Assembly (NCBI GenBank): GCA_020073485.1
Contig: JAIQFB010000011.1
Coordinates: 50,046 to 114,045, forward strand
Length of the DNA: 64,000 nucleotides
Direction: 5' to 3'
Origin: Terriglobia bacterium
Lineage (GTDB): Bacteria; Acidobacteriota; Terriglobia; Acidiferrales; UBA7541
The translations under genes and the position numbers were made by a program. The notes under the pieces were generated by a model. The model worked only from the letters and a program-made list of their open reading frames with translations, had not been told where the DNA came from and did no database searches. This document shows positions 1 to 64,000 of the stretch, piece by piece; positions within the stretch are counted from its first letter, which is position 1; every line of letters begins with the position of its first letter.

Positions 1-1
1 G

Positions 2-478
2 GCCGCCGCCGTTGATGTCCACGACAATTTCGCGGTCCTTGAATTCCAGGCTGGTGATCTGCGCGCTGTCTCCCGGATTGATCGCGGACCCGGACGTGCC
101 CAGGGTCGCGTGCAATACGCGGTCATCGACGGGAGCTCCGGCCTTCACATGAAGCCCCTTTTTCCCCGCGGGAATAGGCTGGAGGACGCGCGCGAATTCT
201 CCGTCAACAAACCGAACCAAGGCGAGGCGCGACTCGGGCTGCAGGCGGGAGTCCTTGGCCTTTGCGGGCGTGCTACCGTTATTCTGTGAGTTGCTCTGTG
301 AATTTTTCTGCACGGCCTGGCCCGCATCATTTGCCGCGGGCATATCCGGTAAAACGGGCAGACTCGCGTCCGAAGGGAAAACGACAGGCTGGCTGGAAGG
401 GCGCATGTGCATCACTCCAGGCACATCCGCGCTCAACAGGAGCGCTGCCGTGGCCATCATGGAGGCGAGGCGAAGCAT
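2..478 (-). CDS. hypothetical secreted protein, 5' part only (ORF continues past the left window edge)
   Basis: My own minus-strand translation from the ATG at 476-478 gives MLRLASMMATAALLLSADVPG... It stays open for 159 codons to position 2 (no TTA/CTA/TCA triplets in the matching plus-strand phase). Third positions are GC-rich and the N-terminus looks like a signal peptide. It is missing from the ORF track because there is no in-window stop. No family recognised. Confidence 0.5.
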   Translation of the reverse strand, partial: MLRLASMMATAALLLSADVPGVMHMRPSSQPVVFPSDASLPVLPDMPAANDAGQAVQKNSQSNSQNNGSTPAKAKDSRLQPESRLALVRFVDGEFARVLQPIPAGKKGLHVKAGAPVDDRVLHATLGTSGSAINPGDSAQITSLEFKDREIVVDINGGG

Positions 479-672
479 TAGCACCTTCTATGCCGACATT
501 CTAACACTGACCGCCAATCGCGTGCTAGCGTTGCTGGTTGCCCCGACTGACGGTTTTACCAAACGGCAGGACAGCCTCGCCACGGCGGGATCGTCGGGTT
601 TTCCACGATCGGGTTGCCGCTCAATGGCCTGGTTCAAGTCGACAGGCTGAAGCCCGTTCTACCGAGGCCGGC

Positions 673-1266
673 CTAGAGTGGCTTGATTTCCACTTTGCGA
701 AACTTCACCACGCCCGCGGCATACTGCAGTGCGATGGGCCCGCGATCGTGTTCGCTGTCCTGGACATCGACGGTGCGGATGCCATTAAGCGTGACCGTAA
801 AATGGCTATGTTGCGCGGTGATTTCGTAGGTGTTCCATTTGCCCGCAGCCTTGATCACCGTCGACGGCTTGCCCACGTTCACGATTGCCCCAGTTCCATA
901 GGATGGATCGGGACGCTCATCGAAGATGTTCACTTCATAGGCATTGGCGGCGGTTACTTTTTGCGGATCCGAGCAGCGAAGGAAAACACCGCTGTTGGCT
1001 TTGGCATCGACCCAGAACTCCGCGCGCACCTCGAAATCGCCATAGGACTCTTTGGAGACCAGGAATCCGGTGCCTTTGTCGGCCACCGCCATCCCATTCT
1101 CCAAACGCCAGTTGGCGTCTCCGATGATGTTCCAGCCATCCAGGCTTTTCCCGTCAAAAAGTGTGGTCCATTTGCCCTTCATCTGCCCGAACGCGCTGGA
1201 AGTGAGTAAGAAACCAGCGAACACGACAACCAGAGTGAAAGTTACAACCGCGACTAGACGCTTCAT
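673..1266 (-). CDS. secreted DUF1080-type (3-keto-disaccharide hydrolase-like jelly-roll) protein
   Basis: 197 aa with signal peptide MKRLVAVVTFTLVVVFAGFLL. Motifs WTTLFDGKSLDGW, YGDFEVRAEF, NSGVFLR and a C-terminal KFRKVEIKPL are typical of this family. Confidence 0.8.
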   Translation of the reverse strand: MKRLVAVVTFTLVVVFAGFLLTSSAFGQMKGKWTTLFDGKSLDGWNIIGDANWRLENGMAVADKGTGFLVSKESYGDFEVRAEFWVDAKANSGVFLRCSDPQKVTAANAYEVNIFDERPDPSYGTGAIVNVGKPSTVIKAAGKWNTYEITAQHSHFTVTLNGIRTVDVQDSEHDRGPIALQYAAGVVKFRKVEIKPL

Positions 1267-1355
1267 GCTGTCCCTCCGATTTTCCTCTTCCCTGAAAAAA
1301 CTTTTGCAGCGAATGGCCTGCTCTTTGTTCGCCGCGTGCTGGATTCACGGGGTGT

Positions 1356-1994
1356 CTACATCTTCGAGACGCCGAAACCGTCAATCTGCACCTCGAGCTG
1401 GTGGTTGACGCGGATACCATAAATGCCGTCGGTCTTTCCCGCCGGGCCGGATTTCGGCATCGAGCTGACCACCGTCCCGTTGATGACAAAATCGACTTTG
1501 TCGCCCTTCACGCGGACTTCCAGTTCGTTAGTGCACTTTCCGGTCGAGTCGGGTTTCTTTACCGCGTCGCTCGGCGTTTTTTGCGAGACGCCCTGCGTGG
1601 AGGCGCCGGCGCGGCGCTTGATGAGGTAGGTGCCGTCGTCGGTCACCATGAAATACAGGTAGCTTTGTCCCGCCGCGTTGAGATCGCTGCCGCCGAGGAT
1701 CAGGCCGTAATATTCGTTGTACCCGCCGGCCTTGACCAGCGTGAATTTGCCTTTGAGCGTGTAATCCCCGGTGACCGTATTCGCCGGGTTCCAATAAATG
1801 GCCGCCATGGGATTGGTGGCGTGGAAGCCCCCGCCCATGGTCACGAATTTTACGGCGCCCGCGGCATCGGGATCCGAAGCTTCCATGCTGTGATCCGACC
1901 GGACCATCCACCCCTTGGGCGACTGCGCGAATGCTGCCACGGCGGAAACCAGCAGCGCGATACCGAACACAACCTTGGATATTCGCTTTTTCAT
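1356..1994 (-). CDS. secreted hypothetical protein, probable lectin/LamG-like beta-sandwich
   Basis: 212 aa with signal peptide MKKRISKVVFGIALLVSAVAAFA. DYTLKGKFTL ... GIYGIRVNHQLEVQIDGF resembles the fold of the neighbouring DUF1080 protein. Family assignment is uncertain. Confidence 0.6.
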   Translation of the reverse strand: MKKRISKVVFGIALLVSAVAAFAQSPKGWMVRSDHSMEASDPDAAGAVKFVTMGGGFHATNPMAAIYWNPANTVTGDYTLKGKFTLVKAGGYNEYYGLILGGSDLNAAGQSYLYFMVTDDGTYLIKRRAGASTQGVSQKTPSDAVKKPDSTGKCTNELEVRVKGDKVDFVINGTVVSSMPKSGPAGKTDGIYGIRVNHQLEVQIDGFGVSKM

Positions 1995-2006
1995 GGGCTT
2001 CCCTCC

Positions 2007-3017
2007 TCAGGAGACTTTAAGAAAAACACCTTCCCGGTCAATTTGCAAGGGCAACAGCGTCCCGCCCGCGGCGGTGACCGCGTTTTCGACGCGCGCGCGC
2101 GCCTCCGGATCGATCACCAGGGTGAGGCAGCCGCCGCCCCCGGCCCCACAAATCTTTCCGGCCAGCGCGCCATTGCGCCGCGCGGACGAAATAATTCGGT
2201 CGACCAGAGGCGTTGAAATCGTCTTCAAATTGCGCCGGCGAAAATCCCATTCGCCGCGCACCAGGCAACCGAGTTCGCTCCACTGGCTTCGCTCGATCGC
2301 CTCCCGAACCTGCCGCGCGATCACCGAGATCTTTTCCAGGTTCCGGGCCACGCGGCGATCGCCGTCAATGTGCCGCTTAAACACTTCCCAATTATTGATG
2401 CCGTGCTGCCGCGGTTTGCCCGTGTAGCACAAGACGAGCCGGCGTTCGAGGTCGTCGAGATCGCATCCGAGGGCTTCGCGGCGCTCGCCGCCCGGCTCAA
2501 GGATGATCGCTGCCGCGCCTCCGAAGGCCGGAGGATAGTGGTCCTGCGTGCCGGTGGGAACGCGAATGACGACGGCCTCAATGTCGCGGCTGATGTGAAT
2601 CCAGTCTTCGCGGCGCAAACCCGCTCCGGTGAGCCGGTCCAGCGCCGCGCAGATGGCAACGGCCATCGCCGACGAACCTCCGATGCCCGCTCCGGCGGGA
2701 GCCTCGGAATCGGTGGTCAGCGTGAAACCCATTGTCGGGCGAAAAAACTTCACCAGATACGCCAGCAAAGGAAGCTTGTAACGCTGCGCGCGGCTCAGCG
2801 CATCGAAGGACGCAAACGATTCCCTGCGCCGGGTGTCGCGCGAGACTAGAACGATGCGTCGCGAGGTTTCCGGCGCGGTCTCGATGGTGCACGACGCGTA
2901 TCGCGTGATCGCACAATTCACCGTCAGCGAGCCTTCGTGAAACAGGTACAGCGGCCAGATATCCAGCGTTCCTCCGGCCAGATCGATCCGCGTCGGTGCT
3001 CTTGATTCGATTCTCAC
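2007..3017 (-). CDS. GHMP-family sugar kinase (specificity unknown)
   Basis: 336 aa. N-terminal SRAPTRIDLAGGTLD, phosphate-binding motif PAGAGIGGSSAMAVA, and a C-terminal CGAGGGG. Confidence 0.85.
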   Translation of the reverse strand: MRIESRAPTRIDLAGGTLDIWPLYLFHEGSLTVNCAITRYASCTIETAPETSRRIVLVSRDTRRRESFASFDALSRAQRYKLPLLAYLVKFFRPTMGFTLTTDSEAPAGAGIGGSSAMAVAICAALDRLTGAGLRREDWIHISRDIEAVVIRVPTGTQDHYPPAFGGAAAIILEPGGERREALGCDLDDLERRLVLCYTGKPRQHGINNWEVFKRHIDGDRRVARNLEKISVIARQVREAIERSQWSELGCLVRGEWDFRRRNLKTISTPLVDRIISSARRNGALAGKICGAGGGGCLTLVIDPEARARVENAVTAAGGTLLPLQIDREGVFLKVS

Positions 3018-3090
3018 TTTGACTTGCTCCCCGTCTCCCGTTAGCCTTTTGCTTTCAGCGGATTTTCCTGCGCCGCGCGAATCATATCAG

Positions 3091-4170
3091 ATGAACATAG
3101 GGGCCAAACCCGAAAGCAAGGCGCGTGATTCCGTACTTGCACGCTTCCTGCTGGGCTTCCAGGGCGATTCCCTCTCCCCCGAACTTGCGGAGTACCTCGC
3201 GCGCGGGCTTGCGGGCGTTGTTATTTACCAGCGCAATTATTCGAGTGTCGAGGGGCTTCGCAAACTCACGGCGGAAATTCGGCGGGCCGCGGGGCGTCCG
3301 GTGCTGATCGGGATCGATCAGGAGGGCGGCACGCGCTTTGCCCTGCACGAACCATTCACGCAGTGGCCTTCGGCAGCGGAGCTTGGCCGCACCGGCGATT
3401 TGCAACTGGCGGAAGAGATCGCGCGGGCCATGGCCGTGGAGCTTCGCGCCGTGGGATGCAATCTGAATTTCGCGCCGATGCTGGATTTGCATGTGAATGC
3501 GGAGAGCCCCGTCACAATGGACCGAAGTTTTGGCGCTGATCCGTATAGCGTCGCGCGGATGGGCGTTGCGTTTGATAAGGGATTGAGGTCGGGCGGAGTG
3601 CTCTCCTGCGCGAAACATTTTCCCGGACATGGAGATGCGGCGGTGGACCCACATCTGGATTTGCCAGTCTTTAAGGGAAACATGTCGCGTCTGGAGTCCG
3701 CGGAACTGGTCCCCTTCGCTACGGCGGTCGCGGTCGGCATGCCTACGATGATGACCGCGCACATCCTGCTGCCGCAAATCGATCCGGAAAATCCCGCGTC
3801 GCTCTCCCGCGTCGTGCTGTATGGCATCCTAAGGCGCCACATGGGATTCCACGGCGTGATTCTAGCCGACGACCTGGGCATGGGCGCGATTGCCAAACGC
3901 TACGCTCGGGGGGAGGCGGCTGTGCAGACGCTGCGAGCGGGAACGGATATCGCCATGCTGTGCCATGACTGGTCCGCGGTCGCGCCATCCATTGCTGCCA
4001 TCGAAAAGGCGCGCAAAGAAAATCTATTTGATAATACGGAGTGGGAAGAATCGTTGGAACGGATCGAGCGCGCTTGCATGCTGGCGGATTTTGCGGGGCC
4101 GCAACCTCCGGTCGATATCATCGGATGTGAGGAACACCGCGCGCTCGCGAAGAAAATCAAGGCGCGATAG
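3091..4170 (+). CDS. nagZ: beta-N-acetylhexosaminidase, glycoside hydrolase family 3 (NagZ-like)
   Basis: ORF 3019..4170 trimmed to the ATG at 3091 (MNIGAKPES). Motifs IDQEGG, KHFPGHGDAAVDPH, ADDLGMGA. Confidence 0.85.
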   Translation: MNIGAKPESKARDSVLARFLLGFQGDSLSPELAEYLARGLAGVVIYQRNYSSVEGLRKLTAEIRRAAGRPVLIGIDQEGGTRFALHEPFTQWPSAAELGRTGDLQLAEEIARAMAVELRAVGCNLNFAPMLDLHVNAESPVTMDRSFGADPYSVARMGVAFDKGLRSGGVLSCAKHFPGHGDAAVDPHLDLPVFKGNMSRLESAELVPFATAVAVGMPTMMTAHILLPQIDPENPASLSRVVLYGILRRHMGFHGVILADDLGMGAIAKRYARGEAAVQTLRAGTDIAMLCHDWSAVAPSIAAIEKARKENLFDNTEWEESLERIERACMLADFAGPQPPVDIIGCEEHRALAKKIKAR

Positions 4171-4380
4171 ACATGAAAGCTGCCTCACGAATCCACGAAC
4201 AAGATAGAACCGAAAGCCGTTCCAAAGTGAATTGCTCAAAGCTCGACCCTGCGGTGATTCTTCGGCGCTGAAAGCGCCGGCAGGCTGGCAAAAAGTTGGG
4301 TCGTGGGAGACTTACGGAGATTCAATTAACAGGAATTATTGTTTCCCGCGCATTCCGAACACCAGGGCGTAGGGCTCCCT

Positions 4381-5016
4381 TTAGTTGGATTCCTTGCGGA
4401 TTGGCCCGCCGGCTTGCGCGTGAACCGTTTTCTTCTCGGCCTGGATTTTTTCGTGCGCCAGCTGCGGCTCAAAGCACCGGCGGCAGCGCGGCTCGTACAT
4501 TCCCGCCGCTCCCACCACGATCAAGTCTTCGGAAGCCACCAGGCGCTGCGTGTGCTTGGCAGGGTTGCCGCATTGCACGCAGATCGCCAGCAGTTTGGTG
4601 ATCTCCTCGGCCACGGCCAGCAGGCGCGGCATGGGATCGAATGGGCGGCCCAGATAATCGGTATCGAGTCCGGTGACGATCACGCGCTTGCCGGCGTCGG
4701 CCATGCTCATGCAGACGTCGATCAGGCCATCGCCCAGGAACTGGCCTTCGTCGATTCCCACCACTTCGGTGCGCGCCTGCACTTTCTCCAGGACTTCGGC
4801 GGCGTTCTTGACCACTTCGGAAGGATATTCAAAACCGGAGTGGGACACGATGTCGGTATGCGAGTAGCGCTGGTCGATCACCGGCTTGAAAATCTGCACG
4901 CGCTGTTTGGCGATTTCCGCGCGCTTGAGGCGGCGAATCAGTTCCTCGCTCTTGCCCGAAAACATGGGGCCGACGATTACTTCGATCCAGCCCATGTTTC
5001 CTTTAACGATGTCCAC
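4381..5016 (-). CDS. tdk: thymidine kinase
   Basis: P-loop [17 protein letters not shown], and a C-terminal zinc ribbon CVQCG...CRRC. The true start may be the internal ATG at 4995 (MGWIEV). Confidence 0.92.
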
Positions 5017-5075
5017 TAGCGGCTCGCCTCCCGGAAGGGGTTTTCGATTCAGACTAGCACATTGCTGTGCGGCCT

Positions 5076-5103
5076 GGTGGCACAGGCTGGAGCCTGTGCC
5101 ACC
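5076..5103. repeat. REP family A, single unit: perfect palindrome GGTGGCACAGGCT-GG-AGCCTGTGCCACC
   Basis: 13-bp arms are exact reverse complements. It lies between the 3' end of the NDT-like gene and the tdk start. Related copies are at 22715-22790 and 38698-38783. Confidence 0.85.
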
Positions 5104-5121
5104 AAAACCCGGCTTGCGGCT

Positions 5122-5619
5122 TCACACGCGCCACAGCGGCGCCTGCTTTTCCTTCCCGTACCGCTCCAGAAGAAATTTTTTCAGCTCATCGACGTTCGCG
5201 AACACCCGATCCGCGCAGGCCAGCATCCAGCCGCTGATTTCGTCCAGGCCCAGGTCCGTGACCAGATACACGGAAATTCCCTTGCGGTAGGCGAACGTCA
5301 GTTCGGAGGACGTGCCGCCGCTTGTCGCCGCCGCGCCGTCTCCGCTCATAAAGCAGATAACGTAGTCCGCTTTGTTTTCGATGATGTCGAGATCGAACTG
5401 GATGATTTTACGCAGCACGCGGCGGAAGCGTTCGACATCGGTTTGTTTCCACTCGCGGAAATTCGCGGCTTCTTCGTCGGTGAGGCTTTTCTTTTCGTCT
5501 TCGGCGGGATCGTAGACGCGGTGGCCGAGTTCATTGTGCAGAAACGGGGTGAGCTTCCGGCGCCACATTTTGCCGCCGTCGGCTGCAAATTCAATCGGAC
5601 CACACAGATATGCAAGCAT
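5122..5619 (-). CDS. nucleoside 2-deoxyribosyltransferase-like protein
   Basis: 165 aa. YLCGPIEF near the N-terminus, ADYVICF, and SGGTSSELTFAY resemble the xGTxxE core of NDT/Rcl-type Rossmann-like proteins. Assignment is from motif memory only. Confidence 0.55.
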   Translation of the reverse strand: MLAYLCGPIEFAADGGKMWRRKLTPFLHNELGHRVYDPAEDEKKSLTDEEAANFREWKQTDVERFRRVLRKIIQFDLDIIENKADYVICFMSGDGAAATSGGTSSELTFAYRKGISVYLVTDLGLDEISGWMLACADRVFANVDELKKFLLERYGKEKQAPLWRV

Positions 5620-5649
5620 GAAAGAAAGTTGGACCAGTACGTGAAGGAA

Positions 5650-5723
5650 TGGAGCGGCCGATGGGACTCGAACCCACGCCTGGACCTTGGCAAGGTCCCG
5701 TACTACCCCTATACTACGGCCGC
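5650..5723 (-). tRNA. tRNA-Gly (anticodon GCC)
   Basis: The reverse complement GCGGCCGTAGTATAGGGGTAGTACGGGACCTTGCCAAGGTCCAGGCGTGGGTTCGAGTCCCATCGGCCGCTCCA folds as a cloverleaf: 7-bp acceptor stem, anticodon stem GGACC/GGTCC with loop TTGCCAA, a TTCGAGT T-loop, and an encoded CCA. Confidence 0.92.
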
Positions 5724-5886
5724 CCGAAACAAGAAAACTCTAGCACGAGTGCTTTGCGGCGGCAAGGTCCTATCCGCGGGGCGCATTTTAAAACACCAGT
5801 GGCGGGCCCAAGGTTGGAAATCGCGGGCTGATTCCGCTAGAATCGCATCAGGATCCACGTTGACCGATTCCGACTCCAAACCGCGG

Positions 5887-6336
5887 ATGGTGGTGGGCGC
5901 AGACCACGCCGGGTTCCGCACGAAAGAAACGATCAAAACTTTTTTGCAGAACGCGGGATACCGGGTCGAGGACGTGGGCACGCACTCGGAGGAGTCGGTG
6001 GATTATCCCGATTTTGCGCGGGCCGTTGGCGAGCGCGTCGCCGCCGGAACGGATTTGCTCGGCATCCTCGTTTGCGGCACGGGCATTGGCGTATCCATCG
6101 CGGCGAACAAAGTGGAAGGAATTCGCGCGGCGCTGGCGCACGATTCGCTCACCGCGCGCCGGGCTCGCGAACACAACGACGCCAACGTGCTGGCGCTGGG
6201 CGGCAAAGTGGTGGGCGAAGACGAGGCCCTGGCCATCGTGCAGGAATTCCTCGCCGCGCAATTTGCCGGCGGGCGGCACCAAAGGCGAGTCGACAAGATC
6301 AGTGAAATGGATCGTGAACGCGAACATCAATCTTGA
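5887..6336 (+). CDS. rpiB: ribose-5-phosphate isomerase B
   Basis: ORF 5062..6336 trimmed to the ATG at 5887 (MVVGADHAGF). CGTGIGVSIAANK and NVLALGG are typical of RpiB/LacAB. The upstream part of the long ORF overlaps the tRNA and the opposite-strand gene. Confidence 0.9.
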   Translation: MVVGADHAGFRTKETIKTFLQNAGYRVEDVGTHSEESVDYPDFARAVGERVAAGTDLLGILVCGTGIGVSIAANKVEGIRAALAHDSLTARRAREHNDANVLALGGKVVGEDEALAIVQEFLAAQFAGGRHQRRVDKISEMDREREHQS

Positions 6337-6409
6337 CCGGGTGCGGGCTCTAATTGGAGCCCGCCTATAATAAAGATGCGGGCTCCGGTTATAGCCCGCG
6401 GAAAAACAA

Positions 6410-7723
6410 ATGGACACCAAAATATCGCAACGCATGAACCGGCCGCTCGCCGAGGTCGATCCCGACATCGCGGACGTGCTCCGTGAGGAAGGACGCCGCC
6501 AGGGCACCGGCCTGGAATTGATTCCGTCGGAGAACTTCGTTTCCGAAGCCGTGCTCGAAGCCATGGGCTCGGTGCTCACGAACAAATACGCCGAAGGATA
6601 CCCGGGCAAGCGCTATTACGGCGGCTGCGAATTCGCCGACCGCGCCGAGCAGTTGGCCATCGACCGCGCCAAGGCGCTGTTTGGCGCCGAGCACGCCAAC
6701 GTGCAAACGCATTCCGGCACGCAGGCTAACGTTTCCGTCTACATGGCGGCGCTGCAGCCGGGCGACACGGTGCTGGGCATGAACCTGGCGCACGGCGGGC
6801 ACCTGACGCACGGCCACCCGCTGAATTTTTCGGGCAAAATGTACAAATTCATCCCCTACGGCGTGAACAAGGAAACCGAGAGGATCGATTACGACGAGCT
6901 GGCGCGCCTGGCCGACGAACACAAGCCGAAAATGATCGTCGGCGGCGCGAGCGCCTATTCGCGCATCATCGATTTTCCGCGCATGGCGGAAATCGCACGC
7001 GAGGTGGGAGCGCTGTTCTTCGTGGACATGGCGCACATCGCGGGCCTTGTCGCCGGCGGCATGCATCCGAGCCCGGTGCCACACGCGGATTTTGTATCGA
7101 CCACCACGCACAAGACGCTGCGCGGCCCGCGCGGCGGACTGGTGCTGTGCAAGCAGCAATTCGCCAAGGAACTCGACCGCATCACGTTCCCCGGCACGCA
7201 GGGCGGCCCGCTAATGCATATCATCGCGGCCAAGGCCGTGTGCCTGAAGGAAGCGGCCGATCCGGGATTCCGCGAGTATGCCAAGCAAATTGTGGCCAAC
7301 GCGCAGAAGCTTGCCGCCGAAATCGCCAAGGCCGGTTTCCGCATCGTCAGCGGCGGCACGGACAATCACCTTTTCCTGATCGATTTGTATTCACGCGGCA
7401 TCACCGGCAAGGACGCGCAGCCAGCCCTGGATCGCGCCGGCATCACCGTCAATAAAAATTCGATTCCATTCGACCCCACACCGCCCATGACGGGCGGCGG
7501 AATCCGTCTGGGCACTCCCGCCATCACCACGCGTGGAATGCGCGAAACCGAAATGGGCCGCATCGCCGCATGGATTTCCGAAGTGCTCTTGCACCTGGGC
7601 GATGGCGCGATCGAGCAGCGCATTCGCGGCGAAGTCGCCGAGTTTGCCGTGCAGTTCCCTCTTTACACGCGCCGCTGGGACATTGCGCCCACACTGGCCG
7701 GGAGCGGAAGCTCCGCGCGCTGA
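6410..7723 (+). CDS. glyA: serine hydroxymethyltransferase
   Basis: 437 aa. [24 protein letters not shown], and [13 protein letters not shown] (PLP-lysine motif). Confidence 0.97.
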
Positions 7724-7742
7724 GCGCGGGCCGCCGACGCTG

Positions 7743-8891
7743 ATGCGTGTTGCGATTGATATCCGGCGCGCCGGCGATTTCGGTCACGGCACCTACATCC
7801 GCAACATCGTCAACCAGTTTGCCCGCAGCGACCGCGAAACCGAATACCTGCTGATCGGCCAGCAGTCGCACATCGCGCGATTTGATCCGCTCCCGGAAAA
7901 TTTCCAGCTGCTCGATTATCCGTCCCCGCCCGGCTCGTTCCACACGCACATGCACTTGCCGTACCTTCTGCACAAGCAGGGCGTCGATCTGCTGCACATG
8001 CCGTGGTTCTACGCACCGGCCGTGGTGCCCACTCGGATGGTGATTACCGTGCACGACTTGACCGACGTGCTCATGCCGCCGCCGGGCGTGCCGGAGATGA
8101 TGCAGACGGGCCGCCTGTTTTTTGCGCGGCGCGCCCTAGCGCGTGCCGACCGCATCATGGCCGTGTCGCACTCCACCAAGCGCGAACTGTCGCGTGTATT
8201 CAACGTGCCGGAAGAAAAAATCGAAGTGGTTTACAACGCGCTCGATGAGCGTTTCGTGCGCGAGCCGATGCCCACGGACGCCAACCGCATCCTGGAACGG
8301 CACGCCGTCACCGACCCCTTCGTGCTTTACGCCGGCAACATCAAGCCGCAGAAAAATCTTCCGCGCCTGATCGAGGCCTTCGCCGTGGTCAAGGCGGACC
8401 TGCGCGATCATCCCGAATATGCCAATCTGAAATTGCTGCTGATCGGCGATTCGGCCGAGGAGCATTCGGATCTGCGCCGCGCCGTTTTGCGTTCGCGCCT
8501 GCAGGGCGACGTGCGCTTCTTGGGATTCGTGCCGCATTCCGTGCTGCGCGTGTTCTATTCGCGCGCGCGGGCATTTCTGTTTCCGTCTCTCTATGAAGGG
8601 TTCGGGCTTCCGCCGCTCGAAGCCATGGCGCACGGCGCGCCGGTGCTGACCTCGAGCGTGTCTTCCCTGCCGGAAGTTTTTTCACAAGCGGCGCTGCTGG
8701 TGAATCCCGAAAACGTGTTTGAAATTGCGCGCGGGATACGCCAGATCCTCACCGAAGACGTGCTTCGCGAAACCCTGGTGCGGCGCGGCTACGAGCTGGT
8801 GCGGAAATATTCCTGGGAACGCTCGGCCGAACAGGTTCGCGAGGTGTATCGCTCGGTGGTTGCGGGTGAGCCGGTGAAGTCGTCTGAGTAG
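7743..8891 (+). CDS. glycosyltransferase family 4 (GT-B)
   Basis: ORF 7533..8891 trimmed to the ATG at 7743 (MRVAIDIR). C-terminal [22 protein letters not shown] (EX7E-type motif). Confidence 0.85.
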
Positions 8892-8931
8892 GGGAAACCG
8901 GGGGAAGAGTGTTTGTTCCGCGCTGTGTATC

Positions 8932-9351
8932 CTACACTTCCGTTCCCGCCAGGAGGATTTCGATCTCTTCCACACTGCCGTCGCGAATCGAAAACGCGCG
9001 CACGGGCTTCGGCGCGTCCGGCCGCAACGACACGATGAAATATGCCTGGTCGGGATAGCCAGCTTGTTCAATGTCTGTTGAAGAAGGAACGTTTTCGGTG
9101 GAAAGATGTGAATGATACTGGCCCAGGTGCGCCAGGTTATCGGCGCGCAAGGTCCGGAACACCTGAAACAGTTCCCGCGGAGCGATTTCGTAGCAGGTCG
9201 CGCTCGCAAGAGAATTTGCCGCCGGAAAAATCGCGGTGATCACGCCGTCGCGGCCCGCAAGAAGGCCGCAACACTCGATGTGCGGCTCGCGCCGCGCGTG
9301 GCGAAGCATTTCGTCGAGAATTTCGGCGCAGATTCGAATCTCCCCAGGCAT
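8932..9351 (-). CDS. stand-alone JAB/MPN (JAMM) metalloprotease-domain protein
   Basis: 139 aa. An upstream Glu (REPHIECCG) and an exact JAMM motif, HSH-x7-S-x2-D (HSHLSTENVPSSTD). Confidence 0.8.
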   Translation of the reverse strand: MPGEIRICAEILDEMLRHARREPHIECCGLLAGRDGVITAIFPAANSLASATCYEIAPRELFQVFRTLRADNLAHLGQYHSHLSTENVPSSTDIEQAGYPDQAYFIVSLRPDAPKPVRAFSIRDGSVEEIEILLAGTEV

Positions 9352-9422
9352 GCGGCCAGTTTACCTCAAGCCGTCCGGCCGCCGGAACGCATGATGATGC
9401 AATGCTGCCGAATGCGATCCGG

Positions 9423-10091
9423 TTAAACCGTCACATTCAAACTGCCGGCGCTCGCCGGAACGCCCGAGCCCGTTGCTCCGGCCGATCCGGGCGAAATGAA
9501 CCCGCCAATCTGCTGCAGATCGTTCTGCAAGGTCGCAAACGCCTGCTGCGCGCCCTGGAGATTTCCGCCTTGCAGATCCTGAGCCAGTTGACTGAACGCC
9601 TGGGCAACCGGATTGGTCTGTTGCGAGAACGAAGATGGCGAGGAGGACGACGAGGAATTCTGGTCGTTATCCACGCGGTGATGATGATGGCGATGTCCGC
9701 CGGATGGCTGCGCGCCCTGCACTTCCTGCTGCGCCGTCTGCTGGATGTTGGTGTAATCCTGTTGCGCCGCCTGCAAATTCCCCGATTGCAGATCCTGCCC
9801 CAGTTGCTGGAAGGCCTTGATTAATGGATTGGCTCCCGTCTGACTGGTTCCCGAAGCGCTGTTCAATAGGCTCGAGAAATCGCCCGTGCCGCCGCCGGTT
9901 TGGCTCAACCCCGGGAGATTCTGGGACAGGGTCGCAAAATCCTGCTGCGCCCCGTTCAGATTGCCGGATTGCAGGTCCTGCCCGAGTTGCTGAAACTCAC
10001 TGCGGATCTGCTGAAATCTGCTCTGGCCCGTCTGGGGCTGCGAACTATTTAGCACGGAAAGGATCCCGCTGGCGATGCCTGCAACCGACAT
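9423..10091 (-). CDS. Gln-rich triple-repeat protein with a His cluster, unknown function
   Basis: 222 aa. Three copies of about 30 aa with core F-x-QL-[GA]-QDLQ-[SG]-GNL-x-[GA]-AQQ-[DA]-[FY], plus GGHRHHHHR and a poly-Ser run. No obvious signal peptide. Same strand as the JAMM gene and 71 bp upstream of it. Confidence 0.6.
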   Translation of the reverse strand: MSVAGIASGILSVLNSSQPQTGQSRFQQIRSEFQQLGQDLQSGNLNGAQQDFATLSQNLPGLSQTGGGTGDFSSLLNSASGTSQTGANPLIKAFQQLGQDLQSGNLQAAQQDYTNIQQTAQQEVQGAQPSGGHRHHHHRVDNDQNSSSSSSPSSFSQQTNPVAQAFSQLAQDLQGGNLQGAQQAFATLQNDLQQIGGFISPGSAGATGSGVPASAGSLNVTV

Positions 10092-10453
10092 GTTTCACCT
10101 CAATTTGTAAAGCAAGAAACAATCAAGTGTTTTTGCGCAAACATATCCAAATGCTTTATCGGCGGAACTTTCAAGAATTTTAGGCGTCCCGCCGCCCGGC
10201 AAAGTACGCGTTTGCTAATGCAAATAGCCTGCCAAGTCCATTCCGCCTTTCCGCGTTTCCGCACCGGCGAATTCGTTGGACTTAGCGAACGCAACGGCAC
10301 ACAAGCAAGGAGCCGGCATGATTGACTGGGCAAGAATTTCGGTTCGACACATGATTTCTCCGGCAAGTTTTGCCCCTGTGCCAAGATGAAACATGCTCCT
10401 AGAATGACCTCAGCAAGAGAGGGAAAGAACGTGAATTGCGAATCAAGGCAGGG

Positions 10454-10491
10454 AAAATAAAAATGCCGGGGCGCGTTCGATGCACCCCGGC
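10454..10491 (-). terminator. intrinsic terminator after ftsZ (end of the dcw operon)
   Basis: The minus strand reads GCCGGGGTGC-ATCGAAC-GCGCCCCGGC followed by ATTTTTATTTT, starting about 20 nt after the ftsZ stop. Confidence 0.65.
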
Positions 10492-10511
10492 ACGTCCGGA
10501 AGGAAACGAGG

Positions 10512-11696
10512 CTAAGCTTTTTGCGCCGCGCGGCGAAGAAAGGTCGGAACGTCGAGATCGTCCGCGGCGGTCGTATTCTCCTGGTGAATGACTTCGTTGA
10601 CGGCCGGGCGCGGCGCCTCCTGCGGAACTTCTTGCGGCGCGACTTCCACTGGCTCCTCGCGGCCCGCCTTCCAGGTTTTGGGTAAATAGGCCGGCTTCTG
10701 GTGCGGCTGGCGGCGCGCCGCCTCGCGGAATCCCGCGGCGATCACGGTGATTTTGACCTGTTCCTTCATGTTGTCGTCCATCACCGCGCCGAAAATGATG
10801 TTGGCGTTTTCGTGAGCGGCCTTCTGGATGACGCTAGAAGCTTCGTGGACTTCGTTGAGCGTGAGGCTGGACGATCCGGAAATGTTGATGAGGATGCCCT
10901 GCGCGCCCTGAATCGAATTGTCCTCGAGCAGCGGGCTGTTGATGGCGCGATTGGCGGCATCGATGGCGCGGTTTGTTCCGGAGGCCACCGCCGTGCCCAT
11001 CACGGCGTATCCCTGCCCCTGCATGATGGTGCGCACGTCGGCAAAGTCGCGGTTGATGATGCCGGGAATGGTGATGATGTCGCTGATTCCCTGCACGGCC
11101 TGGCGCAGAATATCGTCGGCGATGCGGAAGGCCTCGAAGAAGCTGGTACCGGCTTCGACCGTCTCCATCAGGCGTTCGTTGGGAATGACGATCACGGTGT
11201 CGACGCAGCCGACCAGTTCCGAGAGAGCCTGCTCGGCCTGCTGCTGCCGGCGCTTGCCCTCGAATGCGAAGGGCTTGGTGACCACCGCCACAGTGAGCGC
11301 GCCGAGTTCGCTGGCGAGTGACGCCACCACTGGCGCCGCGCCGCTGCCGGTGCCGCCGCCAAGGCCGGTGGTCAGGAAAATCATGTCCGAACCTTCGAGC
11401 GCTTCAATGATTTTGTCGGTATCCTCGAGCGCCGCCTTGCGGCCAATCTCGGGATTGGCCCCGGCGCCAAGTCCCTTGGTGAGCTTGCCGCCAAGTTGCA
11501 GCTTGGTGGGCGCCTGGGAAAGCTTCAGCGCCTGCAGGTCGGTATTCGCGGCAATGAATTCGACGCCCTCGACCTTGGCGCGGATCATGCGGTTGACGGC
11601 ATTGCATCCTCCGCCGCCCACGCCGATGACCTTGATCTTCGCGCCCTGTTGATTTTCCTCACTAAACGAAATCCGGATTCCCGCGTCTTTCGCCAT
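10512..11696 (-). CDS. ftsZ: cell division GTPase FtsZ
   Basis: Tubulin signature [11 protein letters not shown] and [13 protein letters not shown] chose the ATG at 11696 (MAKDAG) because GGAGG lies 10 nt upstream. The ORF-track start at 11750 would overlap the ftsA stop. Confidence 0.95.
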
Positions 11697-11749
11697 AATA
11701 TTCATTCCTCCGCCAAAAAAGTGGCCCTGCCCCGCCGGAGTTTTTTTCA

Positions 11750-12961
11750 TTACGCACCAGCGAACATGCTTCTGATTTTTGCCACAAACGTGGCCGGCTT
11801 CTGCGGCGCCTGGCGCCGGGCTCGCGCGCCATACAGCAGCAGGCCGACTACGGTTGCGTACTCGGGCTGGGAAAGTTCCTGGGGCATTCCTTCCAGGCCT
11901 CGGGGTTTCGCCAGACGGACGGGCAAATTAAACATCCGCTCGGCCAACTCGACAAGGCCTTTCAGGTGCGCCCCGCCGCCGGACAGCACCAGGCCGGCGG
12001 GGATCAGCGCGCTAAATCCACCGCGCTGCAATTCGTCGCGAACCAGCGAGAGCAGCTCGTGCGCCCGCGGCTCGACAATTTCGTTCAGCATTCTGGTGAA
12101 CACGGTGCGCGGGGGACGGTCGCCGACGCTGGCGATTTCGATGCCCTTATCCTCCAGGATCATCTCCGCGCAGACGCATCCGTATTCGCGCTTGATTTTT
12201 TCCGCCTCGGGAATCGGGGTGCGCAAGCCCACGGCCAGATCGTTGGTGAAGTGATCTCCGCCCACCGGGATAGCCGCCGCGTGGCGTAGCATGCCGTTGC
12301 CGAAGACCACCAGCTCCGTGGTGCCTCCGCCGATATCGAGCAGACAGCAGCCCAGTTCGCGTTCATCCTGCGTGAGGCACGCTTCGGCCGACGCCAATGG
12401 TTCCAGAACCGTGTCGGCAACTTCCACGCCCGCCTGGTTCACGGCAATCACCAGATTCTGCATGGCCGAGGCCGAGGATGTCACCAGATGGACGTTGACC
12501 TCAAGGCGCTGGCCGACCATTCCCAGCGGATCGCGGATATTGTCTTGCGCGTCGAGCAGAAATTCCTGGGGGAGCACGTGCAACACCACGCGATCCTCGG
12601 GAAGAGTGATATTGCGAGCGGCGTCTACGGCGTGGCGTACGTCCTCGCGGTTAATGTCCCGCGGGCGGTTGCCCAGCGTGATTCCGCCGCGGCTGTTGAC
12701 GCCGCGCACGTGGCCTCCAGCGACGCCGACCACGGCGCGCTCCACTGGCACGCCGGCAACCCCTTCGGCTTCCTCGATGGCCCGACGTACCGAGGTCGCC
12801 GTCGCGCCAATGTTTGCGATCAAGCCTTTACGCAGTCCCTTGGATTCGGCGGCCCCCATGGAGACAAATTTCACGCCGGTGTCATCCATTTCGCCGACCA
12901 AGGCGCAGGTCTTGGCGCTGCCGACGTCCAGCGCCACCAGATACTTGTCCTTCTTCGTCAA
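11750..12961 (-). CDS. ftsA: cell division protein FtsA
   Basis: Actin-like ATPase ([25 protein letters not shown]). I chose the TTG at 12961, preceded by AAGGAG 7 nt upstream. The 480-aa ORF-track version adds an Arg/Ala-rich extension that overlaps ftsQ. Confidence 0.9.
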
Positions 12962-13035
12962 TCCGCCGCTCCTTGTCGTCTCCTGCCGCTCGGATGGGGA
13001 CGCATCCGGGCAAGAGTTCTTTCCAAAAAAATTCG

Positions 13036-13986
13036 CTACTGCCGTTTGTGCGCAGCCTTGGCATGCGCCGGCACGGCGTGCGCCGCAACGTGCGCCGCGC
13101 TGGCGGCCACAGTCCGGGTCTCCGGATTCACGACCACCTGCCGCGCAAACCGCAAATCCACCGAATCGACGCTTCCGGCGCTGGAGCGCCACTGCGCGAT
13201 GTTCTCCGAAAGCATGCGATACCGCTCGCCGAAATTAGAATCGCCAAAGTGTACAAGCACGGGCGCCGCGCCGCCAGTGGCCGGGCCAAGTCCGGTGAGC
13301 GTGGCGCGCAAATCGGCGGCGTCGGAAAGATCCACTTCGCTGACATGATCGTCCGCACCGGGCGCCGCCAGTTCAATATCCTTCATGAACTGCACGTACG
13401 TATTCATGCGAAGCTCGCGCAATTCACGCGTCATCGATTCCCCGATGCCCGAGACCACCGGAAAACGGAACTCGCCGTCGGCGGGCCGCTCCAGGATCAT
13501 ACCGTGCGAGTCAACCAGCGATAGATCGCCGGCTGTGCGCAGAAAAGCCACCGGCGAGCGTTCGGTGATTTCGACGCGAATCCGGTTGGGCAGCACGCGC
13601 TGCACTCCGGCCTGCTCCACCCACGGAAGCGATTCGAGCGCCTTGCGGCGGTCCTCCAGCGGAACGCGCACCACGCTGCGGCCCAGGTCGGCGGAAAATT
13701 TTTCGGTGATGGCGTCGCGCGACACGAAGCGGTTGCCTTCAATCTGAATTTGATCGGGGCTTTCCAGCATCACGCCCGGAGAGAATAGGAAGTAGTGTCC
13801 CGCCTGGTAGACCGCCAGTCCCAGGACCAGCGCGGCGACGACGGCGGCGAGCACGCGGCGGTACAGGGGCCACGTCTTACGGCTGAATTTGCGCTTGCGA
13901 ATCTCCACCGGCTTCTGCCGGCGGAGATACTTCGGCTCCTCTTCAGCCAGCGCGTCCGCGGGAAGATAATCGGGTTCTGCGCTCAT
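13036..13986 (-). CDS. ftsQ: cell division protein FtsQ (POTRA domain)
   Basis: Single TM segment (VLAAVVAALVLGLAVY) followed by POTRA-like IQIEGNRFVSRDAI. The ATG at 13986 forms an ATGA overlap with the murB stop. Confidence 0.85.
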   Translation of the reverse strand: MSAEPDYLPADALAEEEPKYLRRQKPVEIRKRKFSRKTWPLYRRVLAAVVAALVLGLAVYQAGHYFLFSPGVMLESPDQIQIEGNRFVSRDAITEKFSADLGRSVVRVPLEDRRKALESLPWVEQAGVQRVLPNRIRVEITERSPVAFLRTAGDLSLVDSHGMILERPADGEFRFPVVSGIGESMTRELRELRMNTYVQFMKDIELAAPGADDHVSEVDLSDAADLRATLTGLGPATGGAAPVLVHFGDSNFGERYRMLSENIAQWRSSAGSVDSVDLRFARQVVVNPETRTVAASAAHVAAHAVPAHAKAAHKRQ

Positions 13987-14894
13987 GCGTCCTTCCACAC
14001 GATGACTTCTTCCTCAAGTTCCACGCCGTACCGTTCGCGCACGCGGCGGCGCACATCGGCGATCAACGCGAGCATGTCGGCGGCGGTGGCGTGTCCTGCA
14101 TTCACAAAAAAATTGGCGTGGCGGTCGCTCACGCGGGCGTCTCCGACCGAGTGGCCCTTCAGGCCCAGCTCGTCGATCATGCGCCCGGCGGACCCGCCCG
14201 GCGGATTCTTGAAAATACAGCCCGCGCTTTTTTGATTGAGCGGCTGGCTGGCTCGCCGCTTCTCATTGCAGATACGTATTCCTTGGAGAATTTCGCTGTA
14301 CGGTTTGGAGGGAAGTTCCAGTCGCACCGACAGCATAATATCATCGACCGCAAAAGATGTATGCCGGTATTCGAAATTTATTTCAGGGCCCCGCAGGGTC
14401 ACGATCTGTCCGGTGGACCCCCGAAACACGCGCACTTCTCTTACATGCGTTCCAATCTGCGTGCCATAGGCTCCCGCGTTCATGCGCAGGGCGCCGCCAA
14501 CGGTTCCCGGAACGCCGATCAGTCCTTCCATGCCGCCGAGATCGTGTTTTGCACAGGTGGTCACCGTGCGGCCCAGGTCAGCGGCGCAATCCACCCATAC
14601 GGAATTTCCATCGAAGGAGATGTCCGGGTCGCGACGAGCCAATTGCAGGATGGCCCAGGGCAATTCACCGTCGGGAAGAAGCACGTTGCTGCCTCCGCCG
14701 AGAAAGCGGTAGCGCACGCCAGCATTTTTCAACAGGCGGACCAATTCCGGCAAGGAATCGTGGTTTTGAATCACCAGCATGTCGGAGGTTCCGCCGATTC
14801 CCAGGGAAGTTTTTTCCGCCAGCGATACCCCGGGTTTGTAATCGACGCCCAGGGTGCCGATCGCCGCGATCAGATTGGGATCGTTAATGCGCAT
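13983..14894 (-). CDS. murB: UDP-N-acetylenolpyruvoylglucosamine reductase
   Basis: FAD-binding [28 protein letters not shown], and C-terminal SAGCIFKNP. Start taken at MRINDPN (14894), which overlaps the murC end by 11 nt. Confidence 0.9.
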
Positions 14895-16290
14895 GATCCA
14901 TTGAAACCCTTGCTCCCAGCAGCACGGCAAGTTCGCCCGGAGCGCGGCTCACGTTGCCCGCGCCGATCGTCAGGATTGCATCGCCGGGCCGCGCGGCCTT
15001 GAGCAATTCTTCAATTCCCTCCTGCATCGAGCTGCGGTAGACGACGTTCTTGTGTCCCGCCGCGCGAATGGCTTCGGCCAGCGCCTGCCCGGAAACTCCG
15101 GGGATGGGCGGCTCGCCCGCGGCGTAAATGTCCATGAGCACGACCATGTCAGCCTGATTGAACGCGCGGCAGAATTCGTCCCACAGGTGCTTGGTCCGCG
15201 AGTAGCGGTGCGGCTGGAAGAGGACGAGGACGCGGTTAAAATTGCAGCCGCGCGCCGCTTCCAGCGTGGCGCGAATCTCCACGGGGTGGTGGCCGTAGTC
15301 GTCGATCAACGTGATGTGGTTGATGACGCCTTTGACGTCAAAGCGGCGGCCCACGCCGGCAAATTCCTCCAGGCCCACGCGGATCAGGTCCGCCGGAACA
15401 TTCAAGTACAGCGCGACAGCGGCGGCAGCGGCGGCGTTGCGCACGTTGTGAATTCCCGGAGGGCCGTTCAAATGAAAAATTCCCAGGTCGTCTCCGCGGT
15501 AGGTCAGCCGGAACGTGCTTTCCAAGCCGATGAGTTCGATATCGCCGATCACCAAGTCGGCCTGGCTGGACGTGCCGTAAGTGATGACCGGGCGCTTGAC
15601 GTTGGGGATGATGGCCTGCACGTTCGGCTCGTCGAGACACAGCACGGCGGCGCCGTAGAACGGCACACGATTGACGAACTGCGTGAAAATTTCCTGAATT
15701 TCCGAAATCGATTTGTACGTGTCCAGGTGCTCGCGGTCGATCGTGGTGACGACGGCGACCACCGGAGCCAGCAGCAAAAATGTGCGATCGCTTTCGTCTG
15801 CTTCGACGACCATATATTCGCCGCGGCCCAGGCGCGCGGTCGAGCCGATGTGGTTCACTCGGCCGCCCACGACAAACGTGGGGTCAAGGCCCGCGGCGGC
15901 CAGCACGCTCGCGGTCATGGACGTGGTGGTTGTTTTTCCGTGCGCTCCGGCAATGGCAATGCCGTATTTCAGGCGCATCAGTTCCGCGAGCATTTCCGCG
16001 CGCGGGATCACCGGAATTTTCTGGCGATGGGCTTCGGCCACTTCGGGATTGTCGCCGCGCACCGCGGACGACACGACCACGACGTGCGCCCCGTGAATCT
16101 GTTCGGCCTTGTGGCCCTCGAAGATTTCCGCGCCCATGTTTTGCAGGCGCTCGGTAATCGCGGAAGTTTTCGTGTCCGAGCCCGAGACGGCGTAGCCGAG
16201 CGTCAACAGGACTTCGGCGATGCCGCTCATGCCGATCCCGCCGATGCCGACCAAGTGGATGCGCTTGAAATTTCGGAACGTCACCATCAT
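14884..16290 (-). CDS. murC: UDP-N-acetylmuramate--L-alanine ligase
   Basis: 468 aa. [17 protein letters not shown] and the Mur ligase P-loop [11 protein letters not shown]. Confidence 0.95.
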
Positions 16291-16293
16291 GAA

Positions 16294-17415
16294 TTAACCG
16301 TCCCTTTTCGGGCGGGCTCCAAGCGGAGCCCGCACCCATTCGACCATGTCTACAATGTCCTGCACGGCGCGTGGTTTCGACAGCTTGCGCGCATTCGCAG
16401 CCATCGCCTGTAACGCGGCGGGCTGCTCGAGCAAATCGAAAATTTCCTTTGTCAAACGCTCCGCGGTGAGCTGGGGCTCCGGGATCAATCTCGCTGCGCC
16501 AGCACGCTCCATTTCCTGGGCGTTGCGCAACTGGTGGCTATCGGTGGAGGCACCGAAGGGGATGAAGATGGCGGCGCGCCCGGACGCTGCGACTTCCGCG
16601 GCCGTAATCGCGCCCGCTCGGCAGACGATCAGGTCGGCCTGGGCAAAACGTTCCGCCATGTTCCCGATGAAGGGCAGTACCTCCGCGTTGATTTCACGCC
16701 GCGCATATGCCACGCGCACAGCATTATAGTCGCGCTCGCCGGTCTGGTGCACGATGGAGATGCGATTTTTTTGCGCAGCCAGCAACTCGGCGGAATCGAC
16801 CAGCGTGCGGTTGATGACCAGCGCGCCCTGGCTGCCGCCGGTGATCAGGATATGAAACGGCTCGGCCGGCGCGCGCTCGGCGATCGCGAAAAATTCCGGG
16901 CGCACGGGAATGCCGGTGAGCGTGGCCTTGGCGCCCCACAATTTTGTCGGCGCTTCATAGGCCGTGGCGATGCGCGTGGCGATGCGCGCGAGCACGCGAT
17001 TGGTGAACCCGGGCTCGGCGTTCGGCTCAAACACGATGGTCGGCAATCCGCGCAATACCGCGGCCAGCATCATCGGCCCGGCGGCGTATCCGCCCACTCC
17101 CAGCGCGGCGCAAAATTTGTGTTTGCGAAGAATCGAGAAGGAATCCCACATCGCGGGAGCGAGTTTTGCAACGTTGCGCGCCAGGCGCATCCCGCCGATG
17201 CCCTTGAGGCCCGCCGAGCGAATCGTCTCCAGCGGAAACCCGGCCTCGGGCACCAGGCGCGATTCCAGTCCACGTTGCGTTCCGACAAACACGACTTCCC
17301 TTTCCGGGCCTCGCGACATCCATTCCCGGGCGATGGCCAGCGCGGGAAAAACGTGCCCGCCCGTGCCGCCGCCGGCAATCAATAGCTTCCAGCTTCCGGT
17401 TCCCTCTCGCGTCAA
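16294..17415 (-). CDS. murG: undecaprenyldiphospho-muramoylpentapeptide beta-N-acetylglucosaminyltransferase
   Basis: 373 aa. GGGTGGHVFPALAIA near the N-terminus. Apparent TTG start. Confidence 0.93.
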   Translation of the reverse strand: MTREGTGSWKLLIAGGGTGGHVFPALAIAREWMSRGPEREVVFVGTQRGLESRLVPEAGFPLETIRSAGLKGIGGMRLARNVAKLAPAMWDSFSILRKHKFCAALGVGGYAAGPMMLAAVLRGLPTIVFEPNAEPGFTNRVLARIATRIATAYEAPTKLWGAKATLTGIPVRPEFFAIAERAPAEPFHILITGGSQGALVINRTLVDSAELLAAQKNRISIVHQTGERDYNAVRVAYARREINAEVLPFIGNMAERFAQADLIVCRAGAITAAEVAASGRAAIFIPFGASTDSHQLRNAQEMERAGAARLIPEPQLTAERLTKEIFDLLEQPAALQAMAANARKLSKPRAVQDIVDMVEWVRAPLGARPKRDG

Positions 17416-17440
17416 TTCGCGCTCCGGTTTGGACGCACGA

Positions 17441-18544
17441 TCAATCCGCCTGCTGGCTGATATTCAGGAGCACGCCGGTGGCCAGCAGCATCACCAGCAA
17501 GCTCGAGCCGCCGTAGCTGATGAACGGCAGGGGAATCCCTTTGGTCGGCATCATTCCCAGCACCACGCCAAGATTGATCAGCGCCTGGCTCAGGACCATC
17601 ACGGTGATACCCAGCGCTGCGAGACGCCCGAAATCGTCCTTGATGTTGAACGCCGAGCGCATCCCGCGCCACCCATAAACCGCGAACAGTCCCAGCACCA
17701 GCGCGCCGCCGATGAAACCCAACTCCTCGCACAGCACGGAAAAAATGAAATCCGTGTGCGCCTCCGGCAAATAAAACAGTTTTTGCTTGCTCTCCATCAA
17801 ACCCACGCCGGTAAATCCTCCCGAGCCCACGGCGATCAGCGATTGCAGCAATTGAAACCCGTGTCCCTGCGGATCCGCCGCCGGATTCAGGAACGCAACG
17901 ACGCGTTCGTAGCGGTAGGAAACGCGCACGATCAGCAAATAGACGATGGGCATCGCGGCGAGGCCTGCCCAAACGATATATTTTCCGTTGAGGCCCGCGA
18001 CGTACAGCATCGCCAGCGCGATAATGAATATTTCCACGGCCGTGCCCAGATCCGGCTCGATCACGATCAGTCCGACCAGCGCCAGGACGGGGCACAGCGC
18101 CGGAAGGATGGTGTGTTTCCAGTTGTTGATGCCAAAACTTTCCGGACGGCGCCTCCGCTCCAGGAACCACGCCAGATAAAAAATCACCGCAAGCTTGGCG
18201 AATTCGGAAGGCTGCAGGCTCGCCGGACCCAGTCGGATCCAGCGATGCGTGGCGTGCGACTTGTCCAGGAAAAACGCGCCCACCAGCAGTACCAGCACGC
18301 CGAACAGCGCGGTGAAAATCACTTCCGGCCGGCGCAATTTGCGGTAATCCATGTTCATGACGGCCATCATTCCGCCCAGGCCGACGGCCAGCCACAGCAG
18401 CTGGCGAAGCAGGAAGTGGGAGCCGTTGCCGTACTCGTCTCGCGCGGTAACGGCCGAAGCGCTGAACACCATGATGGCGCCGACCAGGCATAGGGCCACG
18501 GTCGAGCCGAACATCCAGCGGTCGGTTTGCAAATGCCGGGGCAT
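17441..18544 (-). CDS. ftsW: SEDS-family peptidoglycan polymerase FtsW
   Basis: 367 aa polytopic membrane protein. QPSEFAKL, LPEAHTDFIF, and PTKGIPLPFISYGGSS. Confidence 0.92.
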   Translation of the reverse strand: MPRHLQTDRWMFGSTVALCLVGAIMVFSASAVTARDEYGNGSHFLLRQLLWLAVGLGGMMAVMNMDYRKLRRPEVIFTALFGVLVLLVGAFFLDKSHATHRWIRLGPASLQPSEFAKLAVIFYLAWFLERRRRPESFGINNWKHTILPALCPVLALVGLIVIEPDLGTAVEIFIIALAMLYVAGLNGKYIVWAGLAAMPIVYLLIVRVSYRYERVVAFLNPAADPQGHGFQLLQSLIAVGSGGFTGVGLMESKQKLFYLPEAHTDFIFSVLCEELGFIGGALVLGLFAVYGWRGMRSAFNIKDDFGRLAALGITVMVLSQALINLGVVLGMMPTKGIPLPFISYGGSSLLVMLLATGVLLNISQQAD

Positions 18545-18546
18545 GA

Positions 18547-19962
18547 TCAGGCCTTTCGCGCGGCCGCAGTCGCCGTGTGTTTTTGTGCGAGTTCGCGGAC
18601 GAGTTGCTTGAAGACGCGCCCGCGTTGCTCGTAATTCTCAAACTGGTCGAAGCTCGCGCAGGCCGGCGCGAGCAGCACGGTATCACCGGGCCGGGCGCGC
18701 TCGGCCGCGATTTCGACGGCGCGCGCCAGCGTGCCGGCGCGCTCGGCGGGCACCACGCCGGCGAGCTGCGTTTCGATTTTTCCGGCGGCGTCGCCGATCA
18801 ATAGGACCATGCGTGCGTGCCGCGCCAGCGCGCCTTGCAGAATCGTGTAGTCGCTGCCCTTGTCCTTGCCTCCCAGGATCACCAGCACGTTACCGGGAAA
18901 GGCGTCCAGCGCCTTCAGTGTGGCATCGACGTTGGTGGCCTTGGAGTCGTTGAAATATTCCACGCCGGAAATCGTCGCGACGTACTCGATGCGGTGTTCC
19001 ACGCCCGCGAAACTTTTGACTCCCTGCGCGATCGCCCGCGGTTCGACGCCCACCAGCGTGGCAGCGGCTGCGGCAGCCAGGACGTTTTCGATGTTGTGAT
19101 TGCCGCGCAGGCCGATATCCCTGCAGCGCAGAAGTACCGTCTCCGCGCTGTCCATGCGGAATAAAATCTCATCGTCGCGCACGAAACATCCCTGCTCAAC
19201 ATGCTTTTGCCGGCTGAACCAGAACACCCGCGTGTTGGACGGCGCGTATTGCGGGGCCATGGCGTCGTCCGCGTTGACCACGGCGGCGTCCTCGGCGGTT
19301 TGATTTTCAAACAGCCGCGCCTTGGCTCGCGCATAAGCGTCAAACGATCCGTGCCGGTCGAGATGGTCCGGCGTGAGATTCAGCAGCACGGCCACGTCCG
19401 GACGGAACGCGGAAATCGATTCCAGCTGAAAACTGCTGGCCTCGACCACGGTGAAGCCCGTGTCGCTCGACACATCCACGCGCGAGATCAGCGGCGTGCC
19501 GATATTTCCCGCCACCTGCACGGGCATCCCGGCGGTTTCCAGGATGTGGCCGGTGAGCGCCGTCGTGGTGGTCTTGCCATTGGACCCCGTAATGCAGATC
19601 AGACGGCCGCGCAGAAATCTCCAGGCCAGCTCGATTTCGCTCCACACCGGAATGCCGATGGCGCGCGCGGCGGCCAGCGCCGCCATGGTCGGCGGCACGC
19701 CAGGGCTCGGAACAATTAAGTCCTGTTCCACAAATGTTCGCGCGCCGTGGCCGCCCAATTCCAATGTCACGCCCGCGGCTCGCAGCTTCGCCGCGGTCTC
19801 GGCGATTTCCGGCTCGGTGCGCTCCTCGGTGGCGGTGACGCGCGCGCCGCGCGCGGCGCAGAACAGCGCCGTGGCGACGCCCGTGCGCGCCAGCCCCACG
19901 ACCAGCACCTGCTTGCCCGCGAGTTCGATTCCCGGCTTCAAAGATTCCTCTCTGTTCCTCAT
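18547..19962 (-). CDS. murD: UDP-N-acetylmuramoylalanine--D-glutamate ligase
   Basis: The long ORF 18547..20796 is trimmed to the ATG at 19962 (MRNREESL), which forms an ATGA overlap with the mraY stop. [10 protein letters not shown] and GSNGKTTTT. Confidence 0.95.
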
Positions 19963-21092
19963 CGCAATTTCAATGTGGTCAGCGAAAATAGCGCAAACAC
20001 CAGCGCGGCGATCCAGAACCGCACGATGATTTTCGATTCGCTCCATCCCGCCAGCTCGAAATGATGATGCAGCGGCGACATCCGGAAAATGCGCTTGCCC
20101 GTCATGCGGAAAGACACCACCTGCAATATCACGGACAGCGCCTCGATCACAAAAACGCCACCAACAAAAAACAGCAGGATTTCCTGCTTGATGGCCACCG
20201 CGATCATGCCGATCGAGCCGCCCAGCGCCAGCGATCCGACGTCTCCCATGAAAACTTCGGCGGGATGCGCGTTGTACCAGAGAAATCCCAGCGCCGAGCC
20301 CATCAGCGCGCCGCAAAATACGGTAAGCTCGCCGACCTGGGGAATATGCGGCAAGTCCAGATAGGCCGAAAAGCCCGCGTGGCTGGTCACATACGTAAGC
20401 ACGGTGAGCGCGCCGGCGGCAACCACCACGCACCCGATGGCCAGCCCGTCGAGGCCGTCGGTGAGATTCACGGCGTTGGACGATCCCACGATGACCAGCG
20501 CGATGAAAATCAGAAACGGCAAATAGCTCAGCCACCAGATGTAGGAAGCCGTGAGCATGGAATGAATGACCAGGTCGGGATGAAAATTCTTGAAGAATGG
20601 CACGCTGAGCTGCGTGGAATATTTTCCCGCCGCCGTCAGCGTCAGCAAAGAGACTGCGACAGCAGTGCTCGCCAGGATCTGCATCGCGAATTTGCGCTTG
20701 CTGGTCAGGCCCAGATTTCTGCGCTTGGAGACCTTGGCGTAATCGTCGATAAACCCGACGATGCCGAACACCAGCATGGTGAACACCGCCAGCCACACGT
20801 ATTCGTTTTCAAGGTCTCCCCAGAGCAATGTTGGCACGACGGTGGAGCCCACGATCAGCACGCCGCCCATGGTCGGCGTTCCGGCCTTGGACTGGTGGCT
20901 CTTGGGACCCTCCTCGCGGATGAACTGCCCGATCTGCATTTCGCGCAGACGCCGGATCACCCAGGGACCAAGCACCAGAGTGATCAGCAACGCCGTGATG
21001 CTGGCCAGCGCAGTCCGCACGGTGATGTAGCGGAACACGTTGAGCGCGTGAAAATAGCGCAGCAGCACGTGATAGAAAAGGTAGAGGAGCAT
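19959..21092 (-). CDS. mraY: phospho-N-acetylmuramoyl-pentapeptide transferase
   Basis: 377 aa polytopic protein. [22 protein letters not shown], and PLHHHFE. Confidence 0.95.
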
Positions 21093-21093
21093 C

Positions 21094-22548
21094 TCAGCCG
21101 CGCTCCTTCACCGGGCCGCGCGTGGCGGCGGGTTCGGGCTTGGGCCGCGGGAAGCGCGCGTCCAGCGCTTCGACGATGCCCTCCATCTTTACTCCGCGCG
21201 AGCCTTTCACCAGTAAAAGATCTCCGGGCTGAAGCAGGTTCGCGATGAATCCGGCCGCGTCGCTCGACGACGGGAAAAATTTCGCGCGCGCCACGGCATG
21301 TCCCGCTTCCACCGCCCCGCGAACGAAACTTTCCGCATCTCCCTGCGCGCCGATGATCCAATCGATTTTCTTGTTCGCCGCGGCGGAGCGTCCGGCTTCG
21401 CGATGCAGTTCGGGGGAAGACGGCCCAAGCTCCAGCATCTCCCCGGCGGCAAGAATGCGGCGCCCGGACGCCGGCGTGTTGCCGAGCAGGTCGACCATGG
21501 CCGCCAGGGCCACGGGATTCGAGTTGTAGCAATCGTTGATCACCGTAAATCCGGCGTCGTAGCGCAGCACGCGGCCGCGCATGCCGGTGGCTTGCAAACC
21601 GGGAAATATTTCCTTCGCTTCGGCCGCGCCCACGCCCCACACACTCGCTGCCGCGAGCGCCGCCAACGCATTGGAAATGTTGTGCCGCCCGGCAAGCGGC
21701 AACGAAAGCCGCGCGCGCTCCTGGGGACCGACGAAATCAAACTCGCTGCCTTCTATCCCGCGGTCGTCGATATTTTCCGCGCGAAAATCCGCCGGCGATT
21801 CCAGACCAAACGTCAGCACGCGCCCCGGCGCGACTTCGGCAAAACGCGCAACGCGCGCGTCGTCCGCGTTCAACACCGCCACGCTATCGGGCCCCGCGAG
21901 CCCTTCGATCAATTCGCGCTTGGCCAGCGCAATTTCGTCCAGCGACGCAAAAAATTCCAGATGCACGGGCGCGACGCGCGTCACCACGCCCACGTCGGGA
22001 CGCGCAATTTCCGCCAGGCGCTTCAGTTCGCCCGCGTGCGACATCCCCAGTTCGACCACCGCTGCCTCGTCCGAATCCTCCAGACGCGACAATTGCAGCG
22101 GCAGCCCGTACTCGTTGTTCAGATTGCCCTCGGATTTCAATACGCGGAACCGCGCGGCGAGCAGCGCCGCCAGAACTTCTTTTGTAGTGGTTTTTCCGGC
22201 CGAGCCGGTGACGCCCGCCAGGCGCCTTCCCCATTTGGTCCGCACCGCTTGCGCCAGGCCTTGCAGCGCTGCCAGCGTGTCCCCAACCGGGAAGAGTTTG
22301 GACCGAACCGGCTCGCTGAATTCGGCCAGGCGATCCTGTGCGACGACGCAGGCGAGCGCGCCGGCGTCCAGCGCGGCCACGACAAAATTGTGTCCATCGT
22401 GACGCGGTCCGTGTATCGCCACGAAGAGCTCGCCGCGAGCCACGGTGCGAGAATCAATCGAGACACCGGCCAACCGGGCCAGGGCGTCGAGCCCTCCGGG
22501 CCGCGTAACCCCCAGAGCGCGAGCCACTTCTTCAACCGTCCACCGCAT
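21094..22548 (-). CDS. murF: UDP-N-acetylmuramoyl-tripeptide--D-alanyl-D-alanine ligase
   Basis: 484 aa. [13 protein letters not shown] and DCYNSNP. Confidence 0.92.
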
Positions 22549-22714
22549 AGCGTCCTCAAGGGGCTGGGTTTCACTGGTCTGGGTTCACCCTCGAATCAGC
22601 GTCCCTGCTTTCCAATAAAGAGCACGTTCCGTGCCGCGCCATCTGCTCATGTACGGGCAAGGTCCGCCAAGGCGGATGCCCCTACAGAAACCGCAGAAAT
22701 CAGCCGAAGCCCTT

Positions 22715-22790
22715 GGTGGCACAGGCTTCAGCCTGTGCGGTTTTGATTTTGCTACTCTCAAACTTCGCACAGGCTTCAGCCTGTGCCACC
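22715..22790. repeat. REP family A, bipartite element (two inverted palindromic units) in the murE-murF spacer
   Basis: GGTGGCACAGGCTTCAGCCTGTGC, then a 28-nt spacer, then GCACAGGCTTCAGCCTGTGCCACC. Confidence 0.85.
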
Positions 22791-22798
22791 AAAATCCT

Positions 22799-24370
22799 TC
22801 AATCCCCGTAGCCGCCCTTGCGCAGAATGCGCCGGGCCACTTCCCGGTCGTCAAACGCAAGGGTGCGGTCGCGCATGACTTGCTGGGTCTCATGCCCCTT
22901 GCCGGCCAGCAGCACAATGTCGCCGGGGCGCGCCTGATCCAGAGCGATTTCGATGGCCCGCTGGCGGTCCGGCTCGATCAGGCATTTCGCCGGCGTTCGC
23001 TGCAACCCTACGATCACATCATTAATGATCAGCAGCGGATCCTCGCTGCGAGGATTGTCGGAAGTCAGCACGACGATGTCGCTCGCGCGCCCGGCCACTT
23101 CTCCCATCAGCGGGCGCTTGGTGCGGTCGCGGTCGCCGCCGCAGCCGAACAGCGTGATGATGCGGCCCGCGGGATTCAGTTCTTTCGCGGTGGCGACCAG
23201 GTTGCGCAGCGCGTCGTCGGTATGCGCGTAATCTACCACCACCAGAAAAGGCTGCCCCATATCGATGCGCTCGAATCGCCCCGGCACGGCCGTGAGTTGC
23301 GCAATCCCTGCGGCAATCACTTCGCGAGGCAAACTCAGCGCCACCCCCGCGCCGATCGCGGCCAGAATATTGTAAACGTTGGTGCGCCCCACCAGTTTCG
23401 AGCGGACCTCGATTTTGCCGATGGGCGTTTCCACCGTGCATTCGATTCCTGAAAACGAGAGGGAAGGTTTGCGCGTGGTGATGTCCGCGCCGGGCTCCAG
23501 GCCGTAAGTCAGCGTGCGAGCCGCCAGGCCCACCAGTTGCTTGCCGTATTCATCGTCGCGATTGATGACGCTCGTGGTGGGCGCCGACGCGCCCGTGCCC
23601 TGGAACAGGCGCCGCTTGGCGGCGAAATATTCCTCCAGGGTCTTGTGATAATCGAGATGGTCGCGCGTGAGATTCGTGAAAATCGTCACGGCAAACGGAC
23701 ATCCCCAGAGGCGGTCCATGGCCAGCGCATGGGAGCTGGCTTCGAGCACCGCGTGCGTGCCTCCGGCAAGAACCACGTCATCAAGGAATTCCTGCAGGTC
23801 GAGCGATTCGGGAGTGGTGTTGGATGCTGGGCGCGTCTCGGATACCAGCCGGTGCCCGATGGTGCCGAGCAACGCGGCTTTGCAGCCCGCTGCGCGAAGA
23901 ATCGAATCGACCAGGTAGGAAGTGGTGGTCTTGCCGTTCGTTCCGGTCACACCAATTAACTTCAGCACTTCGGCGGGCCGCCCAAAATAATTTGCGGCCA
24001 TGGTGGCTAGTGCCTTGCGCGCGTCCGCAACCTGAATCCAGGGGAATCCTTTGGGCAGATTCCCGGGGATCGTCTGCTCGCTGGCGATGGCGATGGCGCC
24101 GCGTGCCACGGCGTCGGGCACAAACTGGTTGCCGTCGGTTTTTTCTCCCCGGATGGCGACAAACAGCGTTCCGGGTTTCACCCGGCGGCTGTCGTAGGCG
24201 ATTTCCAAAATCTCAAGATCGCCGAGCGCCGCTGCTTTTTTGGCGTCCATGATCACGTCGACGCCGCGCAGCAATTTTGCCAGGCGCAGTGGAACCCGGG
24301 CCGCCGCCGTCTTCTTCCCCATGAGCAAGTCTTCCTTGTGGTCCACCACCGAATCCACCTTCACTGTCAC
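22799..24370 (-). CDS. murE: UDP-N-acetylmuramoyl-L-alanyl-D-glutamate--2,6-diaminopimelate ligase
   Basis: 523 aa. GVTGTNGKTTTS and the DAP-type motif DNPRSE. The GTG at 24370 forms a GTGA overlap with the ftsI stop. An alternative ATG lies at 24322. Confidence 0.9.
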   Translation of the reverse strand: MTVKVDSVVDHKEDLLMGKKTAAARVPLRLAKLLRGVDVIMDAKKAAALGDLEILEIAYDSRRVKPGTLFVAIRGEKTDGNQFVPDAVARGAIAIASEQTIPGNLPKGFPWIQVADARKALATMAANYFGRPAEVLKLIGVTGTNGKTTTSYLVDSILRAAGCKAALLGTIGHRLVSETRPASNTTPESLDLQEFLDDVVLAGGTHAVLEASSHALAMDRLWGCPFAVTIFTNLTRDHLDYHKTLEEYFAAKRRLFQGTGASAPTTSVINRDDEYGKQLVGLAARTLTYGLEPGADITTRKPSLSFSGIECTVETPIGKIEVRSKLVGRTNVYNILAAIGAGVALSLPREVIAAGIAQLTAVPGRFERIDMGQPFLVVVDYAHTDDALRNLVATAKELNPAGRIITLFGCGGDRDRTKRPLMGEVAGRASDIVVLTSDNPRSEDPLLIINDVIVGLQRTPAKCLIEPDRQRAIEIALDQARPGDIVLLAGKGHETQQVMRDRTLAFDDREVARRILRKGGYGD

Positions 24371-26424
24371 CTGGTCTTCCTCCTGGCGTCCGCAAGCATC
24401 AGGGAAGGATCACGGGCAAATTGCACGGTGATCCTGCTCCCGCGCCGGATCATCACTCCCGCTTCCGGCGACTGGTCAGAAGCAATTCCCGTGCCAAGCA
24501 GGACCGGATTCAGTCCCAGCCGGATGCACAGCTCGGAAACTTGCCGCACGGTCTTCCCGCGAAGCTGCGGCGCGGGAATGCCCTCGCCTTCCGCAAGCTC
24601 CACGGTGGGAGGAGCCGCGCCGGGAACTGCCGTTGGAACGGGGTCTTCCGTGGCCGAGCTGGGATCCGCCTGCGCCGGATCGAAATCGCTTACATCGGCA
24701 AGATCCTGATTCGCGCTGGGGGCCCGGCCGGCTCGCTGCGTCTGGTCCGAAAGCGGCACGTCCCGCGGTACATTCAAATAAGGAAGAACCTGCTGGGCAA
24801 TGCGCTGAAAGACGGGAGCGGCTACGGATCCTCCCTCATGAGCGCCGGCCGGAGAATCCAACTGCACCAGAATCGTGACCGCCGGCGTATTGATCGGCGC
24901 AAAGCCGACGAATGAAGCAATCAGATTATGCGCGGAGTAATGTCCAGTGTTGACATCGAATTTCTGGGCCGTGCCCGTCTTTCCGGCGGAGGTGTATCCA
25001 TCCAGGCGCGCCAGTTTCCCGGTGCCGTTCAGAACAACGCCTTCGAGCATGCGCCGCATCGTCGCCGCCGTGGTAGCCTGAATGACGCGGCGCGGTTCGG
25101 GTTCCTGCGTTTCCACCAGTTGCGTGCCGTGGCGCAGGGCGCGCACGGCGTGCGGATGGACAATCATCCCGCCGTTGGCAATGGCCGAGACCGCATTGAT
25201 CATTTGCAGCGGCGTGACGCCGACTTCCTGCCCCATGGAGATCGAGCCCACCGAAACCGGCGTCCAATTTTCCAGCCGGCGAAGTTTTCCTTTGCTCTCT
25301 CCGGGAAGATCGACGCCGGTAGGCTGGCCGAATCCAAAGGCACGAATGTAATCGTAGAACCTGGGCGCGCCCAGGCGCAACCCGACCTTGATCGCGCCCA
25401 CGTCGCTGGAATTCGCGAGGACTTGCGAAACGCTCAGCAGGCCGTAGGGCTTGTGATCGCGAATGCGGTGCCCGGCAATATAGATGGCGCCATTCTGGCA
25501 ATCGATCATTTCGTCGGGCCGGGTAATGCCCTGATCGATGGCCGCCGAAAGCGTCACGATCTTGAAAACCGACCCGGGCTCATACAGCGAACTTACGGCG
25601 CGGTCGGTGCGCGCTTCGGGCACGCTGTCCTTGGCTGCGTTCGGATTAAACGTGGGCCAGTTCGCCACGGCCAGCAGTTCGCCGGAGTTCGGGTTTTCCA
25701 CCACGACGGTGCCGGCAATGGCATGCGTGTCGCGAATCGCCTGCGCCAGCTCCTTTTCCGCGATGTATTGAATATTTTCGTCCAAGGTGAGCACGACGCT
25801 GGTGCCGGTGTCCGGGGCCTTGTCGGCGGAGTCGTACCAGCGGCGGTGGGCATCGGCCAGGATCAACATCTTGCCGGGCTTGGTGCGGATATCGTCGTCG
25901 AGCGCGTACTCGATCCCGCCCAGGCCTTTTTCATCAATGTCCACGTACCCGAGGACATGTGAGGCGAGTTCACGCTTGGGATAAAATCGTCCGCCCTCGC
26001 GCTGGAAATAAATGCCGCGCAAGTTCAGGGCCGCAATTCGCTCGGCTTTGTCCGGAGGAAGTTTGCGCGCAATCCAAGCGAAGGAATGCGAAGCCGCCAG
26101 GCGCGTGGCGATCTCATCGGCGGGAACGTCGAGGACTTTCCCAAGCAGGCGCGCGACCATAACCGGATCGGCGATCTCCGAAGGAACCGCAAACGCCGAA
26201 TCCACCGGCACGCTCATGGCCAGTGCGTTCATGTTGCGGTCGAAAATTTCCGCGCGGCTCGCGCCCACATCCACGATCAACCGCTGCTGGTGCTGCGCGC
26301 GCGAGTAATATTCACTGTATCGGAAAAGTTGCAGGTAAGCCAGGCGTCCCATGGCCGCCCCGGTCCAGATCGCCGCCAGGGCCGCCACAATCAGTAATCG
26401 TGTCCGAGGACTGCGCAGATCCAT
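24367..26424 (-). CDS. ftsI: peptidoglycan D,D-transpeptidase FtsI (class B PBP) with a C-terminal PASTA-like domain
   Basis: Transpeptidase motifs SVFK, SSD-type and KTGTA. The C-terminal 54 aa, IPAPQLRGKTVRQVSELCIRLGLNPVLLGTGIASDQSPEAGVMIRRGSRITVQFA, match the PASTA pattern. Start taken at the ATG at 26424 (MDLRSPR); an alternative GTG lies at 26466. Confidence 0.9.
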   Translation of the reverse strand: MDLRSPRTRLLIVAALAAIWTGAAMGRLAYLQLFRYSEYYSRAQHQQRLIVDVGASRAEIFDRNMNALAMSVPVDSAFAVPSEIADPVMVARLLGKVLDVPADEIATRLAASHSFAWIARKLPPDKAERIAALNLRGIYFQREGGRFYPKRELASHVLGYVDIDEKGLGGIEYALDDDIRTKPGKMLILADAHRRWYDSADKAPDTGTSVVLTLDENIQYIAEKELAQAIRDTHAIAGTVVVENPNSGELLAVANWPTFNPNAAKDSVPEARTDRAVSSLYEPGSVFKIVTLSAAIDQGITRPDEMIDCQNGAIYIAGHRIRDHKPYGLLSVSQVLANSSDVGAIKVGLRLGAPRFYDYIRAFGFGQPTGVDLPGESKGKLRRLENWTPVSVGSISMGQEVGVTPLQMINAVSAIANGGMIVHPHAVRALRHGTQLVETQEPEPRRVIQATTAATMRRMLEGVVLNGTGKLARLDGYTSAGKTGTAQKFDVNTGHYSAHNLIASFVGFAPINTPAVTILVQLDSPAGAHEGGSVAAPVFQRIAQQVLPYLNVPRDVPLSDQTQRAGRAPSANQDLADVSDFDPAQADPSSATEDPVPTAVPGAAPPTVELAEGEGIPAPQLRGKTVRQVSELCIRLGLNPVLLGTGIASDQSPEAGVMIRRGSRITVQFARDPSLMLADARRKTR

Positions 26425-26584
26425 ATGTTGAGCGGGCTCCAAGCGAAGTCCGCACCCGTCTCCCACCGGTGACCCGTGGCCAAGAAATCTTCAGGCTCAG
26501 GATGTACACCGCGCCAGGCGGTTTCACTTGCCTTTCAAATGATTTGCACTGGGCACGGCAACCTGCATTGCCGCATAGAGAAGT

Positions 26585-26977
26585 CTATCGCTGCGCCGTC
26601 TGGGCGCTGGACGCGCGCGCATCCGCCATCACTGCGTTCGGCGGCAAATCCATCGGCGCAATCTGTCCGGGCACCGGAGCGGTCAGCCCCAACTGGCGCC
26701 GCGCAATCACGTCGATCCGGCCGGGCGAGCGCAAACCCGCCACTTCCAGCTTGAGCTGCTGATTGAATTCAGCGGCCTGGGATTGCTCGTTACGCAGCGA
26801 TTCCAGATCGTAGCGCAGTTGAATGGTCTCAAAATGCTGCCAGGCATAAAGCAGCGCGCACAGGGCCAGCAGGGCCCCCAGCGAAACCAGGCGCACGCAC
26901 TCGCGCACCCGGTTCGGCGCCATCGGGCGCCTCAGGTGCGAATTATCGATCTGCTTGACGGTATAGAACTCGCTCAT
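26585..26977 (-). CDS. ftsL: cell division protein FtsL
   Basis: Small bitopic protein: TM segment LVSLGALLALCALLYAW followed by a coiled-coil. The position between rsmH and ftsI fits ftsL. The ATG at 26977 forms an ATGA overlap with the rsmH stop. Confidence 0.75.
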   Translation of the reverse strand: MSEFYTVKQIDNSHLRRPMAPNRVRECVRLVSLGALLALCALLYAWQHFETIQLRYDLESLRNEQSQAAEFNQQLKLEVAGLRSPGRIDVIARRQLGLTAPVPGQIAPMDLPPNAVMADARASSAQTAQR

Positions 26978-27897
26978 TGCAGCCACTCTTTCTCATGCGG
27001 CACCCCGTGCTGGTCGGGAGGTAACTTTTCGGCAACGCGCATTTTCACGCTGCGCGCGCGCGGATTGGCCGCGATTTCCGCGTCCGAAGCCTGAATCACT
27101 TTTTTAGTCAGAATCTTCAGCGTGCCTTCTTGCGCCAGACGCTGAAACGCTTGCTTGACGGGCCGGTCTTCGAGCGAGTGGTAGCTGAGCACCACCCAAC
27201 GCCCGCCTGGAGATAGTGTGGCAGGAACTCTAGAAAGAAACTGCCCGAGTTCCTCCATCTCTCGATTCACCGCAATCCGCAGCGCCAGAAACGTTTTTGT
27301 CGCGGGATGCAGCTTCTGCCTTCCCCTTACTTTTCGAGCCCCTGCCACAACCATTGCCAGGTGTTCGGTGTCGCGAATGGGACGCGCGCGAACGATGCTC
27401 CTGGCGATTCTGCGTGAATCCCGCTCTTCGGCCAACTGATAGAGCAGGTCGGCGAGTTCCTTCTCCTCGACCGTGTTCACAATGTCCGATGCCGTTTCTT
27501 CCATCTCGCGGTCCATGCGCATATCGAGCGGGCCGCGCGTGCGGAACGAAAAGCCGCGTTCACCCAGGTCCAGTTGCATGCTCGATACGCCCAGATCCGC
27601 CAGCACGCCGTCGGCGGGAGGGAGCCTGCGCTCCGCGAAGACCTCGCCGATCTGTGAAAAGTTGGCGTGCACCAAAGTCACCTTGTCTCCGAACTCCGCC
27701 AGCCTGCCGCGCGCGATTTCCAGTGCCGCTGCGTCGCGATCCAGGCCCACGAACCTGCCCCCGGCCCCGAGCCGCCGGACGATTTCTATGGCGTGTCCCC
27801 CGAGCCCCACGGTGGCATCGACATACAGCCCGCCGGGCTTTATTGCCAGCCAGTGCATCGTCTCTTCGACCAGCACCGGCGTATGTTGCGCGTCCAA
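26974..27897 (-). CDS. rsmH: 16S rRNA (cytosine1402-N4)-methyltransferase
   Basis: 307 aa. HTPVLVEE, DATVGLGGH, and DLGVSSMQLD. Confidence 0.95.
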   Translation of the reverse strand: MDAQHTPVLVEETMHWLAIKPGGLYVDATVGLGGHAIEIVRRLGAGGRFVGLDRDAAALEIARGRLAEFGDKVTLVHANFSQIGEVFAERRLPPADGVLADLGVSSMQLDLGERGFSFRTRGPLDMRMDREMEETASDIVNTVEEKELADLLYQLAEERDSRRIARSIVRARPIRDTEHLAMVVAGARKVRGRQKLHPATKTFLALRIAVNREMEELGQFLSRVPATLSPGGRWVVLSYHSLEDRPVKQAFQRLAQEGTLKILTKKVIQASDAEIAANPRARSVKMRVAEKLPPDQHGVPHEKEWLQ

Positions 27898-27898
27898 A

Positions 27899-28336
27899 CT
27901 AGATGCCCAGATCGTCCAAAGTTTTCAGATCGTCGTCGTTGATGGCGCTCTTCTTCAGGTTTTCCAACTGCCGGCCGTGGTTCCAGACATCCAGATACGT
28001 CAGGTGGCCCATCACGTCCACATCGCCCTTCATCAAGGCCGCTTCCCGCAGCACCGGCGGGATCAGGATTCTTCCCTGCCCGTCGATTTCCACCGCCTGG
28101 CCGTAATAGTTGGTCCAGGTCAGGAACTTCTGCTTGGTCTTGTTGTGCGAGGAGAGCCGCGCCAGCTTGCTCTCGATCTCTTCCCATACTTTCATTGGAA
28201 AGATCCGGGCGTACTCACCGGTTTCGCTCGTAACGTAGAACTGATCTCCATATCCCTTGAGCTCTTCCAGAAAGGCCGCGGGAATCTTGAGACGACCCTT
28301 CTCGTCCACTTTTGCCGGATTGTTTCCCCGAAGCAT
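27899..28336 (-). CDS. mraZ: division/cell wall cluster transcriptional regulator MraZ
   Basis: 145 aa. Two SpoVT/AbrB-like halves, each with a DxxGR motif (DEKGRLKIP, DGQGRILIP). Confidence 0.93.
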   Translation of the reverse strand: MLRGNNPAKVDEKGRLKIPAAFLEELKGYGDQFYVTSETGEYARIFPMKVWEEIESKLARLSSHNKTKQKFLTWTNYYGQAVEIDGQGRILIPPVLREAALMKGDVDVMGHLTYLDVWNHGRQLENLKKSAINDDDLKTLDDLGI

Positions 28337-28446
28337 GGATTCGTCTGCCCAAAGAGTACGAAGGCCTCTTTCCTCTCATGGTGAAACCCCTTCACTTCAC
28401 GAACACTTGCCGGTCAACTTCTCGGCCAACTTCCGGGCCAACCTCA

Positions 28447-28490
28447 CCACTGCACTTCACTTGCTACCACTTTGCTCCACATTTGACCAC
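28447..28490 (-). promoter_or_regulatory. predicted MraZ operator: five GTGG/GTGA boxes with exact 10-bp phasing
   Basis: The minus strand reads GTGGTCAAAT GTGGAGCAAA GTGGTAGCAA GTGAAGTGCA GTGGTGAGGT. It starts directly after the -10 element of the promoter below. Confidence 0.6.
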
Positions 28491-28491
28491 G

Positions 28492-28519
28492 ATTCTAGAC
28501 AGGTTCGAAAACTTGTCAA
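28492..28519 (-). promoter_or_regulatory. sigma70-type promoter of the dcw operon (Pmra-like)
   Basis: Minus strand: TTGACA (28519-28514), a 16-nt spacer, then TAGAAT (28497-28492). It lies about 155 nt upstream of the mraZ ATG. Confidence 0.6.
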
Positions 28520-28919
28520 GTTAAAATGCGATGCATTGAAAAATTTGTTGTGGATATCCGCGCACTCGGCGTGGAAATTTTCTAATGTGAAGATCTAACC
28601 ACTACATGTTGTGTGGATGACGACCGATCTGTCTAGGATTAGGTTTACGCTTTTTCGCTGCCATTCCAAAATCGTTGAGAAAGAATTGCGTGCGAGGACG
28701 AATTTCCGGCTGTTTCGCCTGGGTATCGCCTTGCCGTACGGCATATCGCCGAATTCTCACGCTTCATTTTTTTGTTCGCGCCATCGTTTCTAAATACTTA
28801 GGGTAACTCCCATGCAAATGTGTCCCGGCGCTCATTAAATCCTTACGAATCCTCCACGCCTGCTTAATGCCCGGAATTCTACGTTGGCGCAAACGCGGCA
28901 TTTGGCCGGGAAGACGAAC

Positions 28920-29255
28920 ATGAAACGGATCGACGCGATCATCAAACAGCCGTGCCTGGAGAACGTCAAGAATCGCCTGGCCGGAATTGGAGTCGAGGGC
29001 ATGATCGCCGCCGAAGTCGTCGGAATGGGCCGGGAGAAAGGCCGGGAATTCTATCGCGGCGCCGAATACGTCGTGGATTTTCTCCCCAAAATATCGCTAA
29101 TGATCCTCGCCGAAGACGATCGTGTATCCGTAATCATCGACGCAATCATTGCAGGCGTGCGCACCGGAAAAATCGGCGCCGGCAAGATTTTCGTCACGCC
29201 CATCGAAGAGGTGGTAAGCATTCGCACCGGTGCGTGGAATCACGCCGCGGTGTGA
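28920..29255 (+). CDS. P-II (GlnB/GlnK) family signal-transduction protein, divergent orphan paralogue
   Basis: ORF 28884..29255 trimmed to the ATG at 28920 (MKRIDAIIK). YRGAEYVVDFLPK and RTGKIGAGKIFV align closely with E. coli GlnB as I remember it. Confidence 0.85.
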   Translation: MKRIDAIIKQPCLENVKNRLAGIGVEGMIAAEVVGMGREKGREFYRGAEYVVDFLPKISLMILAEDDRVSVIIDAIIAGVRTGKIGAGKIFVTPIEEVVSIRTGAWNHAAV

Positions 29256-29331
29256 AGGAAAAAGAGGGGAAGGCGATTCGGGAACTTGTATTTTCCGGTG
29301 GCCGACAACCTAGGCAGAGGCTGGAAGCAAA

Positions 29332-29964
29332 TTACATCCCTGGAGGATCGGGGGCCATTCCGACGTGCAAGTGCGCGAGTTGCCCGAGCGTCTCGCGGTC
29401 CTCGGCGTTCAAGCCTTCGAGGAACGCGGGATCGTTTAATTTTGCCTGGCGGTCGGCCTCGTTCATGTCGCGCAGCGAGTGCAGTCGCTGCATGATCGCC
29501 TGGCGGCGGACGGGCGGCAATTGCTGCCAGCGCGGGAGCAGGGTCTGGCGAACGTAAGTGCGCTGCTCGGGAGTCATCTGCTCCCACACGTGCTGGCGGT
29601 CGCGGAGATTCTGCTGCTGCTCGGGAGTCAGCCGGTTCCAGGCCTGCAGGCGCTCCCGGATTTGCGCCTGCTGCTCGGGCGGGAGATTCTGGAAACGCTG
29701 GTTGTTGCGCAAGAACTGTTCCTGCCGGTTCGGGGGCATGTCCTGCAGGCGCTCGATGGCTTTCGGCGGCAGATTGTTGGCATTCGCTCCGGGGCGCACG
29801 CCGTTCGGAGCATTACCGTTCGGCGGCGCCAGCATCTCCTCGCGCCTTTGCTGGCGGGCCGCCCTGCGCTGCTGCAGGGGTGTCTGCGAGTAAGCGGAAC
29901 CGCACGCCAATCCCACTGCCAGCCAGGCGGCGAAAAAAGCGCCGAATTGGAATCGCGTCTTCAT
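29332..29964 (-). CDS. secreted DUF3106-like repeat protein (third gene of the ECF module)
   Basis: 210 aa with a signal peptide. Repeated L-x-PEQQ-x3-R-x-R units (LPPEQQAQIRERL, LTPEQQQNLRDR, MTPEQRTYVRQ). Its ATG overlaps the anti-sigma stop (TAATG). Confidence 0.7.
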   Translation of the reverse strand: MKTRFQFGAFFAAWLAVGLACGSAYSQTPLQQRRAARQQRREEMLAPPNGNAPNGVRPGANANNLPPKAIERLQDMPPNRQEQFLRNNQRFQNLPPEQQAQIRERLQAWNRLTPEQQQNLRDRQHVWEQMTPEQRTYVRQTLLPRWQQLPPVRRQAIMQRLHSLRDMNEADRQAKLNDPAFLEGLNAEDRETLGQLAHLHVGMAPDPPGM

Positions 29965-30494
29965 TACTGAACTTGTTCCGCCGGTTCTTGCGTCACGCTG
30001 GCCGGAGAATTCGGGAGTTCCGACAGCGCGTCAAACTTGGAAAGCACGTCGTAATTCTCCAGCACCGGCAAATCACGGATCATGCGGTAATCGGCTTCCG
30101 CCGCCATCTGGACCACCTTGGCCTCCACCTTGGCCTCGACCCTGGTTCGGTTACTGGCGATGCGCGGCATGGAAGACAGCCAGACCGACATGACCACCAA
30201 AGCGGTAACGGCAAACGCCAGCCTGGGCGAAGGCAGCCACTCCCAGAATCCGCGGCGCACCGGTTCGGCGGCAATGCGCGCCCGCAACGACGCATCGAAC
30301 GCGGGGGAGGGAGAAAGCACCGGAAGATCTTCCATGGCATTCCAGAGCGCGCGAAATTCCTCGGCGCGCACGCGGCATTCGGCGCACATCGCCAGATGCG
30401 CCTCGACGGCGCGGCGCTCGGCGGGTTTGGCGCGGCCATCCAGATAGGCGACTAATTTGTTTTCCATTCCCGAGCATTTTTGCGTGCCGCTCAT
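29964..30494 (-). CDS. anti-sigma factor with a zf-HC2 domain and one TM segment
   Basis: 176 aa. N-terminal H-x3-C-x2-C (HLAMCAECR) and TM segment LAFAVTALVVMSVWL. It sits immediately downstream of the ECF sigma gene. Confidence 0.8.
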   Translation of the reverse strand: MSGTQKCSGMENKLVAYLDGRAKPAERRAVEAHLAMCAECRVRAEEFRALWNAMEDLPVLSPSPAFDASLRARIAAEPVRRGFWEWLPSPRLAFAVTALVVMSVWLSSMPRIASNRTRVEAKVEAKVVQMAAEADYRMIRDLPVLENYDVLSKFDALSELPNSPASVTQEPAEQVQ

Positions 30495-30522
30495 AGAGTC
30501 CTCACTTCCATCACCACAAATG

Positions 30523-31143
30523 CTATACCCGCACCGAATTCACCAGCGGAGCCAGCTCCGCGCGCAATGTTTCGTAGGCGCGGAAAAGCAAGGACTTCAG
30601 CGCGCTCTCCGAACATTCCAGAATCCGGGCAATTTCATCGTAATCCAGTTCCTGATACTTGTGCAAAAGCACCGCCGCGCGCTGCTTTTCCGGCAGCGCG
30701 TGAACGGCTTTCAGGATCATTTCCGCCCGCGTGCGCGCCACCATTTCCTGCTCGATGCTCGGAGCGTCATCCGGGACTTGCATCGCTGGTTGGTCCTCGT
30801 CGCCCATCGCCACCGATTGGTCCATGGAAATTTCCATCTGACGGTGGCGATTGTCGCGCACCGAATTCAGCGCCAGGTTCGTGGCGATGCGGAACATCCA
30901 GGTGGTGAACTTCGCGCTGGGAGCGTATTCCTTGCGGGCGCGGTAGACGCGGAGAAACACTTCCTGGGCCAGTTCTTCGGCGACGCCGGGGTCGCGGACC
31001 ATGCGGTAGAGGAAATTGACCAGGGGAGCCCTATACTTGCGGAGCAAAAGCTCGAAGGACTGCTCATCCCCGGCTTTCACGTCCAGCATCAATTGGACGT
31101 CGGTCCTGGCCATAGCCTCCACATCTTGTCTAACCCGTTTCAT
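30523..31143 (-). CDS. ECF-type RNA polymerase sigma-70 family factor
   Basis: 206 aa. Region 2 (FRIATNLALNSVRD) and region 4 (LPEKQRAAVLLHKYQELDYDEIARILECSESALKSLLFRA). Confidence 0.9.
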   Translation of the reverse strand: MKRVRQDVEAMARTDVQLMLDVKAGDEQSFELLLRKYRAPLVNFLYRMVRDPGVAEELAQEVFLRVYRARKEYAPSAKFTTWMFRIATNLALNSVRDNRHRQMEISMDQSVAMGDEDQPAMQVPDDAPSIEQEMVARTRAEMILKAVHALPEKQRAAVLLHKYQELDYDEIARILECSESALKSLLFRAYETLRAELAPLVNSVRV

Positions 31144-31217
31144 ATATAAAAGTTGCGGAAATACGCGATTGTTGGCCCGACCCTCACCGAGAAGAACAAC
31201 TTTGGCGATTGTATATG

Positions 31218-31244
31218 ATTACGGGCAAAAGCCAAGAGGGTTCA
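31218..31244 (-). promoter_or_regulatory. candidate autoregulated ECF promoter
   Basis: The minus strand reads TGAACC, then N15, then CGTAAT (GAAC-N16-CGT). This resembles the ECF -35 AAC / -10 CGT architecture. It lies about 75 nt upstream of the sigma gene. Confidence 0.3.
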
Positions 31245-31309
31245 GGAGCTGCCGTGCCCTGTGGACCAACTGAATATAAAGGAGATAAGGCAGTTTCAGT
31301 TTGGAAATT

Positions 31310-32068
31310 TCAGCCGTGGAACAACTTATCAAGCATCAGCATCAACGCCACACCCAGAAAAACCAGCAGCGCCATACGGGCGTCGGGCTCCCGGTTGACT
31401 TCCGGCACCAGGTCTGTTGCGGCAACATATAAGGTCACCCCTGCCGAGATCGGCAGCGCGTAGGCCACCTGGGAATGTAAGAGACCCATGAGAAGAATGC
31501 CGCCAACGGTCGCCGCGCCCAGCCAGATGGATGCCAGCAGCGCCGTGTGGCGGCTTTGCCCGCTGGCAAGCATGAGAGACGCGACAGTAAAACCCTCGGG
31601 AATCTTGTGCAGCACGATGGCCAGAAAAATGATCCCGCCGAGCCACCCAGAAACCAGAAATCCGGAAGCGATGGCCACGCCGTCGAAAAACGTGTGAATC
31701 GACAGGCCAAGGAGCGCGGAAATTCCGGCGTGATCGGGGATGAAATGTTCGGGGTGCGTTTCTTCGCCGAAATGAAAATGCGGCGCCAGCGTATGCTCGA
31801 AAAAATGAACGATGAAGTAGCCGATGAGCGCAAGAATGTAGGCGCGGCTACCCGATAATTCCACCGATTCCGGAAGAATCTCCAGAATCGCGGCGGCCAG
31901 CATGAATCCTGCGCCCAGCGCAAGAAAATATTTTAGATATTGGCGCGACCATTCGCGGTGCAGGATGAAAAGCCCGCCGAGAATATTCGCCGCCGCGGCC
32001 GTAAGCCCCAGCACCAGGGCCAGCAGCATGCGCGAGGCAGGCACGGGAATGGATTCCGCGAGCGTCAT
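31310..32068 (-). CDS. ZIP-family divalent metal transporter (ZupT-like)
   Basis: 252 aa polytopic protein. A His-rich loop HFHFGEETHPEH, plus HKIPEGF and HTFFDG motifs. Confidence 0.85.
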   Translation of the reverse strand: MTLAESIPVPASRMLLALVLGLTAAAANILGGLFILHREWSRQYLKYFLALGAGFMLAAAILEILPESVELSGSRAYILALIGYFIVHFFEHTLAPHFHFGEETHPEHFIPDHAGISALLGLSIHTFFDGVAIASGFLVSGWLGGIIFLAIVLHKIPEGFTVASLMLASGQSRHTALLASIWLGAATVGGILLMGLLHSQVAYALPISAGVTLYVAATDLVPEVNREPDARMALLVFLGVALMLMLDKLFHG

Positions 32069-32070
32069 CG

Positions 32071-33147
32071 TCAGCCGCTATGGCGAAACAAAATGACGTC
32101 ACCTTCCTGAACGATGTATTCCTTGCCTTCGAGGCGCACTTGCGCCTTTTCGCGCGCCGCCGGAAGGCTGCCCGCGGCCAGCAGATCTTCGCAGCGCACG
32201 ACTTCGGCGCGGATGAAACCGCGCTCGATATCCGAGTGGATCGCTCCGGCGGCTTTTTGCGCGTTCATGCCGCGCTTGATGGTCCAGGCGCGCACTTCCG
32301 GCTCGCCCGCGGTGAAAAATGAAGTCAGGCCCAGCAGTTGATAGGTGGCCTGAATCAAGCGGTCGAGCCCCGAGGACTTAAGTCCGTAGGCCGCGAGCAT
32401 TTCGGCGGCTTCGGCGGGTTCGAGTTCAGCGAGTTCGGCTTCGATGCGGCCGCAGATGGAAACGATCGCGGTGTTTGGGCGGCCTTCGAGTTTCGCCAGT
32501 TTGTGGCGCTCGACTGCGGTATCGAGTTCGGCGACTTCGTTGTCTCCCAGATTCAAAACGTAAAGCATCGGCCGCTGTGAGAGAAATTTATACCCGAAGA
32601 TCATTTTTCTTTCGTCCGGATTGAATTCCAGTTCGCGCAGAGGTTTTTCCGATTCGATGGCCGTCTTGCAGCGATTCAGCAGGGCAAGTTCCTGCTCCAG
32701 AACCGGCTCCTTCTTTTTCTTCAAATCTTTTTCCACGCGCTCGATGCGCCGCGTGATCTGATCGAGATCGGAGAGCATCAGTTCAAGATCGAGCACCTCG
32801 GCGTCGCGCAGCGGATCGATCGAGCCCGCCGAATGCGGCACGGCTGGATCGTCGAACACGCGCAGCACATGCGCCAGCGCGTCGACTTCGCGCAGCGGCG
32901 CCAGCACGGCGGAATCCTTGGAGCGGTCCTTGATCATGCCGCCCAGATCAACGTATTCGACCGTGGCGTAGGTGATTTTTTTCGGATTGTAGAGCTTGGC
33001 CAGTTGCTCCAGCCGCGGTTCCGGCACGCGCGCCACGCCGACGTGCGTCGCCGCGCGCGCCGATTTCTCATCCAGTTTCGCGCGCGTCAAAATTTTGAAC
33101 AGAGTTGTTTTCCCTACCTGCGGAAGTCCAATGATCCCAGTTTGCAT
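32071..33147 (-). CDS. ychF: redox-regulated ribosome-associated ATPase YchF
   Basis: 358 aa. G1 motif GLPQVGKTTLF and a C-terminal TGS-like domain (IHSDIERGFIRAEV). Confidence 0.93.
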   Translation of the reverse strand: MQTGIIGLPQVGKTTLFKILTRAKLDEKSARAATHVGVARVPEPRLEQLAKLYNPKKITYATVEYVDLGGMIKDRSKDSAVLAPLREVDALAHVLRVFDDPAVPHSAGSIDPLRDAEVLDLELMLSDLDQITRRIERVEKDLKKKKEPVLEQELALLNRCKTAIESEKPLRELEFNPDERKMIFGYKFLSQRPMLYVLNLGDNEVAELDTAVERHKLAKLEGRPNTAIVSICGRIEAELAELEPAEAAEMLAAYGLKSSGLDRLIQATYQLLGLTSFFTAGEPEVRAWTIKRGMNAQKAAGAIHSDIERGFIRAEVVRCEDLLAAGSLPAAREKAQVRLEGKEYIVQEGDVILFRHSG

Positions 33148-33278
33148 AGAATTGGAATCGTAACATAGCCGTGGTCAGGACGCCTCACGCCGCGCCCCTT
33201 TGGCCGGAAGCACACACCTTGTGCTATCCTGCGCCGGAGCGACCCCCCGGAGCGGAAACAATGTTGGAGGCAAACGCC

Positions 33279-33809
33279 ATGAATTCGAAAACGTGGAGAT
33301 TTTTGACGATCCTGATCACGCTGTTGGCTATGCCTTTGGCGGGGATTACGGCGCGCGCCGCAGCAGCCAGGCCCGCGGACTCCGTAGCCTCCTCGGACGA
33401 AGCGGCCATCAAGCAGGTCGTCGCCGGATTCAGCAACGGCTGGAATACGCACGACGCCCACGCGATGTGCATGTCGCTGGCCGACGACGTCCAATGGGTC
33501 AGCTGGCGCGGCGAAGCTCTTCACACGCGCAAAGAGGTCGAGGACCAGCACGCAGGCCTTTTCGCCGGGCTCTACAAGGAAACCCGTCGCACGGACACGG
33601 TAAAGGCCATCCGCTATCTGGGGCCCGATCTGGTTTCCGTCGACAACTACTGGTCCATGACCGGGGCTAAAAAGCGCGACGGCAGCGACTGGCCGTACCG
33701 CGAGGGGTACGTCAACTACCTGATGGCCAAGCGCGACGGACGCTGGGTGATCATCGTCTCGCACACCGCCGACTTCAACGCGACCTCGCCCGGCTCGGCA
33801 AGCAAGTAG
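33279..33809 (+). CDS. secreted SnoaL-like / SgcJ-EcaC (DUF4440) family protein
   Basis: ORF 33171..33809 trimmed to the ATG at 33279 (MNSKTWRFLTILITLLAMPLAG, a signal peptide). AIKQVVAGFSNGWNTHDAHAM is typical of this family. Confidence 0.7.
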   Translation: MNSKTWRFLTILITLLAMPLAGITARAAAARPADSVASSDEAAIKQVVAGFSNGWNTHDAHAMCMSLADDVQWVSWRGEALHTRKEVEDQHAGLFAGLYKETRRTDTVKAIRYLGPDLVSVDNYWSMTGAKKRDGSDWPYREGYVNYLMAKRDGRWVIIVSHTADFNATSPGSASK

Positions 33810-33871
33810 CGCCATGATTCGGCCATTCGCTTGACGCCGTTGCTCCACTCCCCTAAGCTCGCGGAATCGCC

Positions 33872-34555
33872 ATGGCACAAACACATTACGATGTGGACGC
33901 CGAACACGTGATGCGTGAGCTTTCGCGCGTGGATCGCAAACTGGCGCGCGTAATCCGGCGGGCCGGCTGCTTCCCTACCAAGAAACGGAAGCCGCAGCCT
34001 CCCTTTGCGAGCCTGCTGCAATCGATTGTGTATCAGCAGTTGGCGGGAAAGGCGGCGGCCACAATTTTCGGGCGCGTGAAAGCGCTGGGCGCAAGCGGCT
34101 TCCCTACTCCCGAGGAAATTCTGGCGCTCGACGCGGCACAATTGCGCGGCGCGGGGCTTTCCAGGCAAAAAATCGCGGCGGTGAAGGATCTGGCGCTCAA
34201 GACCATGGACGGCACGGTGCCGCCACTGGCAAAGCTTCGCCGCATGAGCGAGGAGGAAATCCACGAGCGGCTCACGCGGGTGCGCGGGATCGGCGAGTGG
34301 TCGGTGCAGATGTTTCTGATGTCCCGCCTGGGCCGGGCGGACGTGTTGCCGATTCACGATCTGGGAATCCGCAAAGGGTTTCAGATCGTTTACGGACACG
34401 ATGACGTTCCCAAGCCGCAAGTGATTCTGGAATTCGGCGAGCGATGGCGGCCTTACCGTTCGATTGCGAGCTGGTATTTGTGGCGCGCGGCGGATCAGAA
34501 AAACGCGAAGAAACCCGCATCGAAGAAAAGTAAGGAGAAGGCAGGGTGCAGGTAG
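33872..34555 (+). CDS. DNA-3-methyladenine glycosylase II (AlkA-type, HhH-GPD)
   Basis: 227 aa. The helix-hairpin-helix VRGIGEWSVQMFLM is followed by the catalytic-Asp context LPIHDLGIRKG. The stop codon TAG lies inside a REP family B unit. Confidence 0.8.
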   Translation: MAQTHYDVDAEHVMRELSRVDRKLARVIRRAGCFPTKKRKPQPPFASLLQSIVYQQLAGKAAATIFGRVKALGASGFPTPEEILALDAAQLRGAGLSRQKIAAVKDLALKTMDGTVPPLAKLRRMSEEEIHERLTRVRGIGEWSVQMFLMSRLGRADVLPIHDLGIRKGFQIVYGHDDVPKPQVILEFGERWRPYRSIASWYLWRAADQKNAKKPASKKSKEKAGCR

Positions 34556-34599
34556 GACAGGCTGTCCTTCGCTTTGCTCGGGATAAAAAGCCTGTCCTA
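34552..34599. repeat. REP family B, degenerate copy
   Basis: GTAGGACAGGC, then 27 nt, then GCCTGTCCTA. It overlaps the alkA-like stop codon. Confidence 0.6.
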
Positions 34600-34633
34600 A
34601 CTCAAACCGATCGCGTATCGCGATGAATCCTCA

Positions 34634-35341
34634 TTAATTCATGTTTGCCGAGGCGCAACTGCTCGTCTTGTGGTTGGGACGCTCGCGCTCAATGCCATCG
34701 AGCGCGGTCCAAAGCGCCTGAGCGGCTCGGGAAACGCCTTCGAGCGCCTCTTCCGCTCGTTTTTCGTCTTTCTCGACCAGACCGGAAATAATCTTCCGCC
34801 AGACATTCGTGTGGTGCACGTCGGCCGTCCGGTGCAGCGTGAAATAGCTGCAGGTGCGGTCGTCGGCGCCGTAATGCTGTTTTAATCCGCTCAATTTCTC
34901 GGCGGCGATGCGCGGAATTTGCGATTCATAGGCGAACAGGGCGCCAAACACCGAGGCTACCGGCGCTCCCACGGCCATCGCGCGGAACGTTTTCACCAGA
35001 TGGCCGATCTCCGGAATTGGCGTTTCGTCAGCGAGGTCCGATTCGCCGCCCATGCCTTCCACAAAGCGCATCCACAGCAGGGAATGCGGCGTCGCGTCGC
35101 ACTCTTCTTCAAATGCGTTCGCCAGAACGGCCCGGCGCATCGCGCCTTCCGGCAGCCGGGAATGCAGCGCCGTCAGGTATGCTGGAAATTCGGATACCTG
35201 GTGAAAATATTGCTGGGCGTAAAATTTCAGGTCTTCTGTAGTCAATTCACCGGCGGACCATGCTTGATAAAACGGGTGCTTCAACAGATCGCACTTCGCG
35301 ATTTCCTGATCCACTTTGTTCCAGAACGCCGAAATCTCCAT
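34634..35341 (-). CDS. CADD/PqqC/TenA-like heme-oxygenase-fold di-iron protein
   Basis: ORF trimmed to the ATG at 35341 (MEISAFW). HPFYQAWSAGELTTEDLKFYAQQYFHQVSEFPAYLTALHSR and YESQIPRIAAEKLSGL closely resemble the chlamydial CADD sequence as I recall it. Confidence 0.7.
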   Translation of the reverse strand: MEISAFWNKVDQEIAKCDLLKHPFYQAWSAGELTTEDLKFYAQQYFHQVSEFPAYLTALHSRLPEGAMRRAVLANAFEEECDATPHSLLWMRFVEGMGGESDLADETPIPEIGHLVKTFRAMAVGAPVASVFGALFAYESQIPRIAAEKLSGLKQHYGADDRTCSYFTLHRTADVHHTNVWRKIISGLVEKDEKRAEEALEGVSRAAQALWTALDGIERERPNHKTSSCASANMN

Positions 35342-35431
35342 ATTTGTTTTTCCCTCTCCTGGGGATTGCAAATTCTAGCGTCGCAACGAAATCGATTCAA
35401 TATCGAAAACGGAACCGTTTTACGAGATGGA

Positions 35432-35944
35432 TTATTTCTGGCGCGCCGTGAACACCAGCGCGACAAGACCGGAAAGCAGGACCACGCTCTCCACCCGCAC
35501 GGAATACTGATGCAGGCGGTCGAACGCGACGCGCAGGGGATTATCGGCGGGCGTGGCGCTTACCGAACCCATCTGCAATTTCAGCGCGTCCATTCGCGCG
35601 ATGATCCCGTATTGCGAGCCCATGGTGCAGACGATCATCAAGAAGACCAGCAGCGCCGCGGGTGAGACGAGGGCCCCGAGAGATTTCTCCGCCGCCACCG
35701 TCGACAGCAAATACACAACGCCGGCAATGATTCCCATGGTGTGCAGCCGGCCGAGCGCGTAGCCGACCAGCACTCCTGTCAAGTCATTGTTATTCACCAC
35801 CGGAAATATTCCCGCCGTGAACACAATGAAATACACGATGCTGCCCACCCAGGCGCCCAGCGAGAAAATCTGCAGAAATCGAAGAGCGGTAGCCACAGTG
35901 AAATCCTTTCGAGCATCCCAAGAGTAGCACAACGCCCCGGCCAC
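35432..35944 (-). CDS. DUF4149-like integral membrane protein
   Basis: Four predicted TM helices. The ORF-track start is a GTG at 35944. An alternative GTG at 35896 is preceded by AAGGA. Confidence 0.65.
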   Translation of the reverse strand: MAGALCYSWDARKDFTVATALRFLQIFSLGAWVGSIVYFIVFTAGIFPVVNNNDLTGVLVGYALGRLHTMGIIAGVVYLLSTVAAEKSLGALVSPAALLVFLMIVCTMGSQYGIIARMDALKLQMGSVSATPADNPLRVAFDRLHQYSVRVESVVLLSGLVALVFTARQK

Positions 35945-36120
35945 CTCAGGGGAAAGGACTTAGTGGCGCGGCTTAAGACGGTGGATTCTTGTCTGAGACG
36001 GCCTGCCTCCCGCAGGCTGACGCCCGAGCCACTGGAACCCGGCCACTTTTTGAACACAGACGTTAGGCCAATTGTTCGATCACGGAACAAAAAGATGGCA
36101 AGATGGAGATTCGTGGGGCA

Positions 36121-36196
36121 TGGTGGGCGATCAAGGACTTGAACCTTGGACCTCTCGCGTGTGAAGCGAGCGCTCTAACCACTGAGCTAATCGCCC
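36121..36196 (-). tRNA. tRNA-Val (anticodon CAC)
   Basis: Reverse complement GGGCGATTAGCTCAGTGGTTAGAGCGCTCGCTTCACACGCGAGAGGTCCAAGGTTCAAGTCCTTGATCGCCCACCA. Anticodon stem CTCGC/GCGAG with loop TTCACAC, and an encoded CCA. Confidence 0.92.
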
Positions 36197-36207
36197 TACT
36201 TTATTAC

Positions 36208-36306
36208 GGTGGGCTGCAAGTACAGCCCAGACTTTTTCAAGTCGGGCTGCAAGTACAGCCCGGATTTTTTCAGGTCGGGCTGCAAGTACAGCCCGAACCC
36301 AGCATT
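36208..36306. repeat. three tandem 33-bp units, each with the hairpin GGGCTG-CAAGTA-CAGCCC
   Basis: Units span 36208-36240, 36241-36273 and 36274-36306. The first two are followed by T5-T6 on the plus strand. The array starts 12 nt from the 5' end of tRNA-Val. Confidence 0.85.
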
Positions 36307-36340
36307 TGTTTGTAACAGATGCGACAGGGATTTTCAACTT

Positions 36341-37294
36341 ATGACAACGATGGCCACCGCCAATCAGATCGCGCAGTTGCAGAGTTCCATTGCCCGAGTC
36401 ATCCGCGGCAAGGATGAGGTCATTCGCCTGTCGATCGTGGCGTTGCTCGCCCGTGGCCACCTGCTCATCGAGGATGTTCCCGGAGTGGGCAAGACCACGC
36501 TGGCGCAGGCCCTGGCGAACTCCTTTCACTGCTCGTTCCAGCGCATCCAGTTTACTTCGGACCTGCTGCCATCCGACGTGGTTGGCACCAGCATCTACAA
36601 CCAGCTGGAACAGAAATTCGATTTCAAGCCCGGGCCCATCTTCGCCAATATCGTGGTTGCCGATGAAATCAACCGCACCACGCCCAAGACTCAATCGGCG
36701 CTGCTCGAGGCCATGAACGAAGCGCAGGTGACCGTGGACAACTTCACGCACAAGCTGCCGAAACCGTTCATGGTTCTGGCCACGCAAAACCCCATCGAGC
36801 ATCACGGCACCTACCCGCTTCCCGAATCGCAGCTGGACCGGTTTTTGCTGCGCATCGGCATGGGCTATCCCTCGCGCGAAAGTGAACGCGAAATCATGCG
36901 GCAACACACCGGCGGGCGCGACGCCGCTGCGGAAGTCTCCGCCGTAATGGAAGCCAGCGACGTCGAAGCCATGCAGGATGCGGTCACCCGGGTGCGCGTC
37001 GACGACAGCTTGCGCGACTACGCCCTTGATATCGTCGAGCGCACACGCACTAGCGAACAGCTGACACTGGGCGTGAGCCCGCGCGGCCTGCTGATGCTGC
37101 AGCGCGCGGCGCAGGCGCGGGCGTTTCTCGAGGGTCGCGAATTTTGCACCCCGGACGATTTCAAGCAGCTCATCCTTCCGGTGTTCGCGCACCGCGTGGT
37201 GGTCAACACGCGCTACGCCACGACGCAAAAGAAATTGCAGCAAGTGGAAGCGATCCTGAACGAAATTATCGAATCCACGCGCGTTCCGCTTTGA
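36341..37294 (+). CDS. MoxR-family AAA+ ATPase
   Basis: ORF 36209..37294 trimmed to the ATG at 36341 (MTTMATANQ). Walker A GVGKTTLA, Walker B VVADEINR. The upstream part of the ORF only reads through the 33-bp repeats. Confidence 0.9.
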
Positions 37295-37310
37295 GTCATC
37301 CTGAATTCCG

Positions 37311-38687
37311 ATGAATTTTGAATACCTCGAACGCCGGGCGAGCCCCAGGCCGGAATCCCGGCCTACTAAGCGGTGGCATGGCGTCGACCGTCCGAGTTGG
37401 CGAAGCTTTTTTATTGCCATGCTGGCGCTGGCGGCGGCGCTTTTTCTGGCGCTGTATTCCGGCGCGGCGGTCGAGGGTGGGCATCTGGTGGTCGCGGCGC
37501 TGGCGGCGCTGACGGCGCTGGTGCTGGCGGGCTGGGTGGCGCTGACGATCGTCCCGGTGCTGGCGCGGCGCACTCCGCTGCGCTGGCTCACCTACCAGAT
37601 TGACTACAAACTGACGCGCGAAGGCGGCGTGTATTTGGTAGGCATTTTCGTCGTCGCCCTTGCGGCGCTCAATACCGGAAACAACCTGCTGTTCATGGTG
37701 CTGGCCTGCCTGCTGGCCGGCGTGCTGGTTTCGGGCCTGCTCTCGCGGCAGGTACTCAGCGGGATCGACGTTCACCTCACGCTGCCCGAGCACATTTTTG
37801 CCGAGCGCGCGGTGATGGCCATCGCCGAACTGCAAAATACCAAGCAGATAATGCCGTCGTTTTCGATTTCCCTGGTCAGCGAGGAAAGGCCGAAACCAAA
37901 AAAAGGTCCGCAGATGCATTTCGCGCCGCGTATCCTGGACCGGCCCATCTACTTCCCGCACATTCCTCACCAACAAACAGTGCGCCAGGACGTCGAACTG
38001 ACGTTCCCCCGCCGCGGCATTTACCGGCAGGATATCCTCGGCCTGCGAACGAAATTTCCGTTTGGTTTTCTGCAGAAGACCCGCCAGATCGGTTCGGAGA
38101 TCGAAGCGCTGGTGTACCCCGCGGTCCATCCCACCGAGGAGTTTTACGAAATTCTTCCGCTGCTGAGCGGCGAACTGGAAAGTTTCCAGCGCGGGCGCGG
38201 CAACGATCTCTACGGCATCCGCGATTACGTGTTCAATGACAGCGCCCGGCACGTGGACTGGAAAGCCTCGGCCCGAACCGGCGCTTTGCAGGTCCGCGAA
38301 TACGCGCGCGAGGACGAGCGCCGCGTAATGCTGGCGTTTGATCCGTACATGGGAGCAACCCGCGAGGACGAAAAGCAATTCGAGCGCGCCGTGACGCTTT
38401 GCGCCGGCCTGGCCTGGCACTTTTACGAAATTAATTCCGTGCTGGAGTTCCGCTCCGCCGGCTTCGCCACGCCGCGCGTGACCGCCGGCGAAATCATCTA
38501 CGATATTTTGCGATACCTGGCCAGCGTGACTCCCCTGAAGCAGCAGCCCGGCCGAAGTTTCCTGGATACGCTGGTCGATGCGCCCGACATTTTCAAAATT
38601 GTTCTAACCAACCAGCAGCGCGGCTCGATTCCCACCGGGCTGTGGAACTCTTCTTACTTTCTTTTTGTTTCGTCCATGCAATCCTGA
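37311..38687 (+). CDS. DUF58 domain protein with N-terminal TM segments (MoxR partner)
   Basis: 458 aa. GIRDYVFNDSARHVDWKASARTGALQVREY is the DUF58 hallmark. Confidence 0.85.
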   Translation: MNFEYLERRASPRPESRPTKRWHGVDRPSWRSFFIAMLALAAALFLALYSGAAVEGGHLVVAALAALTALVLAGWVALTIVPVLARRTPLRWLTYQIDYKLTREGGVYLVGIFVVALAALNTGNNLLFMVLACLLAGVLVSGLLSRQVLSGIDVHLTLPEHIFAERAVMAIAELQNTKQIMPSFSISLVSEERPKPKKGPQMHFAPRILDRPIYFPHIPHQQTVRQDVELTFPRRGIYRQDILGLRTKFPFGFLQKTRQIGSEIEALVYPAVHPTEEFYEILPLLSGELESFQRGRGNDLYGIRDYVFNDSARHVDWKASARTGALQVREYAREDERRVMLAFDPYMGATREDEKQFERAVTLCAGLAWHFYEINSVLEFRSAGFATPRVTAGEIIYDILRYLASVTPLKQQPGRSFLDTLVDAPDIFKIVLTNQQRGSIPTGLWNSSYFLFVSSMQS

Positions 38688-38697
38688 GGGGCCCTAA

Positions 38698-38783
38698 GTG
38701 GAGCAGGCTTCAGCCTGTGGGTGTTGGTCCAAGCACGATCAATCTTGGTGCAACCAACCCCCACAGGCTGAAGCCTGCGCCAC
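38698..38783. repeat. REP family A, diverged bipartite element
   Basis: GTGGAGCAGGCTTCAGCCTGTGGGTG, then a spacer, then CCCCCACAGGCTGAAGCCTGCGCCAC. It lies between the DUF58 stop and the mutY start. Confidence 0.75.
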
Positions 38784-38815
38784 TCAATTTCCGTTCCCAT
38801 TCGCATTGTGCGAAA

Positions 38816-39922
38816 ATGCCGCCGGTGAGCTTCCTTGAAATTCCGCCGGCGGAAAAGAAATTAATCCAGCGCCGATTGCTTTCCTGGTTTGGCAAGAGAA
38901 AACGCGATCTGCCCTGGCGGCGCACGAAAGACGCATACCGCATCTGGCTCTCGGAAATCATGCTGCAACAGACGCGCGTGGCAGCGGTGATTCCGTACTA
39001 CGCGCGATTCCTGGAAAAGTTTCCCGCCGTGCAGGCGCTGGCGCGCGCCAAAACGGAATCGGTGCTGGCCCGCTGGGCCGGCCTGGGGTATTACAGCCGC
39101 GCACGAAACCTGCAGCGCGCCGCAAGGGAAATTGTCGCCGGGCATGGGGGCAAATTTCCAAGCGAGTACGAGGAGGCGCTGGCGCTGCCGGGCATCGGAC
39201 GGTACACGGCCGCGGCCGTGCTGAGCATTGCGTACGAAAAGCCGCTCGCCGTGCTTGACGGAAATGTGGCTCGCGTGCTGGCGCGCATCGGCGCGGTGCG
39301 CGGCGATCTTCGCGCCCCGGCACTTTGGCGGAGCCTGGAAGCGGAGGCGCAGGACTTGCTCGCACAAAAAACTCCCGGCGATTGGAATCAGGCGATGATG
39401 GAACTGGGCGCGACGGTGTGCACGCCGAAATCGCCGCATTGCAAGGAATGTCCCGTATCCCGATGGTGCCAGGCGCAAAAACTCGGCATCGCCGCACAAA
39501 TTCCGGACGGACGGCGCAAGCGCGCCACGGTGAAGCTTACGCTTGCCGCCGGCGTGCTCCTCGATCCACAGGGAAACACCTTGTTGCTGCGCCATGAAAA
39601 CGGCGATGGGGCCTTGTTTTCACACCTGTGGCAATTCCCCGCCCTCGAGACCTCGGCGCGCGCGGCATCGGATTTGAAGAAGTACTTGCAGAATCAATTG
39701 GGCATTGCAGCCAGGTGCGCCCTGACGCCTCTCAAAACCGCACGCCACGCCGTCACTTTTCGCGATATCCGCGTCCGCCCGTTCTTGATTCACGTCGAGC
39801 GATTGCCGGATTACGACGGCGCGCGGAGAGTGCTCTTGCATCAACTTGCCGATCTCCCCATCTCGAATTTGACCCGAAAAATTGCCGATGCGGCGATACA
39901 CGCTGTGAAAAAAATTGATTGA
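38816..39922 (+). CDS. mutY: A/G-specific adenine DNA glycosylase
   Basis: ORF 38642..39922 trimmed to the ATG at 38816 (MPPVSFLE). LPWRRTKDAYRIWLSEIMLQQTRV, GLGYYSRARNL, the 4Fe-4S cluster CTPKSPHCKECPVSRWC, and a NUDIX-like C-terminal domain. Confidence 0.9.
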   Translation: MPPVSFLEIPPAEKKLIQRRLLSWFGKRKRDLPWRRTKDAYRIWLSEIMLQQTRVAAVIPYYARFLEKFPAVQALARAKTESVLARWAGLGYYSRARNLQRAAREIVAGHGGKFPSEYEEALALPGIGRYTAAAVLSIAYEKPLAVLDGNVARVLARIGAVRGDLRAPALWRSLEAEAQDLLAQKTPGDWNQAMMELGATVCTPKSPHCKECPVSRWCQAQKLGIAAQIPDGRRKRATVKLTLAAGVLLDPQGNTLLLRHENGDGALFSHLWQFPALETSARAASDLKKYLQNQLGIAARCALTPLKTARHAVTFRDIRVRPFLIHVERLPDYDGARRVLLHQLADLPISNLTRKIADAAIHAVKKID

Positions 39923-39955
39923 TGTGGGACCCGTCGCGATTACCAGCCAAAAGAT

Positions 39956-39994
39956 AGAGGGATTCCTCACCCGCGGGAGCGGGTTCTGAATGAC
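39956..39994. repeat. solo arm related to REP family D
   Basis: AGAGGGATTCC...GAATGAC shares both ends with the right arm of the 58661-58738 element. The middle has diverged. Confidence 0.4.
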
Positions 39995-40129
39995 GACGTT
40001 TCTAATGTTCCATTAAATTTCTCGCCCATTCCGGCAAGCCGCGTCAAACCATTTTCCCCGACTGATTCTTTCCGAGCATTACCTGATAGGCCGCAAGCGG
40101 CGTGCCCCGGGCACAGGGGTGGTAAACTG

Positions 40130-42406
40130 GTGGTTCACGAGATGGCCTCCGCAGGCTCCATTCCGATGCAGTCTCCCCCGGGACATCTCTCCGCCCTGAG
40201 GCGCCATTTCGAAATTTCCCTTTATTTTCTCCTTCTTACCAGCGTGTTGACGCTGGTCTCCACGGGAAAGCTGGACCTTGTAACGATTTTTTGCCTTCCG
40301 GCCGCGATGCTGTTCAAAGGCTATCGCTGGTGGCACGGCAAGGGGCCGGAAATCTCCAACCGCGTGGCGAACTGGATGACGATTGCGTATTTCATTTTCT
40401 TTCCCCTGGACCTGTGGGTGATCTCGCGCGTACTGGCGCGGGGCGCGCAAAATCCCGGCTTGTACGGCGCGCTGCTGGCCACGGTTCACCTGATGCTGTT
40501 CGCCATCGTCGTTCGGCTGTTCAGCGCCTCGACCACTCGCGACTATCTGTTCCTGACGTTGATGGCATTTGCCGCGATGCTGGCCTCGGCCATCTTGACC
40601 GTGGATACGATGTTCCTTGTTTTCTTCATCATTTTTCTGGCCCTGGCCGTGTCCACCTTCGTGGGCCTGGAAATGTGGCGCAGCGCGCAGGGCGCAGTCA
40701 CCCAACCGCTGGAGGAAGGCACGGCCCCGGCGCAGCGCCTGCACAACTCGCTGGGCATTACTTCCGCCGGGATCGCTCTGGGATCGATGGCCATCGGCGC
40801 GGTGATCTTCCTGCTGCTGCCGCGGTTCAACGGCGGCTACATGTCCGGCTTCAACCTGCAGCCAACGCTGGTTTCGGGCTTCAGCAACGACGTGGAACTC
40901 GGCGAAATCGGCCAAATCAAGAAGAGCAGCATGGTGGTCATGCGCATCAAGGTCGATGGAGGCCTGGACGCGGCGCGCGGGGTGCACTGGCGCGGCGTCG
41001 CGCTGACCGAATTCGACGGCAAGCGGTGGTTCAACGAGCCGCGCGAACCGACCACGCTGACGCCGGGAGCGGACGCATGGTTCCATCTCAGCACGCAAAA
41101 ATTGGATCCGCGCGCCGCCGGCCTGCCGATCCATTACACGGTTCTGCTCGAACCGATCTCGACCACCGCGCTTTTCTTCGCCAACGATGCGCAACGCGTG
41201 CGCGGCAGGTTCAGCGCGGACGGCGAGACGACGCCGTTCAGCCAGCGCCGCGCGTTTTTGCTGCAGGATTCGATGGGCGCCATTTTCAACCCCTACAACA
41301 ATTATTCCCGCCTGGAATATGAAGCGCGCTCGGTATTGCCCACGCCTCCTCCGGCCGCCGTGCGCACGGCGGGCAGCGACTATCCGGCGGCGGTGCGCGA
41401 AACCTATCTGCAATTGCCGCCGCTCGATCCGCGCATTCCGGAACTCGCCAAGCAAATCGCCGAGCGCGGCAATACTCCCTATGACAAAGCGCGAGCCATC
41501 GAAAGTTACCTGCGGGCGCACTACGGATACACGCTGGACCTGACCGGAACGCCGCCTGCCGATCCGCTGGCTTATTTCCTGTTCGAGAAACGTGCCGGGC
41601 ACTGCGAATATTTCGCCGCAGCCATGACCGTGATGGTGCGCTCCCTGGGCATTCCCGCGCGCTATGTGAACGGGTTTCTGACCGGAGAGTACAACGACGT
41701 GGGCGGCGATTTTGTGGTGCGCGCCAGCGACGCCCACAGCTGGGTGGAAGTCTACTTCCCCACCTACGGCTGGCTGACGTTTGATCCCACTCCGCCCTCG
41801 GATGAGAAACCCCTGAGTCTGTTCGCGCGGTTCGCGCGCTACTGGGATTGGTTCGACCTGCAGTGGAGCGAATGGGTCATCAATTACGACTTCATGCATC
41901 AATTCACGCTGGCGCAAAACCTGACGCGTGTTTCGCGCGATTGGACCGAACGGGTACGCATTGCGTTCGCGCAGGCGCGGCAACGCGCAACCGATGCCGT
42001 GGAGCACTGGCAAACCAGAATCCTCAACACTCCGGCGGCGGTGCCCGCAACCATCGGGATCATCGCCCTGCTTGCCGCTGGGATTCTTTTTCTCCAGCCC
42101 CGCGTGCGCCAACGCCTGGTGACGCTGTGGCACTTGCGCGTGGCTCCGTCCGGCGAGATGACGCCGCACCTGGCCACGATCCAGTACAACGAAATGCTCC
42201 GCCTGCTGGCCGGCCGGGGCATACGAAAACGTCCGTCGCAGACCCCGCTCGAATTTGCCGTCTCGCTCCCGGACGCGAATTTGGCCGCCCCGGTGCAGGA
42301 ACTCACCACCATGTACCAGGCGTCGCGTTTCGGAGGACAAACGGCGGACGCGCGGCGCGCTTCTTCCATCCTGAACCTGATCCAGTCGTCCCTGCGGACG
42401 TCGTGA
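40130..42406 (+). CDS. transglutaminase-like membrane protein (DUF3488/TgpA-type)
   Basis: 758 aa with an N-terminal polytopic region. Cys-His-Asp core GHCEYFAAAM, DAHSWVEVY, FDPT. The start is either the GTG at 40130 or the ATG at 40142. Confidence 0.88.
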   Translation: MVHEMASAGSIPMQSPPGHLSALRRHFEISLYFLLLTSVLTLVSTGKLDLVTIFCLPAAMLFKGYRWWHGKGPEISNRVANWMTIAYFIFFPLDLWVISRVLARGAQNPGLYGALLATVHLMLFAIVVRLFSASTTRDYLFLTLMAFAAMLASAILTVDTMFLVFFIIFLALAVSTFVGLEMWRSAQGAVTQPLEEGTAPAQRLHNSLGITSAGIALGSMAIGAVIFLLLPRFNGGYMSGFNLQPTLVSGFSNDVELGEIGQIKKSSMVVMRIKVDGGLDAARGVHWRGVALTEFDGKRWFNEPREPTTLTPGADAWFHLSTQKLDPRAAGLPIHYTVLLEPISTTALFFANDAQRVRGRFSADGETTPFSQRRAFLLQDSMGAIFNPYNNYSRLEYEARSVLPTPPPAAVRTAGSDYPAAVRETYLQLPPLDPRIPELAKQIAERGNTPYDKARAIESYLRAHYGYTLDLTGTPPADPLAYFLFEKRAGHCEYFAAAMTVMVRSLGIPARYVNGFLTGEYNDVGGDFVVRASDAHSWVEVYFPTYGWLTFDPTPPSDEKPLSLFARFARYWDWFDLQWSEWVINYDFMHQFTLAQNLTRVSRDWTERVRIAFAQARQRATDAVEHWQTRILNTPAAVPATIGIIALLAAGILFLQPRVRQRLVTLWHLRVAPSGEMTPHLATIQYNEMLRLLAGRGIRKRPSQTPLEFAVSLPDANLAAPVQELTTMYQASRFGGQTADARRASSILNLIQSSLRTS

Positions 42407-42410
42407 TTGT

Positions 42411-42485
42411 GTAGGACAGGCACTCTTGCCTGTCCCGCGCAATTTCGGCAGGGCTCGCGCGGACAGGCAAGCGTGCCTGTCCTAC
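42411..42485. repeat. REP family B, bipartite element
   Basis: GTAGGACAGGCACTCTTGCCTGTCC, then a 25-nt spacer, then GGACAGGCAAGCGTGCCTGTCCTAC. Each unit is itself a hairpin. Confidence 0.9.
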
Positions 42486-42563
42486 AAAAACCGGCCCGCG
42501 CGCGTCAATCTCCCCGACATGCTAGAATGACTGTTCCGTCTCGCCAGTGTGGGACGCCGAATC

Positions 42564-44006
42564 ATGCCGAAAGCCGGAATTATCAGCCTGGGTTGCCCAA
42601 AGAACCTCGTCGATAGCGAGGTGATGATGGGCGTTCTCGCGCGCAACGGCTATGAATTTACGCCGCGCGCCGAGGAAGCCGACGTCCTGGTCGTCAACAC
42701 CTGCAGCTTTATCGCCCCCGCGCAGAAGGAATCGATCGACACGATTCTGGAGATGGCCGAATACAAAAAATTCGGCTCCGCGAAAAAATTGATCGTTGCC
42801 GGATGCCTGGTCGAGCGCTACCGCGATCAAATCCGAGAACAGATTCCCGAGGTCGACGCCGTAATCGGAACGGGCGAACTGGAAAGCATTCTGGCGGCCG
42901 TCGAAGGGAAATTACGCTCGGATGCGGAGAGCGCCGCTGCCCTGCCGTCGTATCTTTATCACGATCTCACGCCGCGGATTCTCTCGACGCCCAAGCACGC
43001 CGCGTACATCAAGATCGCCGAGGGCTGCGATCATCCCTGCACGTTCTGTATCATCCCGCAACTGCGCGGAAACTTTCGCAGCCGCAGGTTTGAGTCCGTT
43101 ATTCGCGAAGCGGAAAATCTCGCCGCGTCCGGCGTCCGCGAAGTGACACTGATCGGGCAGGACACCACCTCCTACGGCGAAGATTTGAATTTGCGGGACG
43201 GCCTGGCGGTGCTGCTGGAAAAACTTGCGGGCGTCGACGGACTGCAGTGGGTGCGGTTTCTCTACTGCTATCCCAATCGCGTGACGCAGCGCCTGCTCGA
43301 TACGATTGCCGCGCATCCGCGTCTGGCGAAATACATGGACATGCCTCTGCAACACGCCAGCCGCAACGTCCTCGCGCGCATGAAGCGCGGATCGAGCGGC
43401 GAGGCATTTTTGCAACTGCTTGGGCGCATCCGCGCAACAATCCCGGGCGTCTCGCTGCGCACTTCGTTCATCGTCGGCTTCCCCGGCGAGACCGAATCCG
43501 ACTTCCGCGAACTCTGCGGCTTCGTGCAAGAGGCCGAATTCGACTGGATGGGCGTTTTTCCGTACTCCGACGTCGACAACGCTTCGAGCCACGCCCTCGA
43601 TCAAAAAGTGGACGAGGATACGATCCAGGAGCGCCAGAATCGCTTGATGGAAATTCAGCAGAAGATTTCCGCGCGTAAGCTGCGGAGATTTCGCGGGCAG
43701 CGCGCCACCGCGCTGATCGAAGGCCCCTCCAAGGACACGCCCATGGTCTGGGAAGCGCGCCTGGAAGGCATGGCCCCGGATATCGACGGCAAAGTCTACC
43801 TGAACGATATCCAAGTGCCGGGAACGGATTTGAACGCGCAGCCCAGCGACGTGGTCACCGTCGAAATCACCGAATCGCACGAGTACGACCTGGTGGCCCG
43901 CGTCGTGGAAATTCTGGACGTGCCACGCCCGGCAGCGGTGCAGGCCGCTGCGACCGCAGCGGTGCAGCGCGTGAACACTGGCGCGGCGCTAAGGATTTTC
44001 CAGTAG
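42564..44006 (+). CDS. rimO: ribosomal protein S12 methylthiotransferase
   Basis: ORF trimmed to the ATG at 42564 (MPKAGIISLGCPKN). Radical-SAM CDHPCTFC and a C-terminal TRAM domain. The stop codon TAG lies inside the next REP B unit. Confidence 0.92.
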   Translation: MPKAGIISLGCPKNLVDSEVMMGVLARNGYEFTPRAEEADVLVVNTCSFIAPAQKESIDTILEMAEYKKFGSAKKLIVAGCLVERYRDQIREQIPEVDAVIGTGELESILAAVEGKLRSDAESAAALPSYLYHDLTPRILSTPKHAAYIKIAEGCDHPCTFCIIPQLRGNFRSRRFESVIREAENLAASGVREVTLIGQDTTSYGEDLNLRDGLAVLLEKLAGVDGLQWVRFLYCYPNRVTQRLLDTIAAHPRLAKYMDMPLQHASRNVLARMKRGSSGEAFLQLLGRIRATIPGVSLRTSFIVGFPGETESDFRELCGFVQEAEFDWMGVFPYSDVDNASSHALDQKVDEDTIQERQNRLMEIQQKISARKLRRFRGQRATALIEGPSKDTPMVWEARLEGMAPDIDGKVYLNDIQVPGTDLNAQPSDVVTVEITESHEYDLVARVVEILDVPRPAAVQAAATAAVQRVNTGAALRIFQ

Positions 44007-44082
44007 GACAGGCACTCTTGCCTGTCCGGTTTTGTTGAACCTGATAAAGTCAAAAGCGGACAGGCAAGAGTGCCTGTCCTAC
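44003..44082. repeat. REP family B, bipartite element
   Basis: GTAGGACAGGCACTCTTGCCTGTCC, then a 30-nt spacer, then GGACAGGCAAGAGTGCCTGTCCTAC. Confidence 0.9.
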
Positions 44083-44090
44083 CAAGAACG

Positions 44091-44306
44091 ATGAAACTGA
44101 AATGCCCCATCTGCAAGCAGCCGGTCGATTCGGAGACGAACGTGGAGTTCCCTTTCTGCAGCGACCGCTGCCGCGAACGCGACCTTGGCAACTGGGCCAT
44201 GGAAAAATACAAAGTAGCCGTGCCCATGATGGACGAATCCGAACCGGAAGAAACCGAAACGGATGAGCGAACCCAGCCCGAACCCCCCGACACCGACGAC
44301 GAATAG
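44091..44306 (+). CDS. yacG: DNA gyrase inhibitor YacG (zinc finger)
   Basis: ORF 44070..44306 trimmed to the ATG at 44091 (MKLKCPICKQPV...FPFCSDRCRERDLGNW). The upstream codons lie inside the REP. Confidence 0.85.
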   Translation: MKLKCPICKQPVDSETNVEFPFCSDRCRERDLGNWAMEKYKVAVPMMDESEPEETETDERTQPEPPDTDDE

Positions 44307-44850
44307 CGCCGCGCGCCCGCCCCGATCCGATCGGGGCAAGCCGCGCGTTTCGCTGGTGATCGCGACGGCGTTTGGCCTCGGATATTTGCCGAAAGCCCCT
44401 GGAACGTGGGGGTCTCTTGCAGGCATCCTGATCTACTCCCTGACTCAATTCTATTTCCCGCTCAATGTAATTCCCGGCGCGCGTCTCCAGCTTATCGACC
44501 GTGTGACGTGGGCTGCCTGGACGGGCCTTCCTGTCACCCTTGCGATTGCGCTGGCGGGCGTCTGGTGCGCGACACGCGCGGCGCAATTTTCAGGAAAGAA
44601 AGACCCGCAATTCGTGGTCATTGACGAAGTCTCAGGGCAACACATCACGTATTTATTTTCGCTAACCCTGCTTGACTGGAAATATTTACTCCTGGGCTTT
44701 ATACTTTTTCGTGTCTTCGATATTTGGAAGCCGTTTCCCGCCCGGCAAGCCGAATCCCTTCCCGGCGGGCTGGGAATCATGGCCGATGATTGGATCGCGG
44801 GAATTTACGCGGCGCTGGGATTGTGGATCGCGCGAGCCATCGGGCTATGA
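44263..44850 (+). CDS. pgpA: phosphatidylglycerophosphatase A
   Basis: 195 aa. GLGYLPKAPGTWGS, VIDEVSGQ, and FRVFDIWKPFP. It overlaps the yacG 3' end by 44 nt. Confidence 0.85.
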   Translation: MSEPSPNPPTPTTNSAARPPRSDRGKPRVSLVIATAFGLGYLPKAPGTWGSLAGILIYSLTQFYFPLNVIPGARLQLIDRVTWAAWTGLPVTLAIALAGVWCATRAAQFSGKKDPQFVVIDEVSGQHITYLFSLTLLDWKYLLLGFILFRVFDIWKPFPARQAESLPGGLGIMADDWIAGIYAALGLWIARAIGL

Positions 44851-44855
44851 ATGAC

Positions 44856-44945
44856 TTGAGATTTGAGATGTAGTGTTTAAGGCTTTTTGATCTGTGGTTT
44901 CAAATTTGAAATTTCGAATTTGAGATTTGCAGTCTGAGATTGAAA
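44856..44945. repeat. REP family C (AT-rich), diverged copy
   Basis: The core TCAAATTTGAAATTTCGAATTTGAGAT (44900-44926) matches the palindrome in the groES-groEL spacer. It is flanked by GAGATTTGAGAT-like pieces. Confidence 0.75.
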
Positions 44946-44946
44946 A

Positions 44947-45972
44947 TTGACCACCAACGGCATACCGCACATTGACCGCATCCAGCCGGACGCAGGCATT
45001 CCCGGCGGGGACATCACAATATTGGGCAGCGGCTTTGTGCCGCGCCCCAACACGCGGCCACGGGTGCGATTCGGCGAAACCGACGCCACCTTGCTGCTCT
45101 CCGCCGAAACTCACCTGATCGCCCGTGTGCCGGACGGCGCGGTGGGCGGCATCGTGCGCGTGGAAACTTCGCGCGCCGAGAGCCAGCCGTTCGCCTTCCA
45201 CCTGGGCGTGCAGATTGCCGACAATCTTCACCCGGTCACCGACCCGGCCGTGGACGTCGAAGGAAACATTTACGTCACCTACAGCGGCCAGCGCGGGCAG
45301 AAAGTTCCGGTCTCGCTCTACAAAATCACGCCGAATTACGCGGTGAAACCGTTCGTCACCGAATTGATGAATCCGACGGGCCTGGCGCTCGATCGCGAAG
45401 GGTATCTGTACGTCTCCTGCCGCAACGACGGCACCATCCATCGCGTCTCGCCCGACGGCCGGTCGCAGCTTTGGATCGAGGGCATGGGCACGGCGACGGG
45501 CATCGCGTTCGATACCATCGGCAATCTGTTCGTGGGCGACCGCAGCGGCACGATTTTCAAGATCAATCCCAACCGCGAAATTTTCGTTTTCGCCACGCTC
45601 GAGCCGTCCGTGGCCGCGTACCATCTGGCGTTCAGCCCCACCGGCGAACTGTTTGTCACGGGGCCGACCACTTCAAGCTTCGATCGCGTCCTGCGCATCA
45701 ACCAGAAGGGCGAGATCAGCACGTTTTATCGCGGCCTCGGGCGCCCGCAGGGCCTGGCCTTTGACCGCAAGGGCAATCTGTACGTCGCCGCGTCCCTCGA
45801 AGGGCGGCGCGGCATCGTGCGCATCACTCCGGACGCGCGCCCTGAGATCGTGATCGGCGGCAGCGGTCTGGTCGGACTGGCGCTTTTGCCCGGGCATCGC
45901 GCGATCCTCGCCACCACCGGCGCGCTGTTCAGCCTCGATTGGGATGTCGAGGGCTTGCCGCTGCCGCGCTGA
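44947..45972 (+). CDS. IPT/TIG domain plus NHL/SMP-30-like six-bladed beta-propeller protein
   Basis: 341 aa with a TTG start. N-terminal IPT-like IDRIQPDAGIPGGDITILGSGF, then repeated blades (PTGLALDREGYLYV, ATGIAFDTIGNLFV, PQGLAFDRKGNLYV). No signal peptide seen. Confidence 0.7.
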   Translation: MTTNGIPHIDRIQPDAGIPGGDITILGSGFVPRPNTRPRVRFGETDATLLLSAETHLIARVPDGAVGGIVRVETSRAESQPFAFHLGVQIADNLHPVTDPAVDVEGNIYVTYSGQRGQKVPVSLYKITPNYAVKPFVTELMNPTGLALDREGYLYVSCRNDGTIHRVSPDGRSQLWIEGMGTATGIAFDTIGNLFVGDRSGTIFKINPNREIFVFATLEPSVAAYHLAFSPTGELFVTGPTTSSFDRVLRINQKGEISTFYRGLGRPQGLAFDRKGNLYVAASLEGRRGIVRITPDARPEIVIGGSGLVGLALLPGHRAILATTGALFSLDWDVEGLPLPR

Positions 45973-45979
45973 CCCATCC

Positions 45980-47245
45980 ATGAAAGCTGAAATCATTGCC
46001 GTCGGATCGGAACTGCTCACCCCGGACCGGGTCGATACCAATTCCCTTTTCCTTACCGCGCAACTGAATCGCCTCGGCATTGAAGTCACACGAAAAACAG
46101 TGGTCGGCGACGATCTCGGCGACCTGCGCAATGCGTTTGACCAAGCCATGCAGCGCGTCGAACTGGTAATCGCCAGCGGCGGACTCGGCCCCACCGAGGA
46201 CGACCGCACGCGCGAGGCCGTGGCCGAACTGCTGGGAAGAAAACTGGCGCGCGATCCCGCGGTGATGAGCAAGATCGAGGCGCGCTTCCGCCAGCTCGGG
46301 CGCACCATGTCCGAAGTGAACGCCCGCCAGGCAATGGTGCCGGATGGCGCGGACGTACTGGAGAACGATCGCGGCACCGCGCCCGGCTTGTGGCTGGAAT
46401 CGCGCGGCCGCATCGTCGTTCTGCTTCCCGGACCGCCGCATGAATTGAAAGCCATGTTCGGCGCGCAGGTGGAGCATCGAATCGCGCGGCTTTCCACCGG
46501 AGTGCGCCTGGTGGCGCGGGAACTGCGCGTCGCGGGAATGGGCGAGTCCGACGTTGACCAGCGCATCGCGCCGATCTACACGCGCCACTCCAATGTGCAA
46601 ACGACGATCCTTACCGCGCCGGGTGAAATTCAAATCCACCTGCGCGCCTGGACCACCGACGTGCCCGCCGCCGAGGCCGTGCTGCAGCAGATTCAGGAGA
46701 GCATCGTGCTGGCGCTGGGCGAAGCCGTCTTTACCACCAACGGCGAATCGATGGAAGAGGTCGTCGCGCGCGAGCTCACCATGCATCAATCCACGATTGC
46801 CACGGCCGAGAGCTGCACGGGAGGCCTGCTGGCCGAGCGGCTCACGCGCATCTCGGGAAGCTCCGCTTACTTTCTCGGTGGCGTCGTCTCCTACAGCAAC
46901 ACGCTGAAATCCGCGTGGGTTGACGTGCCCGCGGAAATCATCGACACGCGCGGCGCCGTGAGCGCGGAAGTCGCCGTGGCGCTGGCCGATGGAATTCGCC
47001 GCCGCACCGGCGCGACGCTCGGCGTCGGCATCACCGGCGTCGCCGGCCCCACCGGAGGCACGCCCGAAAAACCCGTTGGCACCGTGCACGTGGCGATTGC
47101 CGACGCCACCGGCAACAAGGAACGCATGGTGCGCTATCCTGGAGAACGCGACCGCATCCGCTGGCAAGCCTCGCAGACGGCGCTCGATCTGGTGCGGCGG
47201 TATTTCCTGTACGCCGCGCAACCCAAAAACGGCATGAAGGGCTGA
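45980..47245 (+). CDS. cinA: CinA-family protein (MoCF-binding domain plus NMN deamidase domain)
   Basis: ORF trimmed to the ATG at 45980 (MKAEIIAVGSELL). GGLGPTEDD and AESCTGGLLA. Confidence 0.9.
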   Translation: MKAEIIAVGSELLTPDRVDTNSLFLTAQLNRLGIEVTRKTVVGDDLGDLRNAFDQAMQRVELVIASGGLGPTEDDRTREAVAELLGRKLARDPAVMSKIEARFRQLGRTMSEVNARQAMVPDGADVLENDRGTAPGLWLESRGRIVVLLPGPPHELKAMFGAQVEHRIARLSTGVRLVARELRVAGMGESDVDQRIAPIYTRHSNVQTTILTAPGEIQIHLRAWTTDVPAAEAVLQQIQESIVLALGEAVFTTNGESMEEVVARELTMHQSTIATAESCTGGLLAERLTRISGSSAYFLGGVVSYSNTLKSAWVDVPAEIIDTRGAVSAEVAVALADGIRRRTGATLGVGITGVAGPTGGTPEKPVGTVHVAIADATGNKERMVRYPGERDRIRWQASQTALDLVRRYFLYAAQPKNGMKG

Positions 47246-47249
47246 GCGC

Positions 47250-47816
47250 GTGCGGCTTTTCGTCGCAATGGATATTCCGGCGGAGGTGCGCGCAGCCATC
47301 GCCGGGGTCGCCGCAAAATTGCGAAGCGTCTGCGCCAGTGCGCGCTGGGCGCACCTGGAGGGCGCGCACCTCACACTGAAATTCATCGGCGAAGTGCCCG
47401 CCGAAAAAGTGGAAGAAATCAAAACAGCGCTCGCGGGCGTGCCGTTTCCGGCGCCTTTCAAAATACTCTTTCGCGGCATCGGATTTTTCCCCAACGAGCG
47501 CCGCCCCCAAGTGCTCTGGGCAGGCATCGAAGCAGGCCCAGAACTCCGGGCCCTCGCGGAAACAGTAGAGAAATCGCTGGAGCCGCTGGGCATCGCCCGC
47601 GACCCCCGCGAATTCTCGCCGCACGTCACGCTGGCGAGGTTCAAAACCGCCGACAAACTCGCGGGTTTGCGCGCGGCTATCGCCGCCGCCGGCCCGCTCG
47701 AGTTCGGCCAATGCCCTGCAAACGAATTTCATCTGTATCAAAGCGTTTTGAAACCCGCCGCAGCGGAATATACTCGCTTGGCCACATTTGTTTCCGAAGG
47801 GAGCAGGTCACGTTGA
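47250..47816 (+). CDS. thpR: RNA 2',3'-cyclic phosphodiesterase (2H family)
   Basis: 188 aa with a GTG start. Two HxT motifs (HLTLKF, HVTLAR). Confidence 0.88.
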   Translation: MRLFVAMDIPAEVRAAIAGVAAKLRSVCASARWAHLEGAHLTLKFIGEVPAEKVEEIKTALAGVPFPAPFKILFRGIGFFPNERRPQVLWAGIEAGPELRALAETVEKSLEPLGIARDPREFSPHVTLARFKTADKLAGLRAAIAAAGPLEFGQCPANEFHLYQSVLKPAAAEYTRLATFVSEGSRSR

Positions 47817-47824
47817 ACCAGGAA

Positions 47825-48457
47825 ATGCCGATGAGCGCTCCGGTCTTATGGGGATTGGTCGTGGCAGGCTACCTGCTGGGCTCGATTCCCTTTGGCTACC
47901 TTCTGGTGCGCCTAAAGGGCGGCGGAGATATTCGCGCCCTGGGCAGCGGGAACATTGGCGCCACGAACGTCGCGCGCACGGCGGGCTGGAGCGTCGGGGT
48001 GGCCACCTTGATTCTGGACACCGCGAAGGGATTTTTCGCCGTCTGGCTTGCGGGGCATTTTTCCGGGAGCAACATCCGCATCATGATGTTTGCCGGCCTC
48101 GCGGCCATCGTCGGGCACGTGTTCCCCGTCTGGCTTGGTTTTGCCGGGGGCAAGGGAGTGGCCACGGCACTGGGAGTTTTCCTGGCGGCCTGCTGGCCGG
48201 CGGCAGTAGCGGCGCTCGTGCTGTTTCTGCTGGTCGTGCTGTTCTGGAGATATGTTTCGCTGGGTTCTGTTTCAGCGGCAGCGGCGGTGCCGGTGCTGTT
48301 CTATTTGCTCTATGCGCCGGGCCACGCGCCTCCGGCGGCGGGTTCGGCGAGCGCGCTGCTTGCCGCGGCCATCGTGATCATCAAGCACCGCGCCAACATC
48401 GAGCGGCTCATGGCCGGGACCGAACCGCCTTTTGAAATGGGCCGGAAAAAATCGTGA
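47825..48457 (+). CDS. plsY: glycerol-3-phosphate acyltransferase (acyl-phosphate dependent)
   Basis: ORF trimmed to the ATG at 47825 (MPMSAPVLW). GSIPFGY and GSGNIGATN. Confidence 0.92.
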   Translation: MPMSAPVLWGLVVAGYLLGSIPFGYLLVRLKGGGDIRALGSGNIGATNVARTAGWSVGVATLILDTAKGFFAVWLAGHFSGSNIRIMMFAGLAAIVGHVFPVWLGFAGGKGVATALGVFLAACWPAAVAALVLFLLVVLFWRYVSLGSVSAAAAVPVLFYLLYAPGHAPPAAGSASALLAAAIVIIKHRANIERLMAGTEPPFEMGRKKS

Positions 48458-49467
48458 AGAAAATCGCAATCATCGGAGGAGGAAGCTGGGGCACGGCCCT
48501 GGCCATTGCCTTGACGCGATCCGCGCGCCCGCACCGCATCGCGCTTTGGGCGCACAGCGCGGACGTCGTGGAGATGCTGGCCACGCAGCGGATCAATAAA
48601 ATCTACCTGCCTGGTTTCGAGTTGCCCCGGGAGGTGGAGGTCACCGGATCGCTGGGAAAAGCCCTCGCGGGCGCGGACATCGTACTCGGCGTGATGCCCG
48701 CGGCTCATGCGCGCGAGATGTACCGCGCGATGCGCCCCCTGGTCGAGCCGCATGCCGTTTTCGTGAGCGCCACCAAAGGTCTTGAACCCGCCACGCACGC
48801 CCGCATCAGCGATGTCATCGCCGAGGAAATCGGCAAACGAAGCGACGGAGGATCCCCGCGCATCGCCGTTCTTTCCGGCCCAAGCTTTGCCGCCGAAGTC
48901 GCCGCCGGAGATCCCACGGTCGCGGTCCTGGCATCGTCGGACGCAGCGCTGGCAACCGAAGTCCAGGAGGAATTCTCGGGCCCAAGATTCCGGCTCTACA
49001 CCAACGATGACGTCATCGGTACGGAGATTGCCGGTGCGGTGAAAAACGTGATCGCCATCGCCGCTGGGGTAAGCGCTGGGCTGGGTCTGGGCACCAACAC
49101 GATGGCCGCTCTGGTGACGCGCGGCCTGGCGGAAATGACGCGCCTCGCCGTGGCCCTGGGAGGCCGCCGCGAAACCCTCGCGGGACTCGCCGGGGTTGGC
49201 GACCTCATCCTCACTGCCACCGGCGCGCTCAGCCGCAACCGCTCGGTGGGCATCGAGCTGGGCAAGGGGCGCGAGCTTCGGGACATCCTCGGGGCGACAC
49301 GCATGGTCGCCGAGGGCGTCGGAAGCACTGCAGCCACGCTGGAACTGGCTCGCCGCGCGGGCGTCGAAATGCCCATCACCGAACAGGTTCATGCGGTCCT
49401 GACTGCAGGCCGCGCCTCGGCCGACGGCATCCGCGAATTGATGGAACGCCGCCTCAAGCAGGAGTAA
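48454..49467 (+). CDS. gpsA: NAD(P)H-dependent glycerol-3-phosphate dehydrogenase
   Basis: 337 aa. IGGGSWGTALA and GAVKNVIAIAAG. A 4-nt overlap with plsY. Confidence 0.95.
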   Translation: MKKIAIIGGGSWGTALAIALTRSARPHRIALWAHSADVVEMLATQRINKIYLPGFELPREVEVTGSLGKALAGADIVLGVMPAAHAREMYRAMRPLVEPHAVFVSATKGLEPATHARISDVIAEEIGKRSDGGSPRIAVLSGPSFAAEVAAGDPTVAVLASSDAALATEVQEEFSGPRFRLYTNDDVIGTEIAGAVKNVIAIAAGVSAGLGLGTNTMAALVTRGLAEMTRLAVALGGRRETLAGLAGVGDLILTATGALSRNRSVGIELGKGRELRDILGATRMVAEGVGSTAATLELARRAGVEMPITEQVHAVLTAGRASADGIRELMERRLKQE

Positions 49468-49573
49468 GTTTTCGGACCACCCCGTAGCTAATCCGCATCA
49501 CCCTGGGTTTCCCTCCTTCAGCCAGGGCTGGCTGGATAGTAAAATTAAAGGGACAAGTCAGGACCATCCAAAC

Positions 49574-51346
49574 GTGGACCTCGAACACCTCAAATCGCAA
49601 CTCCTCCACCGGCCCCGGATCCTCTGGCTGGTGCTGGGCGCCATGCTGCTGGTCAGCGTGCTGCCGTTGTCTCTCTATCACCGTCAGGTTCTGCAACTTA
49701 GCCAGGCAAAGCTGACCGATACTGAGAGCGTCCAGCAGACAGAAGTCACCCGCTCTCTGGCCGAGGAAATTCAGCTCTTCGACGCCAATCTCTACCAGCA
49801 ACTGATCAGCGAGCGGCAAATTCTGGAGCTCACCGGCCTGACCGACAAGGTTGATAGCTCGGCGCGCGCCCCGCAGGTCACCAGCGTCCTGGAAAATTTC
49901 GTCGCCAGCAATCCCAACATTTTGTACCTGACTGCCGTCAGCAAAGACGCCAAGGGCGCGGAGGCCGGAAATTTCCGGGCCGATCAGGATCCTTTTGTCA
50001 GCAAGGCCCTGCAGCGCGCGTTCACCACCACCATGCAATCACTGATCTTCCGCAGCGACCCGCTGGCGATCGGCTCGGAAAACCGGCCGGCGTTTATCAT
50101 GGCCGTGCCGCTGGAGATCAACGATCATTTTTCAGGGATGCTGGCGGCGGTCGTGTCGCTCGACGGAGTCCTCCGGAGGCTCAAGGAAACCAGCGTCCGC
50201 GGGCGCGTGGTGTTCATCGTGGACCACAACGGGCAAATCGTGGCGCACCCGGACACGCGGCAGTTTGTGCCCGGCGCCGATGCCCGGCCGAATTCCCCGG
50301 TCGCGGTGCAAGTGGCCGCGTTGCCCAAAGAATTGCGCACCACCGAGACCATGCGCCGCTTCCAGACGCTGGAAAATGGCCACAAAGCGGAAATGGTGGG
50401 GACCTACACAACGATTCCGGACCTGAACTGGGCCGTGGTCGCGCAGCGCGGCCTGGACGAAGCGCGCGCCGATGCCGGCGTCAATGAGTTGAACGCGCAG
50501 GCGCTCAAATTCGTGGTTGTGGTCACCTTCGCGGCACTGATTCTCGGCTACTTGTTTGCCGTCGGCATCAGCACGCCGATTCGCGCACTGGCCGCTTCCA
50601 CCCTGGCCATCAGCCGCGGAGAATTCCACCAGCGCACGCCCGTGCAGGGCGCCGCGGAAATCAGCGAACTCGCTGAAACCTTCAACAGCATGGCCGGCGA
50701 CATCGAGGAATTCGTCGAGCAGCTCAAGCAGGCGGCCAACGAAAATCACGAGCTCTTCCTCGGCTCCATCCGCATGCTCGCCGCGGCCATCGACGAAAAA
50801 GATCCGTACACGCGCGGCCATTCCGACCGTGTCGCGAAATATTCCGTCATCGTCGGGCAATATCTCGGGCTTCGCGCCGAAGACCTCGACAAGATCCGCA
50901 TTTCCGCGCTGCTGCACGACGTCGGCAAAATCGGCGTGGACGACCGCGTGTTGAAAAAGCCCGGCAAGCTCACCGACGAGGAATTCGATTTGATGAAGCA
51001 GCACCCCTCCAAGGGCGCGAACATCATGCGCCCGGTCGCGCAGCTCAAGGAAATGCTGCCGGGCATCGAACTGCATCACGAGCACGTGGACGGAGGCGGA
51101 TATCCCCACGGCCTGCAGGGCGACGAAATTCCGTTAATGGCGCGCATCATTGCCGCCGCCGATACGCTCGACGCCATGACCACCAACCGTCCCTATCAAT
51201 CCGGCATGGACCTGGAATTCGCCATGAACCGCATCCGCCAGCTCACCGGCACGAAGTTTGACGCGGCCGTGGTCGACGCCCTGGACCGCGCCGTACGCGC
51301 CGGAAAAATCCGCCTCACCGCCAAGCTCGTCGAAGCCCAAGTGTAA
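49574..51346 (+). CDS. membrane sensor with periplasmic Cache-like domain, HAMP domain and HD-GYP output (cyclic-di-GMP phosphodiesterase type)
   Basis: 590 aa with a GTG start. Two TM segments flank a region of about 270 aa. HAMP domain (PIRALAASTLAISRGEF). HD...HHEHVDGGGYPHGL. Confidence 0.85.
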   Translation: MDLEHLKSQLLHRPRILWLVLGAMLLVSVLPLSLYHRQVLQLSQAKLTDTESVQQTEVTRSLAEEIQLFDANLYQQLISERQILELTGLTDKVDSSARAPQVTSVLENFVASNPNILYLTAVSKDAKGAEAGNFRADQDPFVSKALQRAFTTTMQSLIFRSDPLAIGSENRPAFIMAVPLEINDHFSGMLAAVVSLDGVLRRLKETSVRGRVVFIVDHNGQIVAHPDTRQFVPGADARPNSPVAVQVAALPKELRTTETMRRFQTLENGHKAEMVGTYTTIPDLNWAVVAQRGLDEARADAGVNELNAQALKFVVVVTFAALILGYLFAVGISTPIRALAASTLAISRGEFHQRTPVQGAAEISELAETFNSMAGDIEEFVEQLKQAANENHELFLGSIRMLAAAIDEKDPYTRGHSDRVAKYSVIVGQYLGLRAEDLDKIRISALLHDVGKIGVDDRVLKKPGKLTDEEFDLMKQHPSKGANIMRPVAQLKEMLPGIELHHEHVDGGGYPHGLQGDEIPLMARIIAAADTLDAMTTNRPYQSGMDLEFAMNRIRQLTGTKFDAAVVDALDRAVRAGKIRLTAKLVEAQV

Positions 51347-51408
51347 AGCACCGTTCCGATTTCCAATCCAAAATAGTCACCGTGTCACTTTTCGGAGAGA
51401 GGTTTTTG

Positions 51409-51486
51409 GGTGGCGCCGGCGTCCCGCCGGCGGTTTTGCGAACCTTCGGCAAAACCCAAGAACGCCGGTCAGATGCCGGCGCCACC
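51409..51486. repeat. REP family E inverted repeat
   Basis: GGTGGCGCCGGCGTCCCGCCGGCG ... CGCCGGTCAGATGCCGGCGCCACC, with outer 12-bp arms that are exact complements. Confidence 0.8.
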
Positions 51487-51565
51487 ATCCCCCGCCCCGG
51501 CGCGTAACTCCACTTCCGTTCTGCTAGAATATGGGATTCGCCGCGTTGCACCGCGGCAAACCTAT

Positions 51566-52540
51566 ATGTTCTCGATCTTCGGCAAGGACGACAAAAACAA
51601 GGAACGCAAAGAAGGCGGGTCCCTGCTCGACCGCCTGAAGCAATCCGTCTCGAAGACGCGCACGCAGATCGCCGCGAAAGTCGAAGACCTGATTTCCGGC
51701 GAGAAGAAAATTGATCCCGGGCTGCTGACCAAACTGGAAAACGCATTACTCGCCGCCGACATCGGCCCGCGAACCACGCATCAGATCCTGGAAGCGGTGC
51801 GCCAGAGGCTGGAACGCCACGCGCTCACCAATGCGGCGGACCTCAAGACCGAGCTGAAAAACCAGCTTCTCTATGCGCTGCGGTCGCTGCCCTCCTCGAA
51901 GGAAACCGAATCGGCCGCCCAGACAACGCGCCCGCACGTCATTTTCGTCGTCGGCGTGAACGGCACCGGCAAGACCACGACCATCGGTAAACTCGCGCAT
52001 CGCTTGCGGCAAAACGGAAAAAACGTGGTCCTGGCCGCGGGCGATACGTTTCGCGCCGCCGCCATCGAGCAGCTCGCCGTCTGGGCCGCGCGAACCGGCT
52101 CGGAAATCATCAAGACGAAATCGGGCGGCGACCCTGCGGCCGTCGTGTTCGACGCTCTCTCGTCGGCGCGCGCGCGCAACGCCGACGTCGTCATCGTGGA
52201 CACCGCGGGCCGCCTGCACACCAAATCCAATCTCATGGCCGAACTCGACAAGATGAAGCGCACCGCCGCGAAAGTCGTTCCCGGCGCGCCGCACGAAGTC
52301 CTGCTGGTGATGGACGCGACCACCGGGCAGAACGGCCTGTCGCAGGCCCGCGAATTCACGGCCACGGCTGGAGTGACCGGCATCGTGCTGACGAAACTCG
52401 ACGGCACGGCCAAGGGCGGCATCGTCGTGGCCATCACGCGCGAACTCGGCTTGCCCGTGCGCTACGTCGGCACCGGCGAATCAATGGAGGACCTGCTTCC
52501 GTTCGATCCGGAAGCGTTTGTTTCTTCCCTGTTTGATTGA
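51566..52540 (+). CDS. ftsY: signal recognition particle receptor FtsY
   Basis: ORF 51410..52540 trimmed to the ATG at 51566 (MFSIFGKDDK). GVNGTGKTTTIGKLA, DTAGRL, and TKLDGTAKGG. Confidence 0.93.
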   Translation: MFSIFGKDDKNKERKEGGSLLDRLKQSVSKTRTQIAAKVEDLISGEKKIDPGLLTKLENALLAADIGPRTTHQILEAVRQRLERHALTNAADLKTELKNQLLYALRSLPSSKETESAAQTTRPHVIFVVGVNGTGKTTTIGKLAHRLRQNGKNVVLAAGDTFRAAAIEQLAVWAARTGSEIIKTKSGGDPAAVVFDALSSARARNADVVIVDTAGRLHTKSNLMAELDKMKRTAAKVVPGAPHEVLLVMDATTGQNGLSQAREFTATAGVTGIVLTKLDGTAKGGIVVAITRELGLPVRYVGTGESMEDLLPFDPEAFVSSLFD

Positions 52541-52548
52541 CGAATCAC

Positions 52549-53739
52549 ATGAACGCAACCGTATCATCGAGTACCCCACCCGCGACGACCGCCGCCGACG
52601 CAGTCTTCATGGACCGCGCGCTGGAACTGGCCGCGCGCGGCGTCGCGCTCGCCAGCCCCAATCCCATGGTCGGCGCTGTCCTGGTGCGTGAAGGGAAAAT
52701 CATTGGCGAGGGTTTTCATGCCTACGAAGGCATCCTGCACGCCGAGATCGTCGCGCTGGAATCGGCAGGCGGCACCGCGCGAGGCGCGACGCTGTACATC
52801 AATCTGGAGCCATGCTGCCACACGGGGCGCACCGGGCCCTGCACGAAAGGCTTGATTGCCGCGGGCGTCGCGCGCGTCGTGGCGGCTATGGCCGACCCCA
52901 ACCCAGTTGTCGCGGGTCGCGGCTTCCAGGAACTGCGCGAGGCCGGCATCGAAGTCGCCGCCGGCCTGCGCGAGGCTGAAGCGCGCCGCCTCAACGAAGC
53001 CTTTGCATGGTGGATTGTTTCCAAGAAGCCGCTGGTGACGCTGAAGTCCGCGCTCACGCTCGACGGCCAACTGGCCCTGCCGGTCCCGCCCGGACGCGCC
53101 CGGCCGAAGCTGAAGGACCGCTGGATCTCGTCGGAGGAATCCCGCGCCGAAGTGCAAATCATGCGCCACGCCTCCGACGCGCTGCTGACCGGCATCGACA
53201 CGGTCCTCGCCGACGATCCGCTGCTCAACGACCGCACGGGATTGCCGCGCCGCCGCAATCTGCTGCGCGTGGTGATGGATTCACGCCTGCGCCTGCCGCC
53301 GCGGTCGAAGCTGGTGCGCTCGGCCGATGGCGATGTACTTGTCTTTACCCGCGCAAAGGAAGACTCGCCGAAAGCGAAAGCGTTGCGCCGCGCGGGCGTG
53401 GAAGTAGTTCGCCTCGGCGGCGGACGCGGCGCGCGGCCCGACCTGTGCCCGGCCATCGAGGAGCTTGGCCGCCGCGGAGTCCTGAGCGTCCTGCTGGAAG
53501 CGGGCGCGACGCTGAATTCCGCCGCCCTCTCCGCCGGAATTGTGGATAAGATGCGTGTGTTCTTCGCGCCCAAGATCGCCGGATTCAGCGTTCCCGCTTT
53601 TGCAGGAAAGAAATCAGGCGCGGCTCGCGCATCAAACGCCTTCCGCGCGGCGCAGGACCTTCGCAACGTAACCATGGCGCAATTTGGAGCTGATTTCGCA
53701 GTCGAGGGATATCTCCGCGATGTTTACCGGACTCGTTGA
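52549..53739 (+). CDS. ribD: bifunctional riboflavin biosynthesis deaminase/reductase
   Basis: Start taken at the ATG at 52549. Deaminase zinc motifs HAEIVAL and PCCHTGRTGPC, plus a C-terminal reductase domain. Confidence 0.92.
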   Translation: MNATVSSSTPPATTAADAVFMDRALELAARGVALASPNPMVGAVLVREGKIIGEGFHAYEGILHAEIVALESAGGTARGATLYINLEPCCHTGRTGPCTKGLIAAGVARVVAAMADPNPVVAGRGFQELREAGIEVAAGLREAEARRLNEAFAWWIVSKKPLVTLKSALTLDGQLALPVPPGRARPKLKDRWISSEESRAEVQIMRHASDALLTGIDTVLADDPLLNDRTGLPRRRNLLRVVMDSRLRLPPRSKLVRSADGDVLVFTRAKEDSPKAKALRRAGVEVVRLGGGRGARPDLCPAIEELGRRGVLSVLLEAGATLNSAALSAGIVDKMRVFFAPKIAGFSVPAFAGKKSGAARASNAFRAAQDLRNVTMAQFGADFAVEGYLRDVYRTR

Positions 53740-54364
53740 GCAGGTCGGCACAATCGAATCGTTCGAGCGAAGCGACGCGGGCGCCAGCATTCGCGTGAAC
53801 GCCGGCCCGCTCGCCGACGGCTTGGCGAAATCAGGGAGCATCGCCGTCAACGGCTGCTGCCTCACCGCCATCGACATTTCCGGAAAAACGTTTGCCGCCG
53901 ATCTCTCCGGCGAAACGCTGCGCCGCACCAGCCTGGGCGAATTAAAACCCGGCGCGCGCGTGAACCTCGAGCGTCCGCTCACGGCCATGAAGGAACTCGG
54001 CGGCCACTTCGTGCAAGGCCACGTCGACGGCGTCGGCCGCGTCGCGCGCCTCGACCCCGAAGGCGCCAACTGGTGGTTCGGCGTCCGCGTGCCCGACGAA
54101 CTCGCGCGCTACGTCGCCATGAAAGGCTCCATCGCGCTCGACGGCATCAGCCTCACCGTCGCCGGCTGGCACGACGGCGTGGTCGAAACCGCCATCATTC
54201 CCTTCACCTACGAGCACACCAATCTTTCCTCCCTGAAACCCGGCGGCGCCGTGAACGTCGAGTGCGACATCCTGGCCAAGTACGTCGAGCGGATGATCCA
54301 GGCGAGGGTGGAAACACCCAAGTCGCAGCTCAGCGTTGCTCGATTGATCGAAGAAGGGTTTTAG
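53720..54364 (+). CDS. ribE: riboflavin synthase alpha chain
   Basis: ORF trimmed to the ATG at 53720 (MFTGLVEQVG). A two-barrel internal repeat (SIAVNGCCLT / SIALDGISLT). It overlaps ribD by 20 nt. Confidence 0.92.
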   Translation: MFTGLVEQVGTIESFERSDAGASIRVNAGPLADGLAKSGSIAVNGCCLTAIDISGKTFAADLSGETLRRTSLGELKPGARVNLERPLTAMKELGGHFVQGHVDGVGRVARLDPEGANWWFGVRVPDELARYVAMKGSIALDGISLTVAGWHDGVVETAIIPFTYEHTNLSSLKPGGAVNVECDILAKYVERMIQARVETPKSQLSVARLIEEGF

Positions 54365-54454
54365 GCTAGGTGACCAACACGGGGATCTTTCCAACAGCAC
54401 AGGATATGCCTGGTTGGGGCAAGCAACGTCGCGCGATGCTCTGCCTGGATTCTC

Positions 54455-55108
54455 TCAGGCCATAATTTCAGAAATCCGTGGGGACACTATCTCGCCACGC
54501 CTGGTTACGACGACATCCTCCGGAAAATCCTGGCGAAATTCGACCTGCAAGGAGTCGAGCCGGTCCAAGAATTCCGTGAGGCGCGGCAAACAGGCATTGT
54601 TTACATCATGCAGAACAACGACCGCCCAATCGCGCGCCGCCACATCCGCGATGCCTTTCTCGATCCACCCGTCTTGATCTTTCCAGTCTCCCGGCACGCT
54701 GGACCACAACACGCAGGTATACTTTCCTGCCTGCAGAAGATCCAGCGCCGCGGGGCTTAACAGATGAGGTCCCAGCAACCCTCCGCCTCCCATGGGCCGG
54801 AAGAATCTTTCAGGGTGGGCCAGCTCCCCGATCAACTCTTGCGTGTTCTCAATCTCCCGCCGGGCATATTCGGCGTCAGGCCGATCGCCCAGCGGCACGC
54901 TGTGCGTGAACGAATGGTTGCCAATCCAGTGGCCCTCCGATTGGGCCCTGACGGCCAGTTCCCTTCCGCCCGGGCTCATGAGATTTTTCCCGAGAACGAA
55001 AAATGTGCAATGTATTTTGCGGGCGGACAGAATATCGAGCACTTGTTCGGTAACGCCGGGCGTCGGCCCGTTGTCGAAAGTGAGCGTCACGCGCTTGGCG
55101 GCTATCAT
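54455..55108 (-). CDS. polysaccharide deacetylase (NodB homology domain)
   Basis: 217 aa. Motif 1 reads TFDNGP (canonical TFDDG). Motif 2 is NHSFTHS. Confidence 0.8.
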   Translation of the reverse strand: MIAAKRVTLTFDNGPTPGVTEQVLDILSARKIHCTFFVLGKNLMSPGGRELAVRAQSEGHWIGNHSFTHSVPLGDRPDAEYARREIENTQELIGELAHPERFFRPMGGGGLLGPHLLSPAALDLLQAGKYTCVLWSSVPGDWKDQDGWIEKGIADVAARDWAVVVLHDVNNACLPRLTEFLDRLDSLQVEFRQDFPEDVVVTRRGEIVSPRISEIMA

Positions 55109-55205
55109 GTTTCCTGTCTTGGTTTCTTACGCGGTCCGCATTGTACGCCGGCGGCCTCCACTCGGGCCAGCAGCCTCGCGAAGGACGCGATGTTTTTTGC
55201 GGAAG

Positions 55206-56168
55206 CTAGTGTTGCGGCAGGGGACCGGCGACGGCGGTTTGCACCTGGGAATCGGGCGGCGTGGAAAGCATGTCCAATTCCGGCGTGACCTCGTGCGGAT
55301 GCCGGACGACGTAGTGCGCGATCAAGTAGCCGATTGCCGCTCCCGCGAACACGTCGGAGGGGAAATGGGCTTGCAGCGGAACGCGCGAAAAACCAACCAG
55401 GCCCGCCAGTCCGTACGCCAGCCATACGTGCCATGCAGGATGCGGATACCGGTCGGCAAACACGGTGGCGACAGAGAACGCCGCGATCGTGTGCCCGGAG
55501 GGAAAACTTCCCACGCCGCCGATGTAGCTCCCCTGGGTTTGCTTGAACCAGGTGGCGGATAAATCCCCGCCGGGAGGAACCGAATTTGGACGGTAGCGCC
55601 GGTCGATATCCTTCAGCACGGTAGTGACGACTTCGGCATCGATGACTGCCTCGCCCGCAAGCAGCACGGTATGCTGCGCGTAGACATCCTTTCGTATCAG
55701 ACCGATGGCGTAAAACGCGGCCGGAAACACTTCCATGGCGGTCGCCGTATTGAAGCCGCTAAAAGTCTTATTGAATCCATCGAATGCATGCGTTGTCTGG
55801 ACGGGCCTCATGATGCGTTCATCCGAAACGGCAAGCGCGGCCGTGATCCCCAGAATGGCGAGCGTCGGCTTGAGGTGGTGTCCGCGAGCCACCAAAACCG
55901 GAAACGTCCAAATTTGCCTTTGGTCCTGGAGCAGATTCGGTACCAGCAACCGCCAGGAAACTTCCCTTTCCGGCGTAATTCTGGAAACGGGTGCGGATAT
56001 TGCCGGACCGGATGCGGCAGGAGCCGAGGATGCCGGATCGGATGCCGGCACAGCCTCGGCACTTGGCTCAGCGCCCATCGCGGAAATATCCTGCGCGGCG
56101 CATCGTTGCATCATGGCCAGGGCCGCAATCAGCACAAAAACAAGGCGAATTCTCAGAGGGTTGCGCAT
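55206..56168 (-). CDS. PAP2-superfamily phosphatase, membrane/secreted
   Basis: 320 aa with a signal peptide. The tripartite motif KDIDRRYRP, PSGHT, SRVPLQAHFPSD. Confidence 0.85.
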   Translation of the reverse strand: MRNPLRIRLVFVLIAALAMMQRCAAQDISAMGAEPSAEAVPASDPASSAPAASGPAISAPVSRITPEREVSWRLLVPNLLQDQRQIWTFPVLVARGHHLKPTLAILGITAALAVSDERIMRPVQTTHAFDGFNKTFSGFNTATAMEVFPAAFYAIGLIRKDVYAQHTVLLAGEAVIDAEVVTTVLKDIDRRYRPNSVPPGGDLSATWFKQTQGSYIGGVGSFPSGHTIAAFSVATVFADRYPHPAWHVWLAYGLAGLVGFSRVPLQAHFPSDVFAGAAIGYLIAHYVVRHPHEVTPELDMLSTPPDSQVQTAVAGPLPQH

Positions 56169-56328
56169 AGTTCGGGCCCAATCACTGTAGCAAGATTCTC
56201 CAGGTTGGGATTATGAATCGAAGGCCTAATGCGCCAACTTATTACTGGCTTTCGGGACAGTTTGCGGTGGCCTGGTCTCCGCAAGTTTCCCAGAAGCGCC
56301 CCGGTGCAGAATTGAGGAATGCCGCGGG

Positions 56329-57768
56329 TCAGCTCGAGTGTTGCGCGCTCTTCTCCCGCGCCCCGCGATAATACAGGATTAGTCCCAGCATTACGGACAG
56401 CACGGTCCCCGCCACCAGCTTCGTCTCAAACAGAATCTTGCTGGTCGTGTCCCCCGGAGGAATGAAGGAGAGGACAATTCCAATGGCGACCACCAGCAAT
56501 CCAAATCCCGAAGCGAGAATGACTCCGACCCGGCCGCCCGGAATAAGCACCGCCGATTTGTTCTCCTGCCGGTCAGGCAGCGCGTAGAGCTTGATTGCCG
56601 CGGCATACATGTAAAGGAACGGAATAAAATAAAGGATGGTCGCGGCATCGACCAGAATCTGGTACGCGCCGCGCATGCTGTCGCTGATCTGCGCCAGCAG
56701 CAGAATCACGCCGGAAATCACAGCCTGCACCAGAATGGAAATATAAGGGGTCTTCCACTTGGGATGAATTTTCCCGAAGGCCTCCGGAAGGTACCGGTCA
56801 ATCCCGACGATGAACGGGATGCGCGCGACTCCCGCGACCGTCGATCCCACCCCGCCCAGGTTTCCCACCGTTACCAGCAGGGCGGCAATCACCCCGGCCG
56901 AGGCCATGCGCAGCGCCGTTGACCCCTGAGTCATCGCCTGGAAGACCCCGCTCTTGGTATCCACGCTCTCGCTCGGCAGGATCATCAGCACGGCGATAGT
57001 TCCCGCGATATACATCAGGGCGATCAGCCCTCCGGAAGCAAAAATCGCGCGCGAGAAGACGCGCTGCGGGTCGCGCACTTCCTCGCTCATCACCGAAACC
57101 AGTTCCAGTCCGGTAAAGGCAAATGCGAGCTGCGGCCAGAAATTTACCGTGTCCCAATCCCAGTGCGGAATCATCGCGGCCACCGTGAAGTGCGTCACCG
57201 AGCCGTGGCGCCATCCCAGCACCAGCGCAACGCCCACAATCATCATCAGCGGCACGTAGGTCCCCACGCCGCCGGCATTCTGCAACCATTTGCCGATGTG
57301 CAATCCGATGATGTTCAGGTACACGGCAATAAACAACATCACGAGAGAGCCCACCAGCAGGAATGTGCGATTTTCGGCGAGCCAGGCGTTTCCAGCGCCG
57401 CCAACGTAAGACGTCATGGCCGCGCTGGCCAGCAGCAATCCGGGGAAATAAAATACGGTGTAAATCCAGTACGTCCATCCGGCTACAAATCCGTGGAAAT
57501 CGCCGAACGCCATCTTCGTCCAGACGTACAGGCCGCCCTCTTCGGGAAAACGCGTGGAGAGTTCCACCACCACGTACGCCGTCGGCACGAAAAACAAGGC
57601 CGCCGCCAGGATCCACAGAGTGATGGAGGATTGGCCATTGCGCGCCGCCGCCGCAATCCATCGCGGGCCCAGGACCGCTCCGATTGTAAACAGCAATACG
57701 TCCCAGAAACCCATCACGCGGCGCAGCTGCTTTTTTGCGTCGGATGGGGCGGGGGGCGACTCGCTCAA
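56329..57768 (-). CDS. APC-superfamily amino acid permease
   Basis: 479 aa with about 12 TM segments. N-terminal KKQLRRVMGFWDVLLFTIGAVLGP is typical of the family. The apparent TTG start overlaps the stop of the upstream ATPase gene (TTGA). Confidence 0.85.
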   Translation of the reverse strand: MSESPPAPSDAKKQLRRVMGFWDVLLFTIGAVLGPRWIAAAARNGQSSITLWILAAALFFVPTAYVVVELSTRFPEEGGLYVWTKMAFGDFHGFVAGWTYWIYTVFYFPGLLLASAAMTSYVGGAGNAWLAENRTFLLVGSLVMLFIAVYLNIIGLHIGKWLQNAGGVGTYVPLMMIVGVALVLGWRHGSVTHFTVAAMIPHWDWDTVNFWPQLAFAFTGLELVSVMSEEVRDPQRVFSRAIFASGGLIALMYIAGTIAVLMILPSESVDTKSGVFQAMTQGSTALRMASAGVIAALLVTVGNLGGVGSTVAGVARIPFIVGIDRYLPEAFGKIHPKWKTPYISILVQAVISGVILLLAQISDSMRGAYQILVDAATILYFIPFLYMYAAAIKLYALPDRQENKSAVLIPGGRVGVILASGFGLLVVAIGIVLSFIPPGDTTSKILFETKLVAGTVLSVMLGLILYYRGAREKSAQHSS

Positions 57769-58565
57769 GAGATCACGTCCAGTGCGGGGATGAGTTGATC
57801 CTGGCGCAGGAAATTGTGCAGGAAAGGCTCCGGGGCGGCCTCGAACCCGGCCCAGGGCCCGAAATAAGCCACGCGCCCTTCATGCAGAAACACAATGCGG
57901 TCGGCCAGCTTCTTGGCCAGGTGCGTGTCGTGGGTCACAACCACCGAAGTCTTGTGAAATTTTTCTTTCAGCCGCAGGATCAAATCCCCGGTATGTGCGG
58001 CCATCAGCGGATCGACCATGGTGGTCGGCTCGTCGTACAGAATCGCCTCCGGATCCTGCGCCAGCGCCCGCGCGATGGCCACGGCGCGCTTCATGCCCGT
58101 ACTCAGTTCCGACGGCAGTTTATCGGCGACGTCGGCCACCTCCAGCATCTCTTCCAATTCGGCGACGCGCGCTTCTTTCTGCTCGTAAGTAAGCCCGGCA
58201 CTTTTTTCCAGCGGGAACGCGATGTTTTCGGCGACGGTCAGCGAATCGAACAGCGCGCCCGATTGAAATACCATGGTTACGCGCCTGCGGATTTCGGCCA
58301 TCTCTCTTTCGCTGCAATCCATAATGTCCTTGCCATCGATCAGGACCTGGCCCGAATCCGGCCGCAAGAATCCCATGATGTGCTTCAGAGCCACCGATTT
58401 TCCCACGCCGCTGCGCCCCATGATCACGCAGGTCTCGGCGCGGTCCACGAAGAAACTCACGTCGTTCAGGACCACGTGGTCGTCAAACGCCTTGCTGACA
58501 TTACGGAATTCGATGTAGTGGCCGGTGGCGGCCGTACCGGAGGGTTGTTCGATGCGCGCGCCCAT
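57765..58565 (-). CDS. ABC transporter ATP-binding protein, MlaF-like, with no cognate permease adjacent
   Basis: 266 aa. Walker A GRSGVGKS, signature LSTGMKRAVAIARAL, Walker B ILYDEPTT. Confidence 0.88.
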   Translation of the reverse strand: MGARIEQPSGTAATGHYIEFRNVSKAFDDHVVLNDVSFFVDRAETCVIMGRSGVGKSVALKHIMGFLRPDSGQVLIDGKDIMDCSEREMAEIRRRVTMVFQSGALFDSLTVAENIAFPLEKSAGLTYEQKEARVAELEEMLEVADVADKLPSELSTGMKRAVAIARALAQDPEAILYDEPTTMVDPLMAAHTGDLILRLKEKFHKTSVVVTHDTHLAKKLADRIVFLHEGRVAYFGPWAGFEAAPEPFLHNFLRQDQLIPALDVIS

Positions 58566-58660
58566 ATCGAATTGCTATTGTTGACGACCCTGCCCGCAGA
58601 ATCAAAACAATTCTAAATAGAAGGAACCACGAAACCTCCGATTCGCCCTTCTTCTTGTCG

Positions 58661-58738
58661 TCATTCCGAGCGAAGCGAGGAATCCCTCTTCGATTGAAAT
58701 TGCGAAACAGAGGGATTCCCCGCTCCGCTCGGAATGAC
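58661..58738. repeat. REP family D inverted repeat
   Basis: TCATTCCGAGCGAAGCGAGGAATCCCTCT, then 21 nt, then AGAGGGATTCCCCGCTCCGCTCGGAATGA. Confidence 0.85.
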
Positions 58739-58925
58739 TGCGTGCAGGGTGCTGGCAAAACAGACTTGGAGCAAGACGCTGGACGATTCGGGGGACTGCA
58801 ACGAAAAATAGCTGCATGCCCGGCAGCCCAGCGTTTGCAGCAGGACCGACATAAGTAACTTATTTACAGCAATATACATGGCTTTTCAGAAATCCACTGC
58901 CAGCCCCCGGCGAATGCGTCTTTGC

Positions 58926-58954
58926 TTGACATGCCCAAGCATTTTACCTATATT
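58926..58954 (+). promoter_or_regulatory. sigma70-type promoter of groESL
   Basis: TTGACA (58926-58931), a 17-nt spacer, then TATATT (58949-58954). Confidence 0.75.
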
Positions 58955-58979
58955 AGCACTCGACCGAGAGGAGTGCTAA
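58953..58979 (+). promoter_or_regulatory. CIRCE operator (HrcA binding site)
   Basis: A perfect match to the consensus: TTAGCACTC-N9-GAGTGCTAA. It overlaps the -10 element and the expected transcription start. Confidence 0.92.
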
Positions 58980-59101
58980 CGATCTACTCAGCGCCCTACG
59001 GCCAAGATTCCTGGATTACATTAAGAAAGGCGTAGGCTTTGCTTGCTCGAACTTACTGGGCAACGGGAGCCTGCCCTAAACTCGAACGGAGGCACGAAAC
59101 G

Positions 59102-59422
59102 ATGTCAGTTAATGTTACTCCGCTGCATGATCGCGTTCTGATCAAGCGGATTGAAGAGAAAGAATCCATCAAGGGCGGCATCATCATCCCCGACACGGCC
59201 AAGGAAAAGCCGCAAGAGGGCGAAGTGATCGCCGCAGGCGCGGGCAAAATCGAGAAGGGCGAGCGCATTCCTCTCGACGTAAAAGTCGGCGACCGCGTGC
59301 TGTTCGGCAAGTACAGCGGCACCGAAATCAAGGTCGAAGACGAGGACTATCTGATCCTCCGCGAAGACGAAATCCTGGCAAAACTTTCCGGCGCAGCCAA
59401 GGCTGCCGGCGGCAAGAAGTAA
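59102..59422 (+). CDS. groES: co-chaperonin GroES
   Basis: ORF trimmed to the ATG at 59102 ([16 protein letters not shown]), with GGAGG upstream. Confidence 0.96.
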
Positions 59423-59499
59423 CTTTTCCCCTGATCCGCCGTTCCGGAAAACCTTCGTGGTGAACCAGAGGCGGGCCGAGGGCCGCAATCTTTAGGAAA

Positions 59500-59529
59500 A
59501 TCTCAAATTTGAAATTTCAAATTTGAGAT
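59500..59529. repeat. REP family C: perfect 30-bp AT-rich palindrome in the groES-groEL spacer, followed by three GAAATC repeats
   Basis: In ATCTCAAATTTGAAATTTCAAATTTGAGAT the first 15 nt are the exact reverse complement of the last 15. GAAATC is repeated three times at 59530-59547. Confidence 0.9.
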
Positions 59530-59531
59530 GA

Positions 59532-61217
<1,686 letters not shown>

Positions 61218-61243
61218 GACGATGAAACAACGCGTGGTTCAAC

Positions 61244-61282
61244 AGGGGCGTCCCGGTTCGATCGGGACGCCCCTTTCTTGTT
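61244..61282 (+). terminator. intrinsic terminator of groESL
   Basis: A perfect 12-bp stem, AGGGGCGTCCCG-GTTCGAT-CGGGACGCCCCT, followed by TTCTTGTT. Confidence 0.85.
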
Positions 61283-61308
61283 GAGCATCAGTCCTTAGTT
61301 TACAGCGC

Positions 61309-61680
61309 ATGGATGCTGCTCGATCACCACGAACCGCGCATACTAGTTCCATTCTCAAGCGGAATCACTTAGAATCCGCCGGAATGCCCAAGAAACGGAA
61401 AGCTCCGCCCCCGAGTGCGCCACCTCCGGAACAACCTAGCCTGGATGGAATTGTTTTCAGCGACGGCTGGCTTTTCGTAAAGATCTTCTTTATAACTGCG
61501 GTCGTTCATTCTCTATTTAAGGGAATAGTCGTACCCTTTGTCGGCCCAGAGGTTTGGACCAGTCGATTTGTAGAAGCTCTCTTGAATATTAGCTATGTTT
61601 TACAAGTGTTCGCTGTGCTCCTAAATATGCTCATTTCTTTCTATTTTCATTTTAGAAATAGGATTAGGAGAGGGGCGTGA
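61309..61680 (+). CDS. small two-TM membrane protein, unknown family (holin-like topology)
   Basis: 123 aa from the ATG at 61309, or 98 aa from the ATG at 61384 (MPKKRKAPPPSAPPPEQP). Two hydrophobic helices (WLFVKIFFITAVVHSLF, VLQVFAVLLNMLISFYF) and a basic C-terminus RNRIRRGA. Its stop overlaps the next gene's start (GTGA). Confidence 0.55.
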   Translation: MDAARSPRTAHTSSILKRNHLESAGMPKKRKAPPPSAPPPEQPSLDGIVFSDGWLFVKIFFITAVVHSLFKGIVVPFVGPEVWTSRFVEALLNISYVLQVFAVLLNMLISFYFHFRNRIRRGA

Positions 61681-62783
61681 ACACCATCATTGAGTCATTC
61701 TTCTTGGACCGCACCTACAGACGCGCGACCTATGCGCTTAGTGGCATTGTATCAACGCTATATTCTGCCCTGAATCTTTTGAATTTAGATCTGGGGAAAA
61801 TGCAAGTCGCAGTTGAAGCAGGAGGGCTTTATTGTCTACTCATTGCGGTCGGCATTCTATTGCGCCCATTTATTCGCAAGACCCAACCAAAGGTACCAAA
61901 GATCATTCTGAAGCCAGTCCGGTCCCGATCAGTCTTTATCTCACTTGCAATAGGCCTGTGTCTATTTGGAATTTCAGAGACGAACATCATAGTTAGGCTA
62001 CAAACTGCTTTAATCGATGCGCGGATTGCGAGATTCGACCAATCGGGCATGAGTGTCTATTTCTTTCGAACCCCGGAGCGCGTAGATACCCAGCTGCGGT
62101 CTCGCTTCCACACGCTGGAATCAATCGTGGACATTTCTTACCGCTACCAAATTCCCGTGGACCAAGGCAACTTAACCAAAGCAAAAGAAAAGGTACGCAC
62201 CGCGCTTAATCAACCACGGCTCTCCGAAACGACAAAACAGGCCGGCTGGATTGCAGCTAGCAGACTTTCCGAGTTGTCTGCAGTACAAGCGACTCGAAGC
62301 AACACCAGTCCCGTACAAGCTACCGGTTACATTATCAACTCTAACTTGGATCTCTCAGATAAAAAGGTCCGTTTTCTGGGCAACCATTCCGCACTGATTT
62401 TCGGGGGGGGGGACATTGTCGTCGAAAATAGCACAGTAGTGTTCGACGGCATTGATTTTCGAGCACAACAACCATTCCGCGCGGCTTTCTATGTAGTCGG
62501 CTCAAGTTCTTCGATCGTGGTCCGTAACGCCACCGTCGAAAATCTTGATCAGACGCTTGATGGGATCACATGGATAAATGTCGAATTCCAGCACTCAATG
62601 ATCAGAGTTAATAGCGGTCCCTTTGCACTCGTAAATGCCACCTTTAAGGACTGCGACTTCAGATGGCTACCGCTAGGGGGCCAAGCAGGTATGGAATTAC
62701 TAGACAGAATAAACAAAGCCAATGGGCAACCCGTCACCTTCGCGTATGAAGGCGTCCCGGTGCCCACCACGTCTAAACCTTAG
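61677..62783 (+). CDS. membrane-anchored protein with beta-helix-like C-terminal repeats, unknown family
   Basis: 368 aa. The GTG start is preceded by AGGAGAGGGG. Hydrophobic segments GGLYCLLIAVGILLRPFI and VFISLAIGLCLFGI. The C-terminus has periodic V-x-N-[SA]-T strands (IVVENSTVVFDG, IVVRNATVENLD, ALVNATFKDCDF). Confidence 0.6.
   Translation: MNTIIESFFLDRTYRRATYALSGIVSTLYSALNLLNLDLGKMQVAVEAGGLYCLLIAVGILLRPFIRKTQPKVPKIILKPVRSRSVFISLAIGLCLFGISETNIIVRLQTALIDARIARFDQSGMSVYFFRTPERVDTQLRSRFHTLESIVDISYRYQIPVDQGNLTKAKEKVRTALNQPRLSETTKQAGWIAASRLSELSAVQATRSNTSPVQATGYIINSNLDLSDKKVRFLGNHSALIFGGGDIVVENSTVVFDGIDFRAQQPFRAAFYVVGSSSSIVVRNATVENLDQTLDGITWINVEFQHSMIRVNSGPFALVNATFKDCDFRWLPLGGQAGMELLDRINKANGQPVTFAYEGVPVPTTSKP
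62403..62412 (+). repeat. G10 homopolymer tract inside the 368-aa ORF
   Basis: Ten consecutive G read directly from the sequence, in frame as GGG GGG GGG G.. (FGGGD). Confidence 0.95.
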
Positions 62784-62845
62784 TAAATCAGATCACTCTC
62801 TAAGGGACGGGTGGCCCAGCCTTTGACTCGGAATTTTCGGGTGGC

Positions 62846-62883
62846 CCGTCCTTCGTTGTGTGAAGGGCGGGGGTTTTATTTGC
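62846..62883 (+). terminator. candidate intrinsic terminator of the low-GC cassette, inside a REP-like GGGTGGCCC repeat region (family F, 62805-62875)
   Basis: CCCGTCCTTC-GTTGTGT-GAAGGGCGGG (one G-U pair) followed by GGTTTTATTTG. GGGTGGCCC occurs twice, at 62810-62818 and 62840-62848. Confidence 0.5.
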
Positions 62884-62956
62884 GTCGGGCGCAGGGATTC
62901 GGGCTTGCTATTGGCGCAGCTAATCTGCCATCGTTAATCCGACGGGAGGCAATCCA

Positions 62957-63166
62957 ATGGCTGAGAAAAGCAAACTGAAAGATGCGGCGGTGAAGATCGG
63001 CGCCGCAGCAGGGACGATTGACAGCAGAGCTCACAAGGCAATTCACAAAGCCGCGGAAGCCGCGCACGTAGCGAACCAGGAACTCATGGAAATAACGAAG
63101 CAGGTGGAGGCTCTCAAGAAGCAGTTGGCAAAAAGTTCCAAACGGCTGCAGGACGCGCTGAAGTAG
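62957..63166 (+). CDS. small all-helical (coiled-coil-like) protein, unknown function
   Basis: 69 aa, with GGGAGG 7 nt upstream of the ATG. Lys/Ala-rich heptad-like sequence ...ELMEITKQVEALKKQLAKSSKRLQDALK. Confidence 0.55.
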   Translation: MAEKSKLKDAAVKIGAAAGTIDSRAHKAIHKAAEAAHVANQELMEITKQVEALKKQLAKSSKRLQDALK

Positions 63167-63167
63167 C

Positions 63168-63286
63168 GTAGGACAGGCACTCTTGCCTGTCCCTGTGGAA
63201 ACGAAGCTGGCTTGCGGGAACAGAGAAATTATTGCATCGGCATTTGCCGCTGCGTCTTGAGGAACAGGCAAGAGTGCCTGTCCTAC
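63168..63286. repeat. REP family B, bipartite element with a long spacer
   Basis: GTAGGACAGGCACTCTTGCCTGTCC, then about 68 nt, then GGAACAGGCAAGAGTGCCTGTCCTAC. Confidence 0.85.
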
Positions 63287-63356
63287 TCGAACCGGTCTTT
63301 CTGCCGCATCGCTGATATGTTCGGCAATATCCCGAGGCAAAAAACACTAACAAGGC

Positions 63357-63391
63357 AAAAAGGCGCCCCGACCGACACGGGGCGCCTTTTT
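63357..63391. terminator. bidirectional intrinsic terminator
   Basis: AAAAA-GGCGCCCCG-ACCGACA-CGGGGCGCC-TTTTT lies between the convergent small ORF and the GlcG-like gene. Confidence 0.75.
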
Positions 63392-63461
63392 GATTAATTT
63401 ACTTCGTCCGCCGCGGCGGACGGGGGTACTTCAGTTCGTCGCAAAAAATCTCCAGCCTTCG

Positions 63462-63962
63462 TTATTGCTGCGGCGGCCGCCCTCCACCTTGTCCTGGCCC
63501 CGGCCCGCCTTCACGCGCCGGTGGCGGAGGCAGCGGAGGCTGCGGTCCCAGCACCTTGGTCAAGGCATTGTAGGCGCACGCTTCATCGGCATTTCCGCCG
63601 CCGACTCCAACCGCGCCGATCATTTGATTGTCCACAATAATCGGCAGGCCGCCGGGGACGAAGTAATAGGAGAGGCCTTCCGATTTGCCGAGGTCCAGGC
63701 GAATCAGGCGGCCATCGACGGTGTTGAACCGCGACGCGACCGTGCCCGACGAGGCCCGCGCGTACAGCGCGGTCTTGGCCTTCATCAATCCGGTCTCCGC
63801 GCCGATGGGCAGCACGCCGTCCATCTGGTGCGAGTCGACGATCTGGCCGGTGGGCGAGAGCACAAAAATCGCGATGGTTACGTTTCCGGGCTGCGCCTTC
63901 TGCCACTCGACGCAGGCATCGACGATGGCGCGCGCGGTGTCGGCGTTGATCACGGCCTTCAT
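63462..63962 (-). CDS. GlcG/HbpS-like (DUF336) heme-binding family protein with a Pro/Gly-rich C-terminal tail
   Basis: GGLPIIVDNQMIGAVGVGGG is the family hallmark. Start taken at the ATG at 63962 (MKAVINADTARAIVDA). The ORF stays open to the window edge, so the true start could lie beyond 64000. Confidence 0.75.
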   Translation of the reverse strand: MKAVINADTARAIVDACVEWQKAQPGNVTIAIFVLSPTGQIVDSHQMDGVLPIGAETGLMKAKTALYARASSGTVASRFNTVDGRLIRLDLGKSEGLSYYFVPGGLPIIVDNQMIGAVGVGGGNADEACAYNALTKVLGPQPPLPPPPAREGGPGPGQGGGRPPQQ

Positions 63963-64000
63963 CAACGTGCGCTTGGCGACGTCATCCGACACCGTCACCT

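Follow-up and report, generated by a model that had tools for sequence, protein, structure and literature searches.

In the 64-kb stretch of DNA analysed here (the window), the groEL gene is followed by a short AT-rich segment with two genes, A and B, whose predicted products are membrane proteins. Are these genes native to their acidobacterial host or are they cargo from elsewhere, and what might the two proteins do? An initial annotation of the locus had proposed the segment as a candidate for an undescribed two-gene system, with lysis, surface display and defence as possible roles; we use "system" for the pair as a hypothesis. All of the parts of the segment described below are on the forward strand.

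Composition of the segment

Positions 61282-62886 form the most compositionally atypical stretch of the window, with a GC content of 0.48 versus 0.61. In a sliding count, GC falls from about 0.61-0.64 to 0.43-0.51 between 61300 and 62800, and the 1.5-kb bin 61501-63000 has a GC content of 0.487, the second-lowest bin of the window having 0.555. Among 314 windows of 1.4 kb, the one at 61401-62800 has the highest tetranucleotide deviation (z = 6.3) and is also the GC extreme (z = -4.2). The initial annotation's hand counts of G+C per 60 nt were exact, at 26, 29 and 23 for the blocks within the segment and 37 for the groEL block. That annotation had allowed that k-mer statistics might show the segment to be unremarkable; both tetranucleotides and GC3 are strongly atypical.

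Ordinary vertically inherited genes could have a low GC content as a result of the hydrophobic residues of membrane proteins, and the GC2 values of A and B (0.39 and 0.42) are indeed similar to those of neighbouring genes. The deficit is, however, in GC3, which is 0.44 in A and 0.52 in B, versus 0.81 in groEL and about 0.70-0.82 in the other long ORFs with a coding-like pattern of GC1, GC2 and GC3. The composition is therefore unusual at synonymous sites. Across 19 loci that contain the pair, the cassette has a GC content of 0.46-0.53 whatever the GC content of its flanks, and where the flanking sequence was long enough to be used it is lower than the flanks in all loci but L010, the smallest gap being 0.002. 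Mobile and defence genes are usually richer in AT than their hosts.

A strain-variable slot after groEL

A terminator scan recovered the strong groEL terminator described in the initial annotation (61244-61281, comprising a hairpin at 61244-61274 and a T-run). The T-run contains the last base in common with L036, a locus from a close relative whose GroEL is 98% identical, and forms the left edge of a variable slot: homology to L036 of 92% over 2.4 kb stops at 61281. Synteny restarts at 62887, in the right flank of the slot (62887-63166), which contains orf69 (62957-63166), encoding a 69-aa helical protein and degraded in L036. Between these points L036 has a Peptidase_M50-like gene and a BCS1-type AAA ATPase gene and neither A nor B, so the genes are not conserved at this position in all relatives, an outcome that the initial annotation had considered. 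Since the slot is filled differently in L036, the cassette is cargo of a strain-variable slot. The spacer at 61282-61346 is specific to the slot as well, having no homology to L036 and lying outside the block conserved between cassettes elsewhere.

In the window, groES/groEL, orf69 and an HbpS-like gene immediately surround the cassette. Contigs L027 and L029 of the same species have a right flank 99.7% identical to that of the window with different upstream sequence, and L009 has a 97.9% identical cassette with different downstream sequence. We considered orf69 as a third component and rejected it, as L027 and L029 have it without the cassette and none of the other cassette loci has it. The gene spacing of a 73%-identical copy of the cassette on the P0002 contig is compatible with a position after groEL; in a search with the GroEL C-terminus, the 383-aa fragment on that contig was not among the best 120 matches. 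No RNA elements or tRNA integration site were found at the locus in the window.

Vertical inheritance fits the observation that the same-species contigs spanning the full groEL-to-orf69 interval all have the cassette after groEL. It has nonetheless been largely refuted by the GC3 deficit, by the other genes in the slot of L036 and by homology blocks elsewhere that stop at the cassette edges between unrelated flanks (described below), and we give it almost no weight. We are confident that the host, an acidobacterium of the class Terriglobia by GroEL similarity, has a strain-variable slot bounded by the groEL terminator and orf69, that 61282-62886 is its accessory cargo here and that this cargo has the anatomy set out in the following sections.

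Gene A and the expression signals

Gene A (61384-61680) encodes a 98-aa membrane protein, as judged from homologue starts, hydropathy and dN/dS, and overlaps gene B at a GTGA (61677-61680), in agreement with the two ORFs of the initial annotation. The same annotation started A at the ATG of a longer ORF, at 61309. The start is most likely the ATG at 61384, because homologues begin at the equivalent Met and a 1-nt indel between loci lies upstream of it. Homologues of A have 93-108 aa (96-101 aa in the closer loci).

A conserved promoter-like motif is present at 61347-61375, consisting of TTCCAT (61347-61352), a 17-nt spacer and TAGAAT (61370-61375), and its end is 8 nt from the A start codon. 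The pattern ACTTCC-N14-22-ATAGAAT occurs once per locus, always just 5' of A, in nine loci (five distinct sequences), and its single match in the window compares with 0.04 expected. A TATAAT or TAGAAT hexamer is found at the equal 8-nt distance in L031, L005 and L010. The -35-like part of the motif fits TTGACA poorly, and a sigma-70 scan of the window did not call it. From its conservation we infer that the motif acts as a promoter. The start of A has no Shine-Dalgarno sequence, and together with a promoter-like element 8 nt away this makes translation of A from a leaderless mRNA probable. Predicted leaderless genes make up 9.7-19.4% of the genes in three Acidobacteria genomes (PMC3160421).

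The ribosome-binding site that the initial annotation had called strong is AGGAGAGGGG at 61666-61675, a Shine-Dalgarno sequence for B within the 3' end of A, with an equivalent AGGAnnnnnnATGA in most other loci. The overlap of the B start with the A stop suggests translational coupling. Downstream of B, the terminator scan found a hairpin with a T-run at 62843-62881, the probable terminator of A-B, which contains the cassette's own hairpin of the initial annotation (62845-62871 plus GGTTTTATTT). This hairpin and T-run are common to the window, to L009 with its other downstream sequence and to L027/L029 with their other upstream sequence. The pair would thus form a self-contained operon of about 1.45 kb, transcribed from the conserved element, with A translated without a leader, B translated by coupling through the GTGA and from its own Shine-Dalgarno sequence, and the hairpin ending transcription.

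The A protein has a Lys/Pro-rich N-terminus, two predicted transmembrane helices and a conserved basic C-terminus, FHFRNRxR. Hydropathy and the positive-inside rule predict that both basic ends are cytoplasmic (N-in/C-in), and the two-helix, holin-like topology of the initial annotation is borne out at the level of hydropathy prediction. Between moderately diverged pairs the dN/dS of A is 0.19-0.55, which denotes purifying selection. Neither A nor its 11 relatives had a match in Pfam, NCBIfam or PHROG.

Gene B

Gene B (61677-62783) encodes a 368-aa membrane protein, on the evidence of profile clusters, AlphaFold2 and hydropathy. Its anchor contains strongly hydrophobic segments at residues 44-62 and 88-106, both noted in the initial annotation, and a weaker helix at 12-36 that had been missed. 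The loop at 63-88 has eight Lys/Arg and zero acidic residues. A helical region (104-205) is followed by a beta-helix at about 210-330 with a capping helix.

The initial annotation had guessed at a beta-helix from the periodicity of the C-terminal strands. AlphaFold2 modelled the C-terminal 160 residues or so as stacked three-strand rungs at the expected period, with an N-V-x-F ladder and a C-terminal capping helix; the mean pLDDT of this domain was 90 (90.2) and that of the whole of B was 76. The helix is predicted to be right-handed and short, with about six rungs, its handedness being taken from the top Foldseek matches, all of which are beta-helices. By the positive-inside rule, it should face the periplasm.

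The dN/dS of B is 0.26-0.40, indicating purifying selection, and values of 0.8-1.2 between the 98%-identical copies indicate fast evolution. The most widely conserved residues of B are F304, V321, F323, C326 and the N-V-x-F pattern, which look like core ladder positions, unlike a catalytic site. At 62403-62412, B contains a G10 tract in Gly-Gly-Gly codons, the sole homopolymer of at least eight bases in the 64 kb. We considered it as a phase-variation switch and rejected this for want of supporting evidence: its length is the same in 7/7 same-species contigs, and in L009 the sequence is G8CG.

Family searches and rival functions

A search of 5.8 billion proteins found 24 close clusters of B relatives, and a profile search found 282 clusters, which have no annotated domain save for a few sub-threshold Pfam matches. 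Among species-representative genomes the B family is rare and patchy, being found in 1 of 185,579. The initial annotation had recognised no characterised family for either protein. A and B had no match to Pfam, NCBIfam, PADLOC or PDB sequence profiles; in particular, nothing was found for either protein in PADLOC-DB 2.0 at E up to 1, or for B in the PDB by profile search at E up to 10. Three Foldseek searches returned generic beta-helix matches, the best at E = 7.5e-3, with TM-scores no higher than 0.38. Among 110 B relatives, three distant ones have sub-threshold matches to Pentapeptide_4 (3.6e-4 or weaker). Residues 282-351 of B have a sub-threshold match to phrog_26297, whose function is unknown (E = 1.7e-4).

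The best Foldseek matches of the C-terminal model are right-handed beta-helix domains of the pectate-lyase superfamily, of tailspikes and of the SV2 luminal pentapeptide helix. B differs from these families in having a polytopic membrane anchor as well as a short helix, the matches do not rise above noise (E of at least 7.5e-3), and the B family has no Pfam Beta_helix or Pectate_lyase match. The nearest folds, which include pectate lyases, polysaccharide lyases and depolymerases (RbmB, VexL, PL3 and tailspikes), could mean that B is a membrane-anchored periplasmic protein that binds or modifies glycans, in the manner of a lyase, epimerase or depolymerase, that A is its small membrane partner, and that the pair tunes the cell surface or its exopolysaccharide and does not sense phage. 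The predicted periplasmic location of the B domain would suit such an envelope accessory, one distant relative touches Pect-lyase_RHGA_epim (8.5e-4), and surface-modifying genes are commonly accessory and AT-rich. Non-enzymatic pentapeptide-type helices match equally well, however, and besides the weakness of the fold matches, a helix of about six rungs with conserved residues unlike a catalytic site and the lack of conserved glycan-synthesis genes beside the pair make this role unlikely.

Like class II holins, pinholin-like proteins and two-transmembrane abortive-infection effectors, A has fewer than 100 aa, two predicted helices and a basic C-terminal tail, and as with class II holins its gene is directly 5' of an overlapping partner gene. 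The pair could accordingly be a remnant or domesticated lysis cassette, in which A would be a class II holin and B, encoded after it, a lytic protein tethered to the membrane. The predicted N-in/C-in topology would suit a holin, gene overlaps are common in lysis cassettes, and the weak match of B is to a PHROG. Unlike in such cassettes, A has no sequence match to Pfam or PHROG holin families, B has no muralytic domain and is not an endolysin, and the B anchor does not resemble a signal-arrest-release (SAR) segment, since it has two or more hydrophobic helices and a strongly basic loop. Nor is a phage copy known: B had no relative in IMG/VR (2.9 million contigs), in 50,697 phage genomes from GenBank or in 72,556 plasmids, which lends no support to a phage or plasmid origin and weakens the lysis reading of the initial annotation. 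Phage structural genes do not flank the loci, bar one S74-domain gene (L018). We regard a lysis cassette as highly improbable.

PspC/LiaF/YvlB envelope-stress modules pair small membrane proteins with beta-helical "toastrack" domains. The A/B pair is similar in combining a membrane anchor and a beta-helical domain with a small membrane-protein partner. It differs in having no associated Psp or Lia gene and in being mobile where those modules belong to a conserved stress regulon, and none of the 110 B family members matches DUF4097, DUF2154 or PspC at E of 1e-3 or below.

The pair in other genomes

The A/B pair was found in about 15-16 unrelated acidobacterial contexts. The two genes overlap by 4 nt (ATGA or GTGA) nearly everywhere; in L035 the overlap is 16 nt. 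A accompanies B in every locus with enough upstream sequence except the distant relative L034 (P0078), which has no A-like ORF upstream of its B homologue, so that the pair does co-occur elsewhere, contrary to one possibility raised in the initial annotation. An A-B fusion in P0078 was considered and rejected, as the extra N-terminus is not A-like.

Three pairs of loci with unrelated flanks have DNA homology limited to the cassette, from at or just before the A start to the B stop. L001 and L007 are 89% identical over 5664-7110, L014 and L015 are 82% identical over 2775-4217, and L003 and L012 are 87% identical over 5713-7107, the last two also having in common a Cas1-like stretch about 1.3 kb upstream. 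In the best pair the homology begins 41 nt before A and includes the whole motif. We take these blocks to mean that the unit has passed horizontally between genomes in one piece, from promoter to stop codon. It encodes no recombinase and lacks terminal repeats, and recombination into variable regions is its most likely route of arrival.

Several known types of element were compared with the cassette and rejected. The unit lacks the terminal inverted repeats and internal transposase expected of an IS, MITE or transposon, and across 16 loci the B stop is not followed by any conserved sequence or structure such as the attC site of an integron cassette would provide. Integron cassettes, moreover, are usually promoterless and arrayed beside intI, whereas a conserved promoter-like motif comes with this one. 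In the window the cassette does not adjoin an integrase gene; the initial annotation had likewise reported that neither an integrase nor a transposase accompanies it, and none was found inside the unit. In L010 an integrase gene lies downstream of the cassette on the same strand.

Neighbouring genes and possible function

In four loci the cassette adjoins genes connected with defence, namely SduA/Shedu (L012), Cas1 (L003), a DpnII-like restriction endonuclease (L014) and the PADLOC candidate PDC-M05A (L007; E = 4e-47). Other neighbours are of the mobile kind: a tyrosine integrase (L010), IS110 (L004) and a Y1 transposase (L001). L018 has a Peptidase_S74 tail-fibre-like protein and L035 an HTH_17 excisionase-like protein. 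A recognised defence gene is thus nearby in about four of about 15 contexts, a statistically weak association in which L003 and L012 are related loci, and the cassette of the window is itself alone between housekeeping genes.

Kiwa KwaAB and RexAB are two-gene membrane-associated anti-phage modules with a cytoplasmic larger partner. The A/B pair resembles them in being a small autonomous unit with a membrane component, in its patchiness, AT-richness and fast evolution, and in having defence or mobile genes as neighbours in several loci. It differs in that both proteins are membrane proteins, with the large domain predicted to be periplasmic, and in having no PADLOC homology.

We picture A and B as an inner-membrane pair. 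A would be a two-helix hairpin protein, and B would be anchored by two or three helices, with the basic loop in the cytoplasm and the helical stalk and six-rung beta-helix in the periplasm. The beta-helix could then be the binding or sensing part and A the small membrane partner or effector. Our best guess, offered tentatively, is that the pair has an accessory role at the envelope, of the kind seen in phage exclusion or abortive infection. Taken whole, the explanation that joins the anatomy and accessory status to a defence-type function stands a little short of an even chance, a compromise between our confidence in the former and the tentative nature of the latter. A bolder version is envelope immunity centred on the Acidobacteria, in which B would sense phage or a perturbation of the envelope and gate the two-helix effector A, the bare promoter-to-stop cassette spreading from one variable chromosomal slot to another with no recombinase of its own; this we consider speculative and rather doubtful.

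Strict pairing with translational coupling could also reflect a selfish membrane addiction module of the toxin-antitoxin type, in which one product, most likely A, damages the membrane, the other neutralises it and the cassette is thereby stabilised. In size, in topology and in its charged C-terminus, A resembles small membrane toxins and holins, and the small autonomous unit with its own promoter-like motif is scattered over contexts that include mobile elements. Against this, B differs from known antitoxins in its length of 368 aa and its large extracytoplasmic domain; neither Pfam nor PADLOC gave a toxin-antitoxin model match, and the cassette is absent from the plasmid and phage collections searched. 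We consider an addiction module quite improbable.

Acidobacteria are among the commonest soil bacteria, and to our knowledge almost nothing has been reported on their accessory and defence gene pools; defence catalogues rest chiefly on cultured Proteobacteria and Firmicutes. Here a strictly paired couple of genes has no annotated relative despite some 280 clusters of relatives. If the pair is a defence or exclusion module, it would be a new system with a periplasm-facing large domain, a placement unusual among known systems. If it is a surface-modifying pair, it would still be a clean case of a strain-variable slot beside the core gene groEL, and metagenomic surveys could use such a slot to mark heterogeneity within populations. 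Homology blocks so sharply bounded from promoter to stop, and lacking recombination sites, also pose the problem of how a cassette this small moves between genomes.

Repeats around the cassette

The initial annotation had placed the heptamer CCTTAGT at both composition boundaries. The left copy is at 61293-61299 as described; the right copy is at 62778-62784, not 62779-62785, and the boundary role did not hold up. As a target-site duplication or att core the heptamer was rejected, given that the right copy overlaps the B stop and reads CCTGAGT in L009. The 98%-identical L009 block extends 16 nt beyond the right copy, and the left copy is 85 nt before A, whereas the conserved blocks elsewhere start no more than 41 nt before A. 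Random pairs of 40-nt zones in the window share a 7-mer in about 10% of cases, and the repeat is due to chance. The 16-nt tail after the B stop (62784-62799), the last sequence in common with the L009 copy, marks the right end of the transferable block.

The REP cluster reported downstream of the cassette is real and comprises two families. REP-like direct repeats, CGGGTGGCCCAGCCTT and CGGGTGGCCCGTCCTT, are located at 62805-62853 and belong to a repeat family that occurs 3' of B in L001, L007 and L018 and is multi-copy in L018. The first family (CGGGTGGCCC...) is at 62808 and 62838, and the second (GGACAGGCACTCTTGCCTGTCC) occurs as pairs at 63171/63262, 42414/42461 and 44006/44058.

Gene organization and base composition

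Between the groEL terminator and orf69 lies a cassette of two codirectional genes on the forward strand: A (61384-61680), for a 98-residue membrane protein with two helices, and B (61677-62783), for a 368-residue membrane protein. The two ORFs, their GTGA overlap (61677-61680) and the AGGAGAGGGG ahead of B are where the initial annotation placed them. The terminator of groEL is likewise present, and so is the hairpin with T-run that belongs to the cassette. The heptamer CCTTAGT, noted at both composition boundaries, does occur in two copies, with the position of the right one corrected to 62778-62784. A most likely starts at the ATG at 61384 rather than at the longest-ORF ATG at 61309. A run of ten G residues in B (62403-62412) is the only homopolymer of at least eight bases in the 64 kb; it could be slippage-prone, yet its length is constant in seven same-species contigs. 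The tract reads G8CG in L009, a contig with a 98%-identical cassette.

The drop in G+C after groEL had been read from four hand counts, all of which are exact. In 300-nt windows GC falls from 0.60-0.64 over groEL to 0.43-0.51 at about 61300-62800 and then recovers. The lowest 1.5-kb bin of the 64 kb is 61501-63000 (0.487), every other bin being at least 0.555. Among 314 overlapping 1.4-kb windows, the segment 61401-62800 is also the most deviant both in tetranucleotide usage (z = 6.3) and in GC (z = -4.2). GC3 is 0.44 in A and 0.52 in B, against 0.81 in groEL and about 0.70-0.82 in other long ORFs with a coding-like GC1/2/3 pattern; GC2 of A and B is ordinary. Since the deficit lies at synonymous positions, the low GC is not a by-product of hydrophobic amino acids. 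Across 19 loci the cassette has a GC of 0.46-0.53, which is lower than that of comparable flanks (those with enough sequence) in all loci but L010, the smallest margin being 0.002.

The variable region downstream of groEL

The closest named relatives of the window's GroEL come from Terriglobia or 'Candidatus Acidoferrales' MAGs (91-94% identity), which makes the source of the window an acidobacterium. The close relative L036, whose GroEL is 98% identical, lacks the cassette; it is collinear over window 53245-61281 (82-92% DNA identity). Homology ends at 61281, the last base of the groEL terminator T-run, and returns at about 62887, leaving an indel (61282-62886) with nearly the exact limits first proposed for the cassette. 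In L036 the slot holds 2.4 kb (7713-10142) encoding a Peptidase_M50-like membrane protein (185 aa) and a BCS1_N/AAA ATPase (423 aa), possibly a further accessory pair; the likeness of the ATPase to the defence ATPase IetA is confined to the P-loop level. That A and B are ordinary, vertically inherited genes is largely refuted, and we regard it as extremely improbable.

Five same-species contigs contain the cassette, differing from that of the window by no more than one mismatch. L027 and L029, of the same species, match the window at 99.7% from 62835 on and have unrelated sequence upstream (L027 1-177, L029 1-22; junctions at 62835-62842). In L028, the 3' part of B (from 62275) is joined to unrelated GC-rich sequence (L028 1-80), which could reflect either a true rearrangement or chimerism of the assembly. 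Together these odd contig ends may represent alternative slot contents, a rearranged B, or assembly chimeras. The L009 cassette is 97.9% identical from the contig start (window 61338) to 62799; the match runs 16 nt past the B stop codon and is followed by a related hairpin and then by unrelated DNA.

To the right, orf69 (62957-63166) encodes a 69-residue helical protein of no family, intact in the window's species and degraded in L036 (about 10200-10270) by an ATG to ATA change and a frameshift. In the window and in L036 alike, the variable region is anchored on its right by a conserved HbpS-like (PF03928) gene (63462-63998, minus strand), whose product ends in a Pro/Gly-rich tail, PPLPPPPAREGGPGPGQGGGRPPQQ.

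Pairing and conservation of A and B

Among 5.8 billion proteins we identified only 24 relatives of B, counted as 90%-identity clusters; all are 'hypothetical' and none has a precomputed Pfam domain. A profile search of 1.84 billion cluster representatives gave 282 clusters at E ≤1e-3 and 37 at E ≤1e-30, mostly of 300-390 residues, in which the N-terminal membrane region and the last 80 residues are conserved. A Pfam scan of 110 of the 282 clusters gave no meaningful match.

The co-occurrence of the two genes extends well beyond the window: wherever upstream sequence suffices, a gene for a small two-helix membrane protein lies 5' of B. The pair is found in the closer loci (L001/L002, L003, L004, L005/L006/L019, L007, L008, L010, L011-L013, L014, L015, L017, L018, L020 and the P0002 contig) and in the distant relatives L031-L033 and L035. 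The sole exception is the distant L034, in which no A-type gene is present 5' of B. The overlap is ATGA (GTGA in the window), or 16 nt in L035. Three pairs with 70-86% protein identity give dN/dS values of 0.19-0.55 for A and B, and both genes are under purifying selection. Between the window and L009 dN/dS is near 1, from just 5 substitutions in A and 24 in B, which fits the pattern of fast-evolving accessory genes.

The unit of exchange

In three independent pairs of loci the cassettes are 82-89% identical in DNA while the flanking genes are unrelated: L001/L007 (89%; L001 5664-7110, starting at the ACTTCC motif, 41 nt ahead of A, and ending with the stop codon of B), L014/L015 (82%; L014 2775-4217) and L003/L012 (87%; L003 5713-7107). 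These pairs share no flanking ORFs apart from a Cas1-like gene in the related loci L003 and L012, and no sequence is conserved across loci after the B stop codon. Neither terminal inverted repeats at the cassette nor a recombinase within it were found, and the pair does not match an integron cassette, an IS or a MITE. We conclude that acidobacterial chromosomes exchange a bare block, from putative promoter to stop codon, which settles in variable regions. The simplest guess is that it moves by recombination through flanking homology or repeats. REP-like elements (GGACGGGTGGCC...) lie 3' of the cassette in the window, L001, L007 and L018; since L018 has multiple copies, they may be nothing more than common intergenic repeats. 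The family occurs in one of 185,579 species-representative genomes, an Acidobacteriota MAG, and has no member in IMG/VR or among GenBank phages and PLSDB plasmids.

A 22-nt palindromic REP-like element, GGACAGGCACTCTTGCCTGTCC, forms inverted pairs at 42411-42494, 43998-44082 and 63168-63286, all intergenic (7 matches, 0 expected); the pair after orf69 is a 27-nt inverted repeat with 96% complementarity. A long near-perfect hairpin (58659-58739) in the low-GC region between an ABC-transporter gene and groES is probably another interspersed palindromic repeat. It has weak miRNA-model scores on both strands, and ORFs across it read RGIPRFARND.

Expression signals

Ahead of A is a conserved non-coding motif: ACTTCC, about 19 nt, ATAGAAT, 8-9 nt and ATG. 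It occurs once per locus and nowhere but 5' of A, in nine loci that represent five distinct sequences. The window has TTCCAT (61347-61352), a 17-nt spacer, TAGAAT (61370-61375), 8 nt and ATG, and a relaxed pattern matches once in 64 kb (0.04 expected). The 8-9-nt spacer differs between loci by a 1-nt indel and is therefore not coding sequence. L005 and L010 have TAGAAT 8 nt ahead of A, where the distant L031 shows a perfect TATAAT. No Shine-Dalgarno sequence precedes A. We infer that the motif is a promoter and that its transcript begins at, or immediately beside, the start codon of A, giving a leaderless mRNA; the assignment is putative, as the -35-like part matches TTGACA poorly and a simple sigma-70 scan did not call it. 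Predicted leaderless genes make up 9.7-19.4% of the genes in three Acidobacteria genomes (PMC3160421). The Shine-Dalgarno sequence of B, conserved as AGGAnnnnnnATGA in other loci, sits within the 3' end of A, which points to translational coupling of B to A.

A perfect CIRCE operator, TTAGCACTC-N9-GAGTGCTAA (58953-58979), lies 5' of groES, so groESL is presumably under HrcA control; the signals of the downstream cassette are separate from it.

Topology, fold and family of the two proteins

The N-terminus of protein A is rich in Lys and Pro (MPKKRKAPPPSAPPP). Its hydrophobic segments span about 23-52 and 62-86; it also contains a short loop, VGPEVW, and ends in a basic tail, FHFRNRIRRGA. The positive-inside rule predicts a cytoplasmic location for both termini. 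Class II holins share this topology, but A fails the sequence and context criteria of that family. Descent from a phage lysis system, with A and B as its domesticated remnant, is disfavoured by the lack of a muralytic domain and of any phage copy, and we consider it very unlikely.

In an AlphaFold2 model of B from a 25-sequence alignment (pLDDT 76 overall), residues 12-36, 41-67 and 82-101 form helices, 104-205 is a helical region, and the C-terminal domain is rich in beta-strands. The loop at 63-88 contains eight Lys/Arg and no acidic residues and should therefore be cytoplasmic, which should place the C-terminal 260 residues entirely in the periplasm. The C-terminal 166 residues modelled alone (pLDDT 90.2) form stacked strand rungs with a capping helix. 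The Foldseek matches in PDB and viral models are right-handed beta-helices only (SV2 luminal and other pentapeptide-type helices, pectate and polysaccharide lyases, tailspikes, and CARP/TBCC domains), all weakly (best E = 7.5e-3, TM-scores ≤0.38). A pair that binds or modifies surface glycans is a reading we consider rather unlikely. The residues of B that the broad family retains, namely F304, V321, F323, C326 and those of the N-V-x-F rungs, resemble core positions of the ladder.

Sequence profiles from Pfam, NCBIfam, PADLOC and PDB gave nothing for A or B, and the one weak family signal was to a PHROG of unknown function (E = 1.7e-4). B has a predicted right-handed beta-helix fold but lies outside every described sequence family, and both protein families are previously undescribed. 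Neither PADLOC systems nor toastrack-type stress modules provide a match for the pair, which is best described as one of the small autonomous accessory membrane modules of variable regions. Uncharacterised conserved gene pairs are common in metagenomes; A and B rise above the ordinary in their strict pairing, their conserved putative leaderless-type promoter, the large predicted periplasmic domain and the unusually clean cassette boundaries.

Genomic neighbours and possible function

Genomic context is the sole functional lead. Immediate neighbours of the cassette are a Shedu SduA nuclease (L012), Cas1 (L003, with a fragment in L012), a DpnII-like restriction endonuclease (L014), the PADLOC candidate PDC-M05A nucleotidyltransferase (L007; E = 4e-47), a tyrosine integrase (L010), IS110 (L004), a Y1 transposase (L001), a Peptidase_S74 tail-fibre-like protein (L018) and an HTH_17 excisionase-like protein (L035). 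A recognised defence gene is present in about 4 of some 15 contexts, an association that is not statistically secured. The AT-rich composition, fast evolution, patchiness and strain-level presence or absence best fit a phage-exclusion or abortive-infection module, a role that we propose tentatively. In such a module the periplasmic beta-helix of B would be the binding or sensing part, and A its small membrane partner or effector. A membrane addiction module, in which the pair would secure its own retention, seems to us distinctly unlikely.

The Cas1 of L003 (2955-4445; 496 aa, PADLOC E = 1e-43) is encoded 1.3 kb 5' of the cassette. Its annotated neighbours include neither Cas2 nor any other Cas protein, and it may be a solo or casposase-like Cas1. 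The Cas1 fragment in L012 (2798-3202) adjoins the Shedu gene.
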